Below are positions 1-64,000 of a stretch of DNA of 64,000 bases, piece after piece. The translations under genes were made by a program, and so were the position numbers. Numbering within the stretch: position 1 is the stretch's first letter; every line of letters begins with the position of its first letter. The notes under the pieces were generated by a model that did not search any database, was not told the origin of the DNA, and was given only the letters and a program-made list of their open reading frames with translations. The stretch spans positions 62,001 to 126,000 of IMG/VR virus record IMGVR_UViG_3300028558_000016; one strand, written 5' to 3'.

Positions 1-1
1 G

Positions 2-208
2 TTAGAAGGAATCAACGTATTCGTCAATAACACTTGCATCAAGGAACAAGAAATCACACCTTACAGAAAGCTTGCTGAAGAATATGGGTATAAAACCTAT
101 GTCATTGTAGTTGAAAACAGACACGGAGGAACTAACCAACACGGCGTGCCTGAAGCAAAACTCCAAGAGATGGAGAGAAACCTAAAGAACAGCATAAAAC
201 TTAGATAA
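2..208 (+). CDS. 3' end of AAA_33/polynucleotide-kinase-like P-loop protein (partial)
   Basis: Frame 2 open from the window edge: ...VNNTCIKEQEITPYRKLAEEYGY..VENRHGGTNQHGVPEAKLQEM; NT and HGVP motifs typical of this family. Confidence 0.6.
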   Translation, partial: LEGINVFVNNTCIKEQEITPYRKLAEEYGYKTYVIVVENRHGGTNQHGVPEAKLQEMERNLKNSIKLR

Positions 209-237
209 AAGACCGGCATTGTTTGCCGGTTTTTTTG
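207..237 (+). terminator. intrinsic terminator
   Basis: GACCGGCA-ttgtt-TGCCGGTT followed by a T tract. Confidence 0.8.
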
Positions 238-249
238 TATATTTATATC

Positions 250-498
250 ATGAAAAATGATAAAAGCGATATTCTTTTTTCTTTTATTCTTGGATGTTTT
301 ATAACCATGATCATCTTAGCATGGACATCATGTAAACCAAAGCCAGAATTTTACATTAATGGAAAACCGTATTACACAAGAAGCGTTTGCGTCGAAAGCC
401 ATCTTGAATTAAAATTCATGGGTGAACCAACGTTTGAAACAGAATGCGACAAATACAAAATTGATACAATTGAAATTAAACCAGAATGCCTGAAGTAG
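250..498 (+). CDS. putative lipoprotein/membrane protein
   Basis: ATG at 250; basic N-terminus, hydrophobic stretch, then TSC lipobox-like Cys. Confidence 0.55.
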   Translation: MKNDKSDILFSFILGCFITMIILAWTSCKPKPEFYINGKPYYTRSVCVESHLELKFMGEPTFETECDKYKIDTIEIKPECLK

Positions 499-782
499 TA
501 GGAATATGTCCGATATGTGAAAGAGAAATGTGGAAGGGACCAACCATCGACAAGCATCACTTTACTCCAAAGTGTAGAGGTGGAAAAGAATCAGAATATC
601 TACACAAGATATGTCACAGAAAAATCCATTCAATATGGACTGAGAAGGAATTAGAAAAAGAATTCAACGATCCAAACAAAGTAATAGCTCACCCTGAAAT
701 GGAGAAATTCATTGCGTGGGTTCAAAAGAAGGATCCTGAATTCATGGATAAGAACGAACAACATAACAGAAAGAAAAGATGA
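486..782 (+). CDS. small HNH endonuclease
   Basis: CPIC...HHFTPKCRGG...HKICHRKIH. Confidence 0.8.
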   Translation: MPEVVGICPICEREMWKGPTIDKHHFTPKCRGGKESEYLHKICHRKIHSIWTEKELEKEFNDPNKVIAHPEMEKFIAWVQKKDPEFMDKNEQHNRKKR

Positions 783-1174
783 CAAAGAAACCGCCAATAA
801 CAAGCTACAAGATAAAGTGGATGGACAAGCCTGAAGCACACAACTATCCTGCAGCAGAATCTTATCTTGGATTAATTTATACTGCTGTGGAAGCAAAGAA
901 ATTGTCCAAGGATTTGAAATCAAAGAAAGTAACCTACTTTAAAGCAAAGGACATATTCAGAGCTTCCAAATTATCTCTGCTTGGAATAAGCAACTCACAC
1001 GTCGAAAAGAATTATAAGAAGATTCGTGATGGAGAAAAGATTTCACCAATACTGCTTGTGAGAGATCGCAAAAACAGAATATTGATCGTGGCTGACGGTT
1101 ACCACAGGATGTGCGCAGTGTATCATTATGACGAAGATGTTTTAATACCATGCCAAATAACAAACGGAAAATGA
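779..1174 (+). CDS. ParB/Srx-like N-terminal domain protein
   Basis: PILLVR...IVADGYHR motif. Confidence 0.6.
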   Translation: MTKKPPITSYKIKWMDKPEAHNYPAAESYLGLIYTAVEAKKLSKDLKSKKVTYFKAKDIFRASKLSLLGISNSHVEKNYKKIRDGEKISPILLVRDRKNRILIVADGYHRMCAVYHYDEDVLIPCQITNGK

Positions 1175-1932
1175 AAGATAAAAACGTAATAGAAATTAAG
1201 CCTCCGGCAATGTTAGGAAAATCAAAAGAGAGATTTGACATTTTTCTTGCAGGCTCAATAGAGAACGGAAAAGCAGAACCATGGCAAGAAGCATTGGTGC
1301 AAGAGTTAGAAAAAACAGTTAAGAGACCAATAGGAATATTCAATCCTCGAAGAGAAGATTGGGATCCTACATGGAAAGAAGGAAGCAAGGAATTGATTAA
1401 CCAAATAGAATGGGAAGTTGAACGTCTCGAACAATCGGATTTGATCGTAATGTATTTACAACCTGGAACAATCTCTCCAATCTCTCTTTGGGAGCTTGGT
1501 TGCTTCTGTAAAGATGTTTATGCAATGAGAAAAAGAATGATTGTTTTATGTCCTTCTGGATTTCATAGAAAAACAAACGTAGATGTTTACTGTCAATATT
1601 TTGACATCACAATGGCTAAGGACATGAAAGATCTTATTAAAAAGACGAAGCAAGAAATAAAAGATTGGGATCCGACGCTTGATGATAAGATGCATGAATT
1701 AGGTAAAAAAATTGCTGAACTCAGTACAAACACAAAAATAAAAGAACTGAAGAAATCTCTCAAAGAGTCAAGAAAGGATTACAACAAAGCAATGGAGATT
1801 TCGTTTCAAACAAGTGAAGAGAATAATTCCCTCAAAAAAGAAATAGAGAAGCTCAAAGGAGAGAAAAAGAAAATATATTTAAGATCTCAAAAACAAGTCA
1901 CCGAAATTCAAGAATTAAAAAAGAAGAAATAA
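1171..1932 (+). CDS. nucleoside 2-deoxyribosyltransferase-like protein with C-terminal coiled coil
   Basis: IFLAGSI, FNPRR..W, QIEWE, SPISLWELG motifs; start moved to the ATG overlapping the upstream stop. Confidence 0.8.
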   Translation: MKDKNVIEIKPPAMLGKSKERFDIFLAGSIENGKAEPWQEALVQELEKTVKRPIGIFNPRREDWDPTWKEGSKELINQIEWEVERLEQSDLIVMYLQPGTISPISLWELGCFCKDVYAMRKRMIVLCPSGFHRKTNVDVYCQYFDITMAKDMKDLIKKTKQEIKDWDPTLDDKMHELGKKIAELSTNTKIKELKKSLKESRKDYNKAMEISFQTSEENNSLKKEIEKLKGEKKKIYLRSQKQVTEIQELKKKK

Positions 1933-2330
1933 TGGAATTCAAATTACCAAGCGAATGCATGGAGTGCAAGACTCCTATAACAAATCAAGGACACGTAAAA
2001 TGTCTTGAATGCGAACAACCATGTGAACCGTTTGCCTTAAATCAAGAAGACCTTGATAATTTGCCTGAAGGCGAAATGACTGGACTCGATGTTAAAAGCA
2101 AATGCTGCAAGGCAGATGTAGAAATGGTAAACGTGAGAGCGACATGTTCAAAAGAATGTCATGAGAAGACTTATCTTAAAATGGAAAAGTCAATGGGTGA
2201 ATTCATTTATGATTATGATCCTGAAGGAGTATTAAGAAAAATTCCGACAAGAGACATTTTCGAAAAAGGTGGTTTAACCATGGACGAACTAAGAGCTTAC
2301 CCAAAAGCAGAAATACAAGGAGAAGCATAA
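1932..2330 (+). CDS. Cys-rich (Zn-binding) hypothetical protein
   Basis: CxxC, CxxC, CC and CSKEC motifs; translationally coupled. Confidence 0.55.
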   Translation: MEFKLPSECMECKTPITNQGHVKCLECEQPCEPFALNQEDLDNLPEGEMTGLDVKSKCCKADVEMVNVRATCSKECHEKTYLKMEKSMGEFIYDYDPEGVLRKIPTRDIFEKGGLTMDELRAYPKAEIQGEA

Positions 2331-2342
2331 AACACAATAATT

Positions 2343-2600
2343 ATGGAAAAACAATTAAAAACATCTTTCACAGACGTGAAAGAAGGCGACACAGTGATTC
2401 GCATGCTCGGAGGAAAAATTCCGATGGAGCTCATAGTAGGAAGAGTGGATGATACATTCATCTACACAAAATCTCCTGACGGCAAAGTAAAATTGTCTGA
2501 AGGCTGGAAATTCAGAAGAGACAACGGTGCTGAAGTTGATGCAGATCTTGGATGGGATGGAATAACTAAAACTGGTTCTTATTTAAAATCAATCAAATGA
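2343..2600 (+). CDS. hypothetical protein
   Basis: ORF in operon context. Confidence 0.6.
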   Translation: MEKQLKTSFTDVKEGDTVIRMLGGKIPMELIVGRVDDTFIYTKSPDGKVKLSEGWKFRRDNGAEVDADLGWDGITKTGSYLKSIK

Positions 2601-3148
2601 ACATAATACTATTTGGCCCTCCTGGGTCTGGAAAAGGAACTCAAGCGGAAAAACTTGCAAAGAAACATAATCTCGTTCACATGTCTACCGGAGACATAAT
2701 GAGAGAAGAAAAAGAAAAAGGAACTGAACTTGGAAAAAAGTTGGACCTTGGTTCTGGCAAGCTCGTTGATGACGAGACTGTTCTCGCGTTAGTAGAAAAT
2801 AAAATAAAAGAAGTCTATAGAACACATCCAAAGGATGTTGGATTCGTATTTGATGGATTTCCAAGAACAATAGAACAAGCAATATCGCTAAACCAAATGA
2901 TCGACATTGACAAAGTAATTCTACTAATGGTCAAAGACGACGAGGTGACAAGGAGAATTATAGAACGTGGAAAGAAATCTGGACGGCCAGATGACAATCC
3001 TGAAGCCATCAAAAAGAGACTTATTGAATACACTGAGAAGACTTATCCAATGAAACAGATGTATAGTCTTGAAGGAAAACTCTCAGTCATTAATGGTGCA
3101 ATGGATGTTGATGGAGTTTTTGATGCAATATGTAAAGCAATATCATGA
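2597..3148 (+). CDS. adk: adenylate kinase (short LID)
   Basis: GPPGSGKGTQA, STGDIMR, FDGFPRT, RPDD. Confidence 0.95.
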   Translation: MNIILFGPPGSGKGTQAEKLAKKHNLVHMSTGDIMREEKEKGTELGKKLDLGSGKLVDDETVLALVENKIKEVYRTHPKDVGFVFDGFPRTIEQAISLNQMIDIDKVILLMVKDDEVTRRIIERGKKSGRPDDNPEAIKKRLIEYTEKTYPMKQMYSLEGKLSVINGAMDVDGVFDAICKAIS

Positions 3149-3627
3149 TAACAAAAATTATATCAGGCGGTCAAACCGGTGCGGATCAAGGTGGATTGAA
3201 AGCTGCCAAGAGATATGGAATTGAAACTGGAGGACATTGCCCAAAGGGAGGTCTTACAGAAGATGGCAACAATCCAAACTTGATGAAGGTGTTCGGGCTC
3301 ATTGAAACCACCTCAGACAAATATCCTGCAAGGACATTTGAGAATGCTAAAAACAGCGATGGGACAATAAGATTTGCACACGATTTTAATTCAAGAGGAG
3401 AACTATTGACGCTTAAAGCAATCAACCAATATAACAAACCTCACATTGATGTGAATGTTTCTGCCAATCACCAAACAACACCTAAGATGGTTGCTGACTG
3501 GATAATCAATAACAAAATAAGCGTATTGAATGTTGCAGGAAACAGAGAGTCAACATGCGAAGGATTAGAACAATTCGTTATTGAATTTTTAAGAGAAGTC
3601 ATTAGCCTAACTAATTATGGAAACTAA
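3145..3627 (+). CDS. SLOG-family 'putative molybdenum carrier' protein
   Basis: IISGGQTGAD, RT..N...SDGT, LNVAGNRES. Confidence 0.85.
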   Translation: MITKIISGGQTGADQGGLKAAKRYGIETGGHCPKGGLTEDGNNPNLMKVFGLIETTSDKYPARTFENAKNSDGTIRFAHDFNSRGELLTLKAINQYNKPHIDVNVSANHQTTPKMVADWIINNKISVLNVAGNRESTCEGLEQFVIEFLREVISLTNYGN

Positions 3628-3724
3628 AGAGATATACGTGCTCATAGCAATATTCGTCGGAAGTGTATTAGTTTGCATGATCCCTCGATATAAAAAGAAA
3701 AACAAAGATGCTGATAAAAAGTAG
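3617..3724 (+). CDS. small single-TM protein (35 aa)
   Basis: METKEIYVLIAIFVGSVLVCMIPRYKKKNK...; fills the gap between coupled ORFs. Confidence 0.5.
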   Translation: METKEIYVLIAIFVGSVLVCMIPRYKKKNKDADKK

Positions 3725-4025
3725 CAGAACCATTAAATTCTTTGAATTCATTTTGAGAATGAAGATAGGTGGAATTGCAATATTCCCTTTCATCTTCGTT
3801 CCCAATAATGCATTTGTGACCAAACGACTTTTAAATCATGAGAGGATTCATCTCAGACAACAGATAGAAATGCTTGTCATTCCATTTTACATCGTCTACC
3901 TTTGGGAGTTCTTCACAAAGGGCTACATGAACGTCTCATTCGAGAAAGAAGCTTATGCTAACGACAAGAACTTAGAATACCTTAAGACGAGAAAGATGTT
4001 TGAGTCATTTAGATCTTACTTATAA
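3708..4025 (+). CDS. HExxH zincin-like small protein
   Basis: LLNHERIHLRQQ...SFEKEAY. Confidence 0.65.
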   Translation: MLIKSSRTIKFFEFILRMKIGGIAIFPFIFVPNNAFVTKRLLNHERIHLRQQIEMLVIPFYIVYLWEFFTKGYMNVSFEKEAYANDKNLEYLKTRKMFESFRSYL

Positions 4026-4608
4026 ACTCTCTGATCCTGTTCTCAACGAACTTGGATTTGTTTATTGCCATCCTATCAGATATTTCCAAAAACTGTTCGT
4101 ACACATCTTCGTCAATGGTAAAAGTCACAGTCTTCTTTCCAGGATTAAATTCAGCATATCTCAAATCCCATCCAAGCGATTTATTAAACCTCTCCACAGG
4201 TCTTATCTCATATACGTAAATATATTTCGATTTAAAACCTCCACCTATTTGTAATGGTGCATCAAAATCATTCAAAGAATGTATTCGACGTGTCTTCAAC
4301 TCAATAAATTTTTTGGTGACATCTAAATCAGGAGCAACTATTGTTCCAGTGTCAGTAGATACCCAGAATGTTGGAGCATCAACGATCGTTATAACCTTTC
4401 CAGGTAATAAGCGTTTAAAGAAAGTCTCGAACGTTGATTTATTTAATTGGATATGTTCTGGATCGAAACCAACCTCAGAAAAAATCCATTCAAATGCTTC
4501 TTGTCTTGGATCATCGTAATGCGCTTTATCTGTTTTCTCTTCGGTTTTCTCAAAGGAGGAAGGTCCAGCGACTACTCTTCCAATTCCAGAACGTTTATTG
4601 TTTGCCAT
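4009..4608 (-). CDS. hypothetical protein with C-terminal ribbon-helix-helix-like DNA-binding domain
   Basis: KKTVTFTIDEDVYEQF...INKSKFVENRIREF; two TATAAATA motifs upstream (4611-4628). Confidence 0.6.
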   Translation of the reverse strand: MANNKRSGIGRVVAGPSSFEKTEEKTDKAHYDDPRQEAFEWIFSEVGFDPEHIQLNKSTFETFFKRLLPGKVITIVDAPTFWVSTDTGTIVAPDLDVTKKFIELKTRRIHSLNDFDAPLQIGGGFKSKYIYVYEIRPVERFNKSLGWDLRYAEFNPGKKTVTFTIDEDVYEQFLEISDRMAINKSKFVENRIREFISKI

Positions 4609-4667
4609 AATATTTATATTTATTTATATTTTATATCATGACTCTTTCCATTTGTTTCAAATTAACG

Positions 4668-4703
4668 TAAAAAAGAAAGCCCCGACTGAGTCGAGGCTTC
4701 TTA
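4668..4703 (-). terminator. intrinsic terminator after major capsid gene
   Basis: AAGCCTCGAC-tca-GTCGGGGCTT followed by a T-rich tract on the minus strand. Confidence 0.8.
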
Positions 4704-4727
4704 TTACTTGTCTTATTAGGAGATCGA

Positions 4728-6251
4728 TTAAACGATTAATCCAGAAGAAGGAAGCGTGATCGAGAACGTGAAGTACATAGTTTCTGGGTGGAAACCTGCA
4801 AGTACTAAAGCGTATCTTGATTTTACCGCGATCTTTGGAGACATAGTACCTTCAGAGATAGTCTGGATAGACTCAGCCATCATGTATGGCATGAATTTAA
4901 TTCCAGGTTCGTCATCAGCACCTTTTCTACCTACAAGAACTCTTGTGTCATTCCATTTCATGTTTTGATCAACATAAACTGTCATTCCAGCAAGTGAACC
5001 AACTGGGTAAAGCGATCCGTTATTCTGCGATGCAGTGTTAGCGAATGGAGCTGTTACGAATTGGCTGATGTCTTGGATAGCAGTAGCGATTTGCGAGTTA
5101 CAAACTACGTAGTTTGCAGGACCTCTTCTACCTCTGTTAGCAACAACGTTAGCTGCAGCTAAAATTCTCGAGAAGATTCTTCTTTGGAATGTAGCTTGGT
5201 TTTCGTATGTTCCTACGGTTGGTAAAGCAGCGAGGTTTAAGTTCAACGACTGACCTTCGTTCGCAGCGAAGTTTGTCGAGTTCGTAGCTCCTTGAGTAAA
5301 CGCAGTCGACAAGATGTGCTTGTTGATCGACTGAGAGATCTCATTAACCAATGCGTTCTCAACCATGGAAACCACGTCGATACCGAATTGTTTGTTAAGA
5401 TCCTGAATTTGCTCAGTAGTTACAGAAGCAGCAACCTGGTAGGTCTTAGCTTCTACGAACTTAGTGAAAGTCTTCAGACCCATAGATCTGTAGTAAGTGC
5501 TCTCACCTGTTTCTCTGGTCATTGGACCGTCGTTACCTGTTGAGGTAGCGAAAGGACCTTCCCAGTTGTCTGTGTCAGAGTCACCAGCACCTGTAAACCC
5601 TTGGATATGGTCTTCCAATGCAGGAACTAAAGACGCAGCTACTGTTAACGGAATAGTTGCTAAAGCATCATCCGTTAAAGTGTAGGCAGAACCTACAGCG
5701 AATACAGTTGCAACTGTCAAAGTCGTCGGAGTTGAAGCCGTGATTCTGAAAATTGGGAAACCGTCAATTCTTGACTTACCTACAAACACAAGTGACATGT
5801 TGTTACCACCGTTTGCTGCAGTGTACGTAGTACCTACAGTATAAGTTCCAGTGATACCAGCTTTAATCACAAGCGGTTGAGTTGCCGAGTTCAACTGACC
5901 ACCACCATATACATAGTCAAGGTAAGTTAAAACTCCCGTTGGACCTGGCATAGGGATAACCGGAACGATGTCAAAACCAACAGTCTTCGCAGCTACCTGA
6001 ATAGCTAAAGGAAGTAAAGATGGAAATTTGTCACCAGAACCTGAAGCTGTTCTTGTAGGAGCAACTGGTTGGCCTTGGAATCCTGCTAAACCTGTTAAGG
6101 TTTGGTAAGCAGTAGATGAACTTTCGTTCAATGAGTGGTAGTGGCAGTACTTAGAAAGCCATTCCACTTTGTTAGGATCTTTGATAGAGGTTTTGCTCTC
6201 GATGATCGGAGACCAGTTATCGAAGATCTCTTGTTCGTTAATCATTTTCAT
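4728..6251 (-). CDS. major capsid protein (T4 gp23-like)
   Basis: W.PI.E N-terminus, VPVIPMPGPTG, TTEQIQDL...GID, RRGPANYVV, PY...PKIAVKSRYAL. Confidence 0.95.
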   Translation of the reverse strand: MKMINEQEIFDNWSPIIESKTSIKDPNKVEWLSKYCHYHSLNESSSTAYQTLTGLAGFQGQPVAPTRTASGSGDKFPSLLPLAIQVAAKTVGFDIVPVIPMPGPTGVLTYLDYVYGGGQLNSATQPLVIKAGITGTYTVGTTYTAANGGNNMSLVFVGKSRIDGFPIFRITASTPTTLTVATVFAVGSAYTLTDDALATIPLTVAASLVPALEDHIQGFTGAGDSDTDNWEGPFATSTGNDGPMTRETGESTYYRSMGLKTFTKFVEAKTYQVAASVTTEQIQDLNKQFGIDVVSMVENALVNEISQSINKHILSTAFTQGATNSTNFAANEGQSLNLNLAALPTVGTYENQATFQRRIFSRILAAANVVANRGRRGPANYVVCNSQIATAIQDISQFVTAPFANTASQNNGSLYPVGSLAGMTVYVDQNMKWNDTRVLVGRKGADDEPGIKFMPYMMAESIQTISEGTMSPKIAVKSRYALVLAGFHPETMYFTFSITLPSSGLIV

Positions 6252-6282
6252 TTTAGAAAAGAGATTTTTTTGGTTGTTGTTT

Positions 6283-8328
6283 TTACTTCTTGAAACGCTT
6301 TGCTAACTCATCAGCTACTCCCGCCATGTAGTCATTAGAATACCCTGACATGTTCGGTTTTGCGGCATTAGCTGCTGTTTCGTTCTCGTTCAGTCTGATA
6401 AGTCCCACAGTTTTTTCCTTGTTTATCCCTGGTCTTGTAGCCCAGAAGTTGTTGATCTGGTAAGCTGTATCAAGTTTCCTTAACTTGCTCGCAGATATAA
6501 TTCCTTCTTGTTCTGCAACACTCATAGATTCCCAGATTGGTTTGTACTTTTCTGGCATCTCAGTGATGAACTTCGGTTCTGTTACGACTTTCTCTTCTAA
6601 AGCTGCATCCCATTTTTTGATGACATCAACTTCCGAGAAGTAAGCGCCGTTTTCCAACGCCTTAACGACCTTTTCTTTCTTGGTCTCGTCGAGAGTTACA
6701 AATTCTTTTCTTTTGTCTTCGTTAAGAAGCTTGTAGAAAGCGTATTTGCTCTCATTCAAATTTGAAGCTGTTTTCTGATTTTTAACAGTTTCAAGCAATG
6801 AATTTATTTTCGTGGTTAATGTTGAATAATCAACTTTAACAGTTTCTTTGTTTTCGTTTACCTCTGCTTTTGCAACTTCCGGAGTGGTAGTTTTTGGAGC
6901 ATCGATATTAACGTTCTCAGCTATATACTCCGAGTACGCTATGTTTTTCTCAATTTTTTCAGCTAAATATTCAGAATATGTAATTCCTTTATCTAAAGTT
7001 TCAGAAAGGTATTCTCCATATTCAATGCTTTGATCAACTTTTTCTGCGATATATTCGCTGTAATCAAGGCTCTTATCTAAGTTCTCAGCAAGGTATTCGC
7101 CATAAGCGATTGTTCTGTCTAAGTTCTCAGCTAAGTATTCTCCGTAGGAAATGGCTTTGTCTACGTTCTCTGCAAGATACTCTGCGTAAGAAATTCCTTT
7201 CTCAAGGTTTTCTGCTAAGTAGTTTGCGTAAGTGATACTCTTGTCTAAGTTCTCTGCAAGGTATTCTCCATAAGAGATAGACTTGTCAACGTTCTCAGCT
7301 AAGTATTCGCTGTAAGAAATAGTCTTGTCAAGATTTTCAGCAAGGTATCTCGAATATTCGATAGTCTTGTCTACGTTCTCTGCCAAGTATTCCGAGTATT
7401 GAATGTTCTTGTCTACATTTTCGGCAAGATACTTCATATACTTTTCAATCCTTTCAATTCTTTCTTCAAGAACCGTAACTGTTGAGTTAGCCTCATTTGC
7501 AGTTGCAGGATTTTTAATTTTTTCTTTTAGAGCTTCTAACTCTTTTTTGATGACCTGTGAGTATCCATTAAGATCATCCACAGTTACAAAATCTCTATTA
7601 GCCATTTCTGAGATGTTATTTTTTTCTTGTACTTCCAAAGCCTTTAAAAAAGCACCTTGGTGATTTTCATCTATTCTATATATCCTTACAGATTCAGAAT
7701 TTTCACCAATAACGTTATTTGTTACATCTTCCAATGATTCTGTAACCGTTCCGTTCTTCTTTTCGTTAAATTTCATGTTTACGCTCTCGTAGATTCTCTC
7801 GAGCTCTGCCTGTTCGAAACCAGGGCTTTCAACTAAGTCATACGTAAAGATCTTTTTAATCTGAACTTTTTTATTCTCCTTAACAACACCAGCTGCTCTC
7901 GATGAGATATGTAATGGAACTCCAGCCTTAACCAAGGCTATTGCCATTTCACCTGCAGGGTGTCCTTCAATAAGTCTTATTCTGATTTTTACATGTCTTG
8001 CTTCTTTATCATATTCTAATGCTTCTACAACGTGGGAAGCATTTTTTAGAGATGTTTCGAAGTTTGCAGGGTGATCAAGTTCTCCAAGGAGACTCTTCTT
8101 TGCAATTTTCTTTTGAAGATATTCAAGATGTGGAAGATATTCTGCCTCCTCGTAAATTCTGTGGTTATTATTCTCTTTTCCAAAAACTGCTGCTATTCCT
8201 TCAAGGATATAGCCTTTGCCACCTTCATTCTTGGATTTAACTTCTACATTGGCATCTGACATCCTTTCAAGGACAAAGACCCAATCCTTACCAAATGTTC
8301 CAAGATCGTTATTTTCGTTGTTTTTCAT
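6283..8328 (-). CDS. prohead protease (gp21-like) fused to repeat scaffold domain
   Basis: N.N.RIY, LGELDHP, ISSRAAG, TYDLVESPGF; ATG at 8328 preferred over GTG at 8385. Confidence 0.9.
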   Translation of the reverse strand: MKNNENNDLGTFGKDWVFVLERMSDANVEVKSKNEGGKGYILEGIAAVFGKENNNHRIYEEAEYLPHLEYLQKKIAKKSLLGELDHPANFETSLKNASHVVEALEYDKEARHVKIRIRLIEGHPAGEMAIALVKAGVPLHISSRAAGVVKENKKVQIKKIFTYDLVESPGFEQAELERIYESVNMKFNEKKNGTVTESLEDVTNNVIGENSESVRIYRIDENHQGAFLKALEVQEKNNISEMANRDFVTVDDLNGYSQVIKKELEALKEKIKNPATANEANSTVTVLEERIERIEKYMKYLAENVDKNIQYSEYLAENVDKTIEYSRYLAENLDKTISYSEYLAENVDKSISYGEYLAENLDKSITYANYLAENLEKGISYAEYLAENVDKAISYGEYLAENLDRTIAYGEYLAENLDKSLDYSEYIAEKVDQSIEYGEYLSETLDKGITYSEYLAEKIEKNIAYSEYIAENVNIDAPKTTTPEVAKAEVNENKETVKVDYSTLTTKINSLLETVKNQKTASNLNESKYAFYKLLNEDKRKEFVTLDETKKEKVVKALENGAYFSEVDVIKKWDAALEEKVVTEPKFITEMPEKYKPIWESMSVAEQEGIISASKLRKLDTAYQINNFWATRPGINKEKTVGLIRLNENETAANAAKPNMSGYSNDYMAGVADELAKRFKK
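6904..7449 (-). repeat. 13 tandem 42-bp (14-aa) coding repeats, consensus xIxYSEYLAENxDK
   Basis: Counted directly in the translation. Confidence 0.9.
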
Positions 8329-8486
8329 TGACGCGAATTTAGTTTTTAATGCAGTTTTCAGTTCTCGCTTTTTGTATATATTCACGATTGCGAAAATTTT
8401 TCCTAAAAAATTAAAAATATTAGGAGTCCATCTTTCCTATATATAACTTTCCTTGCGGAAATTATTCAATAGCAACAGATTAAACG

Positions 8487-8518
8487 AAAAAAGCCTGCTT
8501 GTTCAGCAGGCTTAAAAA
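8487..8518 (-). terminator. intrinsic terminator
   Basis: AAGCCTGC..GCAGGCTT hairpin with T tract on the minus strand. Confidence 0.75.
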
Positions 8519-8578
8519 CACGAAAATAATTAATTATTTGTAATAGAAAATGGAAAATGAATCCAAACAGTTAGTATA

Positions 8579-9229
8579 TTACTTGTTTGAAAAAATGTAG
8601 ATTGTATTTTTGTCTCTATTCATGGATCTTGAAACGAGCCAAGGGAATTGATACATCTTCACTGGATATTTAGACAGTATAGGTTTTAATGGATGGCCTG
8701 TTGAGTTTGTGTGATTTCCAACATGAATGTATTTCTCAACACCATTCTCAAATAATAATTCCTCTTGAACGCCATACATATTTCCTGCAGTCATTCCTTC
8801 TTCAAACTTATGAGTAACCCAACAAGCAACAACAGTTTTTGGTTTATATTTTTCTACTGCACTTATTGCGTCCAATTCCTCGATGTCACTTCCATAAGTT
8901 ATCACAGGCTGTCTTGAAAGTGCATACATCAATTTTATGTCATCCCAAGTCTGCATTAAGTTGTCAGTCATCCTTATCCCAAGAGAACGTCCTATGCAAC
9001 CATTGCCTGAACCAATCTCAATCACAGAGGACTCACCAATCTCATTCTTAAGGAAATCTATAAGCTCAGTGGTAGGTAGTTGATACAACGCGTGCTTGTG
9101 ACAGAACAGCGATAAAGATTCTTGGGAAAATCCTTTCAATGAATCAAAAGGTACAGGAATTATTTTCCCGTCTTTAATCATCAAGGATTCAATTGGAGAG
9201 AGATCGATTTTATTATTTAATACCATCAT
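8579..9229 (-). CDS. SAM-dependent methyltransferase-like protein
   Basis: VIEIGSGNGCIGR motif I. Confidence 0.55.
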   Translation of the reverse strand: MMVLNNKIDLSPIESLMIKDGKIIPVPFDSLKGFSQESLSLFCHKHALYQLPTTELIDFLKNEIGESSVIEIGSGNGCIGRSLGIRMTDNLMQTWDDIKLMYALSRQPVITYGSDIEELDAISAVEKYKPKTVVACWVTHKFEEGMTAGNMYGVQEELLFENGVEKYIHVGNHTNSTGHPLKPILSKYPVKMYQFPWLVSRSMNRDKNTIYIFSNK

Positions 9230-9453
9230 TGGAATGCAGGATTTATTTCAAATTTATTTTCTTTTATTGCAGAAATAATCTTGGTCTGTTTTTCTTTTTC
9301 AAGATCTTCAAATGGAAAATCCATTCCTTCATTGATACAAAACACTTCTCCTTTAAATGTATAAATGCCATAAGCATCTACATACTTATCGCCAAAAATA
9401 ACTACAGCTGGATCAGTATGGTTCTTACCAAATTTTTCGATTAATTCTTTCAT
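9226..9453 (-). CDS. hypothetical protein
   Basis: ORF coupled to the downstream gene. Confidence 0.55.
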   Translation of the reverse strand: MKELIEKFGKNHTDPAVVIFGDKYVDAYGIYTFKGEVFCINEGMDFPFEDLEKEKQTKIISAIKENKFEINPAFQ

Positions 9454-9481
9454 ATCGTAAATATACCAATAATTTTTGAAT

Positions 9482-9513
9482 AAAAAAAGGCCTGAATTTC
9501 TTCAGGCCTTTTT
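9482..9513. terminator. intrinsic terminator (symmetric)
   Basis: AAAAAGGCCTGAA-tttc-TTCAGGCCTTTTT. Confidence 0.85.
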
Positions 9514-9531
9514 ATAGAGATTGAGTTTTGG

Positions 9532-10596
9532 TTATACCAAGTTTTCGGTATCGTAGTTCTTTTTGAAGAACATTTTAGTTGCATCCTTTTGGATCGAGTG
9601 TGATTCCATTGAACTCACTTTAAATCCATAATCATGGCTTGCATAATCTGTCATTGCGTTAACAACATCCCATACAGAACAATCCAAACGACAATTCTTT
9701 TGTTGTTGTGGGTTTAAATCCTTGTGAGCGATGTTACGAGTTCTTAAGTTATGCATGATGTGGTTGTAGTGAATGAACCTGTCAATGTCCTTCGCTTCTT
9801 TTGGCATGTGTTGTAATGCAGTATTCAATTCAAACAAGGACGCTTTAGCACCGCTTGCTCTTTTGATTCTCTCGCCAAATCCAACCGGCAAGAAATCTGT
9901 TTTTGCAATCTTACCAATGTTTTCATAAAGAGAACGCATGATGTCATCATCGTAACCAATTTGAATTTTCACATCGTCAATGCCAAACATTCCATTTGTA
10001 CAAACCTCTCTCCACATGTATTGCGAAAGTTGTGTTCCTTTTTCAGGACTTTGAGTGAAGTTCATTCCTGCAAGGAAATCTTCATCCTTACCAAAGTTAA
10101 ATGGTTTGTTAGGATTTAAAGTATCAACGCGCAATTGTCCTCTGTCATTAACGTAAAAATCGCTAAGGATCAAATTAGGATTGTCATTCAATGTATCTTC
10201 AACAAGTTTCATGAATGAAGCACCGGAAATATATTTATGGTTTGAAGACTTAACATCAATTATAGAACCTGTTGTTGGAGAACCAATCAACATGATGTTT
10301 TTGTTTTTAGAACCAAGGCCGGTGGCGATGTGGTTAATTAATTTGTTTCTTCCTTCTTCACCAAATATTTTCGCATACTTAGTAATGAATGTAGAAGGAA
10401 TTCCCATGGTTTCTGCAAGCTGCGTAATTCCATTATTTGAGAAGTTTGCTTTTACATCATTGATGAATAATTCATCGCTTTTAATTTTGATGTCTCCGGT
10501 GTTTACAATTTTTCTTACCGGCGCACTTTCAAGTGCGATTTTTTTCTTCGCTTCAAACTCTGTAGAGCTGATTGCTTTTTGTTTTGGTTGTTTCAT
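9532..10596 (-). CDS. DUF932-like protein
   Basis: REVCTNGM motif and WDVVNAMT..ASH C-terminus. Confidence 0.6.
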   Translation of the reverse strand: MKQPKQKAISSTEFEAKKKIALESAPVRKIVNTGDIKIKSDELFINDVKANFSNNGITQLAETMGIPSTFITKYAKIFGEEGRNKLINHIATGLGSKNKNIMLIGSPTTGSIIDVKSSNHKYISGASFMKLVEDTLNDNPNLILSDFYVNDRGQLRVDTLNPNKPFNFGKDEDFLAGMNFTQSPEKGTQLSQYMWREVCTNGMFGIDDVKIQIGYDDDIMRSLYENIGKIAKTDFLPVGFGERIKRASGAKASLFELNTALQHMPKEAKDIDRFIHYNHIMHNLRTRNIAHKDLNPQQQKNCRLDCSVWDVVNAMTDYASHDYGFKVSSMESHSIQKDATKMFFKKNYDTENLV

Positions 10597-10620
10597 GTTT
10601 TTACTTTTTGGTTGGTTTTA

Positions 10621-10628
10621 CAAATATA
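10621..10628 (-). promoter_or_regulatory. Bacteroidota-type -7 promoter element TATATTTG
   Basis: Matches TAnnTTTG; identical copies at 11823-11830, 13853-13860, 15986-15993, 49593-49600 (minus) and 61471-61478 (plus), all just upstream of genes. Confidence 0.75.
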
Positions 10629-10671
10629 TGAATTAATAATTATTCTATAAAATTTATTTTTCTTCCTTCCT

Positions 10672-11796
10672 TTATTCCTGAGCTACTTTCTTCCTTTTCT
10701 TCTTTTTCCCAGGGTTAGGATTTACGCCTTTGTCGTCTTTAGCAAACAAGGTGGTGAATGTTGTATCTTCTTTTGCTAATTCGCCTTTTTCCTGTGCTGC
10801 TCTTAAATCAAGCAATTGGTCTTTTTTCCAACGGTCAAGGTCATAAATAACATCTCCATTCTTGTCCAATGTATAATATAACTTTCTGAACAAATCGTTT
10901 CCGTTTCTGCGATTTTTTTCTGCAGTTAAAAAACGTTTTCCTTCTTCGTCAAATTCAGCATGGATGAAAGCAGTTGTATCATGTTTTTGATCGTTTGAAC
11001 CTTTAAACACTCCACCTTTAGTTACTTGTTGAATAACCAAGAATGTTGTATGATGTCCAGTTTTAAAAGCATCGTCGTTATGTTTTGCCATCATTTCAAG
11101 CATCCATTCTTCAGGATTTCTAACACCTTGCGCTTTTAATCTCCGGCACAAGTGATCAAGAGAATCAACAAGAACAAAATCCCATCCCATCAATAAAACA
11201 TTTTCAATTGCTTTTTTAGAATTGGTATATTCTGCAAGAAGGAAAATATCTTCAATCTCATTTAACGATGGACGTTCAAGTCTTTCTGCTGCCAAGTCAA
11301 GCGGTTTCATTTCACTGTTCAAATACAAACCTTTCTTTTTAGGTTGCAATTTTTTAATAGAAACAAGCGTGTCAGTTCCAGAAGTTGTTTTTCCAGTTCC
11401 AGGACCACCGTCAAACATAACTGTAGTTCCTGGCATAAAACCTCCACCATCAATTTTCGAAATCATTAAGTCGATTGGTTTTCCAGTTTTCATCGGAATG
11501 AAAAGCTTTGGATCTGGTTTGTACTTCTTAAGGGAAAACAAAACAATTTTCTCCGCTTCTTTTGTTGTGGATTTTGTGATGATGCTTTGACCAAGAGTTC
11601 CACCTTTATATTTTGAAAAAGATGGGTCGGTCATTTCCCTCATGTAATATTTGAATGTAGGGAATTTTACTTCAATGCCTGGATTTATTTTTTCAAATAA
11701 TTCTAAATCGGCTTCATAATTACCGAGCTGAAGTTTGTCGGCGTTCTTTTGTGCAAATTCATGCACTCGCATTTGTAGCGTTACTTTTTTGGCCAT
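10672..11796 (-). CDS. RadA/Sms-like RecA-fold ATPase
   Basis: GGPGTGKTT, YLNSEM, LVDS, QVTKGG.F.GSN..KH, KNR. Confidence 0.8.
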   Translation of the reverse strand: MAKKVTLQMRVHEFAQKNADKLQLGNYEADLELFEKINPGIEVKFPTFKYYMREMTDPSFSKYKGGTLGQSIITKSTTKEAEKIVLFSLKKYKPDPKLFIPMKTGKPIDLMISKIDGGGFMPGTTVMFDGGPGTGKTTSGTDTLVSIKKLQPKKKGLYLNSEMKPLDLAAERLERPSLNEIEDIFLLAEYTNSKKAIENVLLMGWDFVLVDSLDHLCRRLKAQGVRNPEEWMLEMMAKHNDDAFKTGHHTTFLVIQQVTKGGVFKGSNDQKHDTTAFIHAEFDEEGKRFLTAEKNRRNGNDLFRKLYYTLDKNGDVIYDLDRWKKDQLLDLRAAQEKGELAKEDTTFTTLFAKDDKGVNPNPGKKKKRKKVAQE

Positions 11797-11891
11797 GGTT
11801 GGTTGGTTTAAAATTTACACTACAAATATACGCATTATTTCCGACACGGAGATGGAAATATATGAATTCTAACTACTTGGAAATCAATAGG

Positions 11892-12365
11892 TTAGGAAGT
11901 TCCATTCCTGGGAGGATCGTTTCTGTCAATGAATTCTTCAATTTTTTTCAATATGACTATCACAGTCACAATTGTGATGGAAGCAAAAAATGGAACAACA
12001 TATAAACCAGCTCCGGCCATTACGCCAAGCGCACATGAAGTCCATATCATTGCAGAGGAAGTTAATCCTAAAAGTTTGCTTTGCGTTTGACTCATGAATA
12101 TAACTCCAGCGCCAAGAAATCCTATTCCAGTTATTATTTGACCTATAATTCTTGTTGGATCTGATTGTGGGTATAAGATGTGAAGATAGAAAGAAAGCGA
12201 TGAAAACAAACATGATCCAAGACTAACCAACACAATGGTCTTTATTCCTGCAGCATGATTTGTCAATGTTCTTTCAATACCAATTATGAAACCTGTTACA
12301 ATTGCAACGGCAGCTCTTATACCGAAGAATTTCATTATGCCAAATGTTGTTATGACGTCTTCCAT
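11892..12365 (-). CDS. MgtC/SapB family membrane protein
   Basis: IGIER..AGIKT, DPTRIIGQIITGIGFLGAG, GLTSSA.IW. Confidence 0.9.
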   Translation of the reverse strand: MEDVITTFGIMKFFGIRAAVAIVTGFIIGIERTLTNHAAGIKTIVLVSLGSCLFSSLSFYLHILYPQSDPTRIIGQIITGIGFLGAGVIFMSQTQSKLLGLTSSAMIWTSCALGVMAGAGLYVVPFFASITIVTVIVILKKIEEFIDRNDPPRNGTS

Positions 12366-12937
12366 ATATTCATTAATTCTTTTGACTCCTGTAAATATTT
12401 AATTCCCTCTTCATTAAACATGCCATTCGCATAAGCATCAAAACCCTCATTTATTTTATCAATGTATTTCTCACTGATCAAAAGATTCGATGGAGCCGTT
12501 TTTTCTGGAACTGCGATGTATGTAAATGCATTCAATAACCTATCTTGAATTCTTGCACATACACAAGTCCTTTGATAATTATTTGGATAACCTTCTTTTT
12601 TATCGAGGATAGACAAATTAATTGTGATGTGTTCCAATGCAATTAATCTTTGAGAGTCGGTTGCATCCTTCATCAATAATGTTGTTCCTACCGGTTCATT
12701 TGCCATGTCATATAAAACTCCATAAACTCTGCTTCCCCAAAATGGAATTATGTTTGCAAATCCAATTGAATTATCTTTAGTTGAAATCTTATTGAACATC
12801 AATTTGTAATGGTCCAAATAAGCAACTCCAACTGGACGTATCTTTAGACCGCGTTCTTTGATGCTTGATGGCGCCATGTTTGAACCATAAGCAAAATACA
12901 ATCGAAGATCTTTTGTTGATTCTAAATTAACGCTCAT
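12350..12937 (-). CDS. gamma-glutamylcyclotransferase family protein
   Basis: YFAYGSNM, VYGVLY, LDKKEGYP..Y. Confidence 0.85.
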   Translation of the reverse strand: MSVNLESTKDLRLYFAYGSNMAPSSIKERGLKIRPVGVAYLDHYKLMFNKISTKDNSIGFANIIPFWGSRVYGVLYDMANEPVGTTLLMKDATDSQRLIALEHITINLSILDKKEGYPNNYQRTCVCARIQDRLLNAFTYIAVPEKTAPSNLLISEKYIDKINEGFDAYANGMFNEEGIKYLQESKELMNIWKTS

Positions 12938-13404
12938 TTTAAAATTTTTGTTGGATCAAGAAGAGATGCTGGTTTTTCTTTTCCAAGCTTCCACCAAACT
13001 ACATCCTTTGTTCCGTGTTTATATAATTCCATGTGTAACATGGTCATTGGTTTTCCTTTATCCTTTTGCAATACTGTTATAACTTCTCCAATCATTTCTC
13101 CGCATTCAACATTATCTCCAACCTTTAATCCTTCTCTTTCTTTCACTTCACCATAAACAACCACACCAGAATTTCCTTCGATAAGAATTGCTCTTGTGTC
13201 ATTCCACCAAGGACTATCCGCCTTTGATCCAGTGAAATCAATTATAGCAACAACAACTCCTTTCTCGATCGAATAAACTTTATCGAATGGATTGCAGTAT
13301 AAATCCACTCCAGTATGAACATCGTGTTTTCGTGTAAATCCAAAAGCTCCATCATGCTGTCCAACAGGAATCTCAGGCATTGGATTAAGCGGTGATTTAT
13401 TCAT
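12934..13404 (-). CDS. M23 family peptidase
   Basis: HTGVDL ... LHMEL. Confidence 0.8.
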   Translation of the reverse strand: MNKSPLNPMPEIPVGQHDGAFGFTRKHDVHTGVDLYCNPFDKVYSIEKGVVVAIIDFTGSKADSPWWNDTRAILIEGNSGVVVYGEVKEREGLKVGDNVECGEMIGEVITVLQKDKGKPMTMLHMELYKHGTKDVVWWKLGKEKPASLLDPTKILK

Positions 13405-13750
13405 TTATTGGAATTTTTACATTGTTCTCGGCAAGAACAATCTTAATGTAGTGCATGGTATCGAGACATTGATTTATCTCGTCAGTTGTCCAATTGCTTG
13501 CATCCACAAATAATATCGCATCAGAAAGTTTCTTTGAAAATTCTGACTCAACTGAAGAAGACATTAATTTCTCCTTCATTTCATTGTAATACTTTTTCAC
13601 ACGTTCGTATTCTCCGTGTTTTATGACAATAGGATCCCTCGAAGGATAGCCATAACAATCCACGACCATTCCGATTTTTTTAATCTTATCGTCAATGGAA
13701 AGTTCCCCATCCTTTAAGGTAAAACCCTCTTGCGTTTTTTCGTATTTCAT
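13397..13750 (-). CDS. hypothetical protein
   Basis: ORF in operon. Confidence 0.6.
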   Translation of the reverse strand: MKYEKTQEGFTLKDGELSIDDKIKKIGMVVDCYGYPSRDPIVIKHGEYERVKKYYNEMKEKLMSSSVESEFSKKLSDAILFVDASNWTTDEINQCLDTMHYIKIVLAENNVKIPINE

Positions 13751-13752
13751 TT

Positions 13753-13848
13753 TTAATCTTTGCTGAATTGTCCAATAACAAAATCAATGAACACAACTGC
13801 AGCGCACACAGCGCATATACATTGTCCTACTAATTCAAAATGTTCCAT
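13753..13848 (-). CDS. small hydrophobic protein (31 aa)
   Basis: MEHFELVGQCICAVCAAVVFIDFVIGQFSKD, directly after a TATATTTG element. Confidence 0.4.
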   Translation of the reverse strand: MEHFELVGQCICAVCAAVVFIDFVIGQFSKD

Positions 13849-13879
13849 AACACAAATATAGTTAAAATGTTTGTAAAAT

Positions 13880-13906
13880 AAAAATGGGCTCCGAAGAGCC
13901 CATTCT
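13880..13906 (-). terminator. intrinsic terminator
   Basis: AATGGGCTC-ttcg-GAGCCCATT followed by a T tract (minus strand). Confidence 0.85.
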
Positions 13907-13921
13907 AAAAATTATCTAATG

Positions 13922-14707
13922 TTAATCTATCTTAAATCCCATCTTTCTGGCATGCGCGAGAAATGGTAGGATGTTATCACTGCTGAATTGATTGCATATT
14001 GCAACATTCTTCACCGGTCCAGCAAGACGAACCAATTGGTCATCGTGCAAGAAAAACCTTTTTACTTTTTTGGAAATCTCCATTGCCTTTTCGTACGATT
14101 GAAAAATTCCATAGCCTTTAAGCAATTCATCTGGAAAAGCTTTCTTCAAAAGATCATAATTCGTCTTAGGATTATCCTTGACGTATTTTCTTATCACAGC
14201 AAGAACCAATGGACCTTTTTTGTATTCTTCACCACCGAATTTCAATAGTGTTAGATCACGAACTCCTTTTTCTTTTTGTGCTTTAGGAGTCTTAGGTAAT
14301 TTTACCTTTGGTTCCTTCTTTGCAGGTTTAGCACCTTTTTTAGGACGTGGTGGACCATCATCGTCGTCGCCTACAAATGATCCTCCGCCTCCACCTTTTA
14401 ATGTCTCTGCAAATTCCAACGCTTTTCTTCTTTCTTCTTTCTTCTTTTTCTCTTGCTCAACAAGTTTTTTGTACTCAGGCGAGCTTTTATACTCATCTGA
14501 TTGACGGTACTTTTCAAAGTACTCATTTGAAACTGGTCTGTACTTCTCTGCATACTTTACATAAGAAGCTTCATCCATTGCTTTAAGGAGATTAAGCAGC
14601 TTTCCTATTTCTGCTTCTTTAGGTGTCTTCTCACCTTTTTGAATTTCTTTTATCGCTTTATCAATCCTTAATTCAAGCGATTTGATGTCTTTTTCATTGT
14701 TTGCCAT
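13922..14707 (-). CDS. basic protein with low-complexity linker and C-terminal putative DNA-binding domain
   Basis: Lys-rich linker; C-terminal LVLAVIRKYV..NP...L...FPD...KRFF...AICNQF domain. Confidence 0.55.
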   Translation of the reverse strand: MANNEKDIKSLELRIDKAIKEIQKGEKTPKEAEIGKLLNLLKAMDEASYVKYAEKYRPVSNEYFEKYRQSDEYKSSPEYKKLVEQEKKKKEERRKALEFAETLKGGGGGSFVGDDDDGPPRPKKGAKPAKKEPKVKLPKTPKAQKEKGVRDLTLLKFGGEEYKKGPLVLAVIRKYVKDNPKTNYDLLKKAFPDELLKGYGIFQSYEKAMEISKKVKRFFLHDDQLVRLAGPVKNVAICNQFSSDNILPFLAHARKMGFKID

Positions 14708-14885
14708 AGTTCATGGTTGGTTTTTTGAGTTTGATAGCGCTAAATTAAACTCTATTGAATATCAGTAATAACCAACTCGAATTAGTTTTAAGCAATGACA
14801 TGTTAATATCCCGTAAGCTCAACAAAGACAAGGCCTCGGGAGGTTTTTATTTATTAACATAAATATTAACAGAGTTATTAACAAG

Positions 14886-14913
14886 AAAAAAGGTGACCGA
14901 AATAGTCACCTTT
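14886..14913 (-). terminator. intrinsic terminator after prs
   Basis: AAAGGTGAC..GTCACCTTT hairpin with T tract on the minus strand. Confidence 0.75.
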
Positions 14914-14956
14914 ATCTAAAATTTATCTAAAATATTTTTTTGTTTAAAATATTTTG

Positions 14957-15964
14957 TTAATGTGTTCGTAGATATTTATAAAAGATAGGTGATACATCAA
15001 AAGCTTCAAAGAATAAACCATTCACGCCATTTTTCGTTGCCCATTCCTTTAATTCATTAGCTTTTGGATGAGTGTTAGTAACAAACACTTTTTCAAACAC
15101 ACCGGAATTCATTAATTTCAAAAGAGACTCACCAGGAAGAACACCGTGAGTTGCAACTGCATATACCTTAGAAGCTCCGGCATCTTTATATGCTTGACCC
15201 GCACTTATCAAAGAACCACCGGTTCTTATCATGTCATCATAAATGACAACTTTCTTTCCTTTAACGTCGGCATTTATACCAACAATTTCAGTGTCTGTTC
15301 CGCTTTTTCTTCTCTTTGTGATTATCGCACAGTCAACTCCCATTTCATTTGCAAGGGACTCAACCCACTTAGCTCTTCCAGCGTCTGTACTTGCCAATAC
15401 AAAATCAGTATTTGTTTTATAATCCTGCCCTTCTTCGTTGGAAATCTTTTTGCACATTTTCATTATGATCTTCTTGCCATATAAATGCACTGGTTGAATT
15501 GAACCTTCAAGGTAATGAGGAGTTCCTTCACTGTGCAAATCCATAAATATAACACGCATGCGTGTTGCTGGAATTGCTGAAAGCAATCTTGCTCTCGTTT
15601 TTGCTTTAACTATTTCTCCAGGTTGAACTGCTCTTTCCATTGTCGAATAACCAAAATATGGAATAATCAATGTTATGGATAAAGCCTGAGATTTTGCAGC
15701 ATGACATGCCAAATCGAATAACTCAAGTGTCTCAGAATCAGTTGTAGTTCCTCCTATAATTATAACTTGTTTTCCTGCCACAGGATCCATGAACCTGTGA
15801 TAAACTTCACCATCAGGAAATGCTTTTGTTTCCATGGATCCATCTCTTACTATTCTTGCATCTGTTCCACCATAAGATGTTGGCGGTTGATGTTTTGTTT
15901 GGTACGCTAAGAACGCTTGTTCCAGATACTTGTAATTTGTTGTCGAAAATAATATACGTTTCAT
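14957..15964 (-). CDS. prs: ribose-phosphate pyrophosphokinase
   Basis: FPDGE, PYFGYS..ER, DLHS, STDAG, KRR, YDDMIRTGGS, ATHGVL; ATG at 15964 lies after the promoter and UTR motif. Confidence 0.9.
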   Translation of the reverse strand: MKRILFSTTNYKYLEQAFLAYQTKHQPPTSYGGTDARIVRDGSMETKAFPDGEVYHRFMDPVAGKQVIIIGGTTTDSETLELFDLACHAAKSQALSITLIIPYFGYSTMERAVQPGEIVKAKTRARLLSAIPATRMRVIFMDLHSEGTPHYLEGSIQPVHLYGKKIIMKMCKKISNEEGQDYKTNTDFVLASTDAGRAKWVESLANEMGVDCAIITKRRKSGTDTEIVGINADVKGKKVVIYDDMIRTGGSLISAGQAYKDAGASKVYAVATHGVLPGESLLKLMNSGVFEKVFVTNTHPKANELKEWATKNGVNGLFFEAFDVSPIFYKYLRTH

Positions 15965-16012
15965 ACGGTTGGTTTTATAACAGTACAAATATACTAATTA
16001 AATGTCTAAAAT

Positions 16013-16041
16013 AAAAATGCCCGGATCTATGACCCGGGCAT
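16013..16041 (-). terminator. intrinsic terminator closing the DUF2828 + mini-RNA unit
   Basis: ATGCCCGGGTC-ata-GATCCGGGCAT-TTTT; the G:U wobble works only on the minus strand. Confidence 0.85.
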
Positions 16042-16045
16042 CAAT

Positions 16046-16091
16046 TGGTGGGGAATAAGGATTCTCACCAATGCATCATTAAAGATTCCCC
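16046..16091 (-). ncRNA. mini tRNA-like RNA B (46 nt, ends ACCA)
   Basis: GGGGAAU...UGAGAAU-CCUU-AUUCCCC-A-CCA: 7-bp acceptor-like stem with encoded CCA. Confidence 0.65.
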
Positions 16092-16094
16092 AAT

Positions 16095-16153
16095 TGGTGG
16101 GGAAGGAAGACTCTCGCCTCAAGCACGACAACGAATCGTCGAGCACCTTCCCC
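16095..16153 (-). ncRNA. mini tRNA-like RNA A (59 nt, ends ACCA)
   Basis: GGGGAAG-GUGCU-CGACGA(UUCG)UUGUCG-UGCUU-GAGG(CGAGAGU)CUUC-CUUCCCC-A-CCA. Confidence 0.7.
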
Positions 16154-16165
16154 TTATAATGGAAA

Positions 16166-17626
16166 TTAGATTTGTACTACGTCGTATCTTTTATCTGAAA
16201 TGGTTTTCATCATCACGCTGTATGGTGTAAACTCTTCAAGACCGCCTTTAACAATTGATTGCAACAATGCTGGACTAAATCCAGAAACAAGTGCTGAACC
16301 TGTTTGAGAGAATTGAACAGGATTGTTATCCTGTCTTGCATGTACTTTCCACCAAACAGTTTTTGGAACAACATACACGATGTCAGAACCAGAAGCTTTT
16401 AATTTTGCATTTGCCTCAGCATATAATCTCACGACTAATTGTTGTGCTGTTGGATTATCCCAACCTTTGAATGCATCAAATTCCATATCGGAAATAACAA
16501 GCATCATTGTTGGCATTTCATCCTGAACAACTTTATGCTTAACTGCATGATCAAGCAATGAACGGTAAGCAGCTTCAATGTTAGTGTTGTAACCAACATG
16601 TCCACCGATTTGGTTCATTCTGCTTGGAAGATCTTTTCCTTTTAAATACTGAAGCGTTGGAACATCAGTAAATGTCATGAACGCATCTTTAAATGGTCCT
16701 TCGTTTCTTTCGCAAATATACAATGCCAATGACAATGCAACATCCAATGCGCTCAAGTTGTTGTTTCCACCAACTGCACGTTGCATTGAACCTGAAACGT
16801 CAGCCATAGGCATGATTCTTTCGGTTGCACCTTCAAGGAAGTTAGGAAGAGTTTCCCACTGTTTTTGATTAACAATTTTATCTCCACCATGTTTCAATGA
16901 CTTGATAATATCGTATGGATAAACTGCTCCAGCGTTTACTTTAACTCCAACTTCGCCTTTCTTAAGGGCTTCTCTATATTTCACAAAGCGGTCCGTATCT
17001 TGCTTGTGGAAAGCGGTCATGTATCTCGACATGGCCAATGATGGAACATGACTGTAATTAATTGCGCCAAATTCTTTAGCACACATCTTTTGCTCAACAG
17101 TATTGGAAAGCTTCACAAGAAGCTGTCTGAATTCTTTTGGAGATACCTCCATGTGTTTTCTTATCTTGTTAGCAAAAGTTCCTTTACGTGGCATCCACTT
17201 AGCACAAAGACCATGTTCGGATTTAAGCGCGGCAATTATAAATTCGATAGCTGGTTTTTCCAACTCAGTATTTTCAGTAATTAGAAGGTCATCCCATCTT
17301 CCAAACTCAGGAATAATGGAAATATTCTTCTCAGCAACATCCGGATGGTTTGTTGCAAGGAATAATTGGAACACATCACGGAAAACTTGACGCTCGCCAG
17401 AACCTCCACGCACATCACGTGCCCAGAATAAAATTCTCATTGCTGTCATAGGGTCTTCGCCGTATGCAGCAGAGAAAAGCTTAATAAGCCTTTGTTTATC
17501 CTGTCCTCTCATTGCACCAATGTCACCATAAAGGTCAACACACGCATTAAGGGTTGTGGTATTAGTAGTCATACCATTTTCGGTACGACCTGTCTCTGTT
17601 CTCATCGCGTCTACTAATCTTGTCAT
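16166..17626 (-). CDS. DUF2828 + vWA protein (Ro60/TROVE-related)
   Basis: TENG, RDVRGGSGER, GRWDDL, AKWMPR, VPSLAM, MIDAS DVSGSM, ISDMEFD, VSGFSP. Confidence 0.9.
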   Translation of the reverse strand: MTRLVDAMRTETGRTENGMTTNTTTLNACVDLYGDIGAMRGQDKQRLIKLFSAAYGEDPMTAMRILFWARDVRGGSGERQVFRDVFQLFLATNHPDVAEKNISIIPEFGRWDDLLITENTELEKPAIEFIIAALKSEHGLCAKWMPRKGTFANKIRKHMEVSPKEFRQLLVKLSNTVEQKMCAKEFGAINYSHVPSLAMSRYMTAFHKQDTDRFVKYREALKKGEVGVKVNAGAVYPYDIIKSLKHGGDKIVNQKQWETLPNFLEGATERIMPMADVSGSMQRAVGGNNNLSALDVALSLALYICERNEGPFKDAFMTFTDVPTLQYLKGKDLPSRMNQIGGHVGYNTNIEAAYRSLLDHAVKHKVVQDEMPTMMLVISDMEFDAFKGWDNPTAQQLVVRLYAEANAKLKASGSDIVYVVPKTVWWKVHARQDNNPVQFSQTGSALVSGFSPALLQSIVKGGLEEFTPYSVMMKTISDKRYDVVQI

Positions 17627-17697
17627 GTCTTTATCTTTTTAATGTGTTAAGGCTAATATAGAAAAATTCTATTAATCAGAAATAAAAAAGTTTCAAA

Positions 17698-18366
17698 TTA
17701 TTTTTTGTCGTGCTCTCTAATAACTGAAGCCATATCAGAAATTTTACTCTTTAGATCTGTAAATTCCTTGCTTTCCTTCTTTTCAATTGGCTTTTCAATA
17801 ACAATTGGCTTTTGCGAAACTTCAGCTTTTGTGGTAAATTTTTGACTTATTGCAGGTTCCATGTATAAACCATCTCCAGGAGTATGGAACATATTTCCAT
17901 TCATTGCTGCAACTATTCTATCTTCAGCTCCGCCAAACGCATGTGGATGTCTCACATCATGTGTATAACTTACACTAAATATGTTCACTCCTCCCATCCT
18001 CCAATTTTCAGTAACTGAATGAATGTCACAACAAGAAAATATATCCCTATTCATATCAATCCTAACAACATATCGTATTCCTCTTCTAATTTCAATATCC
18101 ATTAACACTCTTAATGGAATTGGAGAACTTAAAATGTGTGGATCATATCCTGTGTCAAAATTTATTCTATAATCATGCAATGTTCCATCTCTGAATAAAG
18201 AATCAGCCCAAACGCTAATCATCTCTTGTAATCTTGGATGGACCCTATGAAGAGGGGACATGTTAAGACCTTCGCTTCTATAGTTGTATATTCTATAAAT
18301 CAAAGATTGAACCAGTCCTGGCCAACGAAAATTATAATCATTCAAAGATAAAACTAATGGTGCCAT
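17698..18366 (-). CDS. hypothetical protein
   Basis: ORF in operon. Confidence 0.55.
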   Translation of the reverse strand: MAPLVLSLNDYNFRWPGLVQSLIYRIYNYRSEGLNMSPLHRVHPRLQEMISVWADSLFRDGTLHDYRINFDTGYDPHILSSPIPLRVLMDIEIRRGIRYVVRIDMNRDIFSCCDIHSVTENWRMGGVNIFSVSYTHDVRHPHAFGGAEDRIVAAMNGNMFHTPGDGLYMEPAISQKFTTKAEVSQKPIVIEKPIEKKESKEFTDLKSKISDMASVIREHDKK

Positions 18367-18743
18367 TATTTTTTAATTTTTCCCTCTTCTTTCCATTTCT
18401 TTCCGAGCTCAAGTCCCATATTAAATGCTTCTGAGGAAGTAGGAGTTGAATTTCCAAACACTGGATGGAAACTTCCAAACACTGCATGTACTTTTTCTAT
18501 AGTTCCTTTTTCGCTGTAACCCGCCCAATATCCAAGGTTTGAGTGGACTATTCTTTCTGCCTCTTCTCTATCAACATTATCCTCAGGTCTTTCTATCTTT
18601 GACAGCTTTACGCAATGTTCAACCAAAGCGTCAAAGTATTTTTTTGCTTCTTCAGTGTCTCCACTTTTTGCTATGTCAATTGCTGGATTGTATAGATCCC
18701 CAATTGTAGCATCATCTTTTATGTTTGCAAATTTAGTTTTCAT
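18366..18743 (-). CDS. hypothetical protein
   Basis: Coupled ORF. Confidence 0.6.
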   Translation of the reverse strand: MKTKFANIKDDATIGDLYNPAIDIAKSGDTEEAKKYFDALVEHCVKLSKIERPEDNVDREEAERIVHSNLGYWAGYSEKGTIEKVHAVFGSFHPVFGNSTPTSSEAFNMGLELGKKWKEEGKIKK

Positions 18744-18943
18744 GATTTCTTTTTTGAGTTCCGTAAGTTTTTAAATGCTAAATAAACAAATACTATAATT
18801 ATCGATATTGGCCAAATCAAATAAGCAAGCAAACTAAACAATGGATATTTGTATTCATATTTGGTTGCATTGACTAAATATAAAATACCTCCAAGAGTTA
18901 TTATCATAGTGAATAACGTCGCTATGACTATCGTCACTATCAT
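18740..18943 (-). CDS. small two-TM membrane protein
   Basis: Two hydrophobic segments and a basic tail. Confidence 0.6.
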   Translation of the reverse strand: MIVTIVIATLFTMIITLGGILYLVNATKYEYKYPLFSLLAYLIWPISIIIVFVYLAFKNLRNSKKKS

Positions 18944-19185
18944 TCACCCAAAATTGGTTTGACCGCTTTTAACTCATCTGGAAGTCCTGGAACTTCCTTG
19001 TGAATAAAGCTTGGAACTTTTCCACACTTCTCACATAAATGCAATTCTATTGGAATCATGTGTTCAATTCCATCAGGACTCATCAACGGTGATAGTCTTT
19101 TAACAGCTGTTGCTGATCTGAATAGAATTCCACCACATTCACACGGCTGCCAAGGAGCTTGTGATATATTTACTTTTGTGTCCAT
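18940..19185 (-). CDS. zinc-ribbon protein
   Basis: CECG ... CEKCG. Confidence 0.65.
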   Translation of the reverse strand: MDTKVNISQAPWQPCECGGILFRSATAVKRLSPLMSPDGIEHMIPIELHLCEKCGKVPSFIHKEVPGLPDELKAVKPILGE

Positions 19186-19186
19186 A

Positions 19187-19717
19187 TTATTTCTTTTTAT
19201 TTTTTTTCTTCAATTCTTTTATTGCATTAACATCTCCATCAACTACTTCTGCTTCTTCCTCCACAACCATTATTTCTCCTTTACCATCGCTTTCAAGAGT
19301 TAATCCTGGATTTCCTTTTCCGTCATCGATCAAATAAAACACGCACAGATAATCTCCAGCTATTATTTCACGGTCGCCTAATCCGTGCTCTATGAACCTG
19401 ACATTTATTCTGTCAGTCATCTTTCTTTTCAAGATTCCATAATACGGCTTGAATTTTTCCATTATCTCCTCACTTGCCATCGTTGTATCAAGCACGCAAG
19501 TCATCTCTTCGAGAGGTCTGAAATTATCCTCAACGAATTCATCGTCATAATCTTCACTTCTGAATTCATCATCTGGATCAAATGCCAAATGAAAAATCAT
19601 TCTGCCAACATACGACGGAGAAATTCCTTTTCTCTTCATTATGACTTCAACCTCTTTTCCATGATGGCTGTGCCATTGTGCATTTAGGATGTATCTTCCT
19701 TTTTTTACTATCTTCAT
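19187..19717 (-). CDS. hypothetical protein
   Basis: Coupled ORF. Confidence 0.6.
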   Translation of the reverse strand: MKIVKKGRYILNAQWHSHHGKEVEVIMKRKGISPSYVGRMIFHLAFDPDDEFRSEDYDDEFVEDNFRPLEEMTCVLDTTMASEEIMEKFKPYYGILKRKMTDRINVRFIEHGLGDREIIAGDYLCVFYLIDDGKGNPGLTLESDGKGEIMVVEEEAEVVDGDVNAIKELKKKNKKK

Positions 19718-20562
19718 AATATTGTAACTATTTCAACGTAATCTTTTATTCCGTTCATTTCTTTTGAGTCCTCACAAATAATCACAGGATGCAATTGACC
19801 CAATGTTCCACATCCACATCCGCAATCTGCCATTATGACAGTCTTTGATTTTCCACCATGTACATAATGCTCAATTCTCGGAAAATTAATTCCTTCACTT
19901 AACCTGTGGAAATGTCCATGCACTGACATCGCTTTATTACCTGGAACTTTAAATGCAGAATCCAACTTATCATAATCACGGCTTCTTCCCCATAACAAAG
20001 TATCATCAGTAACATTCTTTGGATCAGACTGCTGTGCATGACAGAAGAAAATCAAATCAGTCTCATGTTTTCTTTTTCCATGCATTTTTAAGAATTTATA
20101 TTCCTCACTTTCTTTTATGATAGGAATATAATCGTATAAATCCAATTTGTATTGTATCTCAAGCGAGTTTAATCCAGTTGTATCAAATGGAATTCCAAAC
20201 ATCTGAACACATGTTTTCATTCCTCCGTTATTCAACCACATCACATGATTTGAGCCGTATGCCTTTTGATCCTCGAAATAAATCTTACTGTCTTCAACGG
20301 TTCCTATCAAGAATTGATCATGATTTCCTATTAAACAAATGGCACCTCTCTCTTGAACGTATTCTTTTACTTTTGCCAATACGTATTTTGAATCAGGACC
20401 TCTGTCGATATAATCTCCAAGGAAAATGAATTGAATTGTAGCATCAATTTTGATGGTTCCATTCTTCTGTTGAATTTCAATCCACGCATCGACATCGGCC
20501 AAAGCCTTATCGAGCTTGTCTCTCGTTCCATGTATATCTGCTATGACAACGTAATATTTCAT
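19714..20562 (-). CDS. metallophosphoesterase (PPP-like Ser/Thr phosphatase)
   Basis: DIHG, GDYIDRG, GNHD, HGH. Confidence 0.9.
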   Translation of the reverse strand: MKYYVVIADIHGTRDKLDKALADVDAWIEIQQKNGTIKIDATIQFIFLGDYIDRGPDSKYVLAKVKEYVQERGAICLIGNHDQFLIGTVEDSKIYFEDQKAYGSNHVMWLNNGGMKTCVQMFGIPFDTTGLNSLEIQYKLDLYDYIPIIKESEEYKFLKMHGKRKHETDLIFFCHAQQSDPKNVTDDTLLWGRSRDYDKLDSAFKVPGNKAMSVHGHFHRLSEGINFPRIEHYVHGGKSKTVIMADCGCGCGTLGQLHPVIICEDSKEMNGIKDYVEIVTIL

Positions 20563-20948
20563 ACTACTATTTGTGGATATTTGTTTTTAATCTCTTCGCA
20601 TAATTCCCATTCATCATTCGCAAAAGCATCTTCAAAAATAATCTTTATCGCATTTATGTGTCCTTGCTCTGCCTCTTCCCATGTGCAATATCTTTCTTGA
20701 TATTCATCATAATGAACTCCCATTCTTCCACCAAATATCATCGTCTCAAATAATACCGGAGGTCCATCATCTCCCCAATTATGATCTATCCCAAGAAAAA
20801 CAGTTGACACCGTGATGGAATCATTATTCAATCTATCAAACGCAACTCGCCTTACATCTTTTTGTTCAAACCACTTAGCCCATTCCAACAACTCAGCTTC
20901 AACCGGTTTTTTATCGACCAATATGTAGTTTCCCATTTTCATGTTCAT
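20559..20948 (-). CDS. conserved phage hypothetical protein
   Basis: VSTVFLGIDH...PVLFETMIF...RYCTWEEAEQGH; ATG start preferred over GTG at 20966. Confidence 0.6.
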   Translation of the reverse strand: MNMKMGNYILVDKKPVEAELLEWAKWFEQKDVRRVAFDRLNNDSITVSTVFLGIDHNWGDDGPPVLFETMIFGGRMGVHYDEYQERYCTWEEAEQGHINAIKIIFEDAFANDEWELCEEIKNKYPQIVV

Positions 20949-21065
20949 AATGTTTTTCGTGGACACCTAACAGCGAGCAGGATTCCTTCACGTAATCCCC
21001 TGTGTCTATGCGCGTGAAACGCTCAGGGTTCCTGGTTTGTGCCCGGTACTTCGACCCCTTTTTCC

Positions 21066-21254
21066 CTATATCGTCTTCTTTTTTGCTTTGACCAGTTTGT
21101 CATCAAGCTTATGGAGCTTCTTGTACATCTCAGTCCTCGACTTTTCCAAGAAGCGAATGGTAGCACTTATTTGCATAAGTGCACCAAACGTTTCTGTACG
21201 CTCTTTTTTAATTTCAGAAAACTTCTGAAGAGATTTTAATTTCTTTGTTTCCAT
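21066..21254 (-). CDS. small basic coiled-coil protein
   Basis: METKKLKSLQKF...; ATG directly after the upstream stop. Confidence 0.5.
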   Translation of the reverse strand: METKKLKSLQKFSEIKKERTETFGALMQISATIRFLEKSRTEMYKKLHKLDDKLVKAKKKTI

Positions 21255-21255
21255 T

Positions 21256-22020
21256 TTATTTGTATTCTGAATTCCAAACTTCTTTAGAAACATTTCTTTC
21301 CAAGAATGAGGTCGATAATCTTCTTGGTTCAAAGAACCTTGAAAATAAGAAATGCACAATGGAAGCCGCAGCAAACACAAATGATAAAGCCCAATGCCAA
21401 TTTAAAAACTTTACAGCAATGAAAGCAAGAGGAACATAAATCTGAAGCGTGTTCACAATATACCATGACCAAAAGCTTCTGAACTTAATTCCTTTGAACC
21501 ATCTTGCAATGGAAATATCATTTCCCCATTTATGAACGAGATAATAAAATCCATCGCCTATTGGATAAAACAACAAAGGATCAACTGGATGCTCCTTCAA
21601 TTCAAAACTTTCCTTTGGAGCAACTATTTTAAAATCACAATGATCCATTTTACGGTTTCCAGTCGATTCATACATTTTTTGAAACTCATTGATCTTGTTT
21701 GGTAACATTGGATCAACGTGTCCTTTGTAGTGACGGATATTTAAACATCTCAACTTGTATGCGAAGCAAAGGTTTTTTATCTCATTGCTGGAAAATACTC
21801 TCGAAAGGTCAAGACCCTTCATGTAATTTTTTCTTCCTTCAATAACATCTTTCTTTTTAACTGCATAATCAAGTCCCATCTTCTTTAGAACTTCGATGTC
21901 CTCATCTAAATTCTTTTCCAAGATATTGTTAGCTTCATCAATGATGAGCTGTTCTTCTTTTGTGAAGATGCTGTTGCTCTTCCGTGCAATCAGCCTTTTT
22001 TCGAGATTAAGTTTAAACAT
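21256..22020 (-). CDS. membrane protein, paralog of 25572-26360
   Basis: DPLLFYPI..YYLVHKWG.DIS plus two C-terminal TM helices. Confidence 0.7.
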   Translation of the reverse strand: MFKLNLEKRLIARKSNSIFTKEEQLIIDEANNILEKNLDEDIEVLKKMGLDYAVKKKDVIEGRKNYMKGLDLSRVFSSNEIKNLCFAYKLRCLNIRHYKGHVDPMLPNKINEFQKMYESTGNRKMDHCDFKIVAPKESFELKEHPVDPLLFYPIGDGFYYLVHKWGNDISIARWFKGIKFRSFWSWYIVNTLQIYVPLAFIAVKFLNWHWALSFVFAAASIVHFLFSRFFEPRRLSTSFLERNVSKEVWNSEYK

Positions 22021-22038
22021 GTTTTTATTTTTTAGTTA

Positions 22039-23049
22039 TTATTTCTTTCCACCAAAACCAAGTCCGCCGCTGCCGGCTGATTGTCTTGATGATTTTGGTT
22101 TTTTCATTTCACCGAAGTGCTTCATTACATCATCGAAATCTTTTCCAAGAATCATCGTTGATACGACAAGTTCTTTGATGTGCGACAACGAAAGTCCTTC
22201 TGTGTCATTCACCCATTTCTTCATATCAATCTTCTTAAGATCTGATTCATGGAGTTTGTGTCTGATGAAGTATTCTCTAACTTCCGCATTTGGATGTGGA
22301 ATTTCGTAAACTCTATCAAACCTTGAAGGTCTGTTGGAAATCCTATCCTGTAATCTCTCTGGATAGTTTGTGGTCGCAAGATACACAACGTTCTCAATTT
22401 GATTCACTCCATCCAACACATTCAACAATGCAGACAATAATCCTTGACCAGCTGTAACGATGTTATCGATGTCCTCAATAATAACTACCAATGGACGCTT
22501 AGGTTCGATCTGTCTGAATATCTGCGTGAAATCAGTAAACAATGAAACCGCTCTTTCTCCGTTTAAAGAGAATACTATTCCATCTTTCTTTATTATTTTG
22601 TTGATCAAGTTCTGCATCAAATAACTCTTTCCACAACCCGGAGGCCCATGTAAAAGAATTCCACGTTTGTGAACCATCTTGTATTTCTTGAAACGACTTT
22701 CCATTTCCCAGAAACTATCGATGTCCAAAAGAATCTCCTTCATCTCATCGATAGGAAGCTCCATGATGCTATCACTCAATACAACTTTTTGTCGTTGCAA
22801 GTAATATCCTTTATTTGGATCGCTTAATATCTCGTAAACACCCGGAGGAGTTTTACCAGTGGTAGTGAATGTCGGAAAATAACATCCATCCTGACCAACA
22901 GCCCATTGACAGTAACCTGCCATTCTTTCTGCTGCGTCCTCAATGGAAATTTCCTTCTTTTCTTTGACAGTTTCAGTTTCAACTGCTTCTTCCGTCACAG
23001 CAGTTTCTGCTACCGCCAATTCTTCTGTTTTTTTAGATCCTTTTGCCAT
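22039..23049 (-). CDS. AAA+ ATPase
   Basis: GPPGCGKS, IIEDID, TTNYPE, RPSRFD. Confidence 0.9.
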   Translation of the reverse strand: MAKGSKKTEELAVAETAVTEEAVETETVKEKKEISIEDAAERMAGYCQWAVGQDGCYFPTFTTTGKTPPGVYEILSDPNKGYYLQRQKVVLSDSIMELPIDEMKEILLDIDSFWEMESRFKKYKMVHKRGILLHGPPGCGKSYLMQNLINKIIKKDGIVFSLNGERAVSLFTDFTQIFRQIEPKRPLVVIIEDIDNIVTAGQGLLSALLNVLDGVNQIENVVYLATTNYPERLQDRISNRPSRFDRVYEIPHPNAEVREYFIRHKLHESDLKKIDMKKWVNDTEGLSLSHIKELVVSTMILGKDFDDVMKHFGEMKKPKSSRQSAGSGGLGFGGKK

Positions 23050-23070
23050 AGTGTTTATTTAATTAATTGT

Positions 23071-23379
23071 TTATTTTCCTAATGCTCCATTAACTTCATC
23101 CATCAATTTATTCTCCATCAAATACCTCTTAAGCATAAGAAGTTTTCCTTGTAGAATCTTGGCATCCTCTGTAAGCATTTCTTTTTCATGCTCAGATTTT
23201 TTTCTCTGTTGATCCATCTTTCTTTGAGCCTCTTCTGGTATATGTCCCTTTAGAACAGTTCCAGCCATGATGTCAAATAAAACTTCACTCGTCTTTCCAG
23301 CATTAGGCAATGCATCAAGACCATCAACCAACATTTTAAAATCCTTTTCAGTAAGGTTTAAGTTTTTAATATTTTCCAT
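23071..23379 (-). CDS. hypothetical protein
   Basis: ORF in operon. Confidence 0.6.
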   Translation of the reverse strand: MENIKNLNLTEKDFKMLVDGLDALPNAGKTSEVLFDIMAGTVLKGHIPEEAQRKMDQQRKKSEHEKEMLTEDAKILQGKLLMLKRYLMENKLMDEVNGALGK

Positions 23380-23380
23380 G

Positions 23381-25252
23381 TTATTTTTTCTTTTCGTTCT
23401 TATCTTCCTTCTTTTCAGATTCAGTACCGATTTTATTTCCCATGCTCTCCAACAACTTCAATCCAAGCAATCCATCCATCGCGCCATTGTTGTTTTGTCC
23501 CATGATTAATATCTCCGGCATAACTTTAATTTTATCCTTGCCAATAGACTCAGTCACCTTTAATTGGGTGAAGTTGTCTTTGCCCATTGCATCAACGGAT
23601 AATTTATAAGCTTCTGCTGTTGATTTTCCAATTGCTAATATCTTAGCAGCCTCAGCAGTACCAGTCACAGTAATCTTTTCAGCCTCAGCATTCGCTTTCA
23701 ACTTAACTGCTTTCGCTTCAGCATCCGCAGAAAGTTCCACCGATTTAGCTTCACCAGTTGCTTTCTTAACTGCGGCATCCGCAATCTTCTCAGCAATTTC
23801 CACACCCTGATTAGCTTCAACTATTTTAGATTGCATGTCTGCAATTGCTCTCGCCTTCTCAAATTCTTGGCGAGTCTCTTCTGATTTCTTCTGAGCACCA
23901 AAAGTTATTTGTTGTTCATCAGCAAGTTTTCTATCGCTCAATGTCTTCATGATTGAAGCTGGTGGAACTATATCTCCAATCAATGTGTCAACACCTTCAA
24001 CATTATATTGGTGCAACACTTTGTCGATATGCTCTTTCGCTTCTTTCTGTCTTTCTGACCTCTTCTCTAAGAATGCAAGTACATCCGAGCTCTGTGCAGA
24101 ATTTCTGAAGTAGTTTCCAATTGTAGGTTCCAATACCTGTGACACGAGGTTATTCATGTTTCCAAATCTTGCAATAACCTTAGGAGCTTCTGTCATTGGA
24201 ATGTGTATGATCTGAGACACATCCAAATTAAATTGGAAACCGTCTTTAGAACGAACAGTGATTGTGGATAAATGCTTGTCTAAGTTGTGAGACTCATTAC
24301 GTGCATCTGCCCAATTTAAAACCAAGTTAGTAGTTGGAACAGTTTCAACCTTCATCGTGTATCTGTTTATCGGATACTTACCTGGTCCGAATGTTTCCAC
24401 CCAAACACCTTTTTGCCCTTTGGCAACTAAATTTCCATGCTTGAATGCATCACCTGTTACGTCTTTACCTTCTTCACCAATGAATGAGATAACAACACCA
24501 ACGTGACCAATTGGAATTTCAGTCATCTGAGTTTCCTCAATAACAACTGCCCATGGGTTTATATTATATGAACCAGCAAGAATAACTTGTGGCTGCAATC
24601 CTTTGTTTCCACCTGATTTTAAAAACTCATCAAACTTTTGAAAGTTATTATGTCCCTCAATAGTTCTACCAGCGATTTGTCCTTCTTCCAATGGAAGACC
24701 ATCCAATGTCGTTACAATACCAACTTTATTCTCAGCGATGTTTGTTATGTTAACAAGCGTTACTGTAAACAAATGGCTGTTGATACGATAAGAACCTGCT
24801 GTTATGTAAGATGTTTGTCTTCCTTTGTGTCCACCATTCTTTAAGAATTGATCTGCGTTTTGAAATGAATCACAATCAACGTGGCGTCCGAGAATTGAAC
24901 CAACTGGAATTGAAGCTCCGTCCTTCGCAAGAACCAATCCTATTTTTCCTTCCGGAATGATAAGGAAATTCTCTTGAACTATCTCATATTGCCAAGGCCA
25001 AATCCAGAAGTAAAGTCCTGGAGCAAGAGTTGTCGCTTGAAATCCGGATTCACCTTTCGTTGCTATGATCTTTCCATCAGGCAAGTTTCTATTTGAACCG
25101 AATAACACGAATTTTTTTGTCACTAATCCTATTTTATCTTCGGGAATTATTACCACGCCGAATAGTCTCAACACTAATTTGTAAAAAATTATTGCGAGTA
25201 TTGGAAAAATAAGCCACCAATAGTGTGCTGCATTATGCAAGAAGTCTTTCAT
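23381..25252 (-). CDS. SPFH/band-7 (flotillin-like) membrane protein
   Basis: N-terminal TM, repeated IP...IGLV/G.Y.IN modules, ITVRSKDGF.F.LDV, Ala/Glu-rich coiled coil. Confidence 0.9.
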   Translation of the reverse strand: MKDFLHNAAHYWWLIFPILAIIFYKLVLRLFGVVIIPEDKIGLVTKKFVLFGSNRNLPDGKIIATKGESGFQATTLAPGLYFWIWPWQYEIVQENFLIIPEGKIGLVLAKDGASIPVGSILGRHVDCDSFQNADQFLKNGGHKGRQTSYITAGSYRINSHLFTVTLVNITNIAENKVGIVTTLDGLPLEEGQIAGRTIEGHNNFQKFDEFLKSGGNKGLQPQVILAGSYNINPWAVVIEETQMTEIPIGHVGVVISFIGEEGKDVTGDAFKHGNLVAKGQKGVWVETFGPGKYPINRYTMKVETVPTTNLVLNWADARNESHNLDKHLSTITVRSKDGFQFNLDVSQIIHIPMTEAPKVIARFGNMNNLVSQVLEPTIGNYFRNSAQSSDVLAFLEKRSERQKEAKEHIDKVLHQYNVEGVDTLIGDIVPPASIMKTLSDRKLADEQQITFGAQKKSEETRQEFEKARAIADMQSKIVEANQGVEIAEKIADAAVKKATGEAKSVELSADAEAKAVKLKANAEAEKITVTGTAEAAKILAIGKSTAEAYKLSVDAMGKDNFTQLKVTESIGKDKIKVMPEILIMGQNNNGAMDGLLGLKLLESMGNKIGTESEKKEDKNEKKK

Positions 25253-25275
25253 TTGTTTAGTTTAGTTAAAGTCGT

Positions 25276-25572
25276 TTAGTCTCCAGAACAATTATGCAAA
25301 AGAAGAATGGTATCACTCTTCATAACTTGCATGTCAACCTTCGGCCATGATGCCTGTGAATATTTCACCTCGGCTCTAATTTGATAGTAGTGGGCTAATT
25401 TACCATCTATTGCGTAATCCTCAGCAAAGTAAGTTCCAAGGATAACATTCTTTTCTGTGATCGGTCTGGAATACTTATTCCATTCAATCGTTGTATTAAA
25501 AGCATAAATGATCGCTGCAACACATAGCATTGCAGCGACTATTATGAAATTTATTTTGTGTTTCGCTTTCAT
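25276..25572 (-). CDS. hypothetical membrane/secreted protein
   Basis: N-terminal hydrophobic segment. Confidence 0.55.
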   Translation of the reverse strand: MKAKHKINFIIVAAMLCVAAIIYAFNTTIEWNKYSRPITEKNVILGTYFAEDYAIDGKLAHYYQIRAEVKYSQASWPKVDMQVMKSDTILLLHNCSGD

Positions 25573-26360
25573 TAATCCTTAAACTCGCTGTTCCAGTTAT
25601 CCTCAGTCCATCTTCCACTGAAGTAATCACCCTCAGTCACAATGTGCAGTATCAAACTCAGTGCTAACGATGCAGTCACTCCAATTCCTAAAAATGAAGC
25701 AAGCTTGAAGTTGATGTTGAACAACCAACCGGCAATCATTAATAATGGAGCAACATATAACGTGAATAAACCAGTCACCCACGTAAAGAAGTTTCTGTTT
25801 CTCCAACTCTTAACTGCGTTGAATGCAGAAATGTCGCTTCCCCATTTGTGAACGAGGAAATAATCCAATGTATCACCATTAGAGTTTTTGATAGGATAAA
25901 ACAATAAAGGATCCTTAGGTCTTTCAGAAAGCTGAAAGCTATCCTTTGGCGCGCAGATCATGAAGTGATCGTATCTGAATTCGTTTCTCCAAGATTTTTC
26001 CATTACCTGGTTGTAAACTGCTTCAAACTCTTTCACTTTGCTTGGGACAAGCGGATCAATCTCTCCTTTGAATTTATCAATAGGAAGAAATCTCAATCCA
26101 TAAGTAATGCAAAGATCTTTGATCTCATCTTTAGAAAAGACTCTCGTCTTGTCAAACGCCTTGATGAACTTAATCTTGTTCTCAAGGGTTTTGCTTTTCT
26201 CAACTGAGTAGTTGAGTCCCATCTGTTTCAGGATGGCGATGTCCTCTTCGGTGGAGTTAGATAAGATCTTCTCGGCTTCAGCGAGAACAACTTGTTCCTC
26301 CTTTGTAAGAGAAGCTCTCTTGGAGTTTACTAACTCCTTCTCAAGATTCACTTTAAACAT
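25572..26360 (-). CDS. membrane protein, paralog of 21256-22020
   Basis: MFKVNLEK start aligns with the paralog's MFKLNLEK; shared DPLLFYPI and LVHKWG. Confidence 0.7.
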   Translation of the reverse strand: MFKVNLEKELVNSKRASLTKEEQVVLAEAEKILSNSTEEDIAILKQMGLNYSVEKSKTLENKIKFIKAFDKTRVFSKDEIKDLCITYGLRFLPIDKFKGEIDPLVPSKVKEFEAVYNQVMEKSWRNEFRYDHFMICAPKDSFQLSERPKDPLLFYPIKNSNGDTLDYFLVHKWGSDISAFNAVKSWRNRNFFTWVTGLFTLYVAPLLMIAGWLFNINFKLASFLGIGVTASLALSLILHIVTEGDYFSGRWTEDNWNSEFKD

Positions 26361-26706
26361 GTTTGGTTTGTTTTGATGGTTAAACAATTTAGTACACGAT
26401 CGGCGGGGAAGGTTGTTGGGATTCGTGTTATCTTTGGTCCGCTTACTCGCTAATATAAGAAACTTCGGCGTAAAGTCTTATAAAACTTCTAAAATTTTCT
26501 TGAAATGTTTAACCGCTGTTAAAGAATGAAACTTTCTATTAGAAAGACTTTACTGGTGGGATATTGATTAATAGTTTTATGCCCCTCTCTTATCCTTTGT
26601 TTCAGTTGTTCAAAAATATTTTTCAGATGACTAAACAGAGCACATAATACGTGTAATTAGAAACTTATCATTGTAGAAAATGTAAAACTATGTAAATACA
26701 TTTTCC

Positions 26707-28506
26707 ATGATTAAATACAGCATCATTATTCCCCACTGGCATAACTGGGAAGAACTGCTCAAGCCTTGTTTAGAATCTATTTTGATGAACACTTCTACAG
26801 CAAGACTTGCTGAGACTGAAATAATTATCGTATGTAACGGTGCAAGCGAAGCAGTGAACATCCACAATTTAGAGAATAAGAATTATTCTAATCCTCACGT
26901 AAGTTGGATGGATGGCATGAAGCTGAATATTAAAATAATAAAATATCCAGAAGCAATTGGATACACGCGTGCGACCAATGCTGGAATCAAAGAAGCAATA
27001 GGTGAATTCATAATATTGATGAACGATGATTGTGTCATTCTTGATTATGCTCCTAAGGATGAATGGATGGACATACTCGAAAGACCATTCGTCGATCCAA
27101 CAGTTGGTGTGACTGGTGCAAAAAAGATTTTTAGCCAACAAGCAAAAGCAAGCTTTCTCGTATTCTTTCTTGTGATGATCAAGAGAAGCACTTTTGACAG
27201 GGTCGGTCTGCTCGATGAATCCTTTTCTCCAGGTGGTGGAGAAGACATCGACTTTTGTTTGAAGTTGAAGAAGCATGGACTCAGAGCGGCCAAAGCACCA
27301 AAAGACGATGAGAACTATGATTATGGAACCGAATATCCAATTTATCACGCAGGAGAAAAAAGCGTTCACGACGTGGAAGGATGGGAAGAAGGTTTTTGGA
27401 AGAGAATGTCTGTCATAGAACAAAGAGTAAATTCTTTCTATTACGAAACTCACGCCAATGTCACTGCTTACGTTTCAACTAAAGGAAGATACTTAACAAC
27501 TCTTCCAATGTGCTTGACTGCCATCGCAAATCAAACTCTTCCTCCAAAACACATAATCATATTTCAAGACGATCATCAATCTTTCAATATGCAAGAGTCA
27601 TCCGTGTACAAAAATATTTTATACGGATTATTTCCAAGCAAAGGAATAGAATGGGCAGTTGTTTTCGGAGAAGGAATAGGACAAGTTGCAAATCATCAAA
27701 AGGCTTTAGAGATTGCAAAGACCGAATGGTTATGGAGGGTCGATGACGATAACGTTCCTGAGCCTAATGTTCTTGAAGGGCTTTGTAAACACATTGACAG
27801 AAACGTTGGAGCAATTGCTTCTTCAGTTGTTGATCCATTGTACAAGCCAAGCAATTTATTCACATCGCCAAAAATTGAACACATCAACATATCTCCAAAC
27901 CTTCAATGGACGAAGACGAATATGGTGGTGTCAGCCGATCATTTATACAGCAGCTTCTTATTTAGAAAAGAAGCTGGAAAGCATGGATACAATAAACAGC
28001 TTTCTGTAGTTGGACACAGAGAAGAAACCTTGTTCACCTATGAGATGAAATTAAGCGGTTGGGATTTAATAATAGATGGAACACTCGTCACCTGGCATCT
28101 GAGAGAAGCTTCTGGAGGAATTAGAAGCTTTAATGATGGAAGTCTTTGGGATGATGACGAAAAAATATTCAATAAGAAGCTTGGTGAATGGGGAGTGAAA
28201 CTTGCTGGAATGGTTCCGATAAACATGGATAATGGATTGGGAGATCATTGGATGTTCAAACCTGCCATAGAAAAAATATTAAAGAAGAACGTGCACAGCA
28301 TGGTTTATGTCGCTGCATGTTACCCTGCGGTGTTTGAAGATCTTGTTTCCAAATATAACAATCTCCAGTTGATAAGCATTGCGGACGGAAATACCATGTT
28401 TGGAAAAGATAAAATGGATAGTCTAAATGTGTACAGATACTGCGACCAATTGAAATGGGACAAGCACGTATCAAAAGCATTTGAAATATTATATCAAACA
28501 AATTAA
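26707..28506 (+). CDS. multi-domain glycosyltransferase (two GT2/GT-A domains plus a GLGD-containing C-terminal region)
   Basis: YSIIIP, LMNDD, GGEDIDF; second domain RVDDD; GLGDH. Confidence 0.85.
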   Translation: MIKYSIIIPHWHNWEELLKPCLESILMNTSTARLAETEIIIVCNGASEAVNIHNLENKNYSNPHVSWMDGMKLNIKIIKYPEAIGYTRATNAGIKEAIGEFIILMNDDCVILDYAPKDEWMDILERPFVDPTVGVTGAKKIFSQQAKASFLVFFLVMIKRSTFDRVGLLDESFSPGGGEDIDFCLKLKKHGLRAAKAPKDDENYDYGTEYPIYHAGEKSVHDVEGWEEGFWKRMSVIEQRVNSFYYETHANVTAYVSTKGRYLTTLPMCLTAIANQTLPPKHIIIFQDDHQSFNMQESSVYKNILYGLFPSKGIEWAVVFGEGIGQVANHQKALEIAKTEWLWRVDDDNVPEPNVLEGLCKHIDRNVGAIASSVVDPLYKPSNLFTSPKIEHINISPNLQWTKTNMVVSADHLYSSFLFRKEAGKHGYNKQLSVVGHREETLFTYEMKLSGWDLIIDGTLVTWHLREASGGIRSFNDGSLWDDDEKIFNKKLGEWGVKLAGMVPINMDNGLGDHWMFKPAIEKILKKNVHSMVYVAACYPAVFEDLVSKYNNLQLISIADGNTMFGKDKMDSLNVYRYCDQLKWDKHVSKAFEILYQTN

Positions 28507-28507
28507 T

Positions 28508-30613
28508 ATGTCAAAAATAAACGCCAAAGATAAACGAACCGTAGCAATTGTGATGCCGGTTCATAATGCAGAGAAATTCTTGAAGAAGACCATTCAATGT
28601 ATTCTTGATCAATCATATTCCAATTGGGAATTGTTTGCCATAGAAGATGGAAGCAAAGATTCTTCTTTATCAATATTAAACAAATTTACAGATCCAAGAA
28701 TAAAAGTATTCTCTACAGCAGACAAAGTCGTGTTGTCGACAAACGAAAGCGGATTGATCGTGGCATCAGAAAAAGAAAACACTGGACCTGCCGCAACAAG
28801 AAACAGAGCTCTTGACGCAATAAGAAATTCTAAAGATTACGATTACATTGCATTCTGTGACAGTGACGATAGATGGAAGCAAAACCATTTGGAGGTCGCT
28901 CTAAAAAACATTATCGGATATGACATGGTTTATTCCGATTGTGATTTCGTTTTAGAAAATGGATCTCCAGCAGTAACATACGGAGTTCCTTATTACGAAA
29001 AGTTCGAGAGAACAAATCTAAATAAACAAAATTTCATTTATATATCAACTGTCGTGATGAGCGTTGATTGCTTGAAGGCTGGAAATTTCGATCCTCTTTG
29101 TGTTCCAATGGAAGATTATGACATGTGGCTCAGAATAAGCCGTAGCTTTAACATCAAGCATGTTCCAACAATAACTGCCACATACATGTATAAAGCAGGA
29201 GGAAGCTATTACACAAATGAACAGAGCATGAGAGCACAAGGAATAGTTCATATAAAAAACTCCATAATATCTTCTGATATTAATACACTTCAAATTCAAT
29301 TGCAAGAAATAAAAAATGCAAAGATGGAATTGGTCAAAATACAAAAATACGAGGAAGTGGCAAGATTAAGAGATTTGGAAAAACAAATAGAACAAAACAT
29401 ATTGGACAAGACAGGACCTCAAACCATTCAAGGATGGTTAAGCACAGTAGAAGGAGAAGCATTGGCAACGTATGGTGAAGGAAAAGATTGTCTTGAGATC
29501 GGTTCTTTTAAAGGTAAAAGCGCAAATTATATTGCGCCCAAAGCAAACAGTCTTGTTTGCATAGATCCTTTCAGAGCCGATGAGTCAGGTCAAAATCAAT
29601 TCATAGATTACACAACGCTTCAAGAATTTCTCAAGAACACGAGCAGATTTAAAAATATCATTCCTGTAATTGGAAAATCAGAAGACGTACACAGCCAATT
29701 CAAGGATGGTCAATTTGAAATGATCTTCATTGATGGAATGCATGATTATGATTCTGTTGTGAATGACATTAAAAATTATTGGCCTAAATTAAAAATGGGC
29801 GGACACATGTGCTTTCATGATTATCAAAAAGATTGGAACGGCGTGATACAAGCCGTTGATGAATTCTTCATTAAACCCGATGAATTGTATGACTCCATTG
29901 CAGTTGTTCTCAAGAAATCTGAAGAATTGGAAAAGAAATCTGAAGAGTCCATAACATTAAAAGAACAATTAGAAAATAAAATGTTATTGATGAAGTACCT
30001 TCATTTGTCTTTAGAAGACATCGATAAAATGGATTTTTATCGATTTGAAGAATGCGTTAAATTGGTTAAAGAGAAAATTCTATCATTAGATACACCAGTT
30101 ACACCCGATAGAGATACACCAGCAATTACACCGGATAGAGTCATTAAAAAAGTAGTAGTAGTTTGTCCGTTCAGCAGGAACTTGCCAACGGGTGAAGAAA
30201 ATCCTAAAAACTTTCCATATTGGGAAGAACTTGTTCAGCAAATGAAAGACTCTGGATGTTATGTCATTCAAATAGGAGTGGCTGGAGAAAAATTAATTGG
30301 TGCCGATGAGATCGTGTTCAATGCTTCAAATGAGCGATTGTTAGAAGTTTTGAACAACTGTGATACATTTATTAGCATTGATTCTTTCTTCCCACACTTT
30401 GCTCATTATCATGGAAAACACGGAATCGTAATTTTCAGCCAATCTGATCCAAAATTATTTGGTTACGAAGAAAATTTAAACATCTTGAAGTCAAGAGATT
30501 ATCTAAGAAAAGAACAATTTTGGTTGTGGACCCAAGCAAAATTTAATAAGGACGCTTTCATTTCTTCAAAAAGTGTTTTAGATAAAGTGCTGGAAATCTT
30601 ACAGTTGAAATAA
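28508..30613 (+). CDS. GT2 + class I methyltransferase + GT9-like fusion
   Basis: IVMPVHN, FCDSDD, EDYDMWLR; EIGSFKGKS, IFIDGMHDY, FHDY; KNFPYWEELV, IDSFFPH. Confidence 0.85.
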   Translation: MSKINAKDKRTVAIVMPVHNAEKFLKKTIQCILDQSYSNWELFAIEDGSKDSSLSILNKFTDPRIKVFSTADKVVLSTNESGLIVASEKENTGPAATRNRALDAIRNSKDYDYIAFCDSDDRWKQNHLEVALKNIIGYDMVYSDCDFVLENGSPAVTYGVPYYEKFERTNLNKQNFIYISTVVMSVDCLKAGNFDPLCVPMEDYDMWLRISRSFNIKHVPTITATYMYKAGGSYYTNEQSMRAQGIVHIKNSIISSDINTLQIQLQEIKNAKMELVKIQKYEEVARLRDLEKQIEQNILDKTGPQTIQGWLSTVEGEALATYGEGKDCLEIGSFKGKSANYIAPKANSLVCIDPFRADESGQNQFIDYTTLQEFLKNTSRFKNIIPVIGKSEDVHSQFKDGQFEMIFIDGMHDYDSVVNDIKNYWPKLKMGGHMCFHDYQKDWNGVIQAVDEFFIKPDELYDSIAVVLKKSEELEKKSEESITLKEQLENKMLLMKYLHLSLEDIDKMDFYRFEECVKLVKEKILSLDTPVTPDRDTPAITPDRVIKKVVVVCPFSRNLPTGEENPKNFPYWEELVQQMKDSGCYVIQIGVAGEKLIGADEIVFNASNERLLEVLNNCDTFISIDSFFPHFAHYHGKHGIVIFSQSDPKLFGYEENLNILKSRDYLRKEQFWLWTQAKFNKDAFISSKSVLDKVLEILQLK

Positions 30614-30683
30614 ATTATCGGAACAAAAAGTGTTCTGATATATAAAACTGTCGTCTAAAAATTCAAAAAAACAAAACTAAATT

Positions 30684-33263
30684 ATGATTGAAGAAGTGAT
30701 CAACAAAGAGCAGCCAATTTCGGCACCCACAGATTCCCAAGAAAGACCAACCTACAGCTACACACATGCTTTTGAAGCTTCAAAAGATTACTTCAATGGC
30801 GAAGAATTGCCTGCTAAAGTATTCGTTGATAAGTATGCGATGAAAGATCTTGATGGCAAGATTTACGAGAACACTCCAGACCAAATGCACATCAGGCTTG
30901 CAAAAGAATTTGGACGAATCGAAAGATCGTACATGGAGAACAAACTTAACGGCAACGATGCGTCTAAGTTAAGTGAGTATGGCAAAACAAGAGAGATTTT
31001 ATCTCCAGCAAGAATTTACGAAATGTTTAAAGACTTCAAGTACATCGTTCCTCAAGGAAGCGTTATGGCAATACTTGGGAATGAATTCGTGATTGGTTCT
31101 TTGAGCAATTGTATTGTTCTTCCTGAATTGCACGATTCATACGGAGGAATTCTTTATGCAGATCAAGAACTCGTTCAACTAATGAAGAGAAGATGCGGAG
31201 TTGGTTTAGACCTTTCAACATTGAGACCATCTGGTTCTTCGGTTACAAATGCAGCAGGCAGTTCAACTGGACCTGTGTCATTCATGGAAAGATTCTCTAA
31301 CACAACAAGAGAAGTTGCACAAAGCGGAAGACGTGGTGCGTTAATGTTAACGATAGACATTGCACACCCTGACGTAGAGAATTTCGTGAACATAAAACAA
31401 GACTTGACCAAGGTGACCGGAGCAAACATCTCAGTGAGACTCTCCGATGAATTCATGCAAGCTGTAAAAGACGACACGGATTACACCCACAGATGGCCAA
31501 TTGAAGGAACACCTATAATGACAAAGGTTGTTAAAGCAAAAGACCTTTGGAACACAATGATAAAAGCTGCTCACACAAGCGCAGAACCTGGATTAATATT
31601 CTGGGACAGACAACACAAATATTCGACTTCATCGGTTTATCCCGGTTTCAAAAACACATCGACAAATCCTTGTTCTGAGATTGCGATGCAAGGTGGTGAC
31701 TCATGCAGATTAATTGCCATGAACTTGTTTGGTTGTGTTGTAAATCCATTTTCTCCTGAAGCATATTTTGATTATGATAAATTTTATCAAGTCACTTATG
31801 AGTCACAAAGATTAATGGATGACCTTGTTGAACTCGAATTAGAAGCTGTTTCAAAAATAATTGCTAAGATCGAATCTGATCCAGAGCCAGACAAAATTAA
31901 AAGTGTTGAACTTGAAACTTGGAAAATGCTTTACGAAGCAGGTAAAAAAGGAAGAAGAACAGGACTTGGTTTCACGGCTCTCGGTGATGCTATCGCAGCT
32001 CTTGGTTTTAAATATGACAGCCCAGAAGGAATAGAGACAATCGACAAGATCATGCGCACAAAATTAAGAGGCGAGTTTGACTCTTCAATTGACATGGCTA
32101 TCGAAAGAGGAACTTTTGAAGGATTCAATAAGGAAATTGAATTGACTTCTGAATTTGTTCACATGATGAGAGACGAATTCAACGATGTATATGGAAGAAT
32201 GTTAGCTTACGGAAGAAGAAATATCTCAATAAGCACAGTTGCACCAACAGGTTCTCTTTCCATATTAACGCAGACATCTTCAGGTCTTGAACCGGTGTTC
32301 ATGCTTTCTTACAAGAGAAGAAAGAAGATCAACGATGTGTCAGACAAGAATGCAAAAGTTGATTTCACAGATTCAATGGGAGATAAATGGCAAGAATTTG
32401 TTGTGTATCATCCTAAATTAAAAATGTGGATGGATGTAACAGGTGAAACTGACGAATCAAAAAGTCCTTACGCAGGTTCAACAGCTCCTGAAATTGATTG
32501 GGTGAAACGTGTTGAGATACAATCCGTGATCCAAAAATACATCACACACTCGATAAGTTCAACAATAAATCTTCCAGCAGATGTTGAAGTAGAAAAAGTT
32601 GGTGAGATCTACATGAAGAGCTGGGAAATGGGATTAAAAGGAATCACAGTTTACAGAGACGGTTCACGAAGCGGAGTTCTAATTGCGAATGACGTTAAAA
32701 AAGAGCCAACTACAATATACGAGAACAACGCGCCTAAGAGACCTAAGTCACTTGACTGCGATGTAATAAGATTCACCAACAAGGGAGAAAAATGGATTGG
32801 ATTCGTTGGCCTATATGAAGGAAGACCTTACGAGGTGTTCACTGGTAAAGCTGATGACATGAAGATTCCATATTACGTCGAAGAAGGAAAGATCAGAAAG
32901 ACTAAGGTCGAAGAAGGTAGCAAATACGATTTCGTTTATTCTGACAAGGATAAAGTTGAGGTTGTTGAAGAATGGTTGAACAAGACGTTCGATAAGCACT
33001 ATTGGAATTACGCCAAAATGCTTTCTGGAATCTTGAGACATGGCATGCCACTTCCTTACGTTGTTGATCTCGTCAACTCTTTGAACCTGGATGATGATTT
33101 GATTACCACCTGGAAGAACGGTATTTCAAGAATGATCAAGAAATACATTCCAGACGGAACAGAAGCAACCGATAAACAGTGTAAGCAGTGTAAATCTGAG
33201 TCAGTCATCTATCAAGAAGGATGCCTCGTTTGTAATAATTGCGGAAGCTCGAAATGCGGATAA
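30684..33263 (+). CDS. nrdJ: class II (B12-dependent) ribonucleotide reductase
   Basis: SNC, TNPCSEI, RRTGLG, TVAPTG, KGITVYRDGSR, C-terminal TSCPD/Zn ribbon. Confidence 0.9.
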   Translation: MIEEVINKEQPISAPTDSQERPTYSYTHAFEASKDYFNGEELPAKVFVDKYAMKDLDGKIYENTPDQMHIRLAKEFGRIERSYMENKLNGNDASKLSEYGKTREILSPARIYEMFKDFKYIVPQGSVMAILGNEFVIGSLSNCIVLPELHDSYGGILYADQELVQLMKRRCGVGLDLSTLRPSGSSVTNAAGSSTGPVSFMERFSNTTREVAQSGRRGALMLTIDIAHPDVENFVNIKQDLTKVTGANISVRLSDEFMQAVKDDTDYTHRWPIEGTPIMTKVVKAKDLWNTMIKAAHTSAEPGLIFWDRQHKYSTSSVYPGFKNTSTNPCSEIAMQGGDSCRLIAMNLFGCVVNPFSPEAYFDYDKFYQVTYESQRLMDDLVELELEAVSKIIAKIESDPEPDKIKSVELETWKMLYEAGKKGRRTGLGFTALGDAIAALGFKYDSPEGIETIDKIMRTKLRGEFDSSIDMAIERGTFEGFNKEIELTSEFVHMMRDEFNDVYGRMLAYGRRNISISTVAPTGSLSILTQTSSGLEPVFMLSYKRRKKINDVSDKNAKVDFTDSMGDKWQEFVVYHPKLKMWMDVTGETDESKSPYAGSTAPEIDWVKRVEIQSVIQKYITHSISSTINLPADVEVEKVGEIYMKSWEMGLKGITVYRDGSRSGVLIANDVKKEPTTIYENNAPKRPKSLDCDVIRFTNKGEKWIGFVGLYEGRPYEVFTGKADDMKIPYYVEEGKIRKTKVEEGSKYDFVYSDKDKVEVVEEWLNKTFDKHYWNYAKMLSGILRHGMPLPYVVDLVNSLNLDDDLITTWKNGISRMIKKYIPDGTEATDKQCKQCKSESVIYQEGCLVCNNCGSSKCG

Positions 33264-33319
33264 GCATGAAACAAAATAACGACAGGATCGTATAAATCTA
33301 AATTAACAACCAAATAGCT

Positions 33320-33571
33320 ATGGAAAATACACAACCACAAACGCCTCCAACTGGAACAGTTCCTGCAGAACTAAATCCACAACAGGCAATTTCTGTTCTA
33401 ATTCAAGCAGTTAACTTTGCTCAAAGCAAAGGAATTTATAGCCTCGAAGATGCTGAAATTTTAAGCAAGGCAGTAAAAGTGTTCGTAAAGAAAGAAGATA
33501 AACCAGCTGCTGACGCACCAGTAACTGATCCAACAGCGGAAACTGTTGCTCCTATCACACCGAACAACTAA
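33320..33571 (+). CDS. hypothetical protein
   Basis: AQSKGIYSLEDA core with Pro/Thr-rich ends. Confidence 0.6.
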   Translation: MENTQPQTPPTGTVPAELNPQQAISVLIQAVNFAQSKGIYSLEDAEILSKAVKVFVKKEDKPAADAPVTDPTAETVAPITPNN

Positions 33572-33591
33572 GAAACTAAACCTTGGAAGGC

Positions 33592-33626
33592 AAAATCCTG
33601 GATGCGAAAGTATCTGGGATTTTTTG
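33592..33626 (+). terminator. intrinsic terminator
   Basis: AAAATCCTGGATGC-gaaa-GTATCTGGGATTTTTT. Confidence 0.75.
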
Positions 33627-33657
33627 TTTATGGGTGTCTCTTTCAGATATATAAGAC

Positions 33658-35283
33658 ATGAAACACCTGCAACTATTTGAGTCGCATTCCAATGATCTGA
33701 GGAAGTTCTATCTGTTCAGCCACAGCGACAGGTTTTCTTTTTCTCATATTGATTCATTGGTTCGTTCTGTTGCCGGAGAATTGTTTATGTTGTTGATGCC
33801 TCCAGGAATATTTGCAAACTCAATAGATCCAGAAATTCCAATATTTAATTATGGCAACACGCCAGAGCTTCAACAATTGTTGGATGATGGTGTTGTGTTA
33901 GAAAAGAACGTATACAATCTTCCAAAGAATCTCGTTAACGCGAATTCAAAGGTTGAATTTCATAAGAAGACCGATAAACTTGATTTCGTTCCTAAAACTG
34001 TATTTACTAAGTCAGAAGCAGAAGGATTAAAGTTTCCTATAATTGCTAAACCAGCAGGCGGAAGCAAAGGCGAAGGAATAAAAGTATTCAAGACAAAAGA
34101 AGAATTAAATAGCAGCGAAGATAAATTCGATGTGTTCTCTGAGAAGTTTGATTTGAAAAGAGAATTCAGAGTCATTTCCATAAAAGGTGATCTCGTATTC
34201 ATTGCGGAAAGAATTCCTGAGAACGACAAAGCAAATTCATTGAGAGAGTCCGAAGAAGAAACAAAACAACATCAATACAAAGACATATTTGACAGAGAGG
34301 GAACTCTTTCAGGAAGAAGCTCTTACAAATGGGTGAAGGTTGAATATGGCAAAGATGGAATTCCAAGCGAAGCTGAATTCAAGAAGATATGTTCTTCTAT
34401 AAATGAGTCATTGAGCCTTGAATTTCTTGGAGTTGATATTGGTTTGGATGAAAAAGGAAAAATATGGTGTATTGAAGCAAACACTTGTCCTGGATTAAAT
34501 AAGGATCAAATTGTCTTGATATACATTTCTCTTTTCAAGGATTTTTACAAGAGAGAACCAAACGAATATACGATGAAATCTCTGAAGCAATACCAAGATG
34601 AGCTTATGAGATCGAACGAGGACCCGGCTAAATTTTCATTTGCTCCTCATCAAGGAAATAGATTTTATTATTACGATGACAAAGTAAATCACGAGACAGG
34701 AGAGAGACAAGGAAGAGCACTTCTAACAACGAAGTATAACATAGAAAAAAGCTTTGGAGACACCATGCTAAACATTAAGAAGAAATACGAATCCAGATTA
34801 ATGGATTTTAAAGCGTTTGTTTTGAACGAAAACGAAACAACAAAACCAGATGCTGAAAAAGTCATAGACGACTTTTTAAGCGGCAAGCTGAAACCTACTC
34901 AAGTATCGCCAAAAGATCCTAAGGATAAAACTAAATTTATGCTAACAGAGCCTGACGAAAAAGAAGGCGGAGACGTAAACGAAGAAGCAGAAATATATTT
35001 ACCGAACAACGAATCATTATTCATTAATTTTTCTTGGTCTTATTCCTATAAAGAAGGACAAAAAAGCGGAGACAGAGATGTTCCAGATGATGCTGGTGAA
35101 TACATCCTCGAGTCATTAGAAATAGAATCTGTGAATTTTTATTATAATAATGGAGAAGATGAAGAGAAAGTGGAATTAACTCCTGCTATTGAAAATAAAT
35201 TGAAAAATTATTTCGAGCAATTTATTATGGTGAGCGATCAAAGTTATAGTTACGCAAAAGAAGCAAAGAAGAGAAGTGTATAA
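33658..35283 (+). CDS. ATP-grasp (RimK-like) ligase with acidic C-terminal domain
   Basis: PKT, FPIIAKP..GSKGEGI, REFRV, GVDI, IEANTCPG. Confidence 0.8.
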   Translation: MKHLQLFESHSNDLRKFYLFSHSDRFSFSHIDSLVRSVAGELFMLLMPPGIFANSIDPEIPIFNYGNTPELQQLLDDGVVLEKNVYNLPKNLVNANSKVEFHKKTDKLDFVPKTVFTKSEAEGLKFPIIAKPAGGSKGEGIKVFKTKEELNSSEDKFDVFSEKFDLKREFRVISIKGDLVFIAERIPENDKANSLRESEEETKQHQYKDIFDREGTLSGRSSYKWVKVEYGKDGIPSEAEFKKICSSINESLSLEFLGVDIGLDEKGKIWCIEANTCPGLNKDQIVLIYISLFKDFYKREPNEYTMKSLKQYQDELMRSNEDPAKFSFAPHQGNRFYYYDDKVNHETGERQGRALLTTKYNIEKSFGDTMLNIKKKYESRLMDFKAFVLNENETTKPDAEKVIDDFLSGKLKPTQVSPKDPKDKTKFMLTEPDEKEGGDVNEEAEIYLPNNESLFINFSWSYSYKEGQKSGDRDVPDDAGEYILESLEIESVNFYYNNGEDEEKVELTPAIENKLKNYFEQFIMVSDQSYSYAKEAKKRSV

Positions 35284-35300
35284 CCTTTAATTTTTTTAAG

Positions 35301-35954
35301 ATGAAAATCGGTGCATTAATACCAACAAGAGGTGACAGACCAGAACTTTTGAAATTTGCCCTCGATCAAATGAGTCGTCAGACGAGAAAACCTGACATCA
35401 TACAAGTAGTAAATGATCCACCTGTAAATCAAAACAAGGACATAACTTGGAGATACAGGATTGGATGCGAAAGGATTTTTAAGAATGACATTGATGTTGT
35501 TCTTTTAATTGAAGACGATGATTGGTATGATCCAACCTATATTGAGAGAATGGTTTCCGAATGGGACAAGGCTGGAAAGCCACAAATATTTGGAGTAGGA
35601 GAAACCACTTACTATCATTTAGGAATAAGAGCTTACAACGAAGAAAAACATTTCGGAAGAGCTTCTGCAATGAGCACACTCTTAACAAGAGATGTTCTTG
35701 GAATTCAATGGCCAAACGATAATTACGTTTTCACAGATGTAGAACTTTGGAAGAAATTAAAAGGAAGCACTTGTTTGTTTGAAAGACTTTTATCTCTTGG
35801 AGTTAAACACGGAATTGGATTGACAGGTGGAATTGGACACAATAAACAATGGGCAGGATACAAACAAAAAGATCCCGAATTGGATTGGTTGAAAAAAACC
35901 GTAGATGAAAAAGCATTTGAATTCTACAAAAATATCTCTGAAAGAATAAAATGA
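35301..35954 (+). CDS. glycosyltransferase (GT-A/GT2)
   Basis: LIPTRGDR, IEDDDWY. Confidence 0.8.
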   Translation: MKIGALIPTRGDRPELLKFALDQMSRQTRKPDIIQVVNDPPVNQNKDITWRYRIGCERIFKNDIDVVLLIEDDDWYDPTYIERMVSEWDKAGKPQIFGVGETTYYHLGIRAYNEEKHFGRASAMSTLLTRDVLGIQWPNDNYVFTDVELWKKLKGSTCLFERLLSLGVKHGIGLTGGIGHNKQWAGYKQKDPELDWLKKTVDEKAFEFYKNISERIK

Positions 35955-36586
35955 GAATTAAAACATTTGAGCAGTACATAAATGAAAGCGTAAACGAGAG
36001 AGCTGTTTCGGCTGAAGACGTTATATCAAATGAACCGGATACCGGTGTGATAAAATCTCTTACAAAGAAGCCGTCGAAAGAATATATGAAGCTCATATTG
36101 TTCAACTTCAAAACTAAAACAGTTGAAGGTTATTTGGCAATGGAAAGATTCAAGAGCGATAAAGAATTCATGATTCAAAGAACCTTTGCCATCGACAAAC
36201 ATGGACCATTGATGTATGATCTTGCACTGTCCATGGTTTCTCCAGAAGGAATTATTCCAGACAGGATGATAAGACCTGCTGCACAGAAAATTTGGTCATA
36301 TTTCGATAAGAACAGACCAGACGTAAGAAAAACAGTGATGAAACCAAAGGACACATGGTTCACGAAAGAATATGACGTCGACATTGAACATGAGCACTTG
36401 AAAGACAAGGAAGTTCTTGATTTAATAAACAAAGTTTATTCTCTTGATAAACCAATCCACAACATGGATGAATTATTAGCAAAGGGAGAAAAATTAATGA
36501 AGGATAACGGATTAAAACCAATGGACCTAATCAAGAAAGGCGACGAAGCTTTTCAAGAGAGGTACAATAAAGAATTTGCAGAATGA
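35951..36586 (+). CDS. hypothetical protein (possible head-internal protein)
   Basis: MRIKTFEQYINE N-terminus. Confidence 0.55.
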   Translation: MRIKTFEQYINESVNERAVSAEDVISNEPDTGVIKSLTKKPSKEYMKLILFNFKTKTVEGYLAMERFKSDKEFMIQRTFAIDKHGPLMYDLALSMVSPEGIIPDRMIRPAAQKIWSYFDKNRPDVRKTVMKPKDTWFTKEYDVDIEHEHLKDKEVLDLINKVYSLDKPIHNMDELLAKGEKLMKDNGLKPMDLIKKGDEAFQERYNKEFAE

Positions 36587-37359
36587 AATTAGGAATAGCA
36601 TATAACATTTTTGATGGTGTTGAACTGCTTGAATTTTCGGCAAAGAGCGTAAGAAGTTCTGCTGATTACATATTAGCTGTTTATCAAGATGTTTCCAATT
36701 ACGGAAATCCAAGCACCATAGATCTTTTAAAACTATTAAATGATTTAAAGGATAAAGGTTTGATCGATGACATCATTCAATACCATCCAATAATGGGATT
36801 GAAAGGACACGGCAACGAAATAGCAAAAAGGAATTTAGGACTTGAAACATGTAAGATGTCAGGATGCTCGCATTTCATGACAATGGACATTGATGAGTTC
36901 TACAAAGAAGAAGAATTGAAATACGTGAAAGCTTTAATGGTAAGCGACAATTATGATTCTGCTGCATGTCAAATGCAAACTTATTACAAGACTGCAGAAT
37001 GGGCAATTAATCCACCAGAGACTTATTATGTCCCTCTCATTTATAAAATAGATGAAAGGAGATTCAACATGAATGTCAGATGGCCAATAACAGCAGATCC
37101 AACAAGAAGACTTGAACCAAAAAACATGATGGTGTTCATGAGAAATAAAATCGAAATGCACCACATGAGTTACGTAAGGAAAGACATAAGAGCAAAGTTA
37201 AACAATTCATCGGCCAATGTTAATTGGAAGAACAGAATAGAGTCTCTCGCATCTTATCATGATAATTGGAGTCCTACACAAAAAGCACAGTTTGCTGGAT
37301 CGGAAGAAAGATTTTATGACGTCGTACAGGTTCCAAACATTTTTGGGATCAATATATAA
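36583..37359 (+). CDS. glycosyltransferase-like (GT-A)
   Basis: KRNLGL, MDIDEFY, MHHMSYVR. Confidence 0.7.
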   Translation: MKLGIAYNIFDGVELLEFSAKSVRSSADYILAVYQDVSNYGNPSTIDLLKLLNDLKDKGLIDDIIQYHPIMGLKGHGNEIAKRNLGLETCKMSGCSHFMTMDIDEFYKEEELKYVKALMVSDNYDSAACQMQTYYKTAEWAINPPETYYVPLIYKIDERRFNMNVRWPITADPTRRLEPKNMMVFMRNKIEMHHMSYVRKDIRAKLNNSSANVNWKNRIESLASYHDNWSPTQKAQFAGSEERFYDVVQVPNIFGINI

Positions 37360-37380
37360 TAAAAATATAGGTATTTAAAC

Positions 37381-37647
37381 ATGGAACAACAAGGCAAAGA
37401 TAAAGTAGAAGAAAGGTACAAGCTCAAAGGCTATGATGGTTTCTCTATTGATTTAACCGAAGATGGCGAAGGTGGACCTGCTGTTGGTGCAGCGACACTT
37501 GCCGCAACCCCTGGAATGGGTGCTCCTGTTTACGCAGGAAGAGGATTTGATGGAAGCGGTGACGTTCCAAGTCCTGCTGCTAAAATCGGAAAGAAAAAAG
37601 GAAAAAAGAAAAGAGTAAAGAGCTTTGACCAATTCACTAAGAAATAA
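37381..37647 (+). CDS. Gly-rich hypothetical protein
   Basis: TPGMG..GSGD, basic tail, KSFDQF. Confidence 0.55.
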   Translation: MEQQGKDKVEERYKLKGYDGFSIDLTEDGEGGPAVGAATLAATPGMGAPVYAGRGFDGSGDVPSPAAKIGKKKGKKKRVKSFDQFTKK

Positions 37648-39704
37648 TGGGCATATTGATTTTCCACATTGGCATGGGTGCAGTGCCGGCAATCTCAAGG
37701 GAGCTTGCCAAGCTTGGTCCGTACCGATTTTTGGATTGGACAACATACATGGAACTTGGCCAAGGTGCTAAAGAACTTCTAAACAGAGACATCCTCAAAT
37801 TTTCTTCTGAATTAAAACCTGCAATTACTTTTCTACACATACAGCGACCTGGAGTAATATCTCCTGAGATCGCTGCTCAACTAAAAGGAGTTGTCATAAA
37901 TTATACTTATGACGTTTCTCTTCCAGTCCCAGAGTGGTATTATGACGTTGGTGCAAACATAAGCACAACTATATTTTCTTCTGAGAAGGAAGTATGGGAC
38001 TTAAAAGCAAAAGGAATAGAATCCCAGTTCCAACACGTTGGATACGATAATCTTGTTTTCAGAACAGATGGGTCAAGAGGAGAATATGGTGACATAGTTT
38101 TTCTTGGAAACAATTATACAGCCGATCAGAATTTCGAGTTGACAGACATGAGGCTTGACATGGTCAACTTTCTCAAGGACAAATACGGAGATCAATTTAA
38201 AGTTTATGGAAATAAATGGCCATATAACGACGGTAATCTCATGTACAGAGAATTGAAAGAAGCTGAATGTTACAGAAGCTGTAAGATAGCAATAAACATC
38301 TCGCATTTTGATCTCGAAAGATATACATCTGACAGAATGTTTAGAATAATGGGAAGCGGAGCTTTCTGTTTAACTAAATGGTACCCAGGTATAGAGAAAG
38401 ATTTCATTGACGGAGAACATCTGAGAGTATGGAAAGACTTCGATGAACTTAAAACTCTCATTGACTATTATTTGACACACGAAGAAGAACGTAATAAAAT
38501 AGCCCAAGCCGGAAATAAATATGTAAGTGAGCATTTGACATGGGAAATCAGAATTAAAAACATCATTGATATGGCACGAGCAAGATTAAGTAAGGAATAC
38601 AAGAGCAGGGTTGTAAAAGTTCAACAGCAAAATTATTATAAAGATCCAAGAGATGGAACTCAAATGAACATGCCCTTAAATATGGAGGAAGCTCCAAACG
38701 TTGTTGATCCAGATCAAGAAGAAACATATTTTCAACAAAAGGATATAGTTGAACCAGTTCATACTATAGAATTTTTATCTGAGATTCCAATATTACAAAC
38801 TCCGACTGGAGTAAATCCTCCTGAATATTTAAAACTGTATGGCGAAAGAAGAATTGATTATGAAAGATTAAGGAACACTTGTTTCTTTCAATTGAATAAT
38901 AAAAATGAAGTGGATGTATCTGTTATAATACCAGTTAGATCAAGGACAAATTTCAATAAGGTTCTCGTGAGACATCTTAAAGCGGCAATGGCAGCTTTCC
39001 CAGAAGTTACGTATGCAATAACTTTCGTAGAATACAGCGTTGAAATGGAACACAGAGCATTGTGTACTGAAGATGTTAATTACATAAACATTCCGTTCGG
39101 AGGATATTTCAATAAATGTCTATCGTTTAATGTTGGAGCAATGTTTTCTAACAAGGCAAAATACTATTTGTTCCATGATCTTGATATTGTCATGGACAAG
39201 AAATTCTTTACTAACATATTTGAAAATTTAAAGAGAAGCGGAAATGTAGCTCTTCAAACTTTTAGACTAAGAAGAGTTCTTTATTGTAATGAGAACCTTT
39301 CAAAAACAATAATCAGCGGGCAAGTTCCAATAGAACAGCTTCATACAAGATACCCAGGTATAACAGAACCTAATCTGCCTGAACAAATGAGAGCACCAGG
39401 CGGGTCGATATTCGTTTCAAGAGACCAATTCGTTCAAGCTGGAGGATATGACCCAGAATTATTTTTTGGATACTCAATAGAGGACCAATTCTTTTACGAC
39501 AAATTAAGCTTGACCGGTGGGATAGGTTCTTGTAACACTCCTGGAATAGAGGTTTACCATTTATACCATCCACCATTATGGAGCAGCAATCCATTTTTAA
39601 CTCACCACCATTCGATATACCAGGAATTTTCAGGAAAACCGCTGAGTGAAAAGAAAGCATTTTTTGAATTAGAAAGAGGTAACATAGCTAAGTTTGTAAA
39701 ATGA
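37647..39704 (+). CDS. CgeB/Glyco_trans_1_2 + GT2/GT7-like fusion glycosyltransferase
   Basis: DIVFLGN, SDRMFRIMGSG; IIPVR, FHDLD, GGYDPELFFGYSIED. Confidence 0.85.
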   Translation: MGILIFHIGMGAVPAISRELAKLGPYRFLDWTTYMELGQGAKELLNRDILKFSSELKPAITFLHIQRPGVISPEIAAQLKGVVINYTYDVSLPVPEWYYDVGANISTTIFSSEKEVWDLKAKGIESQFQHVGYDNLVFRTDGSRGEYGDIVFLGNNYTADQNFELTDMRLDMVNFLKDKYGDQFKVYGNKWPYNDGNLMYRELKEAECYRSCKIAINISHFDLERYTSDRMFRIMGSGAFCLTKWYPGIEKDFIDGEHLRVWKDFDELKTLIDYYLTHEEERNKIAQAGNKYVSEHLTWEIRIKNIIDMARARLSKEYKSRVVKVQQQNYYKDPRDGTQMNMPLNMEEAPNVVDPDQEETYFQQKDIVEPVHTIEFLSEIPILQTPTGVNPPEYLKLYGERRIDYERLRNTCFFQLNNKNEVDVSVIIPVRSRTNFNKVLVRHLKAAMAAFPEVTYAITFVEYSVEMEHRALCTEDVNYINIPFGGYFNKCLSFNVGAMFSNKAKYYLFHDLDIVMDKKFFTNIFENLKRSGNVALQTFRLRRVLYCNENLSKTIISGQVPIEQLHTRYPGITEPNLPEQMRAPGGSIFVSRDQFVQAGGYDPELFFGYSIEDQFFYDKLSLTGGIGSCNTPGIEVYHLYHPPLWSSNPFLTHHHSIYQEFSGKPLSEKKAFFELERGNIAKFVK

Positions 39705-40384
39705 TATTGATGATCACACATAAAAATCCAGATGAAGTTGAAAAAATGATAGAATCTGGAGAAAAGGAATTAAAATTCATGGATACCCTTTATGAATGGA
39801 ATGTTTCTGAAGGAGATAAAACTTTCAGACTTGATTATCCTCTTGATAAAAATTCAATAGTTATTGACCTTGGCGGATATTTGGGCGATTGGGCTGCATC
39901 AATTTGTTGTATGCATGATAGTCCACGCATGTTTATTTTTGAACCGGTTCCACAATTTTATAATATAATCAAAAGAAGATTTTTAAAGAATAAGCAAGTC
40001 AGCGTATTTGATTTTGGACTTTCTAACGAAAACAGAAAAGTTCTCATTGATCTGAAAGGAGACGCAACGTCTTTGTATTATGTAAATCAACAGCATGACC
40101 AAAATATAGAAATATCCTTGGTAGATATTGTAGAATTTTTTAATGGAAATAAATTCACTAAGATAGACCTTTTGAAATTAAACATAGAAGGTTCTGAATA
40201 TGATGTTCTCGAAAGATTGATTGAGAGTGGTTGGATAAATAATATAGAACATATCCAGGTTCAATTTCATGATTTTGTGGAAGGCGCAGAAGAAAGAAGA
40301 AATAAAATAAGAGAACAGCTATCACACACTCACGTAGAAAAATATAATTTCGATTTTATTTGGGAAGGATGGACTAAAAAATGA
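39701..40384 (+). CDS. FkbM-family methyltransferase
   Basis: IDLGGYLG, FEPV, LKLNIEGSEYDVL, QVQFH. Confidence 0.9.
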   Translation: MILMITHKNPDEVEKMIESGEKELKFMDTLYEWNVSEGDKTFRLDYPLDKNSIVIDLGGYLGDWAASICCMHDSPRMFIFEPVPQFYNIIKRRFLKNKQVSVFDFGLSNENRKVLIDLKGDATSLYYVNQQHDQNIEISLVDIVEFFNGNKFTKIDLLKLNIEGSEYDVLERLIESGWINNIEHIQVQFHDFVEGAEERRNKIREQLSHTHVEKYNFDFIWEGWTKK

Positions 40385-41172
40385 AAGCACGAGTTTTTTC
40401 AGGATGGGGTTTGACGGTGTCTCGAGAATTCGATAGACCCATAGATGTATATGTTGATACCGATGTAATAAATCAGGATAGTATTGGAATTAAAATTCTG
40501 CTTCTTGTAGAGCCTCCTGAAATATTAACAAGGACGACAGATTACGCTCTAAACAATTATCACAAGTACGATTATGTTTTCACTTACAATGATAGAGTTT
40601 TAAAGAATTGTCCTAACGCAAGATTCTTTATAGCAAATGATACATGGATAAAAGATGATTATATTCTTGGAAACAAAGCATTTGAAGTTTCTTCTATAGT
40701 TGGATTTAAAGCTGGAACGATAGGTCATAGAATGAGGCACCAATTATGGAATTCCAAAAATAGAATAACAATGCCTAAGAAATTTTATGCGAGCTCTGCT
40801 GGAGCACCTCCAAATACATTAAAGGAAGATATGGTTCTTGGTCATAGTAAATATCCATTATTTGATTCTCAATTTCACATAGTTATAGAAAATGTTCAAA
40901 TGATTAATATGTTTACTGAAAAATTAATTGATTGTTTTATGACTAAGACAATTCCCATTTTATGGGGATGTCCTAATATAGGAGATTTTTTTGATGTCAG
41001 AGGCATTTGTGTTGTTAACAGCGTAGAACAAATAATAGAAACATGCAATGTATTGAATCACACATCATACGATAGTGCAAAGGAATTCGTTGAAATAAAT
41101 CATGAGAAAGGTAAAAAATACGCTAACCTTGATTATAGATTAGGAGAAGCAATTCAGTCTATCTTATCTTGA
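40381..41172 (+). CDS. GT10 (alpha-1,3-fucosyltransferase-like)
   Basis: FHIVIEN...FTEKLIDCF...IPILWG. Confidence 0.75.
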   Translation: MKARVFSGWGLTVSREFDRPIDVYVDTDVINQDSIGIKILLLVEPPEILTRTTDYALNNYHKYDYVFTYNDRVLKNCPNARFFIANDTWIKDDYILGNKAFEVSSIVGFKAGTIGHRMRHQLWNSKNRITMPKKFYASSAGAPPNTLKEDMVLGHSKYPLFDSQFHIVIENVQMINMFTEKLIDCFMTKTIPILWGCPNIGDFFDVRGICVVNSVEQIIETCNVLNHTSYDSAKEFVEINHEKGKKYANLDYRLGEAIQSILS

Positions 41173-41482
41173 TCAATCCTCTAAGTCTGTCAGCTTCATC
41201 ATCGTCAAGCAATCTTTTTAAATTACTTCCAAACTCTCTTACATATATTGTTTTTCCGCCATCCGGAGATTCATAAATCTTTTTTTCTGCGTCCTCTGGT
41301 TCCGCTATCATTCTTGTATCAATAAAAATTGCACAAAGATCTCCGTCATCATATTTCTTCTTAAACACTTCGTGAACCTTTAAATAAGACTCGTCTTCAT
41401 ATTCCATGAATAACGGAGAAGGTTCTTCTCCAGTCGACAAGCTTATCATCGACCATATTTGATAAACAGTTACAGTTCTCAT
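41159..41482 (-). CDS. hypothetical protein
   Basis: YESPDGGKTIYVREFG motif; coupled to gmd. Confidence 0.55.
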   Translation of the reverse strand: MRTVTVYQIWSMISLSTGEEPSPLFMEYEDESYLKVHEVFKKKYDDGDLCAIFIDTRMIAEPEDAEKKIYESPDGGKTIYVREFGSNLKRLLDDDEADRLRGLIKIR

Positions 41483-42480
41483 CTATGTGATTGTTTTCCT
41501 TGTAATACATCCATCCAGTGATCGCACATCTCATGCATCATCTCAACGAATGTGTAGGTTGGTTTCCAACCAAGAGCTGTTCTTATTTTAGTAGAGTCTC
41601 CTTTCAAATAAGGAAGTTCTTCTGGTCTTAAAAATTTATCGTTTTGTACAACATAATCTTTGTAATCTAATCCAAGGTAGTTGAACACAACATCACACAT
41701 TTCTCTTACCGAATGTGTCTCCATCGTCGACACAACGAAATCATCGGCAACATCATGTTTCATCATTGCGTGCATTGCTTTTACGTAATCCTTAGAATGT
41801 CCCCAATCCCTGAATGAATCCATGTTACCCATTTCTAATTTGGTTTGCTTTCCAAGTTTTATCATGCAAGCTCCCTTGACAACTTTGTTGGTCACAAAGT
41901 TTGAACCTCTTCTTGGCGATTCATGATTGAATAATATTCCATTTACTGCATGAAGCTTGTAAGCTCTTCTGTAATGTCTTACAACGTTATATCCAAAAAC
42001 TTTTGAGCAGCCATAAGGAGAAACAGGATTCATGACAGTTGTTTCTCTTTGAAATCCATCTGAGTCAACCGTTAATCCAAACATCTCAGATGAACTTGCT
42101 TGGTAGAATTTTGCGTTTGGGCAAATTCTCTTATAAGCTTCTAACATATTAATAACTCCGACTGCATTTGTTTGTACAGTAAATTGTGGAATGTCAAAAC
42201 TTATTCTCACGTGGCTTTGCGCTCCTATATTATAAATCTCATCTGGTTTTATTTCTGTCAATAGTTTTTCTATTGACGTTTGATCCATTAAATCTCCGTA
42301 AAAAACGTTTATCTTGTCTTGAATCAATTCAAGTCTTGATTGTTGATTTTCGGGAACAGAATTTCTTCTTACCATTCCATAAACCTCGTAACCGAGATCC
42401 AATAAATATTCGGCGAGGTAACTTCCGTCTTGTCCGCCAATTCCAGTGATGAATGCTTTTTTAGCTTGCATATTTTTCAA
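41479..42480 (-). CDS. gmd: GDP-mannose 4,6-dehydratase
   Basis: ITGIGGQDGSYLAE, AQSHV, QASSSEMFG, SPYGCSK, FNHESPRRG, RDWGH. Confidence 0.95.
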   Translation of the reverse strand: MKNMQAKKAFITGIGGQDGSYLAEYLLDLGYEVYGMVRRNSVPENQQSRLELIQDKINVFYGDLMDQTSIEKLLTEIKPDEIYNIGAQSHVRISFDIPQFTVQTNAVGVINMLEAYKRICPNAKFYQASSSEMFGLTVDSDGFQRETTVMNPVSPYGCSKVFGYNVVRHYRRAYKLHAVNGILFNHESPRRGSNFVTNKVVKGACMIKLGKQTKLEMGNMDSFRDWGHSKDYVKAMHAMMKHDVADDFVVSTMETHSVREMCDVVFNYLGLDYKDYVVQNDKFLRPEELPYLKGDSTKIRTALGWKPTYTFVEMMHEMCDHWMDVLQGKQSHR

Positions 42481-43093
42481 ATATTTTCATTTTAGTTAAA
42501 TCCGGCCAATCTTCAGTAACCCACTGTCTTGGCGTATTATTAATTGCTTCTGGTAATTTTTCCAATCCAAGCTTTGCAGTTTCTGGAGTCATGTAATAAT
42601 GATACCCCATTGTGTTTATGTTTTGGCTTCTCCAAGGAATGTTTGGCAACCTACCATCATAGCTCATCTTTTTTAATTCGAGTGCAACATCATCATCGTC
42701 ACAAAGAATCATACCGCCTCTTCCAAGGCTCAAGTGTTTTTGATATTGAAAACTAACACTCATGAATGTTCCTGGAATGTAACTATCTTTTTTCCAAAGA
42801 ACAGCCGCATCAATTATAGTAGGAGTCAGTCTGTAATAGTCAATCCACTTTTCATCATTCCAAACTAAATTAATTCCTAATTTAGTTGCCAAAAACGGAA
42901 TTGAAATGTATGTGTGTTTAGGACAATCAAATGATTTGACATTAAAATATCTCAAGCATAGCTCAATTCCATGTGTGCATGAATCTATTGAGATGCCATG
43001 TTTAGCTCCAAAGAATTTTGAAACTTCCTTTTCAAAGTCTCCAACAGAACTAAAATCGATAGGTTTTATTTTATTTTCCATTTTAGTATCCAA
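42461..43093 (-). CDS. DegT/DnrJ-family PLP aminotransferase (short, 210 aa)
   Basis: SCTHGI, IDAA, SFQYQKHL..GRGG. Confidence 0.8.
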   Translation of the reverse strand: MDTKMENKIKPIDFSSVGDFEKEVSKFFGAKHGISIDSCTHGIELCLRYFNVKSFDCPKHTYISIPFLATKLGINLVWNDEKWIDYYRLTPTIIDAAVLWKKDSYIPGTFMSVSFQYQKHLSLGRGGMILCDDDDVALELKKMSYDGRLPNIPWRSQNINTMGYHYYMTPETAKLGLEKLPEAINNTPRQWVTEDWPDLTKMKIFEKYAS

Positions 43094-43628
43094 GTTTTTT
43101 TGCGTATTCCAATATATTTTCTTTATTTCTTATCTTAACCGGTTTAGCCGGGCTTCCCACGTATATCGTCCAAGGTTCAGCATTTTTAGTCAATAAAGAA
43201 TTAGCCCCAAGTATTGCTCCTTCGCCAAGAGTAACGCCAGGCATGATTGAACAATTTACTCCGCATCCAGCAAACTTTTCGAAAGTTACATTTTTTAAAA
43301 TCAATTTTCTGTATTCTATTGGAATTGTTGGTCCAACCAATCCTTCACCAGTATAATCTTCGCTTCCAGTTATAATTTTAGTACCAGCTGCAACGAAAGA
43401 AAAATCCTTTAAAATTACAGTGGTAGTTTTTCCTCCTATGGTGACAACATAAGGAGCAATGTGAACATAGTCTCCTATCTCAACCATCGTTGAGAATGTA
43501 ACTCCATTGTCAATTGCAACATGACTTCCAACAGTACATAGTTGTGGATGCTTTATTATGGCAGTGTCATGTATGAAAACATCTATTCCATAAGTTTTGA
43601 ATTCTAATACTCTTTCGCTGTTATCCAT
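43083..43628 (-). CDS. hexapeptide-repeat acyltransferase
   Basis: IGDYVHIAP, IMPGVTLGEGAILGANS, GSPAK. Confidence 0.9.
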   Translation of the reverse strand: MDNSERVLEFKTYGIDVFIHDTAIIKHPQLCTVGSHVAIDNGVTFSTMVEIGDYVHIAPYVVTIGGKTTTVILKDFSFVAAGTKIITGSEDYTGEGLVGPTIPIEYRKLILKNVTFEKFAGCGVNCSIMPGVTLGEGAILGANSLLTKNAEPWTIYVGSPAKPVKIRNKENILEYAKKLGY

Positions 43629-44037
43629 TTATAAAAGTCTTGTCTAATTTTTGTCCTTCATAAGGTCCTGTTTTATATTCATATACAACAGTATCTTCTT
43701 CTAATATCTCATACGTATGTCCTCCATATAATGTAAAGCTTGCATCGCCTGCTTCAAGAATTGGAGTTGCTATTACTGTGTCATCAATGTCATAAAATAT
43801 ACATTTGACTTTTCCTCTTATCACCACCCAAGACTCTTGGGCTATTTGTTCTGTATATGCTCTTGATTTAGTTATATGCTTATGAGGTGGAAAAGTTTTT
43901 CCGTTTGGCATTTTTAATGTAGCACATTGTATGAAATTATTAGCAGGAACGACTTCTTGTCTTCCTTCAATCTCTGTGAGCCTATTGATAATATGTAATA
44001 GCTTTTCTGGTTCTATTTTTGAATATATTAATTCCAT
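43621..44037 (-). CDS. WbuC-like cupin
   Basis: PHKH, QESW.V..G, GGH, EYKTGPY. Confidence 0.75.
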   Translation of the reverse strand: MELIYSKIEPEKLLHIINRLTEIEGRQEVVPANNFIQCATLKMPNGKTFPPHKHITKSRAYTEQIAQESWVVIRGKVKCIFYDIDDTVIATPILEAGDASFTLYGGHTYEILEEDTVVYEYKTGPYEGQKLDKTFING

Positions 44038-44040
44038 GTT

Positions 44041-44841
44041 TTAAACGTATATTTTTATCCAGCTTTCTGGAAGTATGTCCTGTGATGCAATGCTCTGTTC
44101 ATTGAACCATCTCAACGGTCCAACCACCTTCTTGTTAGGATTTTTATTCAACCATGCCGCCCACCAAGAGAATGAAGAATTCGACGTTATTTGATGATTA
44201 CACATGCTCATGAGAAATAGGTCAACGTAATCTTTTTCTCCTTCAATAAACACAAATTTATCACCTTTAAAATTATCTTTGCACCATTGAATGTCATCGC
44301 TGAATACAACATATTTTTGAACGTCTCCAATTGCTTCCATTCCCTGTCTGAAGTACTCAATATCTTGTACGCAATGGACGTGTTGAAGTTTCAAATAGTC
44401 TCCTCTTCTGACATGAATTGCACAGGTTTCTATATTTAATAAATCAGAATATTTTCCAATAATGTATGCTTTTATAGAATCATTAGGCTCATACATATCA
44501 AGTATTAAATCCCTATTGTGTTTAAAGAATTTCTCGCATTGAAAAAAGCCGCTATAACTTGCTCTGTCTTCGTATGGAATTTCAGCAAACATGAACGGAA
44601 TTGAAATGGTTCTTGACGAAGCAACATTATCTTGCTTCAGGTTTAGGTTCTTGAATATGGTTGCATATTCCTGTGCGTATGTAAGTTTTGGATTGTGGTG
44701 AGTGTCTTTGTTCATCGCATCAAGTTGAGAACTAAAATTAGGAAAGCTTACTTCTGTATTTTTGTCTTTAGCAAAAGATCTCATTGCAGCAATCTGAAAC
44801 ATTATGTTGGCAAGTCCACCTTGCAATGTGCATGTTATCAT
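44041..44841 (-). CDS. GT11 alpha-1,2-fucosyltransferase-like
   Basis: GGLAN.MFQ, HVRRGDY, FSDD, NSSFSWWAA. Confidence 0.9.
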   Translation of the reverse strand: MITCTLQGGLANIMFQIAAMRSFAKDKNTEVSFPNFSSQLDAMNKDTHHNPKLTYAQEYATIFKNLNLKQDNVASSRTISIPFMFAEIPYEDRASYSGFFQCEKFFKHNRDLILDMYEPNDSIKAYIIGKYSDLLNIETCAIHVRRGDYLKLQHVHCVQDIEYFRQGMEAIGDVQKYVVFSDDIQWCKDNFKGDKFVFIEGEKDYVDLFLMSMCNHQITSNSSFSWWAAWLNKNPNKKVVGPLRWFNEQSIASQDILPESWIKIYV

Positions 44842-45461
44842 ATATTTTTAGGTTTCATGAATGATGTATAGTCTTGAAAAACGTTGTGTATGTCGCTGAC
44901 TCCAGGTCTTTGCCATGCGATTGCTGGGTTGAATGTAAAACTTCTCGTTCCGGCGTGAAATTCGGAATATGCAACGTCAACTTGGTTTGCAAAAGCTTCT
45001 ATTCTTTGTATAACTGCTTTTGCCATGTTCAACGATATTCCATAATGACTCGTCGTATAGGTTCTTGTTATTCTGCTTATTGCATTGTTTATTGGTATTG
45101 GAGGGTTCAAATGATTTCCTCCGAAATATAACATGTCCCAATCAGTTGGAATGTTTGCAACATTAGCCTCAAAATATTCTTGAACATTTGGTATGAATAC
45201 TGCATCGTCCTCAAGAACCAATATCTTGTTCCAATTGTTTTCAACCATTTTCTTAAGTATTCCAGAATGACTCAGCGAGCATCCCATCTCGCCTGCGGTG
45301 ATACTTCCTGTTGGTCTTAGTGTTTGTCCATCTACTCCGGAAACTCTTTCCACAGTCAATCCTATTCTATCGAATTCTGCGGTTGACTCAGCCCATTTGT
45401 CTGGTCTTCTATCAAGGTTTATACAGAAAACCTTGTCAAAAAAGTGGTTAATTGCGCTCAT
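44838..45461 (-). CDS. GT25 glycosyltransferase
   Basis: INLDRRPD, GEMGCSLSH, VLEDD. Confidence 0.9.
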   Translation of the reverse strand: MSAINHFFDKVFCINLDRRPDKWAESTAEFDRIGLTVERVSGVDGQTLRPTGSITAGEMGCSLSHSGILKKMVENNWNKILVLEDDAVFIPNVQEYFEANVANIPTDWDMLYFGGNHLNPPIPINNAISRITRTYTTSHYGISLNMAKAVIQRIEAFANQVDVAYSEFHAGTRSFTFNPAIAWQRPGVSDIHNVFQDYTSFMKPKNI

Positions 45462-45499
45462 GGTATATATATCAAACAACCAAAATCACAGATAAAACC

Positions 45500-46183
45500 A
45501 TGAGCTACATAGCAACGTTGACACCAGAACAAAGAAATAATATGAATATTATTCTTAACACGTGCCCAAGAAAAGGCATAACAAACACCTTCGCAAAGGC
45601 GGCCGTATTAGCCGTTGCAAGCAAGGAGTGTGAATTGAAATTGCACAAAGAAGCAAGTTATGCACATACTTCCAATGAAAGGATCAGAGCCATCTTTGGC
45701 CACCATTTTACAGGAGTGACTGAAGAACAATTAAATGCAATCAAGGTAAACGATAAGTTATTTTTTAACAAAGTATACGGAAATTTATACGGTAACGGTC
45801 CAGACAATGGATGGATGTACGTTGGCCGTGGGTTCAACCAAATAACGTTTCTTGGAAACTATAGAGCGCTTGGATTGAAACTGAACGTTGACCTCGTCAA
45901 CCATCCTGAATTGTTAGACAATCCACAAATTGCCGCTGAAGCATTGTGCCAATATTTTATTGATCGTTTTCACTCTATAACAGCAGAAGCAATTAATGAA
46001 GACCATACGGCTGACATCAACGGATTCACTAACCTAAATGACTCATTGATAGGAATTTACCACGCTAACGCAGGTTGGGGTAAAAAAATATTCCCAGATG
46101 AAACAGGTGGGTTTGCTAAAGCCAAATCAAGGATAGATGAATTTTATCATTTAGTCTCAGCACCAACAGCACCAACGGCTTAA
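45500..46183 (+). CDS. GH19/lysozyme-like endolysin
   Basis: YGN..DNGWMYVGRGFNQIT..NY, DLVNHPELL. Confidence 0.8.
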   Translation: MSYIATLTPEQRNNMNIILNTCPRKGITNTFAKAAVLAVASKECELKLHKEASYAHTSNERIRAIFGHHFTGVTEEQLNAIKVNDKLFFNKVYGNLYGNGPDNGWMYVGRGFNQITFLGNYRALGLKLNVDLVNHPELLDNPQIAAEALCQYFIDRFHSITAEAINEDHTADINGFTNLNDSLIGIYHANAGWGKKIFPDETGGFAKAKSRIDEFYHLVSAPTAPTA

Positions 46184-46238
46184 AAGCGTTGAAACATTAC
46201 TCTTCTTAAGGATATAAGAATTGAGTAAAAGTAATTCA

Positions 46239-46715
46239 ATGAAAATAATCCTTGTAGGTCCAGGCGCAGGTGGAAAAGACCATCTAAAAAAGAAATTCCT
46301 TGGAAGAGGATTCAAACAATCTGTTTCGTACACTACACGTCCGCCGAGGACAAATGAAAGAGATGGAGTTGATTATCACTTCATCAGCGAGGATGAGTTC
46401 AAAGAAATGATCGACTCAAAAGATTTTCGTGAATGGAATATCTTCGGAGATCAAAAGTGGTATTACGGAACCACTCTAAGAGAATTCAATGCAGCAAGTC
46501 TTTTTGTGATGACACCATCTGGAATACGTGCATTGTCGACTCAAGAACGAAAAGAATGTTTTGTTATTTACATTGACATACCGGAAGAAGTGAGAAGAGA
46601 ACGATTAAAAGCAAGACAGGACGCAGATGATCCTGAGAGGCGAATTAGAACAGACATCGAAGACTTCAAAGACTTCAAAGATTATGACATGAGGGTTACG
46701 AATCCTGATTTTTGA
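46239..46715 (+). CDS. gmk: guanylate kinase
   Basis: GPGAGGKD, SYTTRPPR..E.DGVDYHF, YYGT. Confidence 0.9.
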   Translation: MKIILVGPGAGGKDHLKKKFLGRGFKQSVSYTTRPPRTNERDGVDYHFISEDEFKEMIDSKDFREWNIFGDQKWYYGTTLREFNAASLFVMTPSGIRALSTQERKECFVIYIDIPEEVRRERLKARQDADDPERRIRTDIEDFKDFKDYDMRVTNPDF

Positions 46716-46737
46716 TAACATAAAAACTTCCCCACTC

Positions 46738-47310
46738 ATGTGGTTTAAAAATTTATTCAAAAAGAAAAAGAAAATGATTTCAGCAGACAAAATAGAGGAT
46801 CTTAAGGCATATCTGTCTGGCTTCTCTAAATACCAATGGTTAAAATCCGAGAGAGCTGGAGCCATCACTGAATTTCTAAATGTCGCCATCGAACAAGATG
46901 GGTCTGTCATGGTGGAATTTGCAGATGGCAGCAGGTGTAAGTATGAGCTCATGAACGAATTTCTTATTAAAACCAACAATGAACATGAATTGCTTGATGT
47001 GGAACCTCCTGCAAATGCTCCTGTTGGAGAACAGAAGACTAACACGAATATAAGCAACGTTCAAGTAAGAACTCAACCAAAAGCTCCTGACAATCCAATT
47101 CATACTTTGCTCAAAAAGCAAAAACCAAATCCAGTCAATATTGATATTACGATGGAGCTAAATATTCCATCAGCAGAATTATACGGAGTCATCTGTCAAT
47201 CATTTGAAGATGCTGAAGAAGAGATAGTCAATTATATAGTATCAGGATTGGACATTGATACAATCAAGAACTCCGTTAAGGAGGCGATTAAAAAATATTA
47301 TTCTCAATGA
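46738..47310 (+). CDS. hypothetical protein
   Basis: ORF in operon. Confidence 0.6.
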   Translation: MWFKNLFKKKKKMISADKIEDLKAYLSGFSKYQWLKSERAGAITEFLNVAIEQDGSVMVEFADGSRCKYELMNEFLIKTNNEHELLDVEPPANAPVGEQKTNTNISNVQVRTQPKAPDNPIHTLLKKQKPNPVNIDITMELNIPSAELYGVICQSFEDAEEEIVNYIVSGLDIDTIKNSVKEAIKKYYSQ

Positions 47311-48065
47311 TGGAATCAGAAAAGAAAGTTCTTAGCAGCAACGAATATTTCGAGGTCATTCAAAAAGATGGAATGTTCGGAATAGAACCAACCGATCTTT
47401 GTGTGGTCATTATGCCTTTTGAAAGAGACACAAGAGGTCTTCCTAAAACGCTTGGGGTTCTTAAGGAATATAATCCAATGCGTGACGGAAACTATTCGAT
47501 CACTCTAATAACTGGAAGAGCTGAGGGTGAAGACCCAGATGTTCTTTCAACTGCTATAAGAGAATTGAAAGAAGAAAGCGGATATGACGTTCAAGATCCA
47601 GAAAGATGGTTTTACCTTGGGCTTATGACAACCTCTAAAGTTGTCTTGCAAGAACATCCATGTTTTGCAGTTGACGTTACAGGATTGGAAAAAGCTCCTA
47701 AGGAAGGAGATGGCAGCGTGTCAGAAGCAAAAAGCCAATACATGCAAATGAGCGTGAAAGAAGCTTTAAACACCAATGATGCATTTGTTCCAACATTGTT
47801 CATGAAAATATTCAGATACATATTTGGATTTGATATTGGAAAAGAAGAAGAAAATCAAGATGACAAGATACACAATCTCAAGAAAAAGATTGACATCACA
47901 TATTTAAACATTGATGGAGTTCTTGGTTCATTGGTTAGACACGACATACAAGGAGAACCTTACATTGAATATACTGTCAGAGCGATAACCGATGACATTA
48001 ATAGAATACCGAAACAAGTTGATGGAGTTAACATAATAATTAAAATCGCTGAGAGCGAATTATAA
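47307..48065 (+). CDS. Nudix hydrolase
   Basis: G..E....TAIRELKEESG Nudix box. Confidence 0.85.
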   Translation: MMESEKKVLSSNEYFEVIQKDGMFGIEPTDLCVVIMPFERDTRGLPKTLGVLKEYNPMRDGNYSITLITGRAEGEDPDVLSTAIRELKEESGYDVQDPERWFYLGLMTTSKVVLQEHPCFAVDVTGLEKAPKEGDGSVSEAKSQYMQMSVKEALNTNDAFVPTLFMKIFRYIFGFDIGKEEENQDDKIHNLKKKIDITYLNIDGVLGSLVRHDIQGEPYIEYTVRAITDDINRIPKQVDGVNIIIKIAESEL

Positions 48066-48067
48066 CC

Positions 48068-48391
48068 ATGGAAGAAAACAACATTTCAAAAGAAGTAGCA
48101 GAACAGGTAAAAGGAATTTTACCGGATGCAAACAAAGTAGAAGGCGGAACGCTTTCTGATTCTATCGATCCTACAAAATCATTGGAAGAAGCAACACAGG
48201 ATGCTGAATCTGAAATGAGCGTTGAGGACCAACAAGCAATACTTAAACAAATATTGCAACAGTCAAAACAAAAATCGACAATGGGTTTCTTGAAGAAGGC
48301 TTCAAAGCAAAAAAGCTTGAATGCTGAAAAGAAAAGGAAATCAAAAAACAAGGCTCAGAAGAAATCAAGAAAAATAAACAGAAAGAAATAA
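48068..48391 (+). CDS. hypothetical protein (acidic N-terminus, basic C-terminus)
   Basis: ORF in operon. Confidence 0.55.
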   Translation: MEENNISKEVAEQVKGILPDANKVEGGTLSDSIDPTKSLEEATQDAESEMSVEDQQAILKQILQQSKQKSTMGFLKKASKQKSLNAEKKRKSKNKAQKKSRKINRKK

Positions 48392-48392
48392 T

Positions 48393-48698
48393 ATGGCACA
48401 CTACAATAGAAAAGAGAGAAAGAATCTCGCTAAGAGACTTGGACTTAAAAACAACAACGAGACCACTTCACAAAGGCAAGAAAGGATCGAAAGATCAAGA
48501 ATTGCTGGAAATCAGATACATCAGCAATTTCTAATGCAAGTGGAGAACGATCAGAGAAATCAACTTGTAGAAAAAGAAGCACAAGTATTAAAGTCATTGA
48601 CTGAAAGCGTTGGCGCTGAGGAAGCTGCAAGAATAATTGCAAGCAACAAAGCTGCTGAAGAAAAAAGGAGATTAAAACTCCAAAAAAGAAACAAATAA
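48393..48698 (+). CDS. hypothetical helical protein
   Basis: ORF in operon. Confidence 0.55.
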   Translation: MAHYNRKERKNLAKRLGLKNNNETTSQRQERIERSRIAGNQIHQQFLMQVENDQRNQLVEKEAQVLKSLTESVGAEEAARIIASNKAAEEKRRLKLQKRNK

Positions 48699-48702
48699 TT
48701 TT

Positions 48703-49065
48703 TTGAAAATTATCTTCACGAAGGAGGACAAAAAGGTTGTCCGCAAAACCATTGACGGTTTTAGACAAAGCTACATCATAGATGCTCGAGAGATTATTCT
48801 TGAGTTTGACTATGTTGAAACTCCTGTTATCAATAGTCCTCAGGACTTTATAATAAACAAGGAATTGGAAAAGAAACTTGCGCAAGCTCTTATCAACAAG
48901 AAGAGTCAACAAGTTATTTATTTCCATTACACTCTCTCAGGCACGTTCATAAAGAACATCAAAGCATTTTTTAAGGTGCATGGAATAAGACCTGAATACT
49001 GCATCTTTGATCCAAACAAGGACTCAAAAAAGATTTGGCACTTATTCGACGAAGTGCTTGTATAA
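48703..49065 (+). CDS. hypothetical protein
   Basis: TTG start, ends at a terminator. Confidence 0.5.
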   Translation: MKIIFTKEDKKVVRKTIDGFRQSYIIDAREIILEFDYVETPVINSPQDFIINKELEKKLAQALINKKSQQVIYFHYTLSGTFIKNIKAFFKVHGIRPEYCIFDPNKDSKKIWHLFDEVLV

Positions 49066-49097
49066 AAAAAGCCTGCATCACGCAGGCTTTTTCTTTT
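49064..49097. terminator. bidirectional terminator between convergent genes
   Basis: AAAAAGCCTGC-atcac-GCAGGCTTTTT. Confidence 0.85.
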
Positions 49098-49112
49098 CCA
49101 TAATTTACCGGT

Positions 49113-49553
49113 TTAAAGAACAGTAGACGCGTTCTTAATAACTGAGGTTGCATGTATTTCAAGTTTGTCGATGTTCTCGATTTGCTTGTCAATTGCTTCC
49201 ACACTGTTTAAGTGCTCCTGTTTTTTCGCGATCAATTTGCTTTTCATTGAAACTGTGTCCAATACCGTTGTCGATTTTTTGAACGGTAAAGCTTTTTTAA
49301 CAGCGATCGGTGCTGTTTTTTTCGGAGCTGATTTTGCTTTGCTCACTGTTCCAGGAAGTGCATAAACTCCTGCATCCACGCGAGTGATCAAACCGTCCTT
49401 CATCATTGTTGGAAGCAAATAATTCATTGAAGCCCTTGATTTGGCTTTAGTGATTTTCATTGCCTGGTCAGTAGTTATTTTACGACCTGGTTTTTCATTT
49501 AAGTAGTTTATAACTACGTCTGATTGTTTTACTTTTTTACTTGTTGTACTCAT
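49113..49553 (-). CDS. basic winged-helix-like DNA-binding protein
   Basis: M.KDGLITRVDAGVYAL wing motif, Lys/Ala-rich tail; own TAnnTTTG promoter. Confidence 0.55.
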   Translation of the reverse strand: MSTTSKKVKQSDVVINYLNEKPGRKITTDQAMKITKAKSRASMNYLLPTMMKDGLITRVDAGVYALPGTVSKAKSAPKKTAPIAVKKALPFKKSTTVLDTVSMKSKLIAKKQEHLNSVEAIDKQIENIDKLEIHATSVIKNASTVL

Positions 49554-49721
49554 ATTTATATGGTTTAGAATACAAACATACTCATTATTTCTCAAATATA
49601 AAAATATTTCGAAAAATAATGAAAATGAGACAGTTAGCTGTCAATAAGTTAGCCTGTTTCTATGCAATGGTCATTATAGAAGAGGCAAATATATAGAATA
49701 ACAAACATAATAGAGACCAAC

Positions 49722-51452
49722 ATGGCATTCGCTCCTTTAAGTAATAACACAGGCACAACGGACACAAATTCCATTGACAAGTTCTTTGCAGATAAAACTG
49801 GACAATCATTTAATCCAGATTATCAGAATGGAACTTTGTCATACGCGTTTTCGGATAACTTACAAGCCGACGATGCGCCATTCATGGGAACCAAATCCAT
49901 ATTCAATGAGTATGCGATTTTCAGAATGGAGACTGCGGCAGGCGATAACAAGCTGTTGCATGATTTAACTGGGCAACCAGGCATCACTCCTTTTTATTCA
50001 AGAAACCCGTCGGCATCAAATATTATAGCTTGGTCGCAAGAACAACACTCTGGATACTCTCCATTTGGTTCTGCCCCATATTCTTATGCTGACTTTTTAT
50101 ATTGCAAGTATCATGCTGAGATTCCTAATAACTACCTCGTAACTTTAAGAAGGTATCCTATACCAATGCTTGACAACTTGAAGACCGATGACGGAAGCAA
50201 TATTCCACCGTTGGCACAAGCTGTTACATGGTTTGGTTCTGAAACCGGAAACTCGTTGAAGGACATAATGAAATTCACGTTCGGACAAAATTGGAAAGAG
50301 ATTGAAGCAAGTGTGCAGGAAGTTATTGGTAACGAAAGAGGGTTTGACGACGGAGCATTGGCTGGAGTTCCCGGAGGAAATGCCGTCAAAGGTGCACTCG
50401 CGTTTTTAAATCCAAAAGATTATTCTGGATTATCACAAGCCACTTCTGACTATGCTCAAAAGACTTACGGAAGCGAAGGTCCATACGCAAATAAAGTTTA
50501 TGGTCCTGTTAACGTAATTCACAAGACTTTCGTTAGAGATAGAGGTATGCATTTTGAAGGAGACATCAGCATCAATTTCCACTATTCTTTAAAGTCTATC
50601 GGAAACATAAATCCAAAAGCTGCAATGCTCGATTTAATGTCGAACATTCTTACATTGACATACAACAATGCTAAATTCTGGGGTGGTGCCATAAGGTATT
50701 TTCCTCAATATCCAAGGGTTAGACAATTTGGTGACCAAAAGAAATTTTATAGCGGTGACATAGACGGATATTTAAGTTCATTGTCTGCTGAATTTGGAAA
50801 ATTGAGCGACACGTTCATGAAGACTCTTTCAGGACTGTTAGATAATCCTTTACAGGCATTACAGGAGTTGACAAAGGGTGGTGGTAAAATGTTCTTAGCT
50901 AATAAGGCAGCACAGAACAGACCACAAATCCTGGCAATGAGATCCTTATTAACTGGTGACCCAGTGGGTGAATGGCATCTTGTTGTAGGAAATCCTATGA
51001 ATCCAATCGCAATGATAGGAAACTTAATATGCACTGACGTTGATTTTGAATTCAATGATGAATTAGGAAATGACGACTTCCCAACTGAATTAAAAGTTAA
51101 CATAAAATTGAAACATGGGAAACCAAGAGACAAAGGTGACATAGAATCTATGTTTAACCTTGGTAATGGTAGAATGTATTACGGAATAAATGATTCAGCA
51201 TTCTCTTCTGCGCACAATTCTGTTGTTGATACTTCAAAGTGGAAAGGAAACGTAGAAAATGCTGGACTCACATCGAATAAATCTCAAAATGTCGTGCAGC
51301 CAACAAGCGTGACTGCATCTAATTTGAACAATTCAAATAACACTGCGAGAAAATCCATGTGGGGTAACTCTTTCAGAAAGAACGAATATGACTTAACAAA
51401 GGCATGGGCTGGAAGTGCACCACCTCCACCGCAAACTAAACCTAAGAAATAA
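49722..51452 (+). CDS. putative baseplate/tail structural protein
   Basis: First gene of the baseplate operon; GEWHLVVGNPMNPI..IGNLIC...DDFPTEL tube-initiator-like C-terminus. Confidence 0.6.
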   Translation: MAFAPLSNNTGTTDTNSIDKFFADKTGQSFNPDYQNGTLSYAFSDNLQADDAPFMGTKSIFNEYAIFRMETAAGDNKLLHDLTGQPGITPFYSRNPSASNIIAWSQEQHSGYSPFGSAPYSYADFLYCKYHAEIPNNYLVTLRRYPIPMLDNLKTDDGSNIPPLAQAVTWFGSETGNSLKDIMKFTFGQNWKEIEASVQEVIGNERGFDDGALAGVPGGNAVKGALAFLNPKDYSGLSQATSDYAQKTYGSEGPYANKVYGPVNVIHKTFVRDRGMHFEGDISINFHYSLKSIGNINPKAAMLDLMSNILTLTYNNAKFWGGAIRYFPQYPRVRQFGDQKKFYSGDIDGYLSSLSAEFGKLSDTFMKTLSGLLDNPLQALQELTKGGGKMFLANKAAQNRPQILAMRSLLTGDPVGEWHLVVGNPMNPIAMIGNLICTDVDFEFNDELGNDDFPTELKVNIKLKHGKPRDKGDIESMFNLGNGRMYYGINDSAFSSAHNSVVDTSKWKGNVENAGLTSNKSQNVVQPTSVTASNLNNSNNTARKSMWGNSFRKNEYDLTKAWAGSAPPPPQTKPKK

Positions 51453-51453
51453 A

Positions 51454-52062
51454 ATGCTCTCATTAGATACATTAACAAAAAAGACGACAGCAGTAAATCA
51501 ATTCGGTGAGAACATCATCGATTTGACGTTTGCTTCATTTCTCTATAACAGAGATGTGACCGTCACAGCGAGTACAATGGTGACCGATGATTTTGAGATG
51601 AGGCCAGATCTTATCGCAAGAATATATTATGGAAATATTAGCAAGCTTGATTACATTCTTAAATTCAACGGAATATCAAACCCATTTTCTTTAGAACGTG
51701 GAACGATTTTATTGATTGGCGACTTAAAAGAAATGGAATCAAATTTCGTCAATGTTACAACAAACAGTCCTGAAACTAAATCTGCGGATCTAAGAGCAAA
51801 ATTCTTTGACAAGAACAGATTGAGCAAGAAGGACGTGAAGAGATTGGAACTTGTTCAACAAAAATCCAGTCAATTCCAAAATGCTGCTTCAAACCTTCCG
51901 CCAAACATGGCCGATATTGGATCTCAAGAAATTAAGGTTGAAAACGGAGTTGTTGTATTTGGTGGAGATGTTGTTGCAAACAAGGATAACTGTCCTGAAG
52001 TTCTTTCAAGAGCAAAGGTTAAAGCTAAATTATTGGAAAAGAAAATCTTTCAAAATACTTAA
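51454..52062 (+). CDS. baseplate wedge protein (gp53/LysM-like)
   Basis: RPDLIARIYYG...ILKFNGISNPF. Confidence 0.75.
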   Translation: MLSLDTLTKKTTAVNQFGENIIDLTFASFLYNRDVTVTASTMVTDDFEMRPDLIARIYYGNISKLDYILKFNGISNPFSLERGTILLIGDLKEMESNFVNVTTNSPETKSADLRAKFFDKNRLSKKDVKRLELVQQKSSQFQNAASNLPPNMADIGSQEIKVENGVVVFGGDVVANKDNCPEVLSRAKVKAKLLEKKIFQNT

Positions 52063-52065
52063 TAA

Positions 52066-53532
52066 ATGAGTTTAGATAGGAAAATACTTACTATAACAAA
52101 ACCAACTATTCAAATTGAACAAATGGATCAACCAAACACGGCTGATCCAAACATGCCGCTTCTCTCTACTGAGAATAGGTTTAATCAAGCTGGAGATAGG
52201 TGGCCTCTCATTGAAATAAATAAACATCAATTCGGAGAAAACGACATCGATAGTTTTTATTTGGATGAGACTGGATTCATTCCAAGAATAAGAATAGGAG
52301 TAACAATCACAGATGGTTTGTTCATGTCCAAATATTTTCCTAAGGATGGAGATCCAATGTCTCTATTCATAAGAAGCAAGACCGACGAATTTAAGCCGAT
52401 CAGATGTGATTTTGAAATAACATTTGTAAATGCATTTCCAAGCAAATCAGAAACAGGAGACGTTCAAGCTTTCACGATAGAAGGAATTTTAAGAGTTCCC
52501 GGACTTTATGGAGAATGGTGCAAGACGTTTAAGGACAAAACTTCCTTTGATGCAATCATAGATATATGCAACGAATTGAAAGTAGGATTTGCAAGCAATG
52601 AGACTACAACAAACGATAAACAAAGCTGGATAAATCCATTTGATACATACGAGAAATTCATCAACGATGTTACATTAGCTTCTTACAAAGACGATGACAG
52701 CTTCTTTAAGGGATTTTTTGATCATTATTATTACATGAACTTCGTGAACATGAATAATCAATTTTCAGACGAGTTCGAGCTTGAAGATGCAATAGAGACT
52801 TTAACTTTCAACGATGACTTTTTCAAGGACAAAAGAATTGAAAAGATAGACACACAAATAATGTTGCTCAACAGTAATCAAGTTAGAGCTACTGGAAATT
52901 ACATCCAAGGATACACCCTTATAAATAAGGCAGGACAGGTTGTTATTGATAATGGTTATAGAAGATTCTTACAACATTATGATGCACAATTGTCTGAGAC
53001 AGATCCTCAAAAGAAATATAAAAGCTATTTCGTTGAACCATTGAGTACCAAAGGAACAGACAATAAAATACTTTTAAAGGGAAGACCCAAAGAAGATTTC
53101 TTTGGAAGCGGACCAGACAGAAGCAATTCCAAATTCAATAAACATAAGTGGTTCGGAACTCAATATGGATTGCCTGATGGAAATTGCCATGAAAATTATC
53201 TTCATGCAATAGTTCAAAATAGGCAGAACAATGAAGAGATCGAAAAGATGATGTTGAGAGTTAATCTTGGAAAATGTAACTTCAATCTTTACAGAGGACA
53301 AAGAGTTCCTGTATTAATAGTGAACGTTGCAAATCAATCAAGACAGAAACAAACCGCTGATGACTCACAAAGCGACGATAGCAGTTTCAGTTTCGATAAG
53401 TTCCTCACAGGATACTATACAATATATGGAATGACTTACTCTTGGAGTTCAAGCGATGGTTTGTTCGTTCAGGAATTAATGTTAACCAGAAGAGAATGGC
53501 CTATACCAAATTTCTCAGCCGTAGTTAATTAA
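52066..53532 (+). CDS. putative baseplate hub protein (gp27-like)
   Basis: Lies between gp53- and gp5-like genes; C-terminal LTGYYTI...QELMLTRREW. Confidence 0.55.
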   Translation: MSLDRKILTITKPTIQIEQMDQPNTADPNMPLLSTENRFNQAGDRWPLIEINKHQFGENDIDSFYLDETGFIPRIRIGVTITDGLFMSKYFPKDGDPMSLFIRSKTDEFKPIRCDFEITFVNAFPSKSETGDVQAFTIEGILRVPGLYGEWCKTFKDKTSFDAIIDICNELKVGFASNETTTNDKQSWINPFDTYEKFINDVTLASYKDDDSFFKGFFDHYYYMNFVNMNNQFSDEFELEDAIETLTFNDDFFKDKRIEKIDTQIMLLNSNQVRATGNYIQGYTLINKAGQVVIDNGYRRFLQHYDAQLSETDPQKKYKSYFVEPLSTKGTDNKILLKGRPKEDFFGSGPDRSNSKFNKHKWFGTQYGLPDGNCHENYLHAIVQNRQNNEEIEKMMLRVNLGKCNFNLYRGQRVPVLIVNVANQSRQKQTADDSQSDDSSFSFDKFLTGYYTIYGMTYSWSSSDGLFVQELMLTRREWPIPNFSAVVN

Positions 53533-53544
53533 ATTTTTTAATAC

Positions 53545-54876
53545 ATGAATAACGCAATAGATCAAAATATAAATAAATTCTTCAAGGGATTTTTAACTAC
53601 CAAGCAAGGTGGATTCGAAGATCCTACTTATCTTGGATTTAGACTTGTTTTCGATTTTACACCTAACCAAAGAAATTTGGAAACAGGACAGACCGATGAT
53701 CCTTTATTTGCTGAAGACCCAACTCTCGAAAGCGCTATAAGATATTTGGAAGCCACTGGTTATCCAAATAGAGCTGGCATGCTTCGTACGTTCAAGGCTA
53801 ATTTGCAATACATAAACAAGGAGACTCCATGGTACTTTCAAACCATTAGCGGATTAAATGATATTTGGAAAATAGAATTTGGAGAAAATTTTAACCCGTT
53901 CAGAGGTAAAGATAAAGTTCTTGAGATAGCCTGTCTTGAAAGCATTGATTTAAGAATTACTGCTCTCGCGGATTTATATAGAAAAGCAACGTTCGATGCG
54001 AAGTACATGAGGTCTCTTGTTCCTGAAAATCTTAGATGGTTTACAGTGAGAGTTCAATTGGCTGAGATAAGACAATTCCAAAGAGTAAAATCTTCCATTG
54101 ATAAAATAAATGGTAATATAGTAAATCAAAATCCAAACACTGAAGATTTTACTTCGGGTGCAGCTTTAAGTGATTTAGCATTTACTGGAAGTTCAGCTTC
54201 CACAGATCCAGAAATAGAAAACATAGATAATCTTGTTTCGTTAATGGAATTTCATCTGTCTCATTGCACGTTTGATTTCTGGGAAAGTTTCCCGTCAGAC
54301 AAAGAGATTTCTATGAACGGAGAAATGGAGATGGCAAAACAAAAGTTTAAGATACACGTAGGACATATTAAAGAGCAACATCAATATAAGCTTCTTGATT
54401 TAGTGTTAAAAGATGGATTGACTGGTGAGAACGGAAACAACTTAAAAAGTATTCCAGACTTTGATAAGGCTTTCAACAACAGACCTGACAACATATTAAA
54501 GAATACTATAAGTGGAATTGGAAGTAGCCTTCAAGACAAATTGAACCAGATTGCTGGAGTTCCAGCAAATTTAATATCAAGAGGAGTAAATGCAGCAGGT
54601 GCAGCAATAACAACTCAAGTTCTTGGAAATGTTTATGATTTGAGAAACCAATCATTACAAACAATTTTCAACGCCTTCGTTGGACAGGCTCAGCAATTGG
54701 TTGGAAATGTTTTACCAACCATTCAAAAAGGAGCTCAGTCACTGACTGACGTGTTTCCAAATGTTCCTGGTTCTGATTTGATCACCAAATCAACCGCTAA
54801 CATGGGTAATGCGTTACCAACACCTGCAACTCGTGCAGCAAATCTTAATGAAAATCTCGGAAACGTTTATAAATAA
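53545..54876 (+). CDS. putative tail/baseplate structural protein
   Basis: DPTYLGF, PWYFQTISGL, CLESIDLRI; operon context. Confidence 0.55.
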   Translation: MNNAIDQNINKFFKGFLTTKQGGFEDPTYLGFRLVFDFTPNQRNLETGQTDDPLFAEDPTLESAIRYLEATGYPNRAGMLRTFKANLQYINKETPWYFQTISGLNDIWKIEFGENFNPFRGKDKVLEIACLESIDLRITALADLYRKATFDAKYMRSLVPENLRWFTVRVQLAEIRQFQRVKSSIDKINGNIVNQNPNTEDFTSGAALSDLAFTGSSASTDPEIENIDNLVSLMEFHLSHCTFDFWESFPSDKEISMNGEMEMAKQKFKIHVGHIKEQHQYKLLDLVLKDGLTGENGNNLKSIPDFDKAFNNRPDNILKNTISGIGSSLQDKLNQIAGVPANLISRGVNAAGAAITTQVLGNVYDLRNQSLQTIFNAFVGQAQQLVGNVLPTIQKGAQSLTDVFPNVPGSDLITKSTANMGNALPTPATRAANLNENLGNVYK

Positions 54877-54881
54877 TTATC

Positions 54882-55655
54882 ATGATCAAAAGAGAACAGT
54901 GGATAAAAGATGATTTGAGAGAGATGGATTTTCTCGGAGTAGTCGTCAATAACGATGATCCAAAAAAGATTGGACGTTGTAGAATAAGAGTATTTGGAAA
55001 ATTCGATGAACTTGATGATGCAGATCTTCCATGGGCAAATCCGATGAGAGGTTTATCTTTCGGACAAGACGGCGGGTCAGGACAATTTTCAACACCAAAG
55101 AAGGATGCAGTAGTTAAAGTAAAATTTAACAACGGCAACATATATTCGCCTGAATATTATTCAATACAAGAACTCGCAACTGATCTTAAGAATGAAATAA
55201 ATGGTTCTTACCAAAATGCGCACTCATTGATTTATGATAATGATGAGAAGCTAAGAATGTATTACACTCAACAAAAGGGTATTACTATATTTCTAAAAGA
55301 CTCGAGAATAAACATTGCCAATGATAATGCAATAGTTATTGAACACAAAGACACAAGTGCCATAATAGAATTAAGAGGTAATAACATAACCATCACTGCT
55401 AACTCAGAAATAAACTTAACCGGTGGTTCGAGAATAAAAGCAACAGCTCCAGAAGTATGGATGGATGGCAAAGAAACAAAAGCAGGACATGTGCCTTCAT
55501 ACAGCATGGTTCTCGGTGAACCTCTTTTTGCTTTTCTAAAAACTCTCGCAGCAACAGTTGACGCAAAACTTTATCCCACTCCTGGTGCAATGGCAACAGC
55601 ATGTACAACAGCTGAGCAACTAAGTTTGTCAAATACTTGTAAAGTTGCTAAATAA
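54882..55655 (+). CDS. baseplate spike protein (gp5 OB-fold/VgrG-like)
   Basis: GVVVNNDDPKKIGRCRIRVFG...LPWA.P and beta-helix repeats. Confidence 0.85.
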   Translation: MIKREQWIKDDLREMDFLGVVVNNDDPKKIGRCRIRVFGKFDELDDADLPWANPMRGLSFGQDGGSGQFSTPKKDAVVKVKFNNGNIYSPEYYSIQELATDLKNEINGSYQNAHSLIYDNDEKLRMYYTQQKGITIFLKDSRINIANDNAIVIEHKDTSAIIELRGNNITITANSEINLTGGSRIKATAPEVWMDGKETKAGHVPSYSMVLGEPLFAFLKTLAATVDAKLYPTPGAMATACTTAEQLSLSNTCKVAK

Positions 55656-55735
55656 ATTTTTCTATTACTTAATTTTTCACTAAATTCGTTCATCCCCTAA
55701 ATTGCCCCTGATATTATTTAAGAGTAGACATTAAC

Positions 55736-56551
55736 GTGAAGAAAGCGTATCATTATACAGATTGGCGATTGAACGATAAGAAGGAATTCTGCGGAATAAA
55801 CTTCGGATACGATTTTTGCGCTGAACATGAATTTGGAATTGCTGGGATAAGAGAAGGGTTTGGAATCAAAACATACACCGGAAACCAAACCATAAATGCA
55901 ATAAAGAAATTTGTCGGAACTCTAAAACCAACGTTGGGAATAGATGCAAGACTCATAACTCAAAAACCTCTTACTTTACAGTTCAGACAGAAAGGTGATT
56001 TCTGCGCAGTATATTACGCATCATCAAAATTCAGCGATTCAATCTTAGAAGAAGGAATTAAATCTCTTGCATGGGAAATGAATAAGCCGCATGGAAAAGA
56101 TTTGCTGTGTTATTGGGGAGATGACAGCTTCATGATTATCACGACTAATCAAGATTATTATCTGCTTATTAGAAAAGCTTTTGCAGAGAACAACATTGCA
56201 ATATTTACTGCTGGAAAAAATGGGCTTGTTATTTGCATGCCTAACAAACTTGACGACAGAACAAAGACCGAGCTTTATTCAAGCGATCTTAACATGTGGG
56301 AGCTTAAACAGGCATCCGATGAAACAGGAATAGAAAGAGAATTAAAATCAGCCAAGAAAGAAATGCTGGTGTTGACTCCTGGATGGAAAAACAGAACAAC
56401 CAAAGAGGTTCATTATTGGATGAATCCAAAAGACCAACAGAAATATAATCATGGTTGGTTTACGGCTGCGGAATTAAAGGAATGGATAAACGAAAAAGGA
56501 CCTATAATTAAAACCACAGAAACAAAAATCAAAAATGGAAACACTAAATGA
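55736..56551 (+). CDS. hypothetical protein
   Basis: Long ORF with GTG start. Confidence 0.6.
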   Translation: MKKAYHYTDWRLNDKKEFCGINFGYDFCAEHEFGIAGIREGFGIKTYTGNQTINAIKKFVGTLKPTLGIDARLITQKPLTLQFRQKGDFCAVYYASSKFSDSILEEGIKSLAWEMNKPHGKDLLCYWGDDSFMIITTNQDYYLLIRKAFAENNIAIFTAGKNGLVICMPNKLDDRTKTELYSSDLNMWELKQASDETGIERELKSAKKEMLVLTPGWKNRTTKEVHYWMNPKDQQKYNHGWFTAAELKEWINEKGPIIKTTETKIKNGNTK

Positions 56552-56819
56552 TACGCAACGAACTCTGATAAGAACTCAGAAAGTTCAGGACTGTCAGACT
56601 ATTAGTGACTTAGAAAAACTGTTTGATGAATTTAAAACTATTCAAGGCGCAAGCAAAGAATACAGTTCTGAGACACTCAAATTCAAATTAGAACAATTGA
56701 GATTTTTATTAAACAGCGAATTAAAATTCGATGATGTTCCATGGAACGTGATAACAAGATCACATGGCATAAGAGCCAAATGCATGGAATTATTTTACTA
56801 CGAAAAACATGGAGTTTAA
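56535..56819 (+). CDS. hypothetical protein
   Basis: Coupled ORF; ITRSHGIRAK. Confidence 0.55.
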   Translation: METLNDTQRTLIRTQKVQDCQTISDLEKLFDEFKTIQGASKEYSSETLKFKLEQLRFLLNSELKFDDVPWNVITRSHGIRAKCMELFYYEKHGV

Positions 56820-56833
56820 GCACTACACAAACT

Positions 56834-57673
56834 ATGTCCATAAAAGATATTTTTAAAGGAATTTTTGATAAAGCATTTCAGACTCTTGGAGACCGAATGA
56901 AAGGTTACGAGAAAGCAGATAAGAGAAAGCTTGAACCAAAAACTCCGGTTATTATAAGGCTCGACGGAAGAGCTTTTCACACATATACAAGAGGGTTTAA
57001 GAAACCTTATGACGAAGTCATTGGTAACGCTATGAAATACACCACAATAAAATTGTGCGAGGAAGTTCAGAACGTCAGGCTTGCGTATTCACAATCGGAC
57101 GAGATAACATTATTCTTGGCTGATTATGGAAATAAAAACACTCAGCAATGGTTCAACGGAGAAGTTGACAAGATCGTTTCATTGTCTGCTTCTATTGCAA
57201 CGTATTACTTCAATGAGTATATGGAAATACATCATTGGAGCAAATACCCAGAGAAGAAAAAACCTGCCACATTTGATTCAAGGTCATTCAACATTCCAAG
57301 ACATGAGGTCACCAATAATTTTATTTGGAGACAACAAGATGGAATAAGAAATTCCATATCGGGGTTGGCACAAGCTAATTATTCAGATAAAGAACTTCAT
57401 CGTAAAAGCACAGCTCAAATGTTATCCATGTTAGAAGATAAAAAAGTACATTGGGATGAGATGAGCACTTACAAGAAAAGAGGTTTTTGCGTAACTAAAG
57501 AATATTTCGTGCTTGAAGCTTCTGAACTCAATCTTCCTGAAAATGTGAAGGTTACAGAACCCATAATGAGATCTAAATGGGTTGTGGATGAGGACGTACC
57601 AATCTTTTCAGAAGATAAATCCTATATAGAGGTTTTGGTAACATTAGGAGAACTTGCCAATAAATATGAATAA
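56834..57673 (+). CDS. tRNA-His guanylyltransferase / Thg1-like 3'-5' polymerase
   Basis: RLDGRAFH, QSDEI, FDSR, WRQQD..RNS. Confidence 0.9.
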   Translation: MSIKDIFKGIFDKAFQTLGDRMKGYEKADKRKLEPKTPVIIRLDGRAFHTYTRGFKKPYDEVIGNAMKYTTIKLCEEVQNVRLAYSQSDEITLFLADYGNKNTQQWFNGEVDKIVSLSASIATYYFNEYMEIHHWSKYPEKKKPATFDSRSFNIPRHEVTNNFIWRQQDGIRNSISGLAQANYSDKELHRKSTAQMLSMLEDKKVHWDEMSTYKKRGFCVTKEYFVLEASELNLPENVKVTEPIMRSKWVVDEDVPIFSEDKSYIEVLVTLGELANKYE

Positions 57674-57700
57674 TTAGCAAATTTTTAGTACTTTTACAAT

Positions 57701-58870
57701 ATGAAAGAGGATACTAAGAAAAGAGCAGTTACCATATTGCTTCATAACGATGATGGAGACATCCTCGCAGTGTCTCGTAAGAATGACATCAATGATTTCG
57801 GATTGCCTGGTGGAAAAATCGATGAAGGTGAAACAGAAGAGCAAGCAATCATAAGAGAAACTAAAGAAGAAACAGGCCTTGACGTTTCAAACCTGCGTCC
57901 ATTCTTTGTAAGAGAAGACGGCGAATATATCAGCACAACTTTTATAGGAAATTATTCAGGTGAAATTTCAACCTCGGAAAAAGGTAAAGTTATTTGGACA
58001 AATTTCGATAAAATCAAAAAAGGTTCATTTGGAAAATACAATGAACAATTAGAAACTTATTTAAAACAGCAACACAAATTCCAGGAACGTGACCTGATAT
58101 TAAATCCTGCAACAGGCGAGGCATTCTTAATATTGCATAAGACAGAAGAAAGTCCGTTAGCAGCTGGAGGATATTTCGTGAAAGCATTTTGTTCAACCAT
58201 TGGATTTGGCTTTATTAAAAAGACGGCATTCGATAATATTAGAATGTATTTGGTTGCTTCGGCTTCGATGATTGGTCCAAATGGTCAAATGATCGAAGGG
58301 TTTGAATCAAAAGATTTTCCACTTAACAAGCTGTTGGAATCTCATTTCACGACTGCTGTTAAAGCTCGCCAGTTTGCGTGTCAATCACATTTTGATGCAA
58401 ATCAATACTACAAGCTTAATAATGAAGTTGATGTTTTATATTCATATCATTTAAGAAAGGTCGTAGATGTTGGAAGAAGATTTCAACACTTGATTCCAGC
58501 AATAGATTGGCCCTATGTTGAAGGAGGTCTTTGGAACCACGATTGTGTTGAAGATGCAAGACAAACCTTCAATGACCTGAAATCTGCAGTAGGAGAAAGA
58601 TCCGCTGTAATAGCATTTGCATTAACCAATTCAACCGGAACAATCAGAAGCGAAAGAGCTGACGATAAGTATTACTTGAAAATAAGAACTACTGAATATG
58701 GAACTTTTGCAAAACTGTGCGACAGGATTGCTAATATCGAACATGGATTAAAACATGGAAGCTCAATGACCAAAAAATACAAGAAAGAACATGAGCATTT
58801 CAAAAAGGAATTATATGTGGCTGGAGAACTCGAGCCAATGTGGGAGTATCTGGAAAACTTGATAGCGTAG
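57701..58870 (+). CDS. Nudix + HD (SpoT/Mesh1-like hydrolase) fusion
   Basis: PGGKID.GE....IRETKEETG; Y..HL..V, HDCVED, KLCDRIAN. Confidence 0.85.
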   Translation: MKEDTKKRAVTILLHNDDGDILAVSRKNDINDFGLPGGKIDEGETEEQAIIRETKEETGLDVSNLRPFFVREDGEYISTTFIGNYSGEISTSEKGKVIWTNFDKIKKGSFGKYNEQLETYLKQQHKFQERDLILNPATGEAFLILHKTEESPLAAGGYFVKAFCSTIGFGFIKKTAFDNIRMYLVASASMIGPNGQMIEGFESKDFPLNKLLESHFTTAVKARQFACQSHFDANQYYKLNNEVDVLYSYHLRKVVDVGRRFQHLIPAIDWPYVEGGLWNHDCVEDARQTFNDLKSAVGERSAVIAFALTNSTGTIRSERADDKYYLKIRTTEYGTFAKLCDRIANIEHGLKHGSSMTKKYKKEHEHFKKELYVAGELEPMWEYLENLIA

Positions 58871-58897
58871 TTGTAGTATAACTTTAAACTTATTGGA

Positions 58898-59332
58898 ATG
58901 GGAGCACATGCAAGCGCATATTTATATTGGGGCATCGACTTCAATGATGTGTATGTAGAAAAGATCGAGAAAGAAGAATATGACATTCATGATCAAAAGA
59001 CTGGAAAGAAGACAGGTAAAAAAGGAACAGAGTCAAAGACCTATTATGTGAATAAACATAATGGAAAAAAATATGACCACGATGATTATTCTCTTGGCAT
59101 AAAAGAAAAATACATCCATAAAATGGAACAGGAGTCTGATTCAAAAATTATCGGAGTATTGGTTGGAGAAGTATCTGAACAGAATGGAGGATCTCACGAC
59201 ATCGATGACTCAATGTTGCAAAAAGCAAAAGATGAGCTTGATAAAGTTTTGTTGACACATCTTCTTACTGGAACTGGATTGATTGCAAAAGTTAAGCCGA
59301 GATTAATTTTAAACCTTTATTGGAGCTATTAA
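58898..59332 (+). CDS. hypothetical protein
   Basis: ORF in operon. Confidence 0.55.
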   Translation: MGAHASAYLYWGIDFNDVYVEKIEKEEYDIHDQKTGKKTGKKGTESKTYYVNKHNGKKYDHDDYSLGIKEKYIHKMEQESDSKIIGVLVGEVSEQNGGSHDIDDSMLQKAKDELDKVLLTHLLTGTGLIAKVKPRLILNLYWSY

Positions 59333-59577
59333 TGAAAACAACAATAAAAATAGAAAAAGAAGACATCGTCACATCCAGATTTGGAATGAATGTCGAAGTG
59401 CAGTTGAACGAGAACACAAGCCTTGTTTTTACTCCAGAAGCTCTTGATGAACTTGTTAAGGATTATGAAGTCATCAAAGAAGAGATCGAAAGAACAAACA
59501 GCCAAATAGTGGAAAGTCTTAGGACTGCCCATGATATTAGTCAATTAGAATTTCCATTCGATGAAGTTAGGATTTGA
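59332..59577 (+). CDS. hypothetical protein
   Basis: TAATG-coupled ORF. Confidence 0.55.
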   Translation: MKTTIKIEKEDIVTSRFGMNVEVQLNENTSLVFTPEALDELVKDYEVIKEEIERTNSQIVESLRTAHDISQLEFPFDEVRI

Positions 59578-60217
59578 TTATTATATTGAAAACGGATATA
59601 AAGTATTTACAAAGGAGCATCACCTCAAACGAGGAACATGTTGCCAAAACGGTTGCAGACATTGCCCGTGGAATTTTAAACTTAAGAAAATGAACAAAGA
59701 CGATTTATTTTTTGACATGGATGGCGTAATGGCAGATTTTCATGGAAAAATTGACAAGCTCATCAAAGAGCATTATGCAGATGAAACGATCACTGAGAAA
59801 ATAGTTCCAGTAGAAGAACTAACGGAAAATATTTATGTTGAAGGACATCCAGAAAGAGAACCATTCACTGAAGCGTTTGAAAGTCTTCCTGGATTTTACA
59901 GAGATCTTGTTCCAATAGAAGGAGCAATAGAAGCGTACAAAGAACTGTACAAACACTATAATGTGTTTATTTTGTCGACTGCAAGCTGGGGAAATCCATC
60001 TTGTTTCACGGATAAACGTTTATGGGTAGAAGAACACCTTGGAGAATTTGCACACAAGCGTTTAATATTAACACACCACAAAGAACATTTTACTGGAAGA
60101 GCACTTATAGATGACAGAACAAAGAATGGAGCCATCGATTTCAAAGGAGAGCACATTCATTTCAGAACGGATAAATTTAAAGATTGGAACACAGTTTTAA
60201 AATATTTATTACCATGA
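59561..60217 (+). CDS. 5'(3')-deoxyribonucleotidase (NT5C, HAD) with N-terminal Cys-rich DUF5522-like peptide
   Basis: HLKRGTCCQNGCRHCPW; DMDGVMADF, K..WV, LIDDR. Confidence 0.85.
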   Translation: MKLGFDYYIENGYKVFTKEHHLKRGTCCQNGCRHCPWNFKLKKMNKDDLFFDMDGVMADFHGKIDKLIKEHYADETITEKIVPVEELTENIYVEGHPEREPFTEAFESLPGFYRDLVPIEGAIEAYKELYKHYNVFILSTASWGNPSCFTDKRLWVEEHLGEFAHKRLILTHHKEHFTGRALIDDRTKNGAIDFKGEHIHFRTDKFKDWNTVLKYLLP

Positions 60218-60642
60218 TAAAAGAAGATGTTAAAGACACACCAGAATGTAGAAAAACAATGATTTCCTACATTGAATATCTCGAGAAGGATGGAGAATTT
60301 CTCGATAACGGTTTTCTTATTTATGTTTCAGAGAAAATTTTAAGCAAGTCTTCTTTGATAGCATTAAAGGAAGTTCTCGAAAAAGTAACTGCAAAACTCA
60401 GCATTGACGTAGACAATAAATTTAAAACAAAAGAGCAAGCTGAAGTTGCATTCAATCAAGCGAGAGATAAAGCATTTAAGCATTGCTTGATCCTTGAATT
60501 GAAACACAATGTTTCAAAAACAATTGATCTTGAAAAAATTGAAAAGAAATCTAAGGCCATGGATAAAACTGCAGGTGATGCTTTATTCGACGGTTTAGGA
60601 TCAACTATTTCGATGTTGCTTAAAAAACATATCAAAAAATAA
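60214..60642 (+). CDS. hypothetical protein
   Basis: ATGA-coupled ORF. Confidence 0.55.
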   Translation: MIKEDVKDTPECRKTMISYIEYLEKDGEFLDNGFLIYVSEKILSKSSLIALKEVLEKVTAKLSIDVDNKFKTKEQAEVAFNQARDKAFKHCLILELKHNVSKTIDLEKIEKKSKAMDKTAGDALFDGLGSTISMLLKKHIKK

Positions 60643-60655
60643 AGTACATTAGCTT

Positions 60656-61024
60656 ATGAGAAGCAGCTTCATAGATTGGCTGATAGAACAACAGGAAGCA
60701 GATGGTAAAGCTGGAATACTTTCTCGTTGGGTTCTCTCTGAAATCGAATTCGAGCCTCTTGAATTCCATGACATTTTAGAGAGAATAATAAATGATCCAC
60801 ATGGAACCGTGGATGATAAAGCTGAGATGAAAGCCATCGCAGTTTATTGCTTGGTGGATTATGCTTCATTTCTTGCTGAAGAAGGAATAGGAATAAAAAT
60901 AATTGAAGATGCAGAGATCGATAAAGAAAGACTCAACATTGCTTTGAAAAATGAAAATTACGAAGAGGCCGCAAAATTAAGAGACAGATTAAATAAATTA
61001 AAAGATGGAAATAAAGAGGAGTAA
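60656..61024 (+). CDS. protein with C-terminal UVR (UvrB/C) motif
   Basis: ALKNENYEEAAKLRDRL. Confidence 0.7.
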   Translation: MRSSFIDWLIEQQEADGKAGILSRWVLSEIEFEPLEFHDILERIINDPHGTVDDKAEMKAIAVYCLVDYASFLAEEGIGIKIIEDAEIDKERLNIALKNENYEEAAKLRDRLNKLKDGNKEE

Positions 61025-61445
61025 ACACAGTCGCAGAAGAAGAAAGAAATTACACGTTGGTGAATACCAATTGTTTGGTTTTACGATTCTTATTAAAACA
61101 AAAGAAGCTGATTACAATAATCCAGATGATATTGAATTCATTCATGCGCTTGACGATGCCGTGATCGACATAATAGAGTCAGAAGGTTTATGTTGTGCAG
61201 GCGGTGGAGGAAAAGATTATACCATGTTTGCTATGTCACCAATCGGCAAGAAAAACAATGTAACAGAGGATAAAATTTCCAATGTCTTAAAAAGAGTCAA
61301 AGCTATTGACTCTGTTATAGATGCAGTCACTTTTCCCATGATAGATGCATGGCATTTTTCGGATGCAGATGATAAGAAAGAAGAGGCTCTTATATTAGAA
61401 GCGGTTAATCGTCTCGGAATAAAAGATTACAAAATAATAAAATAA
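61005..61445 (+). CDS. yggL: YggL/DUF469 family 50S-binding protein
   Basis: SRRRRKKLHVGEYQLFGF, GGGG, DAW. Confidence 0.8.
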   Translation: MEIKRSKHSRRRRKKLHVGEYQLFGFTILIKTKEADYNNPDDIEFIHALDDAVIDIIESEGLCCAGGGGKDYTMFAMSPIGKKNNVTEDKISNVLKRVKAIDSVIDAVTFPMIDAWHFSDADDKKEEALILEAVNRLGIKDYKIIK

Positions 61446-61525
61446 ATTTTTTCGTTTCAAATATTGTTCCTATATTTGTAAAAGAAATTAGAAACAAAAA
61501 GATATATAGTTAATAGAATAAGCAA

Positions 61526-61615
61526 ATGACAACTACTTTAACATACACGAACAGGTTTACTGCGGATTGCGCGGATGAACAATTGTTGGGTTTGTTAAAC
61601 AGTCCGATGCGATAA
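61526..61615 (+). CDS. putative 29-aa Thr-rich leader peptide
   Basis: MTTTLTYTNRFTADCADEQLLGLLNSPMR; overlaps the antiterminator strand. Confidence 0.45.
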   Translation: MTTTLTYTNRFTADCADEQLLGLLNSPMR

Positions 61616-61664
61616 AATATTTCATCAACTTTAACAAACCCGAGCTAACCACTCGGGTTTTTTT
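61586..61664 (+). promoter_or_regulatory. attenuator: antiterminator (61586-99/61630-43) overlapping terminator (61636-61664)
   Basis: TTGGGTTTGTTAAA pairs with TTTAACAAACCCGA; terminator AAACCCGAG-ctaacca-CTCGGGTTT-TTTT. Confidence 0.7.
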
Positions 61665-61688
61665 GTCTTGTATCGAAGGTAATTATAC

Positions 61689-61760
61689 GGTTCTGTAGTC
61701 AAAGGGTTACGATTTTTGGTTGTCAACCAAGAGGTGCGGGTTCGAGTCCCGTCAGAATCG
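61689..61760 (+). tRNA. tRNA-Asp(GTC), weak D-arm
   Basis: GGTTCTG/CAGAATC acceptor, loop TTGTCAA, T-arm GCGGG-TTCGAGT-CCCGT. Confidence 0.75.
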
Positions 61761-61762
61761 CT

Positions 61763-61842
61763 GGAGGAAACATGGGTTCGAATCCCATACGAAATGGAAA
61801 CACATTTCGTTCGTTTAGTGGCAGGACGTCTCCCCGAATTGG
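61763..61842 (+). ncRNA. circularly permuted tRNA-like element (YrlA-like Y RNA or permuted tRNA)
   Basis: Order is T-arm, closed acceptor stem, D-arm; the ends form the anticodon-stem equivalent GGAGG/TCTCC. Confidence 0.75.
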
Positions 61843-61848
61843 AAGTTT

Positions 61849-61919
61849 GGTCCGGTGGCCGAGTGGTTAGGCGGAGCTCTGCAAAAGCTCATACGGCGGT
61901 TCGAATCCGTCCCGGACCT
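61849..61919 (+). tRNA. tRNA-Cys(GCA)
   Basis: Canonical cloverleaf, loop CTGCAAA, U73. Confidence 0.95.
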
Positions 61920-62038
61920 CGTGGTGTAGAAGAGTATTGTGAAAATGGAAACCGTGCAAGGTGTAACAGTAAACAAAATGCTTCGTTCGTAAATGATTGG
62001 TCACATGAATTAATTCACTTGGCCATAACTGTAAAATT

Positions 62039-62112
62039 GGTGGCGTAGTTCAGCTGGTTAGAATGCCTGCCTGTCACGCAGGAGGTCACGGGTTCGAGTC
62101 CCGTCGTCACCG
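62039..62112 (+). tRNA. tRNA-Asp(GTC)
   Basis: Canonical cloverleaf, loop CTGTCAC, G73. Confidence 0.95.
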
Positions 62113-62129
62113 CAAATGTTCTTTGAAAT

Positions 62130-62203
62130 GGTCCTATGGTGGAATTGGTTAACACGTCAGTTTCTCAAACTGAAGATTACGGGTTCGATCCCCGTTGGGA
62201 CTA
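62130..62203 (+). tRNA. tRNA-Glu(CTC)
   Basis: Stem TCAGT/ACTGA, loop TTCTCAA. Confidence 0.9.
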
Positions 62204-62207
62204 CGAA

Positions 62208-62301
62208 TGAATTAAGCCGATAGACTGGTTAATGGCGCGTCGACAACGTCCGTGATAAGGTTTCCATGATGAAACTCATGCTGATCACGTAGGCTAATTC
62301 A
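62208..62301 (+). ncRNA. candidate structured RNA between tRNAs
   Basis: Terminal stem TGAATTA(A)GCC/GGCTAATTCA; inner CGTGAT/ATCACG and CATGA/TCATG. Confidence 0.45.
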
Positions 62302-62308
62302 CTTATTT

Positions 62309-62385
62309 GGGGCCTTAGCTCAGTTGGCCAGAGCACCTGCCTTGCACGCAGGGGGTCATCGGTTCGAATCCGATAGGCTCCACCA
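62309..62385 (+). tRNA. tRNA-Ala(TGC), CCA encoded
   Basis: G3:U70, loop CTTGCAC. Confidence 0.95.
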
Positions 62386-62677
62386 AATGATTAGTTGAAG
62401 TAGATGGAAAATCGTTCTGTTGGTAACCATTTTCCAAATTAATGTGATGATGTCTCAGACTTATATCACGAACCAACAAAGAGTGGTGAACTTAAAAATC
62501 ACCGTGAGTAAAAAAGAAGATAACGTTCTTTTGATATTTAAAAACAAGAAGTCGATGATCTACCTTGAAAAAGGTGAATCAACGAAAGTTCCGATCCCAA
62601 TGATCACAACGTGTTTTACGTTGAAGAAGTTTAGATTGAAATTATCGTTCGACTTAATGTGTGAAAAATAATTTCAC

Positions 62678-62751
62678 GCTCCTGTAGTGGAACTGGTTAA
62701 CACGTCCGCCTTTCACGCGGAAGATCGCGGGTTCGAACCCCGTCGGGAGTA
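62678..62751 (+). tRNA. tRNA-Glu(TTC)
   Basis: Stem TCCGC/GCGGA, loop CTTTCAC. Confidence 0.95.
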
Positions 62752-62756
62752 CAAAT

Positions 62757-62842
62757 GTTGCCGTATGCAAATTGGTTTAAGCGAACAGACTTTCAATCTG
62801 TGTTCCGTATGGAACGTGCGGGTTCGAACCCCGTCGGCAATA
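62757..62842 (+). tRNA. atypical class II tRNA: TTC (Glu) anticodon with long variable arm and A73
   Basis: ACAGA-CTTTCAA-TCTGT, then GTTCC-GTAT-GGAAC variable arm. Confidence 0.8.
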
Positions 62843-62928
62843 CAAAAATAAAATAATAGGAGGACCCAGGCTGTGGACGCAACAAAAATGTAATTTCTCT
62901 TTACGAACAGTTTTGCAAAGAGAACGGA

Positions 62929-63720
62929 GTGGAATTTGAAATAGTAAAATCCGTAATTCCACATGATGACACAACTCTTTTCTGCTGTTCAGGAATGCAA
63001 CAGTATAAAAGCAAGTTTAAAGATCAAAATTATAAATGCACGATTTCAAACATCCAACCGTGCATCAGATTAAATGATCTTGAAGAAATAGGAGACAGCA
63101 CTCATTTCCTATACTTCAACATGATGGGATTCTTTTCTTTCAGAGAATGGACTGTGAAAAGAACAATTGATTTTTGGATGTCGTTCATTAATAAGATTGG
63201 TCTTAAAGTGGATTATGTTACAATCCATCCAGACAAAAAAGAATGGAAAGACTTTTATATTGAATACAATGTTGAAGTAAAAGAAGATCTCGAATGCACT
63301 TGGACTGATGGAGACCTTGGAGGATACTGCACAGAATTTTATGTGAACGGTATTGAGATAGGAAACATAGTCAATTGCAATGGTGATTGCATAGATGTTG
63401 GATTTGGTTTAGAAAGACTTGACATGCTTGTCAACAATAAAACAAAAGATGAGATAAGCGTGTTGAAGGAAACCATTGAAAAGATAATTGAAAGCGGTTA
63501 TGTCCCTGGACCTAAACAGCAGGGATACATCTTGAGAAAGCTTTTGAGATTGTTATATGTGAAAGGTGGAAGTATCGATCATGAATTCTTTGTCAAGGAA
63601 AAAGAAAGACAGGAACGATTGGTAAGAAAATATTCTTTGCTAAAACAAAAGCACAAAGACAAAAGCAAAGAATGGTGGTATGGAACACATGGAATTGATT
63701 TGAATGAAATGGGGCCTTAG
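62929..63720 (+). CDS. miniature alanyl-tRNA synthetase (catalytic domain and compressed helical domain; no editing or C-Ala domain)
   Basis: TLF..SGMQQYK, QPCIR.ND...GD..H...F.M.G.FSF, IEIGNIV, IDVGFGLERL, GYILRKLLR, Y.THG. Confidence 0.85.
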   Translation: MEFEIVKSVIPHDDTTLFCCSGMQQYKSKFKDQNYKCTISNIQPCIRLNDLEEIGDSTHFLYFNMMGFFSFREWTVKRTIDFWMSFINKIGLKVDYVTIHPDKKEWKDFYIEYNVEVKEDLECTWTDGDLGGYCTEFYVNGIEIGNIVNCNGDCIDVGFGLERLDMLVNNKTKDEISVLKETIEKIIESGYVPGPKQQGYILRKLLRLLYVKGGSIDHEFFVKEKERQERLVRKYSLLKQKHKDKSKEWWYGTHGIDLNEMGP

Positions 63721-63785
63721 CTCATTTGGCTTAGAGCGCTTGCCTGGCAGGCAAGAGGTGACGGGTTCGAAACCCGTAGGCTCCA
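63711..63785 (+). tRNA. tRNA-Ala(GGC)
   Basis: G3:U70, loop CTGGCAG; overlaps the AlaRS stop codon. Confidence 0.9.
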
Positions 63786-63789
63786 CTAT

Positions 63790-63854
63790 CGGAAAGGATC
63801 ACAACATCCCGTACGAGAAAGAACGACACAACTGTTGTGAGTTGGAAAGTTCTT
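63790..63854 (+). ncRNA. candidate kissing-loop RNA
   Basis: Hairpin loops CACAAC and GTTGTG are exact complements. Confidence 0.5.
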
Positions 63855-63855
63855 C

Positions 63856-63927
63856 GGGATCATAGTATAAGGGCAAGTACGCATCCCGCTCAGGGATGAA
63901 ATGCAGGTTCGAATCCTGTTGGTTCTA
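63856..63927 (+). tRNA. atypical tRNA (nominal CTC anticodon, G33, G3:U70, A73)
   Basis: GGGATCA/TGGTTCT acceptor, CATCC-CGCTCAG-GGATG, canonical T-arm. Confidence 0.65.
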
Positions 63928-63932
63928 CAATT

Positions 63933-64000
63933 GGGGAATTGATTTGAAATTGGCTATCATGTTAGACTTGCAATCTTTCGTTACGGGTTCGAGCCCCGTA
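63933..64000 (+). tRNA. tRNA-Ala(TGC)-like, truncated by the window end, weak anticodon stem
   Basis: GGGGAAT start, loop CTTGCAA, T-arm ACGGG-TTCGAGC-CCCGT. Confidence 0.6.

What the first reader, a model, noticed from the sequence alone, without database searches (positions are those of the whole stretch)
16013..17626. Ro60-like (DUF2828-vWA) gene co-transcribed with two CCA-ending mini tRNA-like RNAs
Seen: on the minus strand, 12 nt after the DUF2828 stop, come RNA A (16153-16095, 59 nt) and, 3 nt later, RNA B (16091-16046, 46 nt), then a strong terminator. Both start GGGGAA and end UUCCCC-A-CCA, forming a perfect 7-bp acceptor-like stem with discriminator A and encoded CCA. Both carry a T-loop-like YGAGARU at the same distance (4+7 nt) from the discriminator. 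Their interiors differ (a UUCG hairpin in A, a tiny hairpin in B), and neither has a recognisable D-arm or anticodon. Pair 7 co-varies (G-C in A, U-A in B). Known: Ro60/Rsr (TROVE-vWA) proteins bind tRNA-mimicking Y RNAs encoded beside them, and DUF2828-vWA proteins are TROVE relatives; I know of no defined RNA partner for them. Inference: a phage RNP of DUF2828 plus minihelix-type RNAs, for example decoys for tRNA-targeting defence nucleases or toxins, RNA-repair scaffolds, or aminoacyl carriers.
Basis: partly seen in the sequence, partly recalled or inferred. Interest (0 to 1): 0.92.

Follow-up and report, generated by a model that had tools for sequence, protein, structure and literature searches.

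The report
Phage Ro60-like gene with tRNA-end-like RNAs
A giant phage gene for a Ro60-shaped RNA-binding ring protein is followed by two tiny RNAs that copy only the acceptor end of a tRNA, and relatives of this gene in hundreds of phages also carry small RNAs beside them, so this looks like a new branch of the known Ro60/Y-RNA partnership.

Summary
On the minus strand, a 486-aa DUF2828/DUF7788 gene (17626-16166) is followed by RNA A (16153-16095), AUU, RNA B (16091-16046) and a strong terminator.

Both RNAs have a perfect 7-bp GGGGAA./.UUCCCC stem, discriminator A, an encoded CCA and a T-loop-like heptaloop. ARAGORN and Rfam recognise neither.

The protein models confidently (pLDDT 90.8). Its only significant full-length PDB matches are Ro60/TROVE rings.

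One copy of the same minihelix sits at the same place in three of the eight closest homologs (78-94% identity). A fourth contig breaks off just as one appears to begin.

More distant homologs (29-55%) carry a different small hairpin RNA family instead. It has a 7-8-bp stem and an invariant CAGCA core (usually UWCAGCAA). It is absent from Rfam and unannotated in the cultured-phage records inspected. It lies on the gene's strand, directly beside the gene or between neighbouring tRNA genes, for example in Felix O1-like, Listeria, Staphylococcus and Campylobacter phages.

Best reading: Y-RNA-like partners of a Ro60-fold protein, here reduced to a tRNA acceptor/T-arm minihelix. Binding, processing and function were not tested. 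This is a new variant of a known kind.

The parts
16166..17626 (-). 486-aa DUF2828 + DUF7788 (vWA) gene. Predicted Ro60-fold ring protein with an intact MIDAS motif (D276-x-S278-x-S280).
   Evidence: ORF list. Pfam PF11443 2e-33 and PF25043 1.6e-32. phrog_850 'RNA-binding protein' 6.6e-133. AF2 pLDDT 90.8, pTM 0.90. Foldseek top hits 9kop, 1yvr, 2i91 and 9nf8, E 3e-8 to 2e-6, TM up to 0.64. Invariant DxSxS in the 47-sequence alignment.
16154..16165 (-). 12-nt spacer between the stop codon and RNA A (UUUCCAUUAUAA).
   Evidence: Read directly. It is too short to hold a two-hexamer sigma-70-type promoter, and none was found there.
16095..16153 (-). RNA A, 59 nt. Acceptor-like stem 16153-16147 / 16105-16099. 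UUCG hairpin 16141-16126. T-arm-like GAGG-CGAGAGU-CUUC at 16120-16106. Discriminator A at 16098. CCA at 16097-16095.
   Evidence: Sequence. MFE -27.4 kcal/mol, z -2.9. Seed of model R2, so its score of 77 bits follows by construction.
16092..16094 (-). AUU spacer. 'ACCA-AUU' follows the CCA in every copy.
16046..16091 (-). RNA B, 46 nt. Acceptor-like stem 16091-16085 / 16056-16050. T-loop-like UGAGAAU at 16067-16061 with a weak stem. Discriminator A at 16049. CCA at 16048-16046.
   Evidence: Sequence. It was not in the seed of model R2, yet R2 found it (24.1 bits, E 1e-3 over 561 kb). Its fold alone is not better than shuffles (z -0.5).
16007..16045 (-). AUUG, then an intrinsic terminator: 12-bp stem-loop 16042-16016 and a T-run.
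   Evidence: dG -20.1, z -6.0. Terminator scan.
15986..15997 (-). Conserved TTAGTATATTTG box between the terminator and the next gene (PRPP synthetase). It marks the start of the next transcription unit. It does not belong to the RNAs and is listed only as a boundary.
   Evidence: Conserved, with small variations, downstream of the terminator in L095, L096, L099, L100 and L102. Calling it a promoter is an inference.

Best explanation
RNA A and RNA B are the small-RNA partners of the Ro60-fold protein encoded just upstream. They would be functional analogues of Y RNAs (YrlA type), reduced to a tRNA acceptor-stem/T-arm minihelix with a genome-encoded ACCA end.

**Proposed course**
1. The gene and both RNAs are made as one transcript that ends at the terminator (inferred).
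2. The minihelices are cut out by the host's tRNA-processing enzymes: RNase P at G+1, and trimming back to CCA at the 3' end (inferred from the minimal-substrate rules for RNase P and from M. smegmatis YrlA, PMC4201824).
3. The closed stem with its single-stranded ACCA tail binds the ring protein (inferred).
4. The resulting RNP acts on RNA during infection, in RNA surveillance or repair, or in countering a host defence.

**What is shown**
- the anatomy;
- the Ro60 fold;
- conservation of the element in close relatives;
- a family-wide linkage of DUF2828 genes to small structured RNAs.

**What is not shown**
- co-transcription, processing and binding;
- what the RNP does.
For: 1. **Ro60 fold.** All 8 significant Foldseek hits are Ro60/TROVE over the full length, from a confident model.

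2. **Conservation in the clade.**
   - L095 (94% aa identity), L096 (87%) and L101 (78%) each have one CCA-ending minihelix between the stop codon and the terminator.
   - L097 (85%) starts one before its contig ends.
   - Model R2, built from three A-type copies, recovers the two B-type copies (E 1e-6 and 1e-3). In 561 kb it otherwise finds only weak hits (E >= 0.014), three of them true tRNA genes.
   - 96.5% of pair cells are paired. Pairs 7 and 8 carry compensatory changes. L095 keeps exactly 7 bp although its stem is shifted by one pair.

3. **Encoded CCA.** It is present in 5 of 5 minihelices but in only 1 of the 9 tRNA genes of the window.

4. **The niche is an RNA niche family-wide.**
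   - Model R1 (7-8-bp stem plus UWCAGCAA) gives 91 hits in 633 kb of DUF2828 loci. 88 are on the gene's strand.
   - 59 of the 62 hits with E<0.01 lie within about 700 nt of the ORF (my tally from the table). Many are in loci that were not in the seed, and some are upstream of the gene.
   - The same motif lies beside the gene in Staphylococcus phage 6ec, Listeria LP-064, Campylobacter Los1, Felix O1-like UAB_Phi87, Bacillus FADO and mycobacteriophage Snenia.
   - Copies fit exactly into gaps between tRNA genes.

5. **Precedent.**
   - Ro60 genes carry adjacent, often tandem, tRNA-mimicking Y RNAs, also in phages. M. smegmatis YrlA has a 7-bp acceptor stem, is cut by RNase P and receives CCA (PMC4201824).
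   - Thermus phage phiLo Ro60 binds two adjacent Yrl RNAs (PMC12135203).

6. **A tested function in a likely relative.** A Ro60-like gene directly upstream of the tRNA block in Felixounavirus Bas63 counters the Ppl defence (10.1101/2024.10.10.617714).
Against: - No experiment or RNA-seq bears on these RNAs.
- Statistical support for the structure is weak. There are only five sequences, and most pairs never vary (28 of 500 shuffles reach the observed values).
- RNA B's T stem is poor, and its fold is no better than shuffles.
- Close relatives L100 and L102/L103 have only a terminator, and L127 has no such RNA within 10 kb. An adjacent RNA is therefore not obligatory.
- L098/L099 carry a third, unrelated element in the same place.
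- The minihelices do not match model R1. They lack the published Ro-binding motif GNCGAAN0-1G: only GACGAA is present in L096 and L101, and GACGAU in RNA A.
- The stem-plus-loop length is 11 bp in three copies, against 12 in tRNA.
Confidence: 0.5

Rival explanations
1. The minihelices are cis-acting 3'-UTR elements, not trans-acting RNAs. They would act as tRNA-like 'punctuation' that directs RNase P or 3'-exonuclease processing and so sets the stability or 3' end of the DUF2828 mRNA. This would resemble tRNA-like structures at the 3' ends of other transcripts.
For: In this clade they are always inside the 3' UTR, between stop codon and terminator. Acceptor/T-arm minihelices with RCCA are minimal RNase P substrates (established knowledge). 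Close relatives do without them.
Against: RNase P cleavage at G+1 would remove the terminator hairpin from the mRNA, which is an odd way to stabilise it. The tandem duplication and the strictly kept ACCA are not needed for a cleavage signal. In distant homologs the RNAs of the same niche also lie upstream of the gene, or about 2 kb away between tRNA genes, which fits free-standing RNAs better.
Confidence: 0.17
2. The RNAs are free-standing mimics of the tRNA acceptor end that work without the Ro60-like protein. They could be decoys or sponges for host enzymes or defence toxins that act on tRNA 3' ends, or carriers of an amino acid. Their position after DUF2828 would then be only a convenient expression site.
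For: Perfect 7-bp stem, discriminator A and encoded CCA while the phage's own tRNAs mostly lack CCA. The acceptor sequence is strongly conserved. Phage tRNAs are known to offset tRNA-targeting defences (established knowledge).
Against: The element is found only behind DUF2828 genes in every copy recovered. There is no G3-U70 or other obvious strong identity set for charging. The heptaloop lacks U55 and C56. No target is known.
Confidence: 0.15
3. The RNAs are decaying remnants of tRNA genes (internally deleted pseudo-tRNAs) with no function. This would reflect the frequent placement of DUF2828 genes inside or beside tRNA arrays.
For: Many homologs sit directly beside tRNA genes. A-type copies keep U8 and G10-C-U-C/U at tRNA positions 8-13 (L096, L101). 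True tRNAs are among the next-best hits of model R2.
Against: Stems stay perfect and CCA intact across phages whose proteins differ by up to 22%, while the neighbouring terminator has been replaced (L101). The L095 stem shift keeps 7 bp. There is a tandem duplicate in the window. The heptaloop is conserved in a non-tRNA form (UGUGAAU).
Confidence: 0.06

Closest known systems
Bacterial and phage Ro60 (Rsr) with Y RNAs of the YrlA/YrlB type (Chen et al. 2014, PMC4201824; Thermus phage phiLo Ro60 with Yrl1/Yrl2, PMC12135203)
   Same: A ring-plus-vWA protein of the Ro60 fold. One to three small RNAs encoded directly beside it on the same strand, often in tandem. The RNAs mimic parts of tRNA. In M. 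smegmatis, YrlA has a 7-bp acceptor stem, is cut by RNase P and gains CCA.
   Different: - The protein is DUF2828/DUF7788, not Pfam TROVE, and the relation is visible only by structure.
- The RNAs are far smaller (46-59 nt against about 80-150 nt).
- They have no separate Ro-binding stem with GNCGAAN0-1G and no D-arm.
- CCA is encoded rather than added.
- The 5'/3' stem is itself the acceptor mimic.
tRNA acceptor-T-arm minihelices (minimal substrates of RNase P, the CCA-adding enzyme and some aminoacyl-tRNA synthetases) and the tRNA-like domain of tmRNA
   Same: A 7-bp stem stacked on a short hairpin with a 7-nt loop that has U at loop position 1 (C in RNA A), R at 4 and A at 5. Discriminator A and a single-stranded CCA.
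   Different: - The stack is 11 bp in three copies (12 in L096 and L101).
- Loop positions 2-3 are G-N, not U-C.
- There is no G3-U70, no tag reading frame and no anticodon arm.
- tRNA and tmRNA models do not detect them.
tRNA-like small RNAs cut from the 3' end of a longer transcript (mascRNA of MALAT1), and small stable RNAs encoded within phage tRNA clusters (T4 species 1 and 2 RNAs) - both from memory, as leads only
   Same: A small tRNA-like RNA lying at the 3' end of another gene's transcript or among tRNA genes, presumably released by tRNA-processing enzymes.
   Different: Those systems have no Ro60-like partner gene. No sequence or model similarity was tested here.
Bas63 gp130, a Ro60-like counter of the Ppl defence system in a Felixounavirus (PhageMaP preprint 10.1101/2024.10.10.617714)
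   Same: By synteny it is probably a DUF2828 homolog: a Ro60-like gene directly upstream of the tRNA block, as in UAB_Phi87. It is the only family member with a tested phenotype.
   Different: I could not verify its sequence identity. The RNAs there would be of the UWCAGCAA type lying between tRNA genes, not CCA minihelices. The authors only guessed that some 'tRNAs' are Y RNAs.

Membership tests
Ro60 / TROVE proteins | Sequence match to the TROVE domain | tested here: not met
   Pfam gives only DUF2828 and DUF7788. An 11-sequence profile against PDB sequences reaches TROVE proteins only at E 0.43, over the MIDAS stretch.
Ro60 / TROVE proteins | Helical-repeat ring followed by a vWA domain with a MIDAS motif | tested here: met
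   AF2 pLDDT 90.8, pTM 0.90. Foldseek: 9kop, 1yvr, 2i91, 9nf8, 9nfa, 9nep and 1yvp at E 3e-8 to 2e-6 over 528-591 aligned columns, with TM up to 0.64; the next hits are vWA domains only. DxSxS is invariant in 47 sequences.
Ro60 / TROVE proteins | Small structured RNA gene(s) encoded beside the protein gene | tested here: met
   Minihelices in the window and in L095, L096 and L101. Model R1 RNAs beside the gene in at least 47 of the 84 more distant IMG/VR loci (my tally from the table) and in cultured phages.
Ro60 / TROVE proteins | Physical binding of the RNA by the protein | not testable with these tools
   Needs EMSA, or co-purification of RNA with the protein.
Y RNA (YrlA type) | Long 5'/3' stem carrying GNCGAAN0-1G, plus a tRNA-like domain with T- and D-arms | tested here: not met
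   No Rfam match even at E<=10. Only GACGAA is present in L096 and L101, and GACGAU in RNA A. The B-type copies have none. There is no D-arm.
tRNA | Cloverleaf with an anticodon arm, detected by tRNA models | tested here: not met
   ARAGORN tRNAs in the window but not these RNAs. The Rfam tRNA model gives no hit at E<=10. The loops have G where U33 would be.
tRNA | 7-bp acceptor stem, discriminator base, 3' CCA | tested here: met
   Read directly. Present in all five copies.
tRNA | T-arm: 5-bp stem and a UUCRANY loop | tested here: inconclusive
   The stem is 4 bp (2 bp in RNA B). The loops UGUGAAU, UGAGAAU and CGAGAGU keep R57 and A58, and four of the five keep U54 (RNA A has C), but all have G-N at positions 55-56. 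Pairing is 90% with no compensatory change.
tmRNA tRNA-like domain | G3-U70 wobble pair, canonical T-loop, tag reading frame | tested here: not met
   Pair 3 is G-C in all copies. ARAGORN finds no tmRNA here, and the Rfam tmRNA model gives no hit.

The most novel reading that the evidence does not exclude
DUF2828 proteins are a second and much more widespread phage branch of Ro60-like ribonucleoproteins. Each would carry exchangeable small-RNA modules encoded beside the gene: the UWCAGCAA hairpin family in most phages, a CCA-ending tRNA acceptor minihelix in this clade, and a third type in L098/L099. The RNP would be a counter-defence or RNA-repair device. In the minihelix clade, the ring protein would hold a mimic of the tRNA 3' end that intercepts host enzymes acting on tRNA acceptor ends.
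Probability: 0.3. Interest if true: 0.85.

Novelty: new variant of a known kind. Interest (0 to 1): 0.72.

Why it matters
Ro60 and its Y RNAs are a classic but mechanistically open system, and phage versions have only begun to be studied.

- **A large, accessible family.** DUF2828 homologs occur in at least 709 sequenced phage genomes. These include laboratory and therapy-relevant groups: Felix O1-like, Listeria P100-like, Staphylococcus 6ec-like, Campylobacter phages and mycobacteriophages. They are mostly annotated 'hypothetical' or 'RNA-binding protein', and I found no RNA partner described for them.
- **Candidate RNAs to test.** These genes regularly travel with small structured RNAs that no annotation or Rfam model captures. 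That gives concrete RNAs to test, for example in Felix O1-like phages, where a Ro60-like gene was reported to counter a defence system.
- **A minimal case.** The CCA-ending minihelices would be the smallest tRNA-mimicking partner RNAs of a Ro60-type protein. They offer a clean system for asking what the tRNA-like part of Y RNAs is for.

Tried and rejected
- **Known RNA families.** Rfam 15 was run at E<=10 on the region, and at gathering score and E<=0.5 on 20 and 9 related loci. It returned only tRNA, tmRNA and chance hits.
- **ARAGORN.** It does not call the RNAs.
- **Close DNA relatives.** Megablast of the locus against 50,697 phage records found nothing.
- **Exact-pattern scans for more copies.**
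  - Viral contigs returned only the source contig.
  - Metagenome contigs returned the source contig, two copies of the L101 type, true tRNAs and coding-sequence chance matches.
  - Genome contigs returned two chance matches inside coding sequence.
  - No extra diversity was gained.
- **'RNA A and B are diverged members of the UWCAGCAA family.'** Rejected. Model R1 gives nothing above noise at the RNAs with filters off.
- **'tmRNA-like domain or alanine acceptor mimic.'** Rejected. Pair 3 is G-C, and no tmRNA model hits. The CUCGACGA resemblance to the tmRNA D-loop analogue is from memory and is offset by 5 nt.
- **'The heptaloop is an anticodon loop of an armless tRNA.'** Rejected. It has G at the U33 position.
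- **Hairpin between A's 3' strand and B's 5' strand (16104-16086).** This is a by-product of the tandem duplication and is absent in the single-copy relatives.
- **Search for the RNA elsewhere in a relative that lacks it.** Nothing was found within +-10 kb in L127.
- **Bas63 locus.** My one guess at its accession was wrong, so its identity with DUF2828 rests on synteny only.
- **Caveat on R1 covariation.** The covariation test of the R1 stem is partly circular, because the seed sequences were picked by complementarity. The unbiased evidence is the strand and position of model hits in non-seed loci.
Full report
**1. The observation**

- The 486-aa ORF runs from 17626 to 16166 and ends with TAA at 16168-16166.
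- After 12 nt comes RNA A (16153-16095, 59 nt), then AUU, then RNA B (16091-16046, 46 nt).
- Then come AUUG and a 12-bp GC-rich hairpin with a T-run (16042-16016; dG -20.1 kcal/mol, z -6.0).

Both RNAs begin GGGGAA and end UUCCCC-A-CCA, which gives a perfect 7-bp stem. Pair 7 is G-C in A and U-A in B.

Each has a heptaloop 11 nt before the discriminator: CGAGAGU in A and UGAGAAU in B. In A it is closed by GAGG/CUUC. In B only two of the four flanking pairs form.

RNA A also has a CGACGA-UUCG-UUGUCG hairpin. It folds well (-27.4 kcal/mol, z -2.9). RNA B alone folds no better than shuffles.

A bare '7-bp stem plus NCCA' is not rare: 14 in the window against about 7 in shuffles. The full descriptor is rare. 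It found only the minihelices and true tRNAs in about 780 kb, against about 0.1 expected.

ARAGORN and Rfam do not recognise the RNAs. Only one of the nine tRNA genes in the window encodes CCA, so the encoded CCA on both RNAs is a feature, not a habit of this genome.

**2. The protein**

- Pfam gives DUF2828 and DUF7788, and PHROGs gives phrog_850 'RNA-binding protein'.
- Sequence profiles do not reach Ro60.
- An AlphaFold2 model built from 47 sequences is confident (pLDDT 90.8, pTM 0.90).
- All eight Foldseek matches in the PDB with E<=0.001 are Ro60/TROVE rings aligned over the full length. They are Xenopus and human Ro60 and the Thermus phage phiLo homolog, at E 3e-8 to 2e-6 and TM up to 0.64. 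Isolated vWA domains follow.
- The MIDAS motif DxSxS is invariant.

The gene therefore encodes a Ro60-fold protein that is not a sequence member of Pfam TROVE.

**3. Close relatives**

The window comes from a 482-kb IMG/VR contig and has no near DNA match among sequenced phages. A search of 5.8 billion proteins gave eight homologs at 77-94% identity. The next tier is at about 54%.

Their contigs show the following.

| Locus (aa identity) | What follows the stop codon |
|---|---|
| L095 (94%) | One minihelix of the B type, starting right after the stop codon |
| L096 (87%), L101 (78%) | One minihelix of the A type each |
| L097 (85%) | Contig breaks off 17 nt after the stop, having begun GGGAAAGUCG |
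| L098, L099 (81%) | A different conserved two-hairpin element |
| L100 (78%), L102/L103 (77%) | Only a terminator |

All copies end NCUUCCC(C)-ACCA-AUUR.

- A covariance model built from the three A-type copies finds the two B-type copies (E 1e-6 and 1e-3 in 561 kb). Its remaining hits are weak (E >= 0.014), and three of the five are true tRNA genes.
- On the five sequences, 96.5% of pair cells are paired, and pairs 7 and 8 carry compensatory changes. The other pairs never vary, so the statistics are weak (28 of 500 shuffles reach the observed values).
- L095 has lost one G-C pair at the top of the stem and gained an A-U pair at the bottom, which keeps 7 bp.
- The stem-plus-T-stem stack is 11 bp in three copies and 12 bp, as in tRNA, in L096 and L101.
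- A-type copies keep U8 and G10-C-U-C/U at the tRNA positions. This hints at descent from a tRNA gene.
- L127, the 77% relative with 10 kb on either side, has the window's gene order but no such RNA. The adjacent RNA is therefore facultative in this clade.

**4. Distant relatives: a second RNA family**

Eighty IMG/VR loci at 44-54% identity and twelve earlier ones were read downstream of the gene.

Most show a conserved non-coding motif. It has a 7-8-bp stem, usually beginning GG after AA. One to three nucleotides later comes UWCAGCAA. An A/U/C-rich loop of 20 to about 300 nt follows. The complementary strand ends in CC and is followed by YG.

The motif often occurs in two or three tandem copies.

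Thirty short members align with 88.6% pairing and strong covariation. This test is partly circular, because I chose the members by complementarity.

The unbiased test is the covariance model R1.
- In 633 kb of DUF2828 loci it gives 91 hits, 88 of them on the gene's strand.
- By my tally of the table, 59 of the 62 hits with E<0.01 lie within about 700 nt of the ORF. Many are in loci outside the seed, where the copies lie just upstream of the gene (L003, L005, L006, L011, L079, L083-L085, L090, L093, L094).
- In cultured phages whose proteins are only 29-40% identical to the window's, R1 again hits next to the gene:
  - three tandem copies after it in Staphylococcus phage 6ec;
  - two or three before it in Listeria phage LP-064;
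  - one before it in Campylobacter phage Los1 and in Bacillus phage FADO;
  - one after it in mycobacteriophage Snenia;
  - two in Felix O1-like UAB_Phi87.
- In UAB_Phi87 and in L090 the copies fit exactly into gaps between tRNA genes. This suggests release by tRNA processing.
- None is annotated in these records, and Rfam has no match.
- Some long forms contain a canonical T-arm (for example GGUUCAAACC in L024 and L029).
- L090 also holds a 66-nt CCA-ending three-way tRNA-like RNA that ARAGORN does not call.
- The window and its clade have no R1 match.

**5. Interpretation**

Ro60 genes in bacteria and phages are known to carry one or more Y RNAs beside them, with a tRNA-like domain. M. smegmatis YrlA has a 7-bp acceptor stem, is cut by RNase P and receives CCA in vivo (PMC4201824). 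The Ro60 of Thermus phage phiLo binds two adjacent Yrl RNAs and host PNPase (PMC12135203). TROVE proteins in jumbo phages have been read as RNA-repair platforms (PMC7824862).

The DUF2828 branch shows the same genomic logic with different RNAs. The most economical reading is that RNA A and B are the partner RNAs of this Ro60-fold protein, here reduced to the acceptor/T-arm half of a tRNA.

The R1 stem (AA-GG...CC-YG) and the minihelix stem (AA-GGGG...CCCC-ACCA) have similar bases. This may reflect a shared protein contact, but that is speculation.

Relatives have a metallophosphoesterase and an RNA ligase a few genes upstream. The window keeps the phosphoesterase (19714-20562) but not the ligase at that place.

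In Felixounavirus Bas63, a Ro60-like gene directly upstream of the tRNA block counters the Ppl defence (10.1101/2024.10.10.617714). By synteny it is probably a DUF2828 homolog, but I could not verify this.

RNA repair and counter-defence are thus the two plausible arenas. Nothing here decides between them.

**6. Rivals**

- A cis-acting 3'-UTR processing or stability element.
- A protein-independent mimic of the tRNA 3' end (decoy or carrier).
- A decaying tRNA remnant.

The evidence for and against each is in the Rival explanations section. None is excluded by computation alone. The last is the least likely, given intact stems and CCA across 22% protein divergence.

**7. Verdict**

- The Ro60 relationship is supported by structure prediction.
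- The link between DUF2828 genes and adjacent small RNAs is supported by comparative genomics well beyond this window.
- The particular CCA-ending minihelix is confined to one small clade of uncultured phages.
- Binding, processing and function remain untested.

I rate it a new variant of a known kind (Ro60/Y-RNA systems). The wider, unannotated UWCAGCAA RNA family is an equally valuable by-product.

Noticed in passing
Examples: L036:1531-1595, L087:3965-4091, L120:2948-3162 (Staphylococcus phage 6ec NC_024355.1 8336-8550), L117:1081-1286 (Listeria phage LP-064 KJ094029.1, minus strand 35005-34800), L116:3177-3250 and 3344-3404 (UAB_Phi87 NC_027360.1, minus strand 3944-3871 and 3777-3717): A conserved small hairpin RNA family that is unannotated in the cultured-phage records inspected. 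It has a 7-8-bp stem starting GG, then UWCAGCAA, a variable A/U/C-rich loop, and a closing strand ending CC-YG. It lies on the gene's strand directly beside DUF2828 genes or between neighbouring tRNA genes, often in tandem. It has no Rfam match.
   Followed up: yes
L098:4465-4560 and L099:3074-3170: Two close relatives (81% protein identity) carry a third kind of conserved element in the same 3'-UTR position. It has a U/A-rich hairpin and a CUC...CCC-loop-GGG...GAG hairpin before the terminator, with no CCA end and no UWCAGCAA.
   Followed up: partly
L090:243-308: A 66-nt CCA-ending RNA with a 7-bp acceptor stem, a central hairpin and a 5-bp T-arm-like hairpin (fold z -4.6). It sits between tRNA-Thr and tRNA-Pro in the tRNA array of a 46%-identity DUF2828 locus and is not called by ARAGORN. 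It is a second, independent tRNA-like mini RNA near a DUF2828 gene.
   Followed up: partly
L107:2033-4838 (metagenome contig JACXTT010030551.1, minus strand): An array of about 17 full-length tRNA genes whose T-loops mostly read UGCGARU or UGCAAUU (G at position 55 instead of U). In the copies I read, the D-loops lack the usual GG. One has the loop CGAGAGU, identical to RNA A's. It was found only through the pattern scan, and no DUF2828 link is known.
   Followed up: no
window 61689-63928: A cluster of nine tRNA genes with duplicated Asp, Glu and Ala species. Only tRNA-Ala at 62309-62385 encodes its CCA. The 87-nt gene at 62757-62843, called tRNA-Glu, has an unusually long extra arm.
   Followed up: partly
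window 15986-15997 (minus strand) and 15962-15964: A TTAGTATATTTG box, conserved with small variations, follows the terminator in the window and in L095, L096, L099, L100 and L102. It is probably a phage promoter for the PRPP synthetase gene. That gene more likely starts at the ATG at 15964-15962 than at the TTG at 15988 listed mechanically.
   Followed up: no
window 18940-20562, compared with L098:210-1274 and L127:5401-7831: Relatives have metallophosphoesterase, a 174-aa ORF and an RNA ligase (PF09414) a few genes upstream of DUF2828. The window and L095 keep the phosphoesterase and the 176-aa ORF but have no RNA ligase at that place.
   Followed up: partly
window 16086-16104 (minus strand): The 3' strand of RNA A and the 5' strand of RNA B can pair with each other (UUCCCC-ACCAAUU-GGGGAA), followed by a U-rich stretch. 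This is a terminator-like alternative fold that exists only because of the tandem duplication.
   Followed up: partly
L121:159-1432 (Campylobacter phage Los1) and L122:358-1426 (Bacillus phage FADO): Stretches of more than 1 kb without annotated features lie directly upstream of the DUF2828 gene. In Los1 the stretch holds four tRNA genes found by ARAGORN plus a UWCAGCAA RNA. In FADO, where no tRNA scan was run, it holds a UWCAGCAA RNA.
   Followed up: partly

Follow-up and report, generated by a model that had tools for sequence, protein, structure and literature searches.

How does a phage keep the tRNA genes that it carries under control, and can a short translated leader and a transcription stop signal placed directly in front of such genes decide when they are transcribed? 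This question is raised by a locus in a viral contig of 482,156 bp, IMGVR_UViG_3300028558_000016, of which we analysed bases 62001-126000, a stretch of 64,000 nucleotides that we refer to as the window and whose positions are used throughout. The same contig appears as Ga0265326_10000002, and the stretch is present in sixteen DNA metagenome runs, mostly from rhizosphere, with identical DNA in several of the rhizosphere runs, while no RNA run was listed among them. Mapping of four of these runs showed the leader at low depth without any variants. A preliminary description of the locus, made from sequence alone, had proposed a leader-peptide attenuator that gates the phage tRNA operon, based on a promoter at 61471, a 29-codon ORF with six Thr among its first 12 codons, an intrinsic terminator about 25 nt before the first tRNA, and a 14-nt segment within the ORF complementary to a region that includes the 5' arm of the terminator. 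Our analysis confirms that every one of these elements is present at its position. The features of the locus, including those identified in this study, are as follows.

61471-61478, + strand: Bacteroidota-type -7 promoter box TATATTTG, with a predicted transcription start at about 61483.
61483-61525, + strand: predicted A-rich 5' UTR without a Shine-Dalgarno sequence.
61526-61615, + strand: leader ORF of 29 codons, MTTTLTYTNRFTADCADEQLLGLLNSPMR.
61526-61537, + strand: A-rich N-terminal start (M-T-T-T) of a family-wide type, probably an initiation feature and not the sensor.
61537-61560, + strand: region 1, the 5' strand of the anti-antiterminator hairpin.
61562-61579, + strand: proposed sensor codons 13-18, GCG GAT TGC GCG GAT GAA (A-D-C-A-D-E), each of which can be read by a tRNA of the operon.
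61575-61600, + strand: region 2, which pairs either with region 1 (61575-99) or with region 3 (61585-61600).
61606-61626, + strand: small spacer hairpin that contains the stop codon (61613-15), a stretch that a ribosome waiting at the stop codon would occupy.
61630-61644, + strand: region 3, the terminator 5' arm plus 6 nt upstream, shared by the antiterminator and the terminator.
61636-61664, + strand: intrinsic terminator, with stem 61636-44 paired with 61652-60, loop 61645-51 and T-run 61658-64.
61689-61761, + strand: tRNA-Asp (GUC).
61849-61920, + strand: tRNA-Cys (GCA).
62039-62113, + strand: tRNA-Asp (GUC).
62130-62204, + strand: tRNA-Glu (CUC).
62309-62385, + strand: tRNA-Ala (UGC).
62678-62752, + strand: tRNA-Glu (UUC).
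62757-62843, + strand: 87-nt tRNA with a long variable arm and anticodon UUC, of uncertain identity.
62929-63720, + strand: alanine--tRNA ligase-related ORF (N-terminal catalytic part only), inside the array.
63711-63786, + strand: tRNA-Ala (GGC).
63856-63928, + strand: tRNA-Glu (CUC).
63933-64000, + strand: low-scoring tRNA-Ala(UGC)-like gene, cut by the end of the window.

The first step was to ask whether these elements exceed what is expected by chance. The leader ORF begins 48 nt after the -7 box and carries Thr at positions 2, 3, 4, 6, 8 and 12. The terminator has a 9-bp stem with 5 G-C pairs, a 7-nt loop and a run of seven T, and the stop codon of the leader lies 20 nt before its stem. 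The segment 61586-99 pairs with 61630-43 over 14 bp, one of them G-U, and this duplex has an energy of -17.8 kcal/mol against -12.4 for the terminator hairpin, with a z-score of -5.2 to -6.2, and none of 500 or 200 dinucleotide shuffles of the upstream part reaches it. A loose terminator scan of the surrounding 6 kb is as a whole not above chance (4 found, 3.7 expected), but this site is the strongest hit on its strand there, and it is the only terminator in the 64-kb window preceded by a leader-type ORF. A scan for sigma-70-type promoters was uninformative, giving fewer hits than in shuffles. In addition, two features had been overlooked in the preliminary description. One is a hairpin at 61537-61599 (-21.6 kcal/mol, z -5.07, reached by none of 1000 shuffles), in which region 1 pairs with region 2 and holds the antiterminator strand in the minimum-energy fold when no ribosome is present, so that the layout is the full four-region trp-type design with 1:2, 2:3 and 3:4 pairings. 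The other is the run A-D-C-A-D-E at leader residues 13-18. Six consecutive residues drawn from the four amino acids Ala, Asp, Cys and Glu have a P of about 1e-4 given the composition of the other leaders described below, and the array behind the terminator encodes tRNAs for these amino acids, whereas no tRNA-Thr was found in it. The leader also contains Thr, Leu, Asn and other codons without a matching tRNA in the array.

The promoter and the neighbouring genes were examined next. TAnnTTTG is the -7 consensus of the primary sigma factor of Bacteroidota, located at -12 to -5, and the mRNAs of these bacteria lack Shine-Dalgarno sequences and are A-rich before the start codon (PMC7366714, PMC9723704). 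A transcription start for the tRNAs downstream of 61664 had been named beforehand as an observation that would speak against attenuation. By motif alone, we find no support for such a start, since 61471 is the only TAnnTTTG on the + strand between 61000 and 64000, and the array within the window thus has no recognisable promoter of its own. The gene upstream of the leader, with its stop at 61445, encodes a YggL-like 50S-binding protein. The alanine--tRNA ligase-related ORF matches PF01411 (E 9e-20) but scores below the cut-off of TIGR00344, and it has 784 relatives. The tRNA-Ala-like gene at the window end scores 24 bits with Rfam and is called by ARAGORN at a relaxed threshold on a stretch that runs past the window (L002). 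Just past the window end, at L002 position 9011, another TAnnTTTG precedes two small ORFs and a non-discriminating AspRS (416 bits against a cut-off of 353), and the next + strand terminator follows that gene, after which come another promoter box and SmpB. Read-through from the array could therefore also reach the AspRS gene, but that gene has its own promoter-like box. Rfam models match only tRNAs in this region, apart from Leu_leader at 22 bits against a threshold of 50 (E 0.2) on 61610-61664, which is the terminator alone, and there is no T-box hit up to E=1 in 61000-64000.

If the design is functional, it should recur in front of other tRNA genes. The nearest record in the phage collection searched, LR745206.1, is an uncultured phage of 634,780 bp that matches only the tRNA-Ala and AlaRS-related stretch, at 69%. 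Al-Shayeb et al. describe a 634-kb genome in the Mahaphage clade and predict Bacteroidetes hosts for their largest genomes, and attenuation is never mentioned in that paper (PMC7162821). In LR745206.1, two units near the matching stretch have a near-identical promoter box (TATATTTGTAAAAGAA), an ORF of 27-28 codons, a strong terminator and then tRNAs. A leader containing YESYYEE stands before tRNAs for Glu, Glu, Glu, Tyr, Glu and Tyr, and a leader containing ISIAVIGNGAGAI stands before Ile, Gly, Met/Ile and Gly. In 148 kb of that genome, seven units stand before 50 of the 56 tRNAs, for example MTTTQQIQQQQINQTD before three tRNA-Gln and MKTINNTSKSSSRSSSMSEIRLYS before Arg and Ser. Scans of IMG/VR with the promoter motif were unspecific. 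A scan that ignores the leader and searches for a terminator of the AAACCC...GGGTTTTTT type followed by a tRNA T-arm worked better and returned at least 120 stretches, many of them on contigs of 100-600 kb, so that the resulting census is a sample. Searches with the YggL-like neighbour found only the source contig, both in IMG/VR and in JGI metagenomes, and contigs carrying relatives of the AlaRS-related protein (70-85% identity) have differently arranged arrays, which yielded one further unit (L484) but no homologue of the leader in the window.

To test whether leaders match their operons, we used ARAGORN for the tRNAs, required a hairpin-plus-T-run terminator within 60 nt of a tRNA, and took the longest ATG ORF of 10-50 codons ending within 60 nt of the terminator. 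This gave 147 units in LR745206.1 and the sampled IMG/VR contigs, 135 of them with an ORF and 101 with non-redundant leaders. The fraction of leader residues whose amino acid has a tRNA in the same operon is 0.307, against 0.176 (sd 0.0085, maximum 0.212) in 20,000 re-pairings of leaders and operons, giving a z of 15.4. Because units related by descent share both leader and tRNAs, this z-score counts sequences rather than independent events and overstates the latter, although many compositionally distinct families contribute. All 20 amino acids are more frequent in leaders whose operon has the matching tRNA, from 1.2-fold for Thr through 1.6- to 3.7-fold for the other 19, with Gln the highest. 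The signal is confined to the ORF frame, with 0.307 against 0.15-0.175 in the other five frames (Wilcoxon P about 1e-14). ORFs are present in 92% of units against 41% of shuffles, with a median length of 31 against 18 codons, and they begin M-[KRNT]-[TNKQ] in 66% against 8%. Cognate residues peak at positions 9-16 (0.45-0.52) and fall to about 0.15-0.2 at both ends, with only 0.13-0.21 at positions 1-4, and the A-D-C-A-D-E run of the window lies in the region of this peak. The match also reaches the codon box for Leu and Arg. Operons with only a CUN-reading tRNA-Leu have 21 CUN to 17 UUR leader codons while UUR-only operons have 2 to 12 (P 0.011), and AGR-only Arg operons have 18 AGR to 5 CGN while CGN-only operons have 8 to 12 (P 0.014). 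The TAnnTTTG motif lies within 120 nt upstream of 59 of 100 leaders, against 10 of 100 on the opposite strand, and the 20 nt before the ATG have a G fraction of about 0.1 and an A fraction of 0.4-0.65. In contrast, the same terminator-then-tRNA pattern in a sample of bacterial genomes gave 28 units, whose ORFs are mostly the ends of real genes followed by ordinary terminators, with no codon match (z 1.0), although rare bacterial cases are not excluded by a sample of this kind.

We then asked whether the position of a ribosome could decide between the alternative structures. In the window the predicted switch is thermodynamically clean. With no ribosome, the minimum-energy fold is the 1:2 hairpin plus the terminator; with the A site on codons 5-17, except codon 9, the 2:3 antiterminator is the minimum-energy fold even when the whole terminator has been transcribed; and with the A site on codons 18 to stop the terminator is intact. 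Across the class, the best pairing between the leader and the terminator 5' arm has a mean z of -2.42 against dinucleotide shuffles and reaches P<=0.05 in 62% of units (t-test P 1e-22). The pairing segment starts around codon 22 and ends a median 10 nt before the stop codon, which itself lies 20-34 nt before the terminator stem. Homologous leaders show compensatory changes between region 2 and the terminator arm, namely GTTCGG/CCGAAC against ACTTGG/CCAAGT in one family, and GATTCGA/TCGAATC, AATCCGA/TCGGATT and GTTCGA/TCGAAC in another, but as no close homologue of the window's leader was found, this covariation does not bear on the window's own helices. With no ribosome, the terminator is intact in the minimum-energy fold of 94% of units, but in only 31% does a stall flip this fold, because most terminators are stronger than their antiterminators, so that most units would have to work kinetically. 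When nascent transcripts were folded instead with a ribosome footprint masked, 0.6-0.7 of the terminator 5' arm is sequestered when the A site is 13 or more codons before the stop but only 0.09 at the stop codon, and cognate codons make up 0.409 of the stall-competent positions against 0.209 of the rest. A 1:2 hairpin, clear in the window, is only weakly above chance across the class (mean z -0.46).

Taken together, these results are best explained by a ribosome-mediated transcription attenuator that puts a phage tRNA operon under closed-loop control by decoding speed, a reading to which we assign a probability of roughly 0.78. In this view, transcription starts at the TATATTTG promoter and the leader is translated while RNA polymerase moves towards the terminator. 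A ribosome that runs through to the stop codon would sit on the spacer between regions 2 and 3, the 2:3 helix could not form, and transcription would stop 25 nt before the first tRNA. The result would be the same with no ribosome, because region 2 is then locked in the 1:2 hairpin. If the ribosome stalls in the middle of the leader, however, region 1 would be covered and region 2 free to pair with the terminator 5' arm, and polymerase would read on into tRNA-Asp, Cys, Asp, Glu, Ala, Glu and the rest, and into the AlaRS-related gene. The most telling stall sites are codons 13-17 (Ala, Asp, Cys, Ala, Asp), whose cognate aminoacyl-tRNAs would be scarce, and the new tRNAs would relieve the stall and shut the operon again. 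What our analysis demonstrates is the sequence elements, the alternative folds and the class-wide statistical link between leader codons and operon tRNAs. By contrast, we infer that the leader is translated, that termination and read-through occur in vivo and depend on leader translation and cognate aminoacyl-tRNA, and that tRNA supply is the physiological signal; a Bacteroidota host is likewise inferred from the promoter type and the lack of a Shine-Dalgarno sequence, and coupling of transcription and translation in that host is assumed. The interpretation given in the preliminary description, that a leader-peptide attenuator induces phage tRNAs on demand, is therefore partly supported. Its headline is supported by the comparative and folding evidence, but neither the implied role of the Thr codons as the signal nor the proposal that translation shut-off allows read-through is supported, the latter since untranslated leaders should terminate, as in superattenuation of the trp operon.

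Other explanations appear much less likely. One is that the Thr codons are nevertheless the regulatory codons, so that the operon responds to Thr-tRNA shortage or to a general collapse of translation. Half of the first 12 codons are Thr, and stalls at Thr6, Thr8 and Thr12 also give the antiterminator fold, so a response to Thr-tRNA shortage cannot be excluded. However, Thr is the amino acid least linked to operon content across the 101 leaders, stalls at Thr2-4 leave the terminator largely intact, and MTT and MKT starts also precede operons without tRNA-Thr, such as MTTTQQIQQQQ before three tRNA-Gln. An equally unlikely alternative is that the element senses amino-acid starvation, that is the charging level, rather than tRNA abundance, as classical biosynthetic attenuators do, with the tRNAs simply co-regulated with the synthetase genes. 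A ribosome reads only aminoacyl-tRNA availability, so the two signals cannot be told apart from sequence, and the operon does hold an AlaRS-related gene and is followed by the AspRS with no terminator in between. Against this, most units in the class contain only tRNAs, the agreement of Leu and Arg leader codons with the codon box of the operon's isoacceptor points to tRNA species rather than amino acids, and more tRNA does not cure amino-acid starvation. Less likely still, the leader may be translated and codon-matched while the hairpin acts mainly after transcription, either as a fixed partial terminator that releases a small leader RNA or as a processing or stability element for the tRNA precursor, without stall-dependent switching. 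In 69% of units the terminator stays the minimum-energy fold at every stall position, and released attenuator RNAs can act in trans in other bacteria (PMC6614838), but this does not explain why a segment inside the ORF mimics the terminator 3' arm and co-varies with the 5' arm, nor why cognate codons sit just upstream of that segment. The weakest alternative, an ordinary terminator ending upstream transcription with a chance ORF and tRNAs made by leaky read-through or from an unrecognised promoter, draws on the commonness of terminators just before tRNA genes in bacterial genomes and on the local terminator scan, but is opposed by the promoter box between the upstream gene's stop and the leader, by antiterminator and 1:2 pairings far beyond shuffles, and by the frame-specific leader-tRNA match that bacterial controls lack.

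The closest known systems are the leader-peptide attenuators of amino-acid biosynthesis operons in enterobacteria (trpL, hisL, thrL, leuL, pheL and ilvL), and similar elements were inferred upstream of amino-acid operons in Flavobacterium (PMC9723704). They share a short ORF near the promoter with a cluster of regulatory codons, an intrinsic terminator before the first structural gene, an antiterminator that shares the terminator 5' arm, the 1:2 hairpin present in the window, read-through after a stall and termination when a ribosome reaches the stop codon. In the locus described here, however, the targets are ten tRNA genes plus an AlaRS-related fragment rather than an amino-acid biosynthesis or aminoacyl-tRNA synthetase operon, so that the product would be the sensed molecule itself and act directly on the sensor, and the proposed sensor is a mixed set of codons that mirrors the tRNA mix of the operon, with four amino acids here and up to about nine elsewhere, instead of a run for one amino acid. 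The context also differs, being a phage with Bacteroidota-type promoters and no Shine-Dalgarno sequence. In the pheST attenuator of E. coli, the pheM leader peptide with cognate codons controls an aminoacyl-tRNA synthetase, a gene of the translation apparatus, which recalls the AlaRS-related gene and the AspRS that follows, but pheM has single-amino-acid specificity, belongs to the host chromosome and regulates no tRNA genes. T-box riboswitches also sense the state of a specific tRNA and choose between terminator and antiterminator upstream of translation-related genes, but they bind uncharged tRNA directly through a specifier codon and the T-box sequence and have no translated ORF, whereas the codon match found here is in-frame and spread over many codons. 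Cysteine-responsive polycysteine short ORFs in mycobacteria likewise appear to be short ORFs whose codon content reports the availability of one aminoacyl-tRNA and tunes downstream operon expression, but they differ in that they are reportedly leaderless, respond to one amino acid and attenuate operonic gene expression (bioRxiv 10.1101/834739). Full-text searches for leader peptides or attenuators in front of tRNA genes, in phages or in bacteria, found no description of such an element in a literature that lacked most subscription papers, so that, as far as we could find, this would be the first case of tRNA genes under leader-peptide attenuation.

Phage tRNA genes are usually treated as constitutively co-expressed cargo, and why phages carry them is still debated, with codon usage, host tRNA decay and defence by anticodon nucleases as the candidates. 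The recurrence of the same design in about a hundred other phage tRNA operons suggests that these phages make tRNAs only when decoding runs short. Going further, we consider it likely, though less firmly than the reading of the locus itself, that large phages using Bacteroidota-type promoters carry a widespread and so far undescribed family of 'mirror' leader peptides, in which each tRNA operon is preceded by a short ORF whose middle codons list the tRNAs encoded behind it. If so, the mechanism would extend classical attenuation to multi-input sensors and to Bacteroidota-type gene expression, the leader would give annotators a rule to predict the content and boundaries of an operon, and the units would be compact natural parts for codon-specific translation sensors. 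If each operon is gated by the decoding speed of its own codons, the phage measures tRNA shortage codon by codon and answers with the matching tRNAs, which makes the purpose of phage tRNAs directly testable. Each operon would then switch on only when ribosomes wait for exactly those tRNAs and be switched off by its own products, a modular feedback control of tRNA supply that, judging from general knowledge rather than from these data, could serve to bridge codon-usage gaps where the host decodes poorly, or to replace tRNAs lost to host shut-off or depleted or cleaved by host defences such as anticodon nucleases.

The tRNA array also contains an 87-nt tRNA at positions 62757-62843 of the window (also at 382-468 of stretch L119), which has a long variable arm of the type II shape but carries the anticodon UUC, so that ARAGORN calls it Glu. 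Long variable arms normally belong to Leu, Ser or Tyr tRNAs in bacteria, and the identity of this tRNA is therefore uncertain. We also found that spacers of 87-118 nt lie between tRNAs, at 61762-61848, 61921-62038 and 62205-62308 of the window. One of them contains a T-arm-like sequence, GGGTTCGAATCCC, which may be a decayed or non-canonical tRNA that the tRNA finders miss.

The array is surrounded by a translation-related island, which covers positions 57701-61445 of the window and positions 9067-11305 of L002, a stretch of the same contig that runs past the end of the window (window-equivalent about 64070-66310). This island holds NUDIX, NT5C/DUF5522, a YggL-like 50S-binding protein, an AlaRS-related fragment, a non-discriminating AspRS and SmpB, but no tmRNA gene was called in the window or in L002. 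The alanine--tRNA ligase-related protein, encoded at 62929-63720 of the window, has the N-terminal catalytic part only. It has 784 relatives at E<=1e-10, which are mostly unnamed metagenomic proteins, while a few are annotated in Rhizobia, and in several contigs it sits inside tRNA arrays. In a related phage contig, a resolvase and an IS605 OrfB/TnpB-like gene lie directly after the AlaRS-related gene (stretches L481, 7041-8803, and L482, 1500-3262).

In Planctomycetota genomes (stretches L362, L377, L388, L430 and L434) and in the IMG/VR stretch L268, a conserved 33-codon ORF (MTSFRSSIASEP...LPVHPLRL) plus a terminator-like hairpin precedes very long tRNA arrays. However, this ORF is not matched in composition to the tRNAs, so it represents a different element. 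In stretch L341 (13219-13245 and downstream), the leader MNSINNIKFYYFKKHSGSGC precedes a tRNA that ARAGORN labels 'Stop', that is, one with a suppressor-type anticodon, followed by tRNA-Tyr.

In L484 (4860-5026), a further unit from a contig carrying a relative of the AlaRS-related protein, the leader MKTNNTYKPVGQVAIAPYFYGTDKGFGLGVLCSF precedes Pro, Tyr, Asp, Phe, an AlaRS-related gene, and then Lys, Gly, Gly, Val and Ala. Nearly every tRNA of this operon has its residue in the leader, even though ORFs interrupt the array. We also compared two homologous 37-codon leaders, at 9401-9514 of stretch L071 and at 3051-3164 on the - strand of stretch L121, which differ at a few residues and whose operons differ in tRNA content. 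Although the correspondence between residues and tRNAs is not complete, L071 has Lys at residue 6 and also a tRNA-Lys, while L121 has neither, which hints that leader and operon content co-evolve.

What the first reader, a model, noticed from the sequence alone, without database searches (positions are those of the whole stretch)
61761..61842. Circularly permuted tRNA mimic (YrlA-type Y RNA or permuted tRNA gene) inside the tRNA cluster
Seen: the 3' half of a tRNA comes first: GGAGG-AAAC-ATGGG(TTCGAAT)CCCAT-ACGAAAT-G. A GAAACA loop follows, then the 5' half: C-ATTTCGT-TC-GTTT-AGTGGCA-GGAC-G-TCTCC. The acceptor stem is perfect (8 bp) but closed by the loop. The D-loop GG and the T-loop are canonical, and the free ends lie where the anticodon loop should be. 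Known: bacterial YrlA Y RNAs have this T/closed-acceptor/D topology and partner Ro60; permuted tRNA genes are described from some algae and archaea. The 3' tail CCCGAATTG resembles, but does not match, the GNCGAA(N)G Ro-binding motif as I recall it. Inference: this is an anticodon-less tRNA elbow mimic, plausibly a ligand for the DUF2828 Ro-like protein ~45 kb away, and with no anticodon loop for anticodon nucleases to cut.
Basis: partly seen in the sequence, partly recalled or inferred. Interest (0 to 1): 0.88.

Follow-up and report, generated by a model that had tools for sequence, protein, structure and literature searches.

The report
Y-RNA-like tRNA mimic inside tRNA operon
Between two ordinary tRNA genes, a giant phage carries a conserved, rearranged tRNA copy whose amino-acid-accepting end is sealed by a loop; it is a stripped-down relative of the Y RNAs (YrlA type) that partner Ro-type proteins, not a working tRNA.

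Summary
Window 61763-61833 reads as the 3' half of a tRNA, a 6-nt loop, then the 5' half. It folds into a permuted cloverleaf, and ARAGORN calls it a tRNA only after re-permutation.

It is not an assembly artefact. The same element sits after the first tRNA-Asp in four diverged lineages from independent assemblies. A homologue also lies between tRNAs in an unrelated viral contig. Across eight sequences 97.9% of stem cells pair and seven pairs change on both sides. The T-arm block is 28/28 identical where flanks are 62-69%.

The body is tRNA-Glu-like. The closed "acceptor" varies from 4 to 8 bp, so it cannot be a rejoined decoding tRNA.

A viral-contig scan found about 23 loci with similar RNAs. 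Some lie directly beside canonical Ro60 (TROVE) genes and others beside DUF2828 genes.

The element belongs with YrlA-type Y RNAs. It lacks their Ro-binding helix and motif, gets no Rfam YrlA hit, and lies 44 kb from the only Ro-like gene seen.

Verdict: a new, minimal variant of a known kind, embedded in a tRNA operon. The DUF2828 partnership is plausible but unproven.

Separately, the tRNA operon appears to be controlled by a leader-peptide attenuator rich in Ala, Asp, Cys and Glu codons.

The parts
61761..61762 (+). CU spacer, the predicted 5' end of the released RNA. It directly follows the tRNA-Asp discriminator.
   Evidence: Invariant CT in all six clade sequences. tRNA-Asp ends at 61760/61.
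61763..61767 (+). Closing stem, 5' strand (GGAGG). It corresponds to tRNA positions 39-43.
   Evidence: Pairs with 61829-33. Changes run U.G / U-A / C-G, and A-U to G-C in L167; all keep pairing.
61768..61771 (+). 4-nt variable loop (AAAC) with no position 47. C48 can pair with G15.
   Evidence: Read. A 4-nt variable loop is typical of tRNA-Glu (own knowledge).
61772..61788 (+). T arm with the canonical TTCGAAT loop.
   Evidence: The block 61761-88 is 28/28 identical to L008, although flanks are 62-69% identical.
61789..61810 (+). 'Acceptor' helix (7 bp plus G-C) closed by the GAAACA loop, so there is no free 3' end to charge.
   Evidence: The helix is kept with unrelated sequences in L008 (CGGC/GCCG), L167 (CTGGA/TCCAG) and L146. 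Three of four aligned pairs change on both sides.
61811..61828 (+). U8-C9, the D arm (GTTT/AGTGGCA/GGAC) and G26. This is a tRNA-Glu-type D arm.
   Evidence: The 13:22 pair is U.G, U-A or C-G in different lineages.
61829..61833 (+). Closing stem, 3' strand (TCTCC). It corresponds to tRNA positions 27-31.
61834..61848 (+). Single-stranded 3' tail, an anticodon-loop remnant. It runs up to the RNase P site of tRNA-Cys.
   Evidence: Length is 9-16 nt and sequence is poorly conserved (44-80% identity).
61689..61760 (+). Upstream tRNA-Asp(GUC). Its 3' processing would define the element's 5' end.
61849..61919 (+). Downstream tRNA-Cys(GCA). Its RNase P cleavage would define the element's 3' end.
16166..17626 (-). 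DUF2828 + DUF7788 (vWA) protein, the candidate Ro-like partner. Association only.

Best explanation
The element is a trans-acting, non-chargeable tRNA mimic of the YrlA (bacterial/phage Y RNA) kind, derived from a tRNA-Glu-type body.

Inferred from position: it is transcribed with the phage tRNA operon. It is cut out by the enzymes that mature its neighbours: 3' processing of tRNA-Asp 2 nt upstream, and RNase P at the next tRNA 9-16 nt downstream.

Shown by covariation: it folds into a tRNA L-shape with a T-loop/D-loop elbow. Its acceptor arm is sealed by a loop. Its anticodon stem ends in a free 5' CU and a single-stranded 3' tail.

Inferred from gene neighbourhoods elsewhere: it serves as the RNA ligand or scaffold of a Ro-type ring protein. 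Here that is most likely the DUF2828-vWA protein at 16166-17626. Because the usual Ro-binding helix is missing, binding would have to use the 5-bp stem plus 3' tail or the tRNA-like body itself.
For: - Structure: all lineages fold to the same permuted cloverleaf. On A5, 97.9% of 144 stem cells pair, 7 pairs change on both sides, and the covariation score is 0.474 against 0.231+/-0.032 in shuffles (0/500). Slid controls pair at 38-60%.
- Selection: the CT-to-T-arm block is 28/28 identical between the window and L008, while flanks are 62-69% and the neighbouring tRNA-Asp is 66%.
- Not a tRNA: native order is not called; the re-permuted order is.
- tRNA-Glu body: plus U11-A24, U13.G22, A46, no position 47 and G73 read.
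- Same architecture as YrlA: the scanner that finds the element also finds the Kingsolomon RNA that Rfam scores as YrlA (37.9 bits), directly after a DUF2828 'Ro-like RNA binding protein' gene.
- Sequence relatives sit beside canonical TROVE+vWA_Ro60 genes in L164 (46 nt downstream), L224 and L218.
- Relatives also sit beside DUF2828 genes in L140, L191, L198 and L205.
- Among RNA-selected loci, DUF2828 occurs in 6/23 with such an RNA against 2/95 without (Fisher p = 6e-4).
- The L008 lineage has both the element and DUF2828 on one contig.
- The best PDB match of the DUF2828 profile is the Thermus phage Ro60 (9KOP/9L5Y), at a marginal E = 0.0022.
- HHpred links the Listeria phage orthologue to Rsr (PMC12282133).
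- No other YrlA-like RNA was found in the 64-kb window.
Against: - No Rfam YrlA hit even at E <= 10.
- No 5'/3' Ro-binding helix is possible, and the GNCGAA motif is not conserved.
- The Ro-like gene is 44 kb away on the other strand. YrlA genes normally lie within 4 kb on the same strand (PMC4201824).
- Foldseek found only weak vWA matches for the DUF2828 model, with no Ro60 ring.
- Close relatives L016, L019, L020 and L011 lack the element, so it is dispensable.
- There are no expression or binding data.
- Eight DUF2828 loci from cultured phages (within 3 kb of the gene) showed no such RNA. The looser scanner later found one in a ninth, L109.
Confidence: 0.55

Rival explanations
1. A Ro-independent tRNA-body decoy. 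The RNA keeps only the tRNA-like half of a Y RNA. It acts alone by occupying a protein that recognises the tRNA elbow or the tRNA-Glu D-helix. Candidates are a host tRNA-targeting nuclease, a modification enzyme or a synthetase.
For: - The Ro-binding module is absent while the T arm, D arm and variable loop are the most conserved parts.
- tRNA-Glu-type D-helix features are retained.
- The element lies in an operon of tRNAs and synthetase-like genes, not beside the Ro-like gene.
Against: - Its closest sequence relatives are next to Ro60/TROVE or DUF2828 genes.
- No candidate target protein was identified.
Confidence: 0.2
2. A cis-acting processing or spacer element. The tRNA-like fold only recruits RNase P/Z to help mature the neighbouring tRNAs, and the released RNA has no role.
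For: It abuts tRNAs on both sides in the window clade, L167 and L138.
Against: - Other tRNA pairs in the same clusters need no such spacer.
- Relatives of the RNA occur away from tRNAs, beside Ro genes.
- Conservation is concentrated on the elbow, not at the junctions.
Confidence: 0.08
3. A decaying relic of tRNA-cluster rearrangement (tandem duplication plus deletions) with no function.
For: - These clusters do contain truncated tRNAs, for example the tRNA-Cys in L003 and a fragment in L019.
- The element is absent from several relatives.
- A tandem duplicate would automatically give complementary halves.
Against: - The 28/28 identity, against 62-69% in flanks, rejects neutral decay.
- Every stem substitution keeps pairing, and the acceptor helix was replaced three times by new complementary sequences.
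- No donor tRNA for gene conversion was seen in the loci held.
Confidence: 0.06
4. A true permuted or split tRNA gene. RNase P and 3' trimming open the closed acceptor, and the ends at the anticodon loop are joined by an RNA ligase, giving a decoding tRNA (GAA anticodon).
For: - Re-permuted with the first 7 tail bases as loop, ARAGORN calls tRNA-Phe(GAA).
- L003 and L017 tails read CTGAAAT, a canonical loop.
- The window's 7-8 bp acceptor would suit RNase P, as in M. smegmatis YrlA (PMC4201824).
Against: - The acceptor helix is only 4 bp in the L008 group and 5 bp in L167.
- The triplet changes from GAA to GAG, and in L167 the tail does not match at all.
- Joined loops would be 11-18 nt.
- There is no bulge-helix-bulge motif.
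- No RNA ligase was found among the ORFs scanned in the window.
Confidence: 0.03
5. The tRNA-like domain of a two-piece (permuted) tmRNA, working with the phage SmpB seen in relatives.
For: - Permuted tmRNA genes have the same T-arm / acceptor / 5'-strand order.
- There is a weak tmRNA T-arm hit.
- SmpB genes lie near the cluster in L008, L017, L020 and L011.
Against: - There is no G3.U70: the first pairs are A-U, U-A, U-A.
- Only 9-16 nt lie before the next tRNA, so there is no tag reading frame or pseudoknot.
- There is no tmRNA_permuted hit.
Confidence: 0.01

Closest known systems
YrlA-type bacterial and phage Y RNAs (Rfam RF02553; Chen et al. 2014, PMC4201824)
   Same: - Same order of modules: closing stem, 4-nt variable loop, T arm, closed 'acceptor' stem-loop, 2 nt, D arm, closing stem.
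- tRNA tertiary-contact nucleotides are kept.
- Acceptor stem length varies.
- Sequence relatives lie beside Ro60/TROVE genes.
   Different: - No extended 5'/3' helix and no GNCGAA motif for Ro binding.
- No Rfam hit.
- Wedged between tRNAs, so its ends are set by tRNA processing.
- 44 kb from, and on the opposite strand to, the only Ro-like gene, which is DUF2828 rather than TROVE.
Thermus phage phiLo Ro60 with Yrl1/Yrl2 (PMC12135203)
   Same: - A phage-encoded Ro-type ring+vWA protein with phage-encoded small RNA ligands.
- That protein is the best PDB sequence match of the DUF2828 profile.
   Different: - Those RNAs were picked by a stem-bulge-stem shape with a CGAA motif, and they lie upstream of the Ro gene.
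- The element here has neither feature.
Circularly permuted tRNA genes of the red alga Cyanidioschyzon merolae and some archaea (own knowledge; cited in PMC4090602)
   Same: The 3' half lies upstream of the 5' half, joined at the acceptor by a short intervening sequence.
   Different: Those are rejoined through a bulge-helix-bulge splice into full tRNAs with conserved 7-bp acceptors and 7-nt anticodon loops. Here both features vary freely between relatives.
Two-piece (permuted) tmRNA
   Same: Permuted gene order of a tRNA-like domain.
   Different: No alanine identity pair, no tag frame and no pseudoknots.
mascRNA-type tRNA-like small RNAs released by RNase P/Z (own knowledge)
   Same: A tRNA-like fold whose ends are defined by tRNA-processing enzymes.
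   Different: Those keep normal tRNA order and are eukaryotic.

Membership tests
YrlA / bacterial Y RNA | tRNA-like domain in the order T arm, closed acceptor-like stem-loop, D arm | tested here: met
   Folds, covariation, and the same scanner that finds a Rfam-scored YrlA.
YrlA / bacterial Y RNA | Conserved tRNA tertiary-contact nucleotides (U8-A14, G15-C48, G18G19 with T-loop, T54-A58) | tested here: met
   Read directly. All are present and invariant in the clade.
YrlA / bacterial Y RNA | Ro60-binding module: a helix formed by the 5' and 3' ends carrying GNCGAAN0-1G | tested here: not met
   tRNA-Asp ends 2 nt upstream and the next tRNA starts 9-16 nt downstream. The CGAA-like tail occurs only in the window lineage.
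YrlA / bacterial Y RNA | Encoded within about 4 kb of a Ro60/TROVE gene, on the same strand | tested here: not met
   The nearest Ro-like gene (DUF2828) is at 16166-17626 on the minus strand, 44 kb away. No TROVE domain was found among the ORFs scanned. Not all ORFs were scanned.
YrlA / bacterial Y RNA | Scores with the Rfam RF02553 covariance model | tested here: not met
   No hit at E <= 10 in a 401-nt search or a whole-window search. Positive controls scored 24-50 bits in L100, L128, L176 and L224.
YrlA / bacterial Y RNA | Bound by a Ro-type protein in vivo | not testable with these tools
   Needs pull-down or EMSA.
Permuted tRNA gene (functional tRNA after rejoining) | 3' half upstream of the 5' half, joined at the acceptor | tested here: met
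Permuted tRNA gene (functional tRNA after rejoining) | Conserved 7-bp acceptor and a 7-nt anticodon loop with a stable anticodon after rejoining | tested here: not met
   The acceptor is 4-8 bp. Tail plus leader would give an 11-18 nt loop. The triplet is GAA, GAG or absent.
Permuted tRNA gene (functional tRNA after rejoining) | Leader-trailer bulge-helix-bulge for circularisation | tested here: not met
   The 2-nt leader cannot pair with the tail.
Two-piece tmRNA | G3.U70 alanine identity, tag reading frame, pseudoknots | tested here: not met
   No tmRNA_permuted hit.
Canonical tRNA | Called by ARAGORN or the Rfam tRNA model in native order | tested here: not met
Ro60/TROVE family (for the DUF2828 protein) | HEAT-repeat ring plus C-terminal vWA with a MIDAS motif | tested here: inconclusive
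   - The helical N-half plus vWA C-half was modelled at pLDDT 80.
- The profile's best PDB hit is the phage Ro60, at only E = 0.0022 and in the vWA region.
- Foldseek gives only weak vWA matches.
- Pfam files it as DUF2828+DUF7788, not TROVE.

The most novel reading that the evidence does not exclude
This is a minimal Y RNA that has moved into a tRNA operon. It is made only when the operon's Ala/Asp/Cys/Glu-sensing leader attenuator opens, and it is excised by RNase Z and RNase P. It then works as a tRNA-Glu-body mimic that couples a DUF2828 Ro-like particle, or another tRNA-body-binding factor, to translation stress during infection. That would make DUF2828 proteins, present in more than 700 sequenced phages, a second widespread family of Y-RNA-binding proteins whose ligands can be hidden among tRNA genes.
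Probability: 0.2. Interest if true: 0.75.

Novelty: new variant of a known kind. Interest (0 to 1): 0.55.

Why it matters
Y RNAs and Ro proteins are conserved from bacteria to humans, yet what the tRNA-like half of bacterial Y RNAs does is still unknown.

This element is that half on its own. It is under strong selection and is delivered by the tRNA-processing machinery. That makes it a natural minimal construct for asking what the tRNA-like domain binds.

The wider scan also shows tRNA-Glu-like permuted RNAs next to both canonical Ro60 genes and DUF2828 genes in many uncultured phages. This gives a testable function (Y-RNA binding) to DUF2828, a protein family found in Felix O1-like, KVP40-like, P100-like and mycobacterial phages.

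It also warns annotators that Y-like RNAs can hide inside tRNA clusters, where tRNA finders and the Rfam model both miss them.

Tried and rejected
- Megablast and blastn of the region against GenBank phages gave only T-arm-sized matches.
- Exact and degenerate pattern scans of IMG/VR for the 3' half returned only the source contig, or nothing because a storage-chunk boundary splits the site.
- A single-protein locus search with the Thg1-like protein returned only the source contig.
- Rfam found no YrlA, tmRNA_permuted or any other family on the element at any threshold.
- Thermodynamic stability is not above shuffles, so it was not used as evidence.
- Foldseek of the DUF2828 model against PDB gave no Ro60 ring match. 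phmmer against PDB gave nothing.
- I considered that the tail triplet GAA/GAG (both Glu codons, on a tRNA-Glu body) is a codon mimic that pairs with tRNA-Glu anticodons. I dropped this because the L167 homologue's tail has no such triplet and tail identity is only 44-80%.
- The conserved alternative hairpin (tail GGAA pairing with the closing strand) exists only in the window and the L008 group, not in L003 or L017.
- Eight DUF2828 loci from cultured phages were searched within 3 kb of the gene for YrlA-like RNAs. Rfam and the scoring scan found none, apart from tandem-tRNA false positives. The looser scanner later found one in Archie (L109).
- The paper's supplementary tables listing phage YrlAs are not held.
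- Co-occurrence of the element with DUF2828 in the element-less relatives could not be checked, because only +/-10 kb of each contig can be read.

Full report
**1. What is there**

The window is part of a 482-kb viral contig, IMGVR_UViG_3300028558_000016 (also Ga0265326_10000002). Window base 1 is contig base 62001. The contig encodes a T4-type capsid protein, so it is a giant myovirus.

- CT, then GGAGG, then AAAC.
- A T arm with a TTCGAAT loop.
- ACGAAAT-G, a GAAACA loop, then C-ATTTCGT.
- TC, then a D arm with an AGTGGCA loop.
- G, then TCTCC, then a 15-nt tail.

tRNA-Asp ends 2 nt before the element and tRNA-Cys begins right after the tail. The minimum-free-energy fold is the permuted cloverleaf. 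Neither ARAGORN nor the Rfam tRNA model calls the native order. ARAGORN calls a 71-nt tRNA once the halves are swapped.

All the usual tertiary-contact nucleotides are present: U8/A14, G15/C48, G18-G19, T54/A58 and G26/A44.

**2. More than chance, and not an artefact**

I wrote a strict scanner for T arm, immediately adjacent closed hairpin, 2 nt, D arm, and a 5-bp closing stem.
- It found nothing in three block-shuffles of 1.68 Mb.
- In the real DNA it found only this element's copies and one mycobacteriophage RNA.
- A looser version found no false positive in a 1.59-Mb control of phage loci holding 89 tRNAs.

Relatives came from homologues of the neighbouring Thg1-like protein and from one metagenome pattern scan. 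The element sits at the same place, after the first tRNA-Asp plus CT, in:
- L003 (Thg1 92% identical).
- L017 (75%).
- The L008/L009/L010/L012/L015 group (70%).

These come from separate JGI, ENA and Logan assemblies.

Four other relatives lack the element: L016, L019, L020 and L011.

**3. It is under selection for structure**

Identities between the window and the L008 lineage:

| Segment | Identity |
|---|---|
| Flanking non-coding and leader regions | 62-69% |
| Adjacent tRNA-Asp | 66% |
| CT-to-T-arm block | 28/28 |
| D-arm / closing-strand block | 83% |
| Acceptor hairpin | 48% (replaced) |
| Tail | 62% |

Within the clade all 84 stem cells pair.

I then added L167, a homologue from an unrelated high-GC viral contig that also lies between tRNAs, and L146. 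On this eight-sequence alignment:
- 97.9% of 144 cells pair. By my column count, the three exceptions look like a one-column slip of L146.
- Seven pairs change on both sides.
- The covariation score is 0.474 against 0.231+/-0.032 in shuffles (0 of 500 reach it).
- Slid controls pair at 38-60%.

The acceptor-position helix is rebuilt from unrelated sequences: ACGAAAT/ATTTCGT, CGGC/GCCG, CTGGA/TCCAG and CGGGGCT/GGCCCCG. A helix is therefore needed there, but its sequence and length (4-8 bp) are free.

That pattern fits a sealed arm. It does not fit a tRNA acceptor that must be recognised and charged.

**4. What it derives from**

The body is tRNA-Glu-like:
- UC at positions 8-9.
- A GUYU/GGAC D stem with U11-A24 and U13.G22.
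- A 4-nt variable loop lacking position 47.
- G73.

The best-matching real tRNAs are Glu(UUC) genes. One caveat applies: the top match, L014, was retrieved through its 3' half. In L167 the tail still reads ..TTCAC, which I read as a remnant of a Glu anticodon loop.

**5. What kind of thing it is**

The Rfam YrlA consensus has the same module order. It adds a long helix formed by the two ends, which binds Ro60. The element has no room for that helix and gets no YrlA score.

Most are tandem tRNAs. About 23 hold true permuted tRNA-like RNAs that no tRNA finder calls.

These RNAs come in two subtypes, often side by side:
- One has the Glu-type D arm and AAAC/TTAC variable loop. Several of these have the very same T arm as the window element.
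- The other has a GCTC/GAGC D arm.

Rfam gives sub-threshold YrlA scores (24-50 bits) to several of them.

Their neighbours are informative:
- In L164 a TROVE+vWA_Ro60 gene ends 46 nt before a Glu-type RNA.
- In L224 two RNAs lie just upstream of a TROVE+vWA_Ro60 gene.
- In L218 one lies just upstream of a TROVE gene.
- In L140, L191, L198 and L205, more weakly in L174 and L219, and in the mycobacteriophages L100 and L109, the neighbour is a DUF2828 gene instead.

Among the RNA-selected loci, DUF2828 is present in 6 of 23 with such an RNA against 2 of 95 without (p = 6e-4). Counting the TROVE loci too gives 9 of 23, but TROVE was not searched in the loci without an RNA, so that figure is not a fair comparison.

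The element is therefore a member of a phage family of tRNA-Glu-like Y-type RNAs. It is a stripped-down member that keeps only the tRNA-like domain.

L167, L138 and one L128 RNA are also pressed against tRNAs. Insertion into tRNA clusters is thus recurrent.

**6. The DUF2828 protein**

- The 16166-17626 ORF is on the minus strand. It carries DUF2828 plus DUF7788 and falls in PHROG 850, 'RNA-binding protein'.
- It has homologues in 709 GenBank phage records, some annotated 'Ro-like RNA binding protein'.
- In cultured phages the gene often lies beside tRNA clusters or RNA ligases: Felix O1-like allfine, Chewbecca, LP-124 with RtcB and a ROOL RNA, and GAP32 with an RNA ligase.
- A profile of 30 homologues finds the Thermus phage Ro60 (9KOP/9L5Y) as its best PDB match, at a marginal E = 0.0022.
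- That phage protein binds two phage Y-like RNAs and host PNPase (PMC12135203).
- HHpred on the Listeria phage orthologue points to Rsr (PMC12282133).
- The AlphaFold model (pLDDT 80) has a helical N-half and a vWA C-half. Foldseek recovers only weak vWA matches.
- The L008 lineage carries both the element and DUF2828 on one contig.
- No YrlA-like RNA lies next to the DUF2828 gene, or anywhere else in the window.

Together this makes the partnership plausible. It is not shown.

**7. Mechanism proposed**

Shown:
- The fold.
- Its conservation.
- The sealed acceptor.
- The position between tRNAs.

Inferred:
- Co-transcription with the operon.
- Release by 3' processing of tRNA-Asp and by RNase P at the next tRNA.
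- Action in trans as a tRNA-shaped ligand of a Ro-type protein or another tRNA-body binder.

In the window and L017 the 7-8 bp helix might also be cut by RNase P, as reported for M. smegmatis YrlA (PMC4201824). The 4-bp helix of the L008 group shows this cannot be the conserved function.

**8. Rejected readings**

- A rejoined decoding tRNA. The acceptor, loop length and triplet all vary.
- A two-piece tmRNA. There is no G.U identity pair and no tag frame.
- A neutral relic. The conservation and covariation argue against it.
- An assembly error. The arrangement recurs in independent assemblies.
- A codon-mimic tail. The tail is not conserved in L167.

**9. Novelty**

Already in the literature:
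- Phage Y-like RNAs beside Ro60 (PMC4201824, PMC12135203).
- The idea of a Ro/TROVE platform with a tRNA-like partner in jumbo phages (PMC7824862).

To my knowledge, the following have not been described. My searches found no description of them:
- A minimal form without the Ro-binding helix.
- Its embedding between tRNAs.
- The tRNA-Glu-type subfamily.
- The recurrent pairing of such RNAs with DUF2828 genes.

I rate this a new variant of a known kind.

Noticed in passing
window 61526-61667; also L003 11458-, L017 8023-, L008 14282-, L016 10870-, L019 13731-, L020 15313-, L011 16218-: A 28-32-codon leader ORF sits just upstream of the tRNA cluster in all eight relatives. Its conserved core is Ala-Asp-Cys-(Ala/Asp)-(Asp/Glu)-Glu, which are exactly the amino acids of the tRNAs in the cluster. 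The Leu-Gly-Leu codons downstream (GGGTTTGTT..) are complementary to the 5' strand of the following terminator hairpin. This gives an antiterminator of about -26 to -31 kcal/mol against a terminator of -12 to -15 in 7 of 8 loci, and G.U changes keep the pairing in L011. It looks like trp/his-type ribosome-mediated attenuation controlling a phage tRNA operon. This may be more novel than the finding itself.
   Followed up: partly
window 61689-64000; L008 14441-15464; L017 8191-10363; L016, L020, L011: In all relatives the cluster holds only tRNA-Asp, -Cys, -Ala and -Glu, apart from one Ser call in L008. A tenth tRNA starts at 63933 and is cut by the window end.
   Followed up: partly
window 62929-63720 (+); L017 10936-12192; L011 17970-19406: Synthetase-like genes lie inside or next to the tRNA cluster. 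The window has a 263-aa fragment matching the N-terminal catalytic part of alanyl-tRNA synthetase. L017 has a class II (Asp/Lys/Asn-type) synthetase. L011 has a class I synthetase. Phage SmpB genes lie nearby in L008, L017, L020 and L011.
   Followed up: no
window 62757-62843; L017 9493-9579; L016 11019-11102; L020 15473-15556: An 84-87-nt tRNA with a Glu (UUC) anticodon but a long variable arm, which is a class II shape normally seen in Leu, Ser and Tyr tRNAs. It is conserved across relatives.
   Followed up: no
window about 62205-62305; L020 about 16290-16390: A roughly 100-nt stretch between tRNA-Glu and tRNA-Ala appears conserved, by eye, in a relative whose Thg1 is only 48% identical. It matches no Rfam family and is possibly another structured RNA.
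   Followed up: no
L003 11774-11828; L019 about 14215-14245: Truncated tRNA fragments: the 5' two-thirds of tRNA-Cys fused to the next tRNA, and a 5' piece of a tRNA-Asp-like gene. These clusters rearrange often.
   Followed up: no
L102, L104, L106, L107 (GenBank phages allfine, GAP32, Chewbecca, LP-124): DUF2828 genes sit directly beside tRNA clusters, an RNA ligase (GAP32), or an RtcB ligase plus a ROOL RNA (LP-124; 87 bits, just under threshold). This suggests an RNA-repair or tRNA theme for the family.
   Followed up: partly
L101 11731-11844 (Aeromonas phage Ahp1): A 113-nt tRNA-like gene in normal order, with about 45 extra nt in place of the anticodon arm. It lies 3 kb downstream of the DUF2828 gene on the same strand and is annotated only as a pseudo-tRNA.
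   Followed up: no
L121, L128, L140, L205, L213, L224: Permuted tRNA-like RNAs often come in pairs in one locus, one with a Glu-type D arm and one with a GCTC/GAGC D arm. This is reminiscent of YrlA plus YrlB.
   Followed up: partly
window 14957-25252 (-): Neighbours of the DUF2828 gene are a PRPP synthetase-like protein, a calcineurin-like phosphoesterase, an AAA ATPase and a 623-aa SPFH/Band-7 protein. A Band-7-like gene also lies near the DUF2828 gene of mycobacteriophage Kingsolomon.
   Followed up: no
window 56741-60217 (+) and all relatives: A conserved module upstream of the tRNA operon: a Thg1-like tRNA 5'-end polymerase, a long NUDIX protein and a 5'-nucleotidase.
   Followed up: no
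L176 11098-11273 (-): A permuted tmRNA above the Rfam threshold (50.2 bits) in a 372-kb phage contig. The same contig also carries two YrlA-like RNAs and, on the overlapping locus L191, a DUF2828 gene.
   Followed up: no
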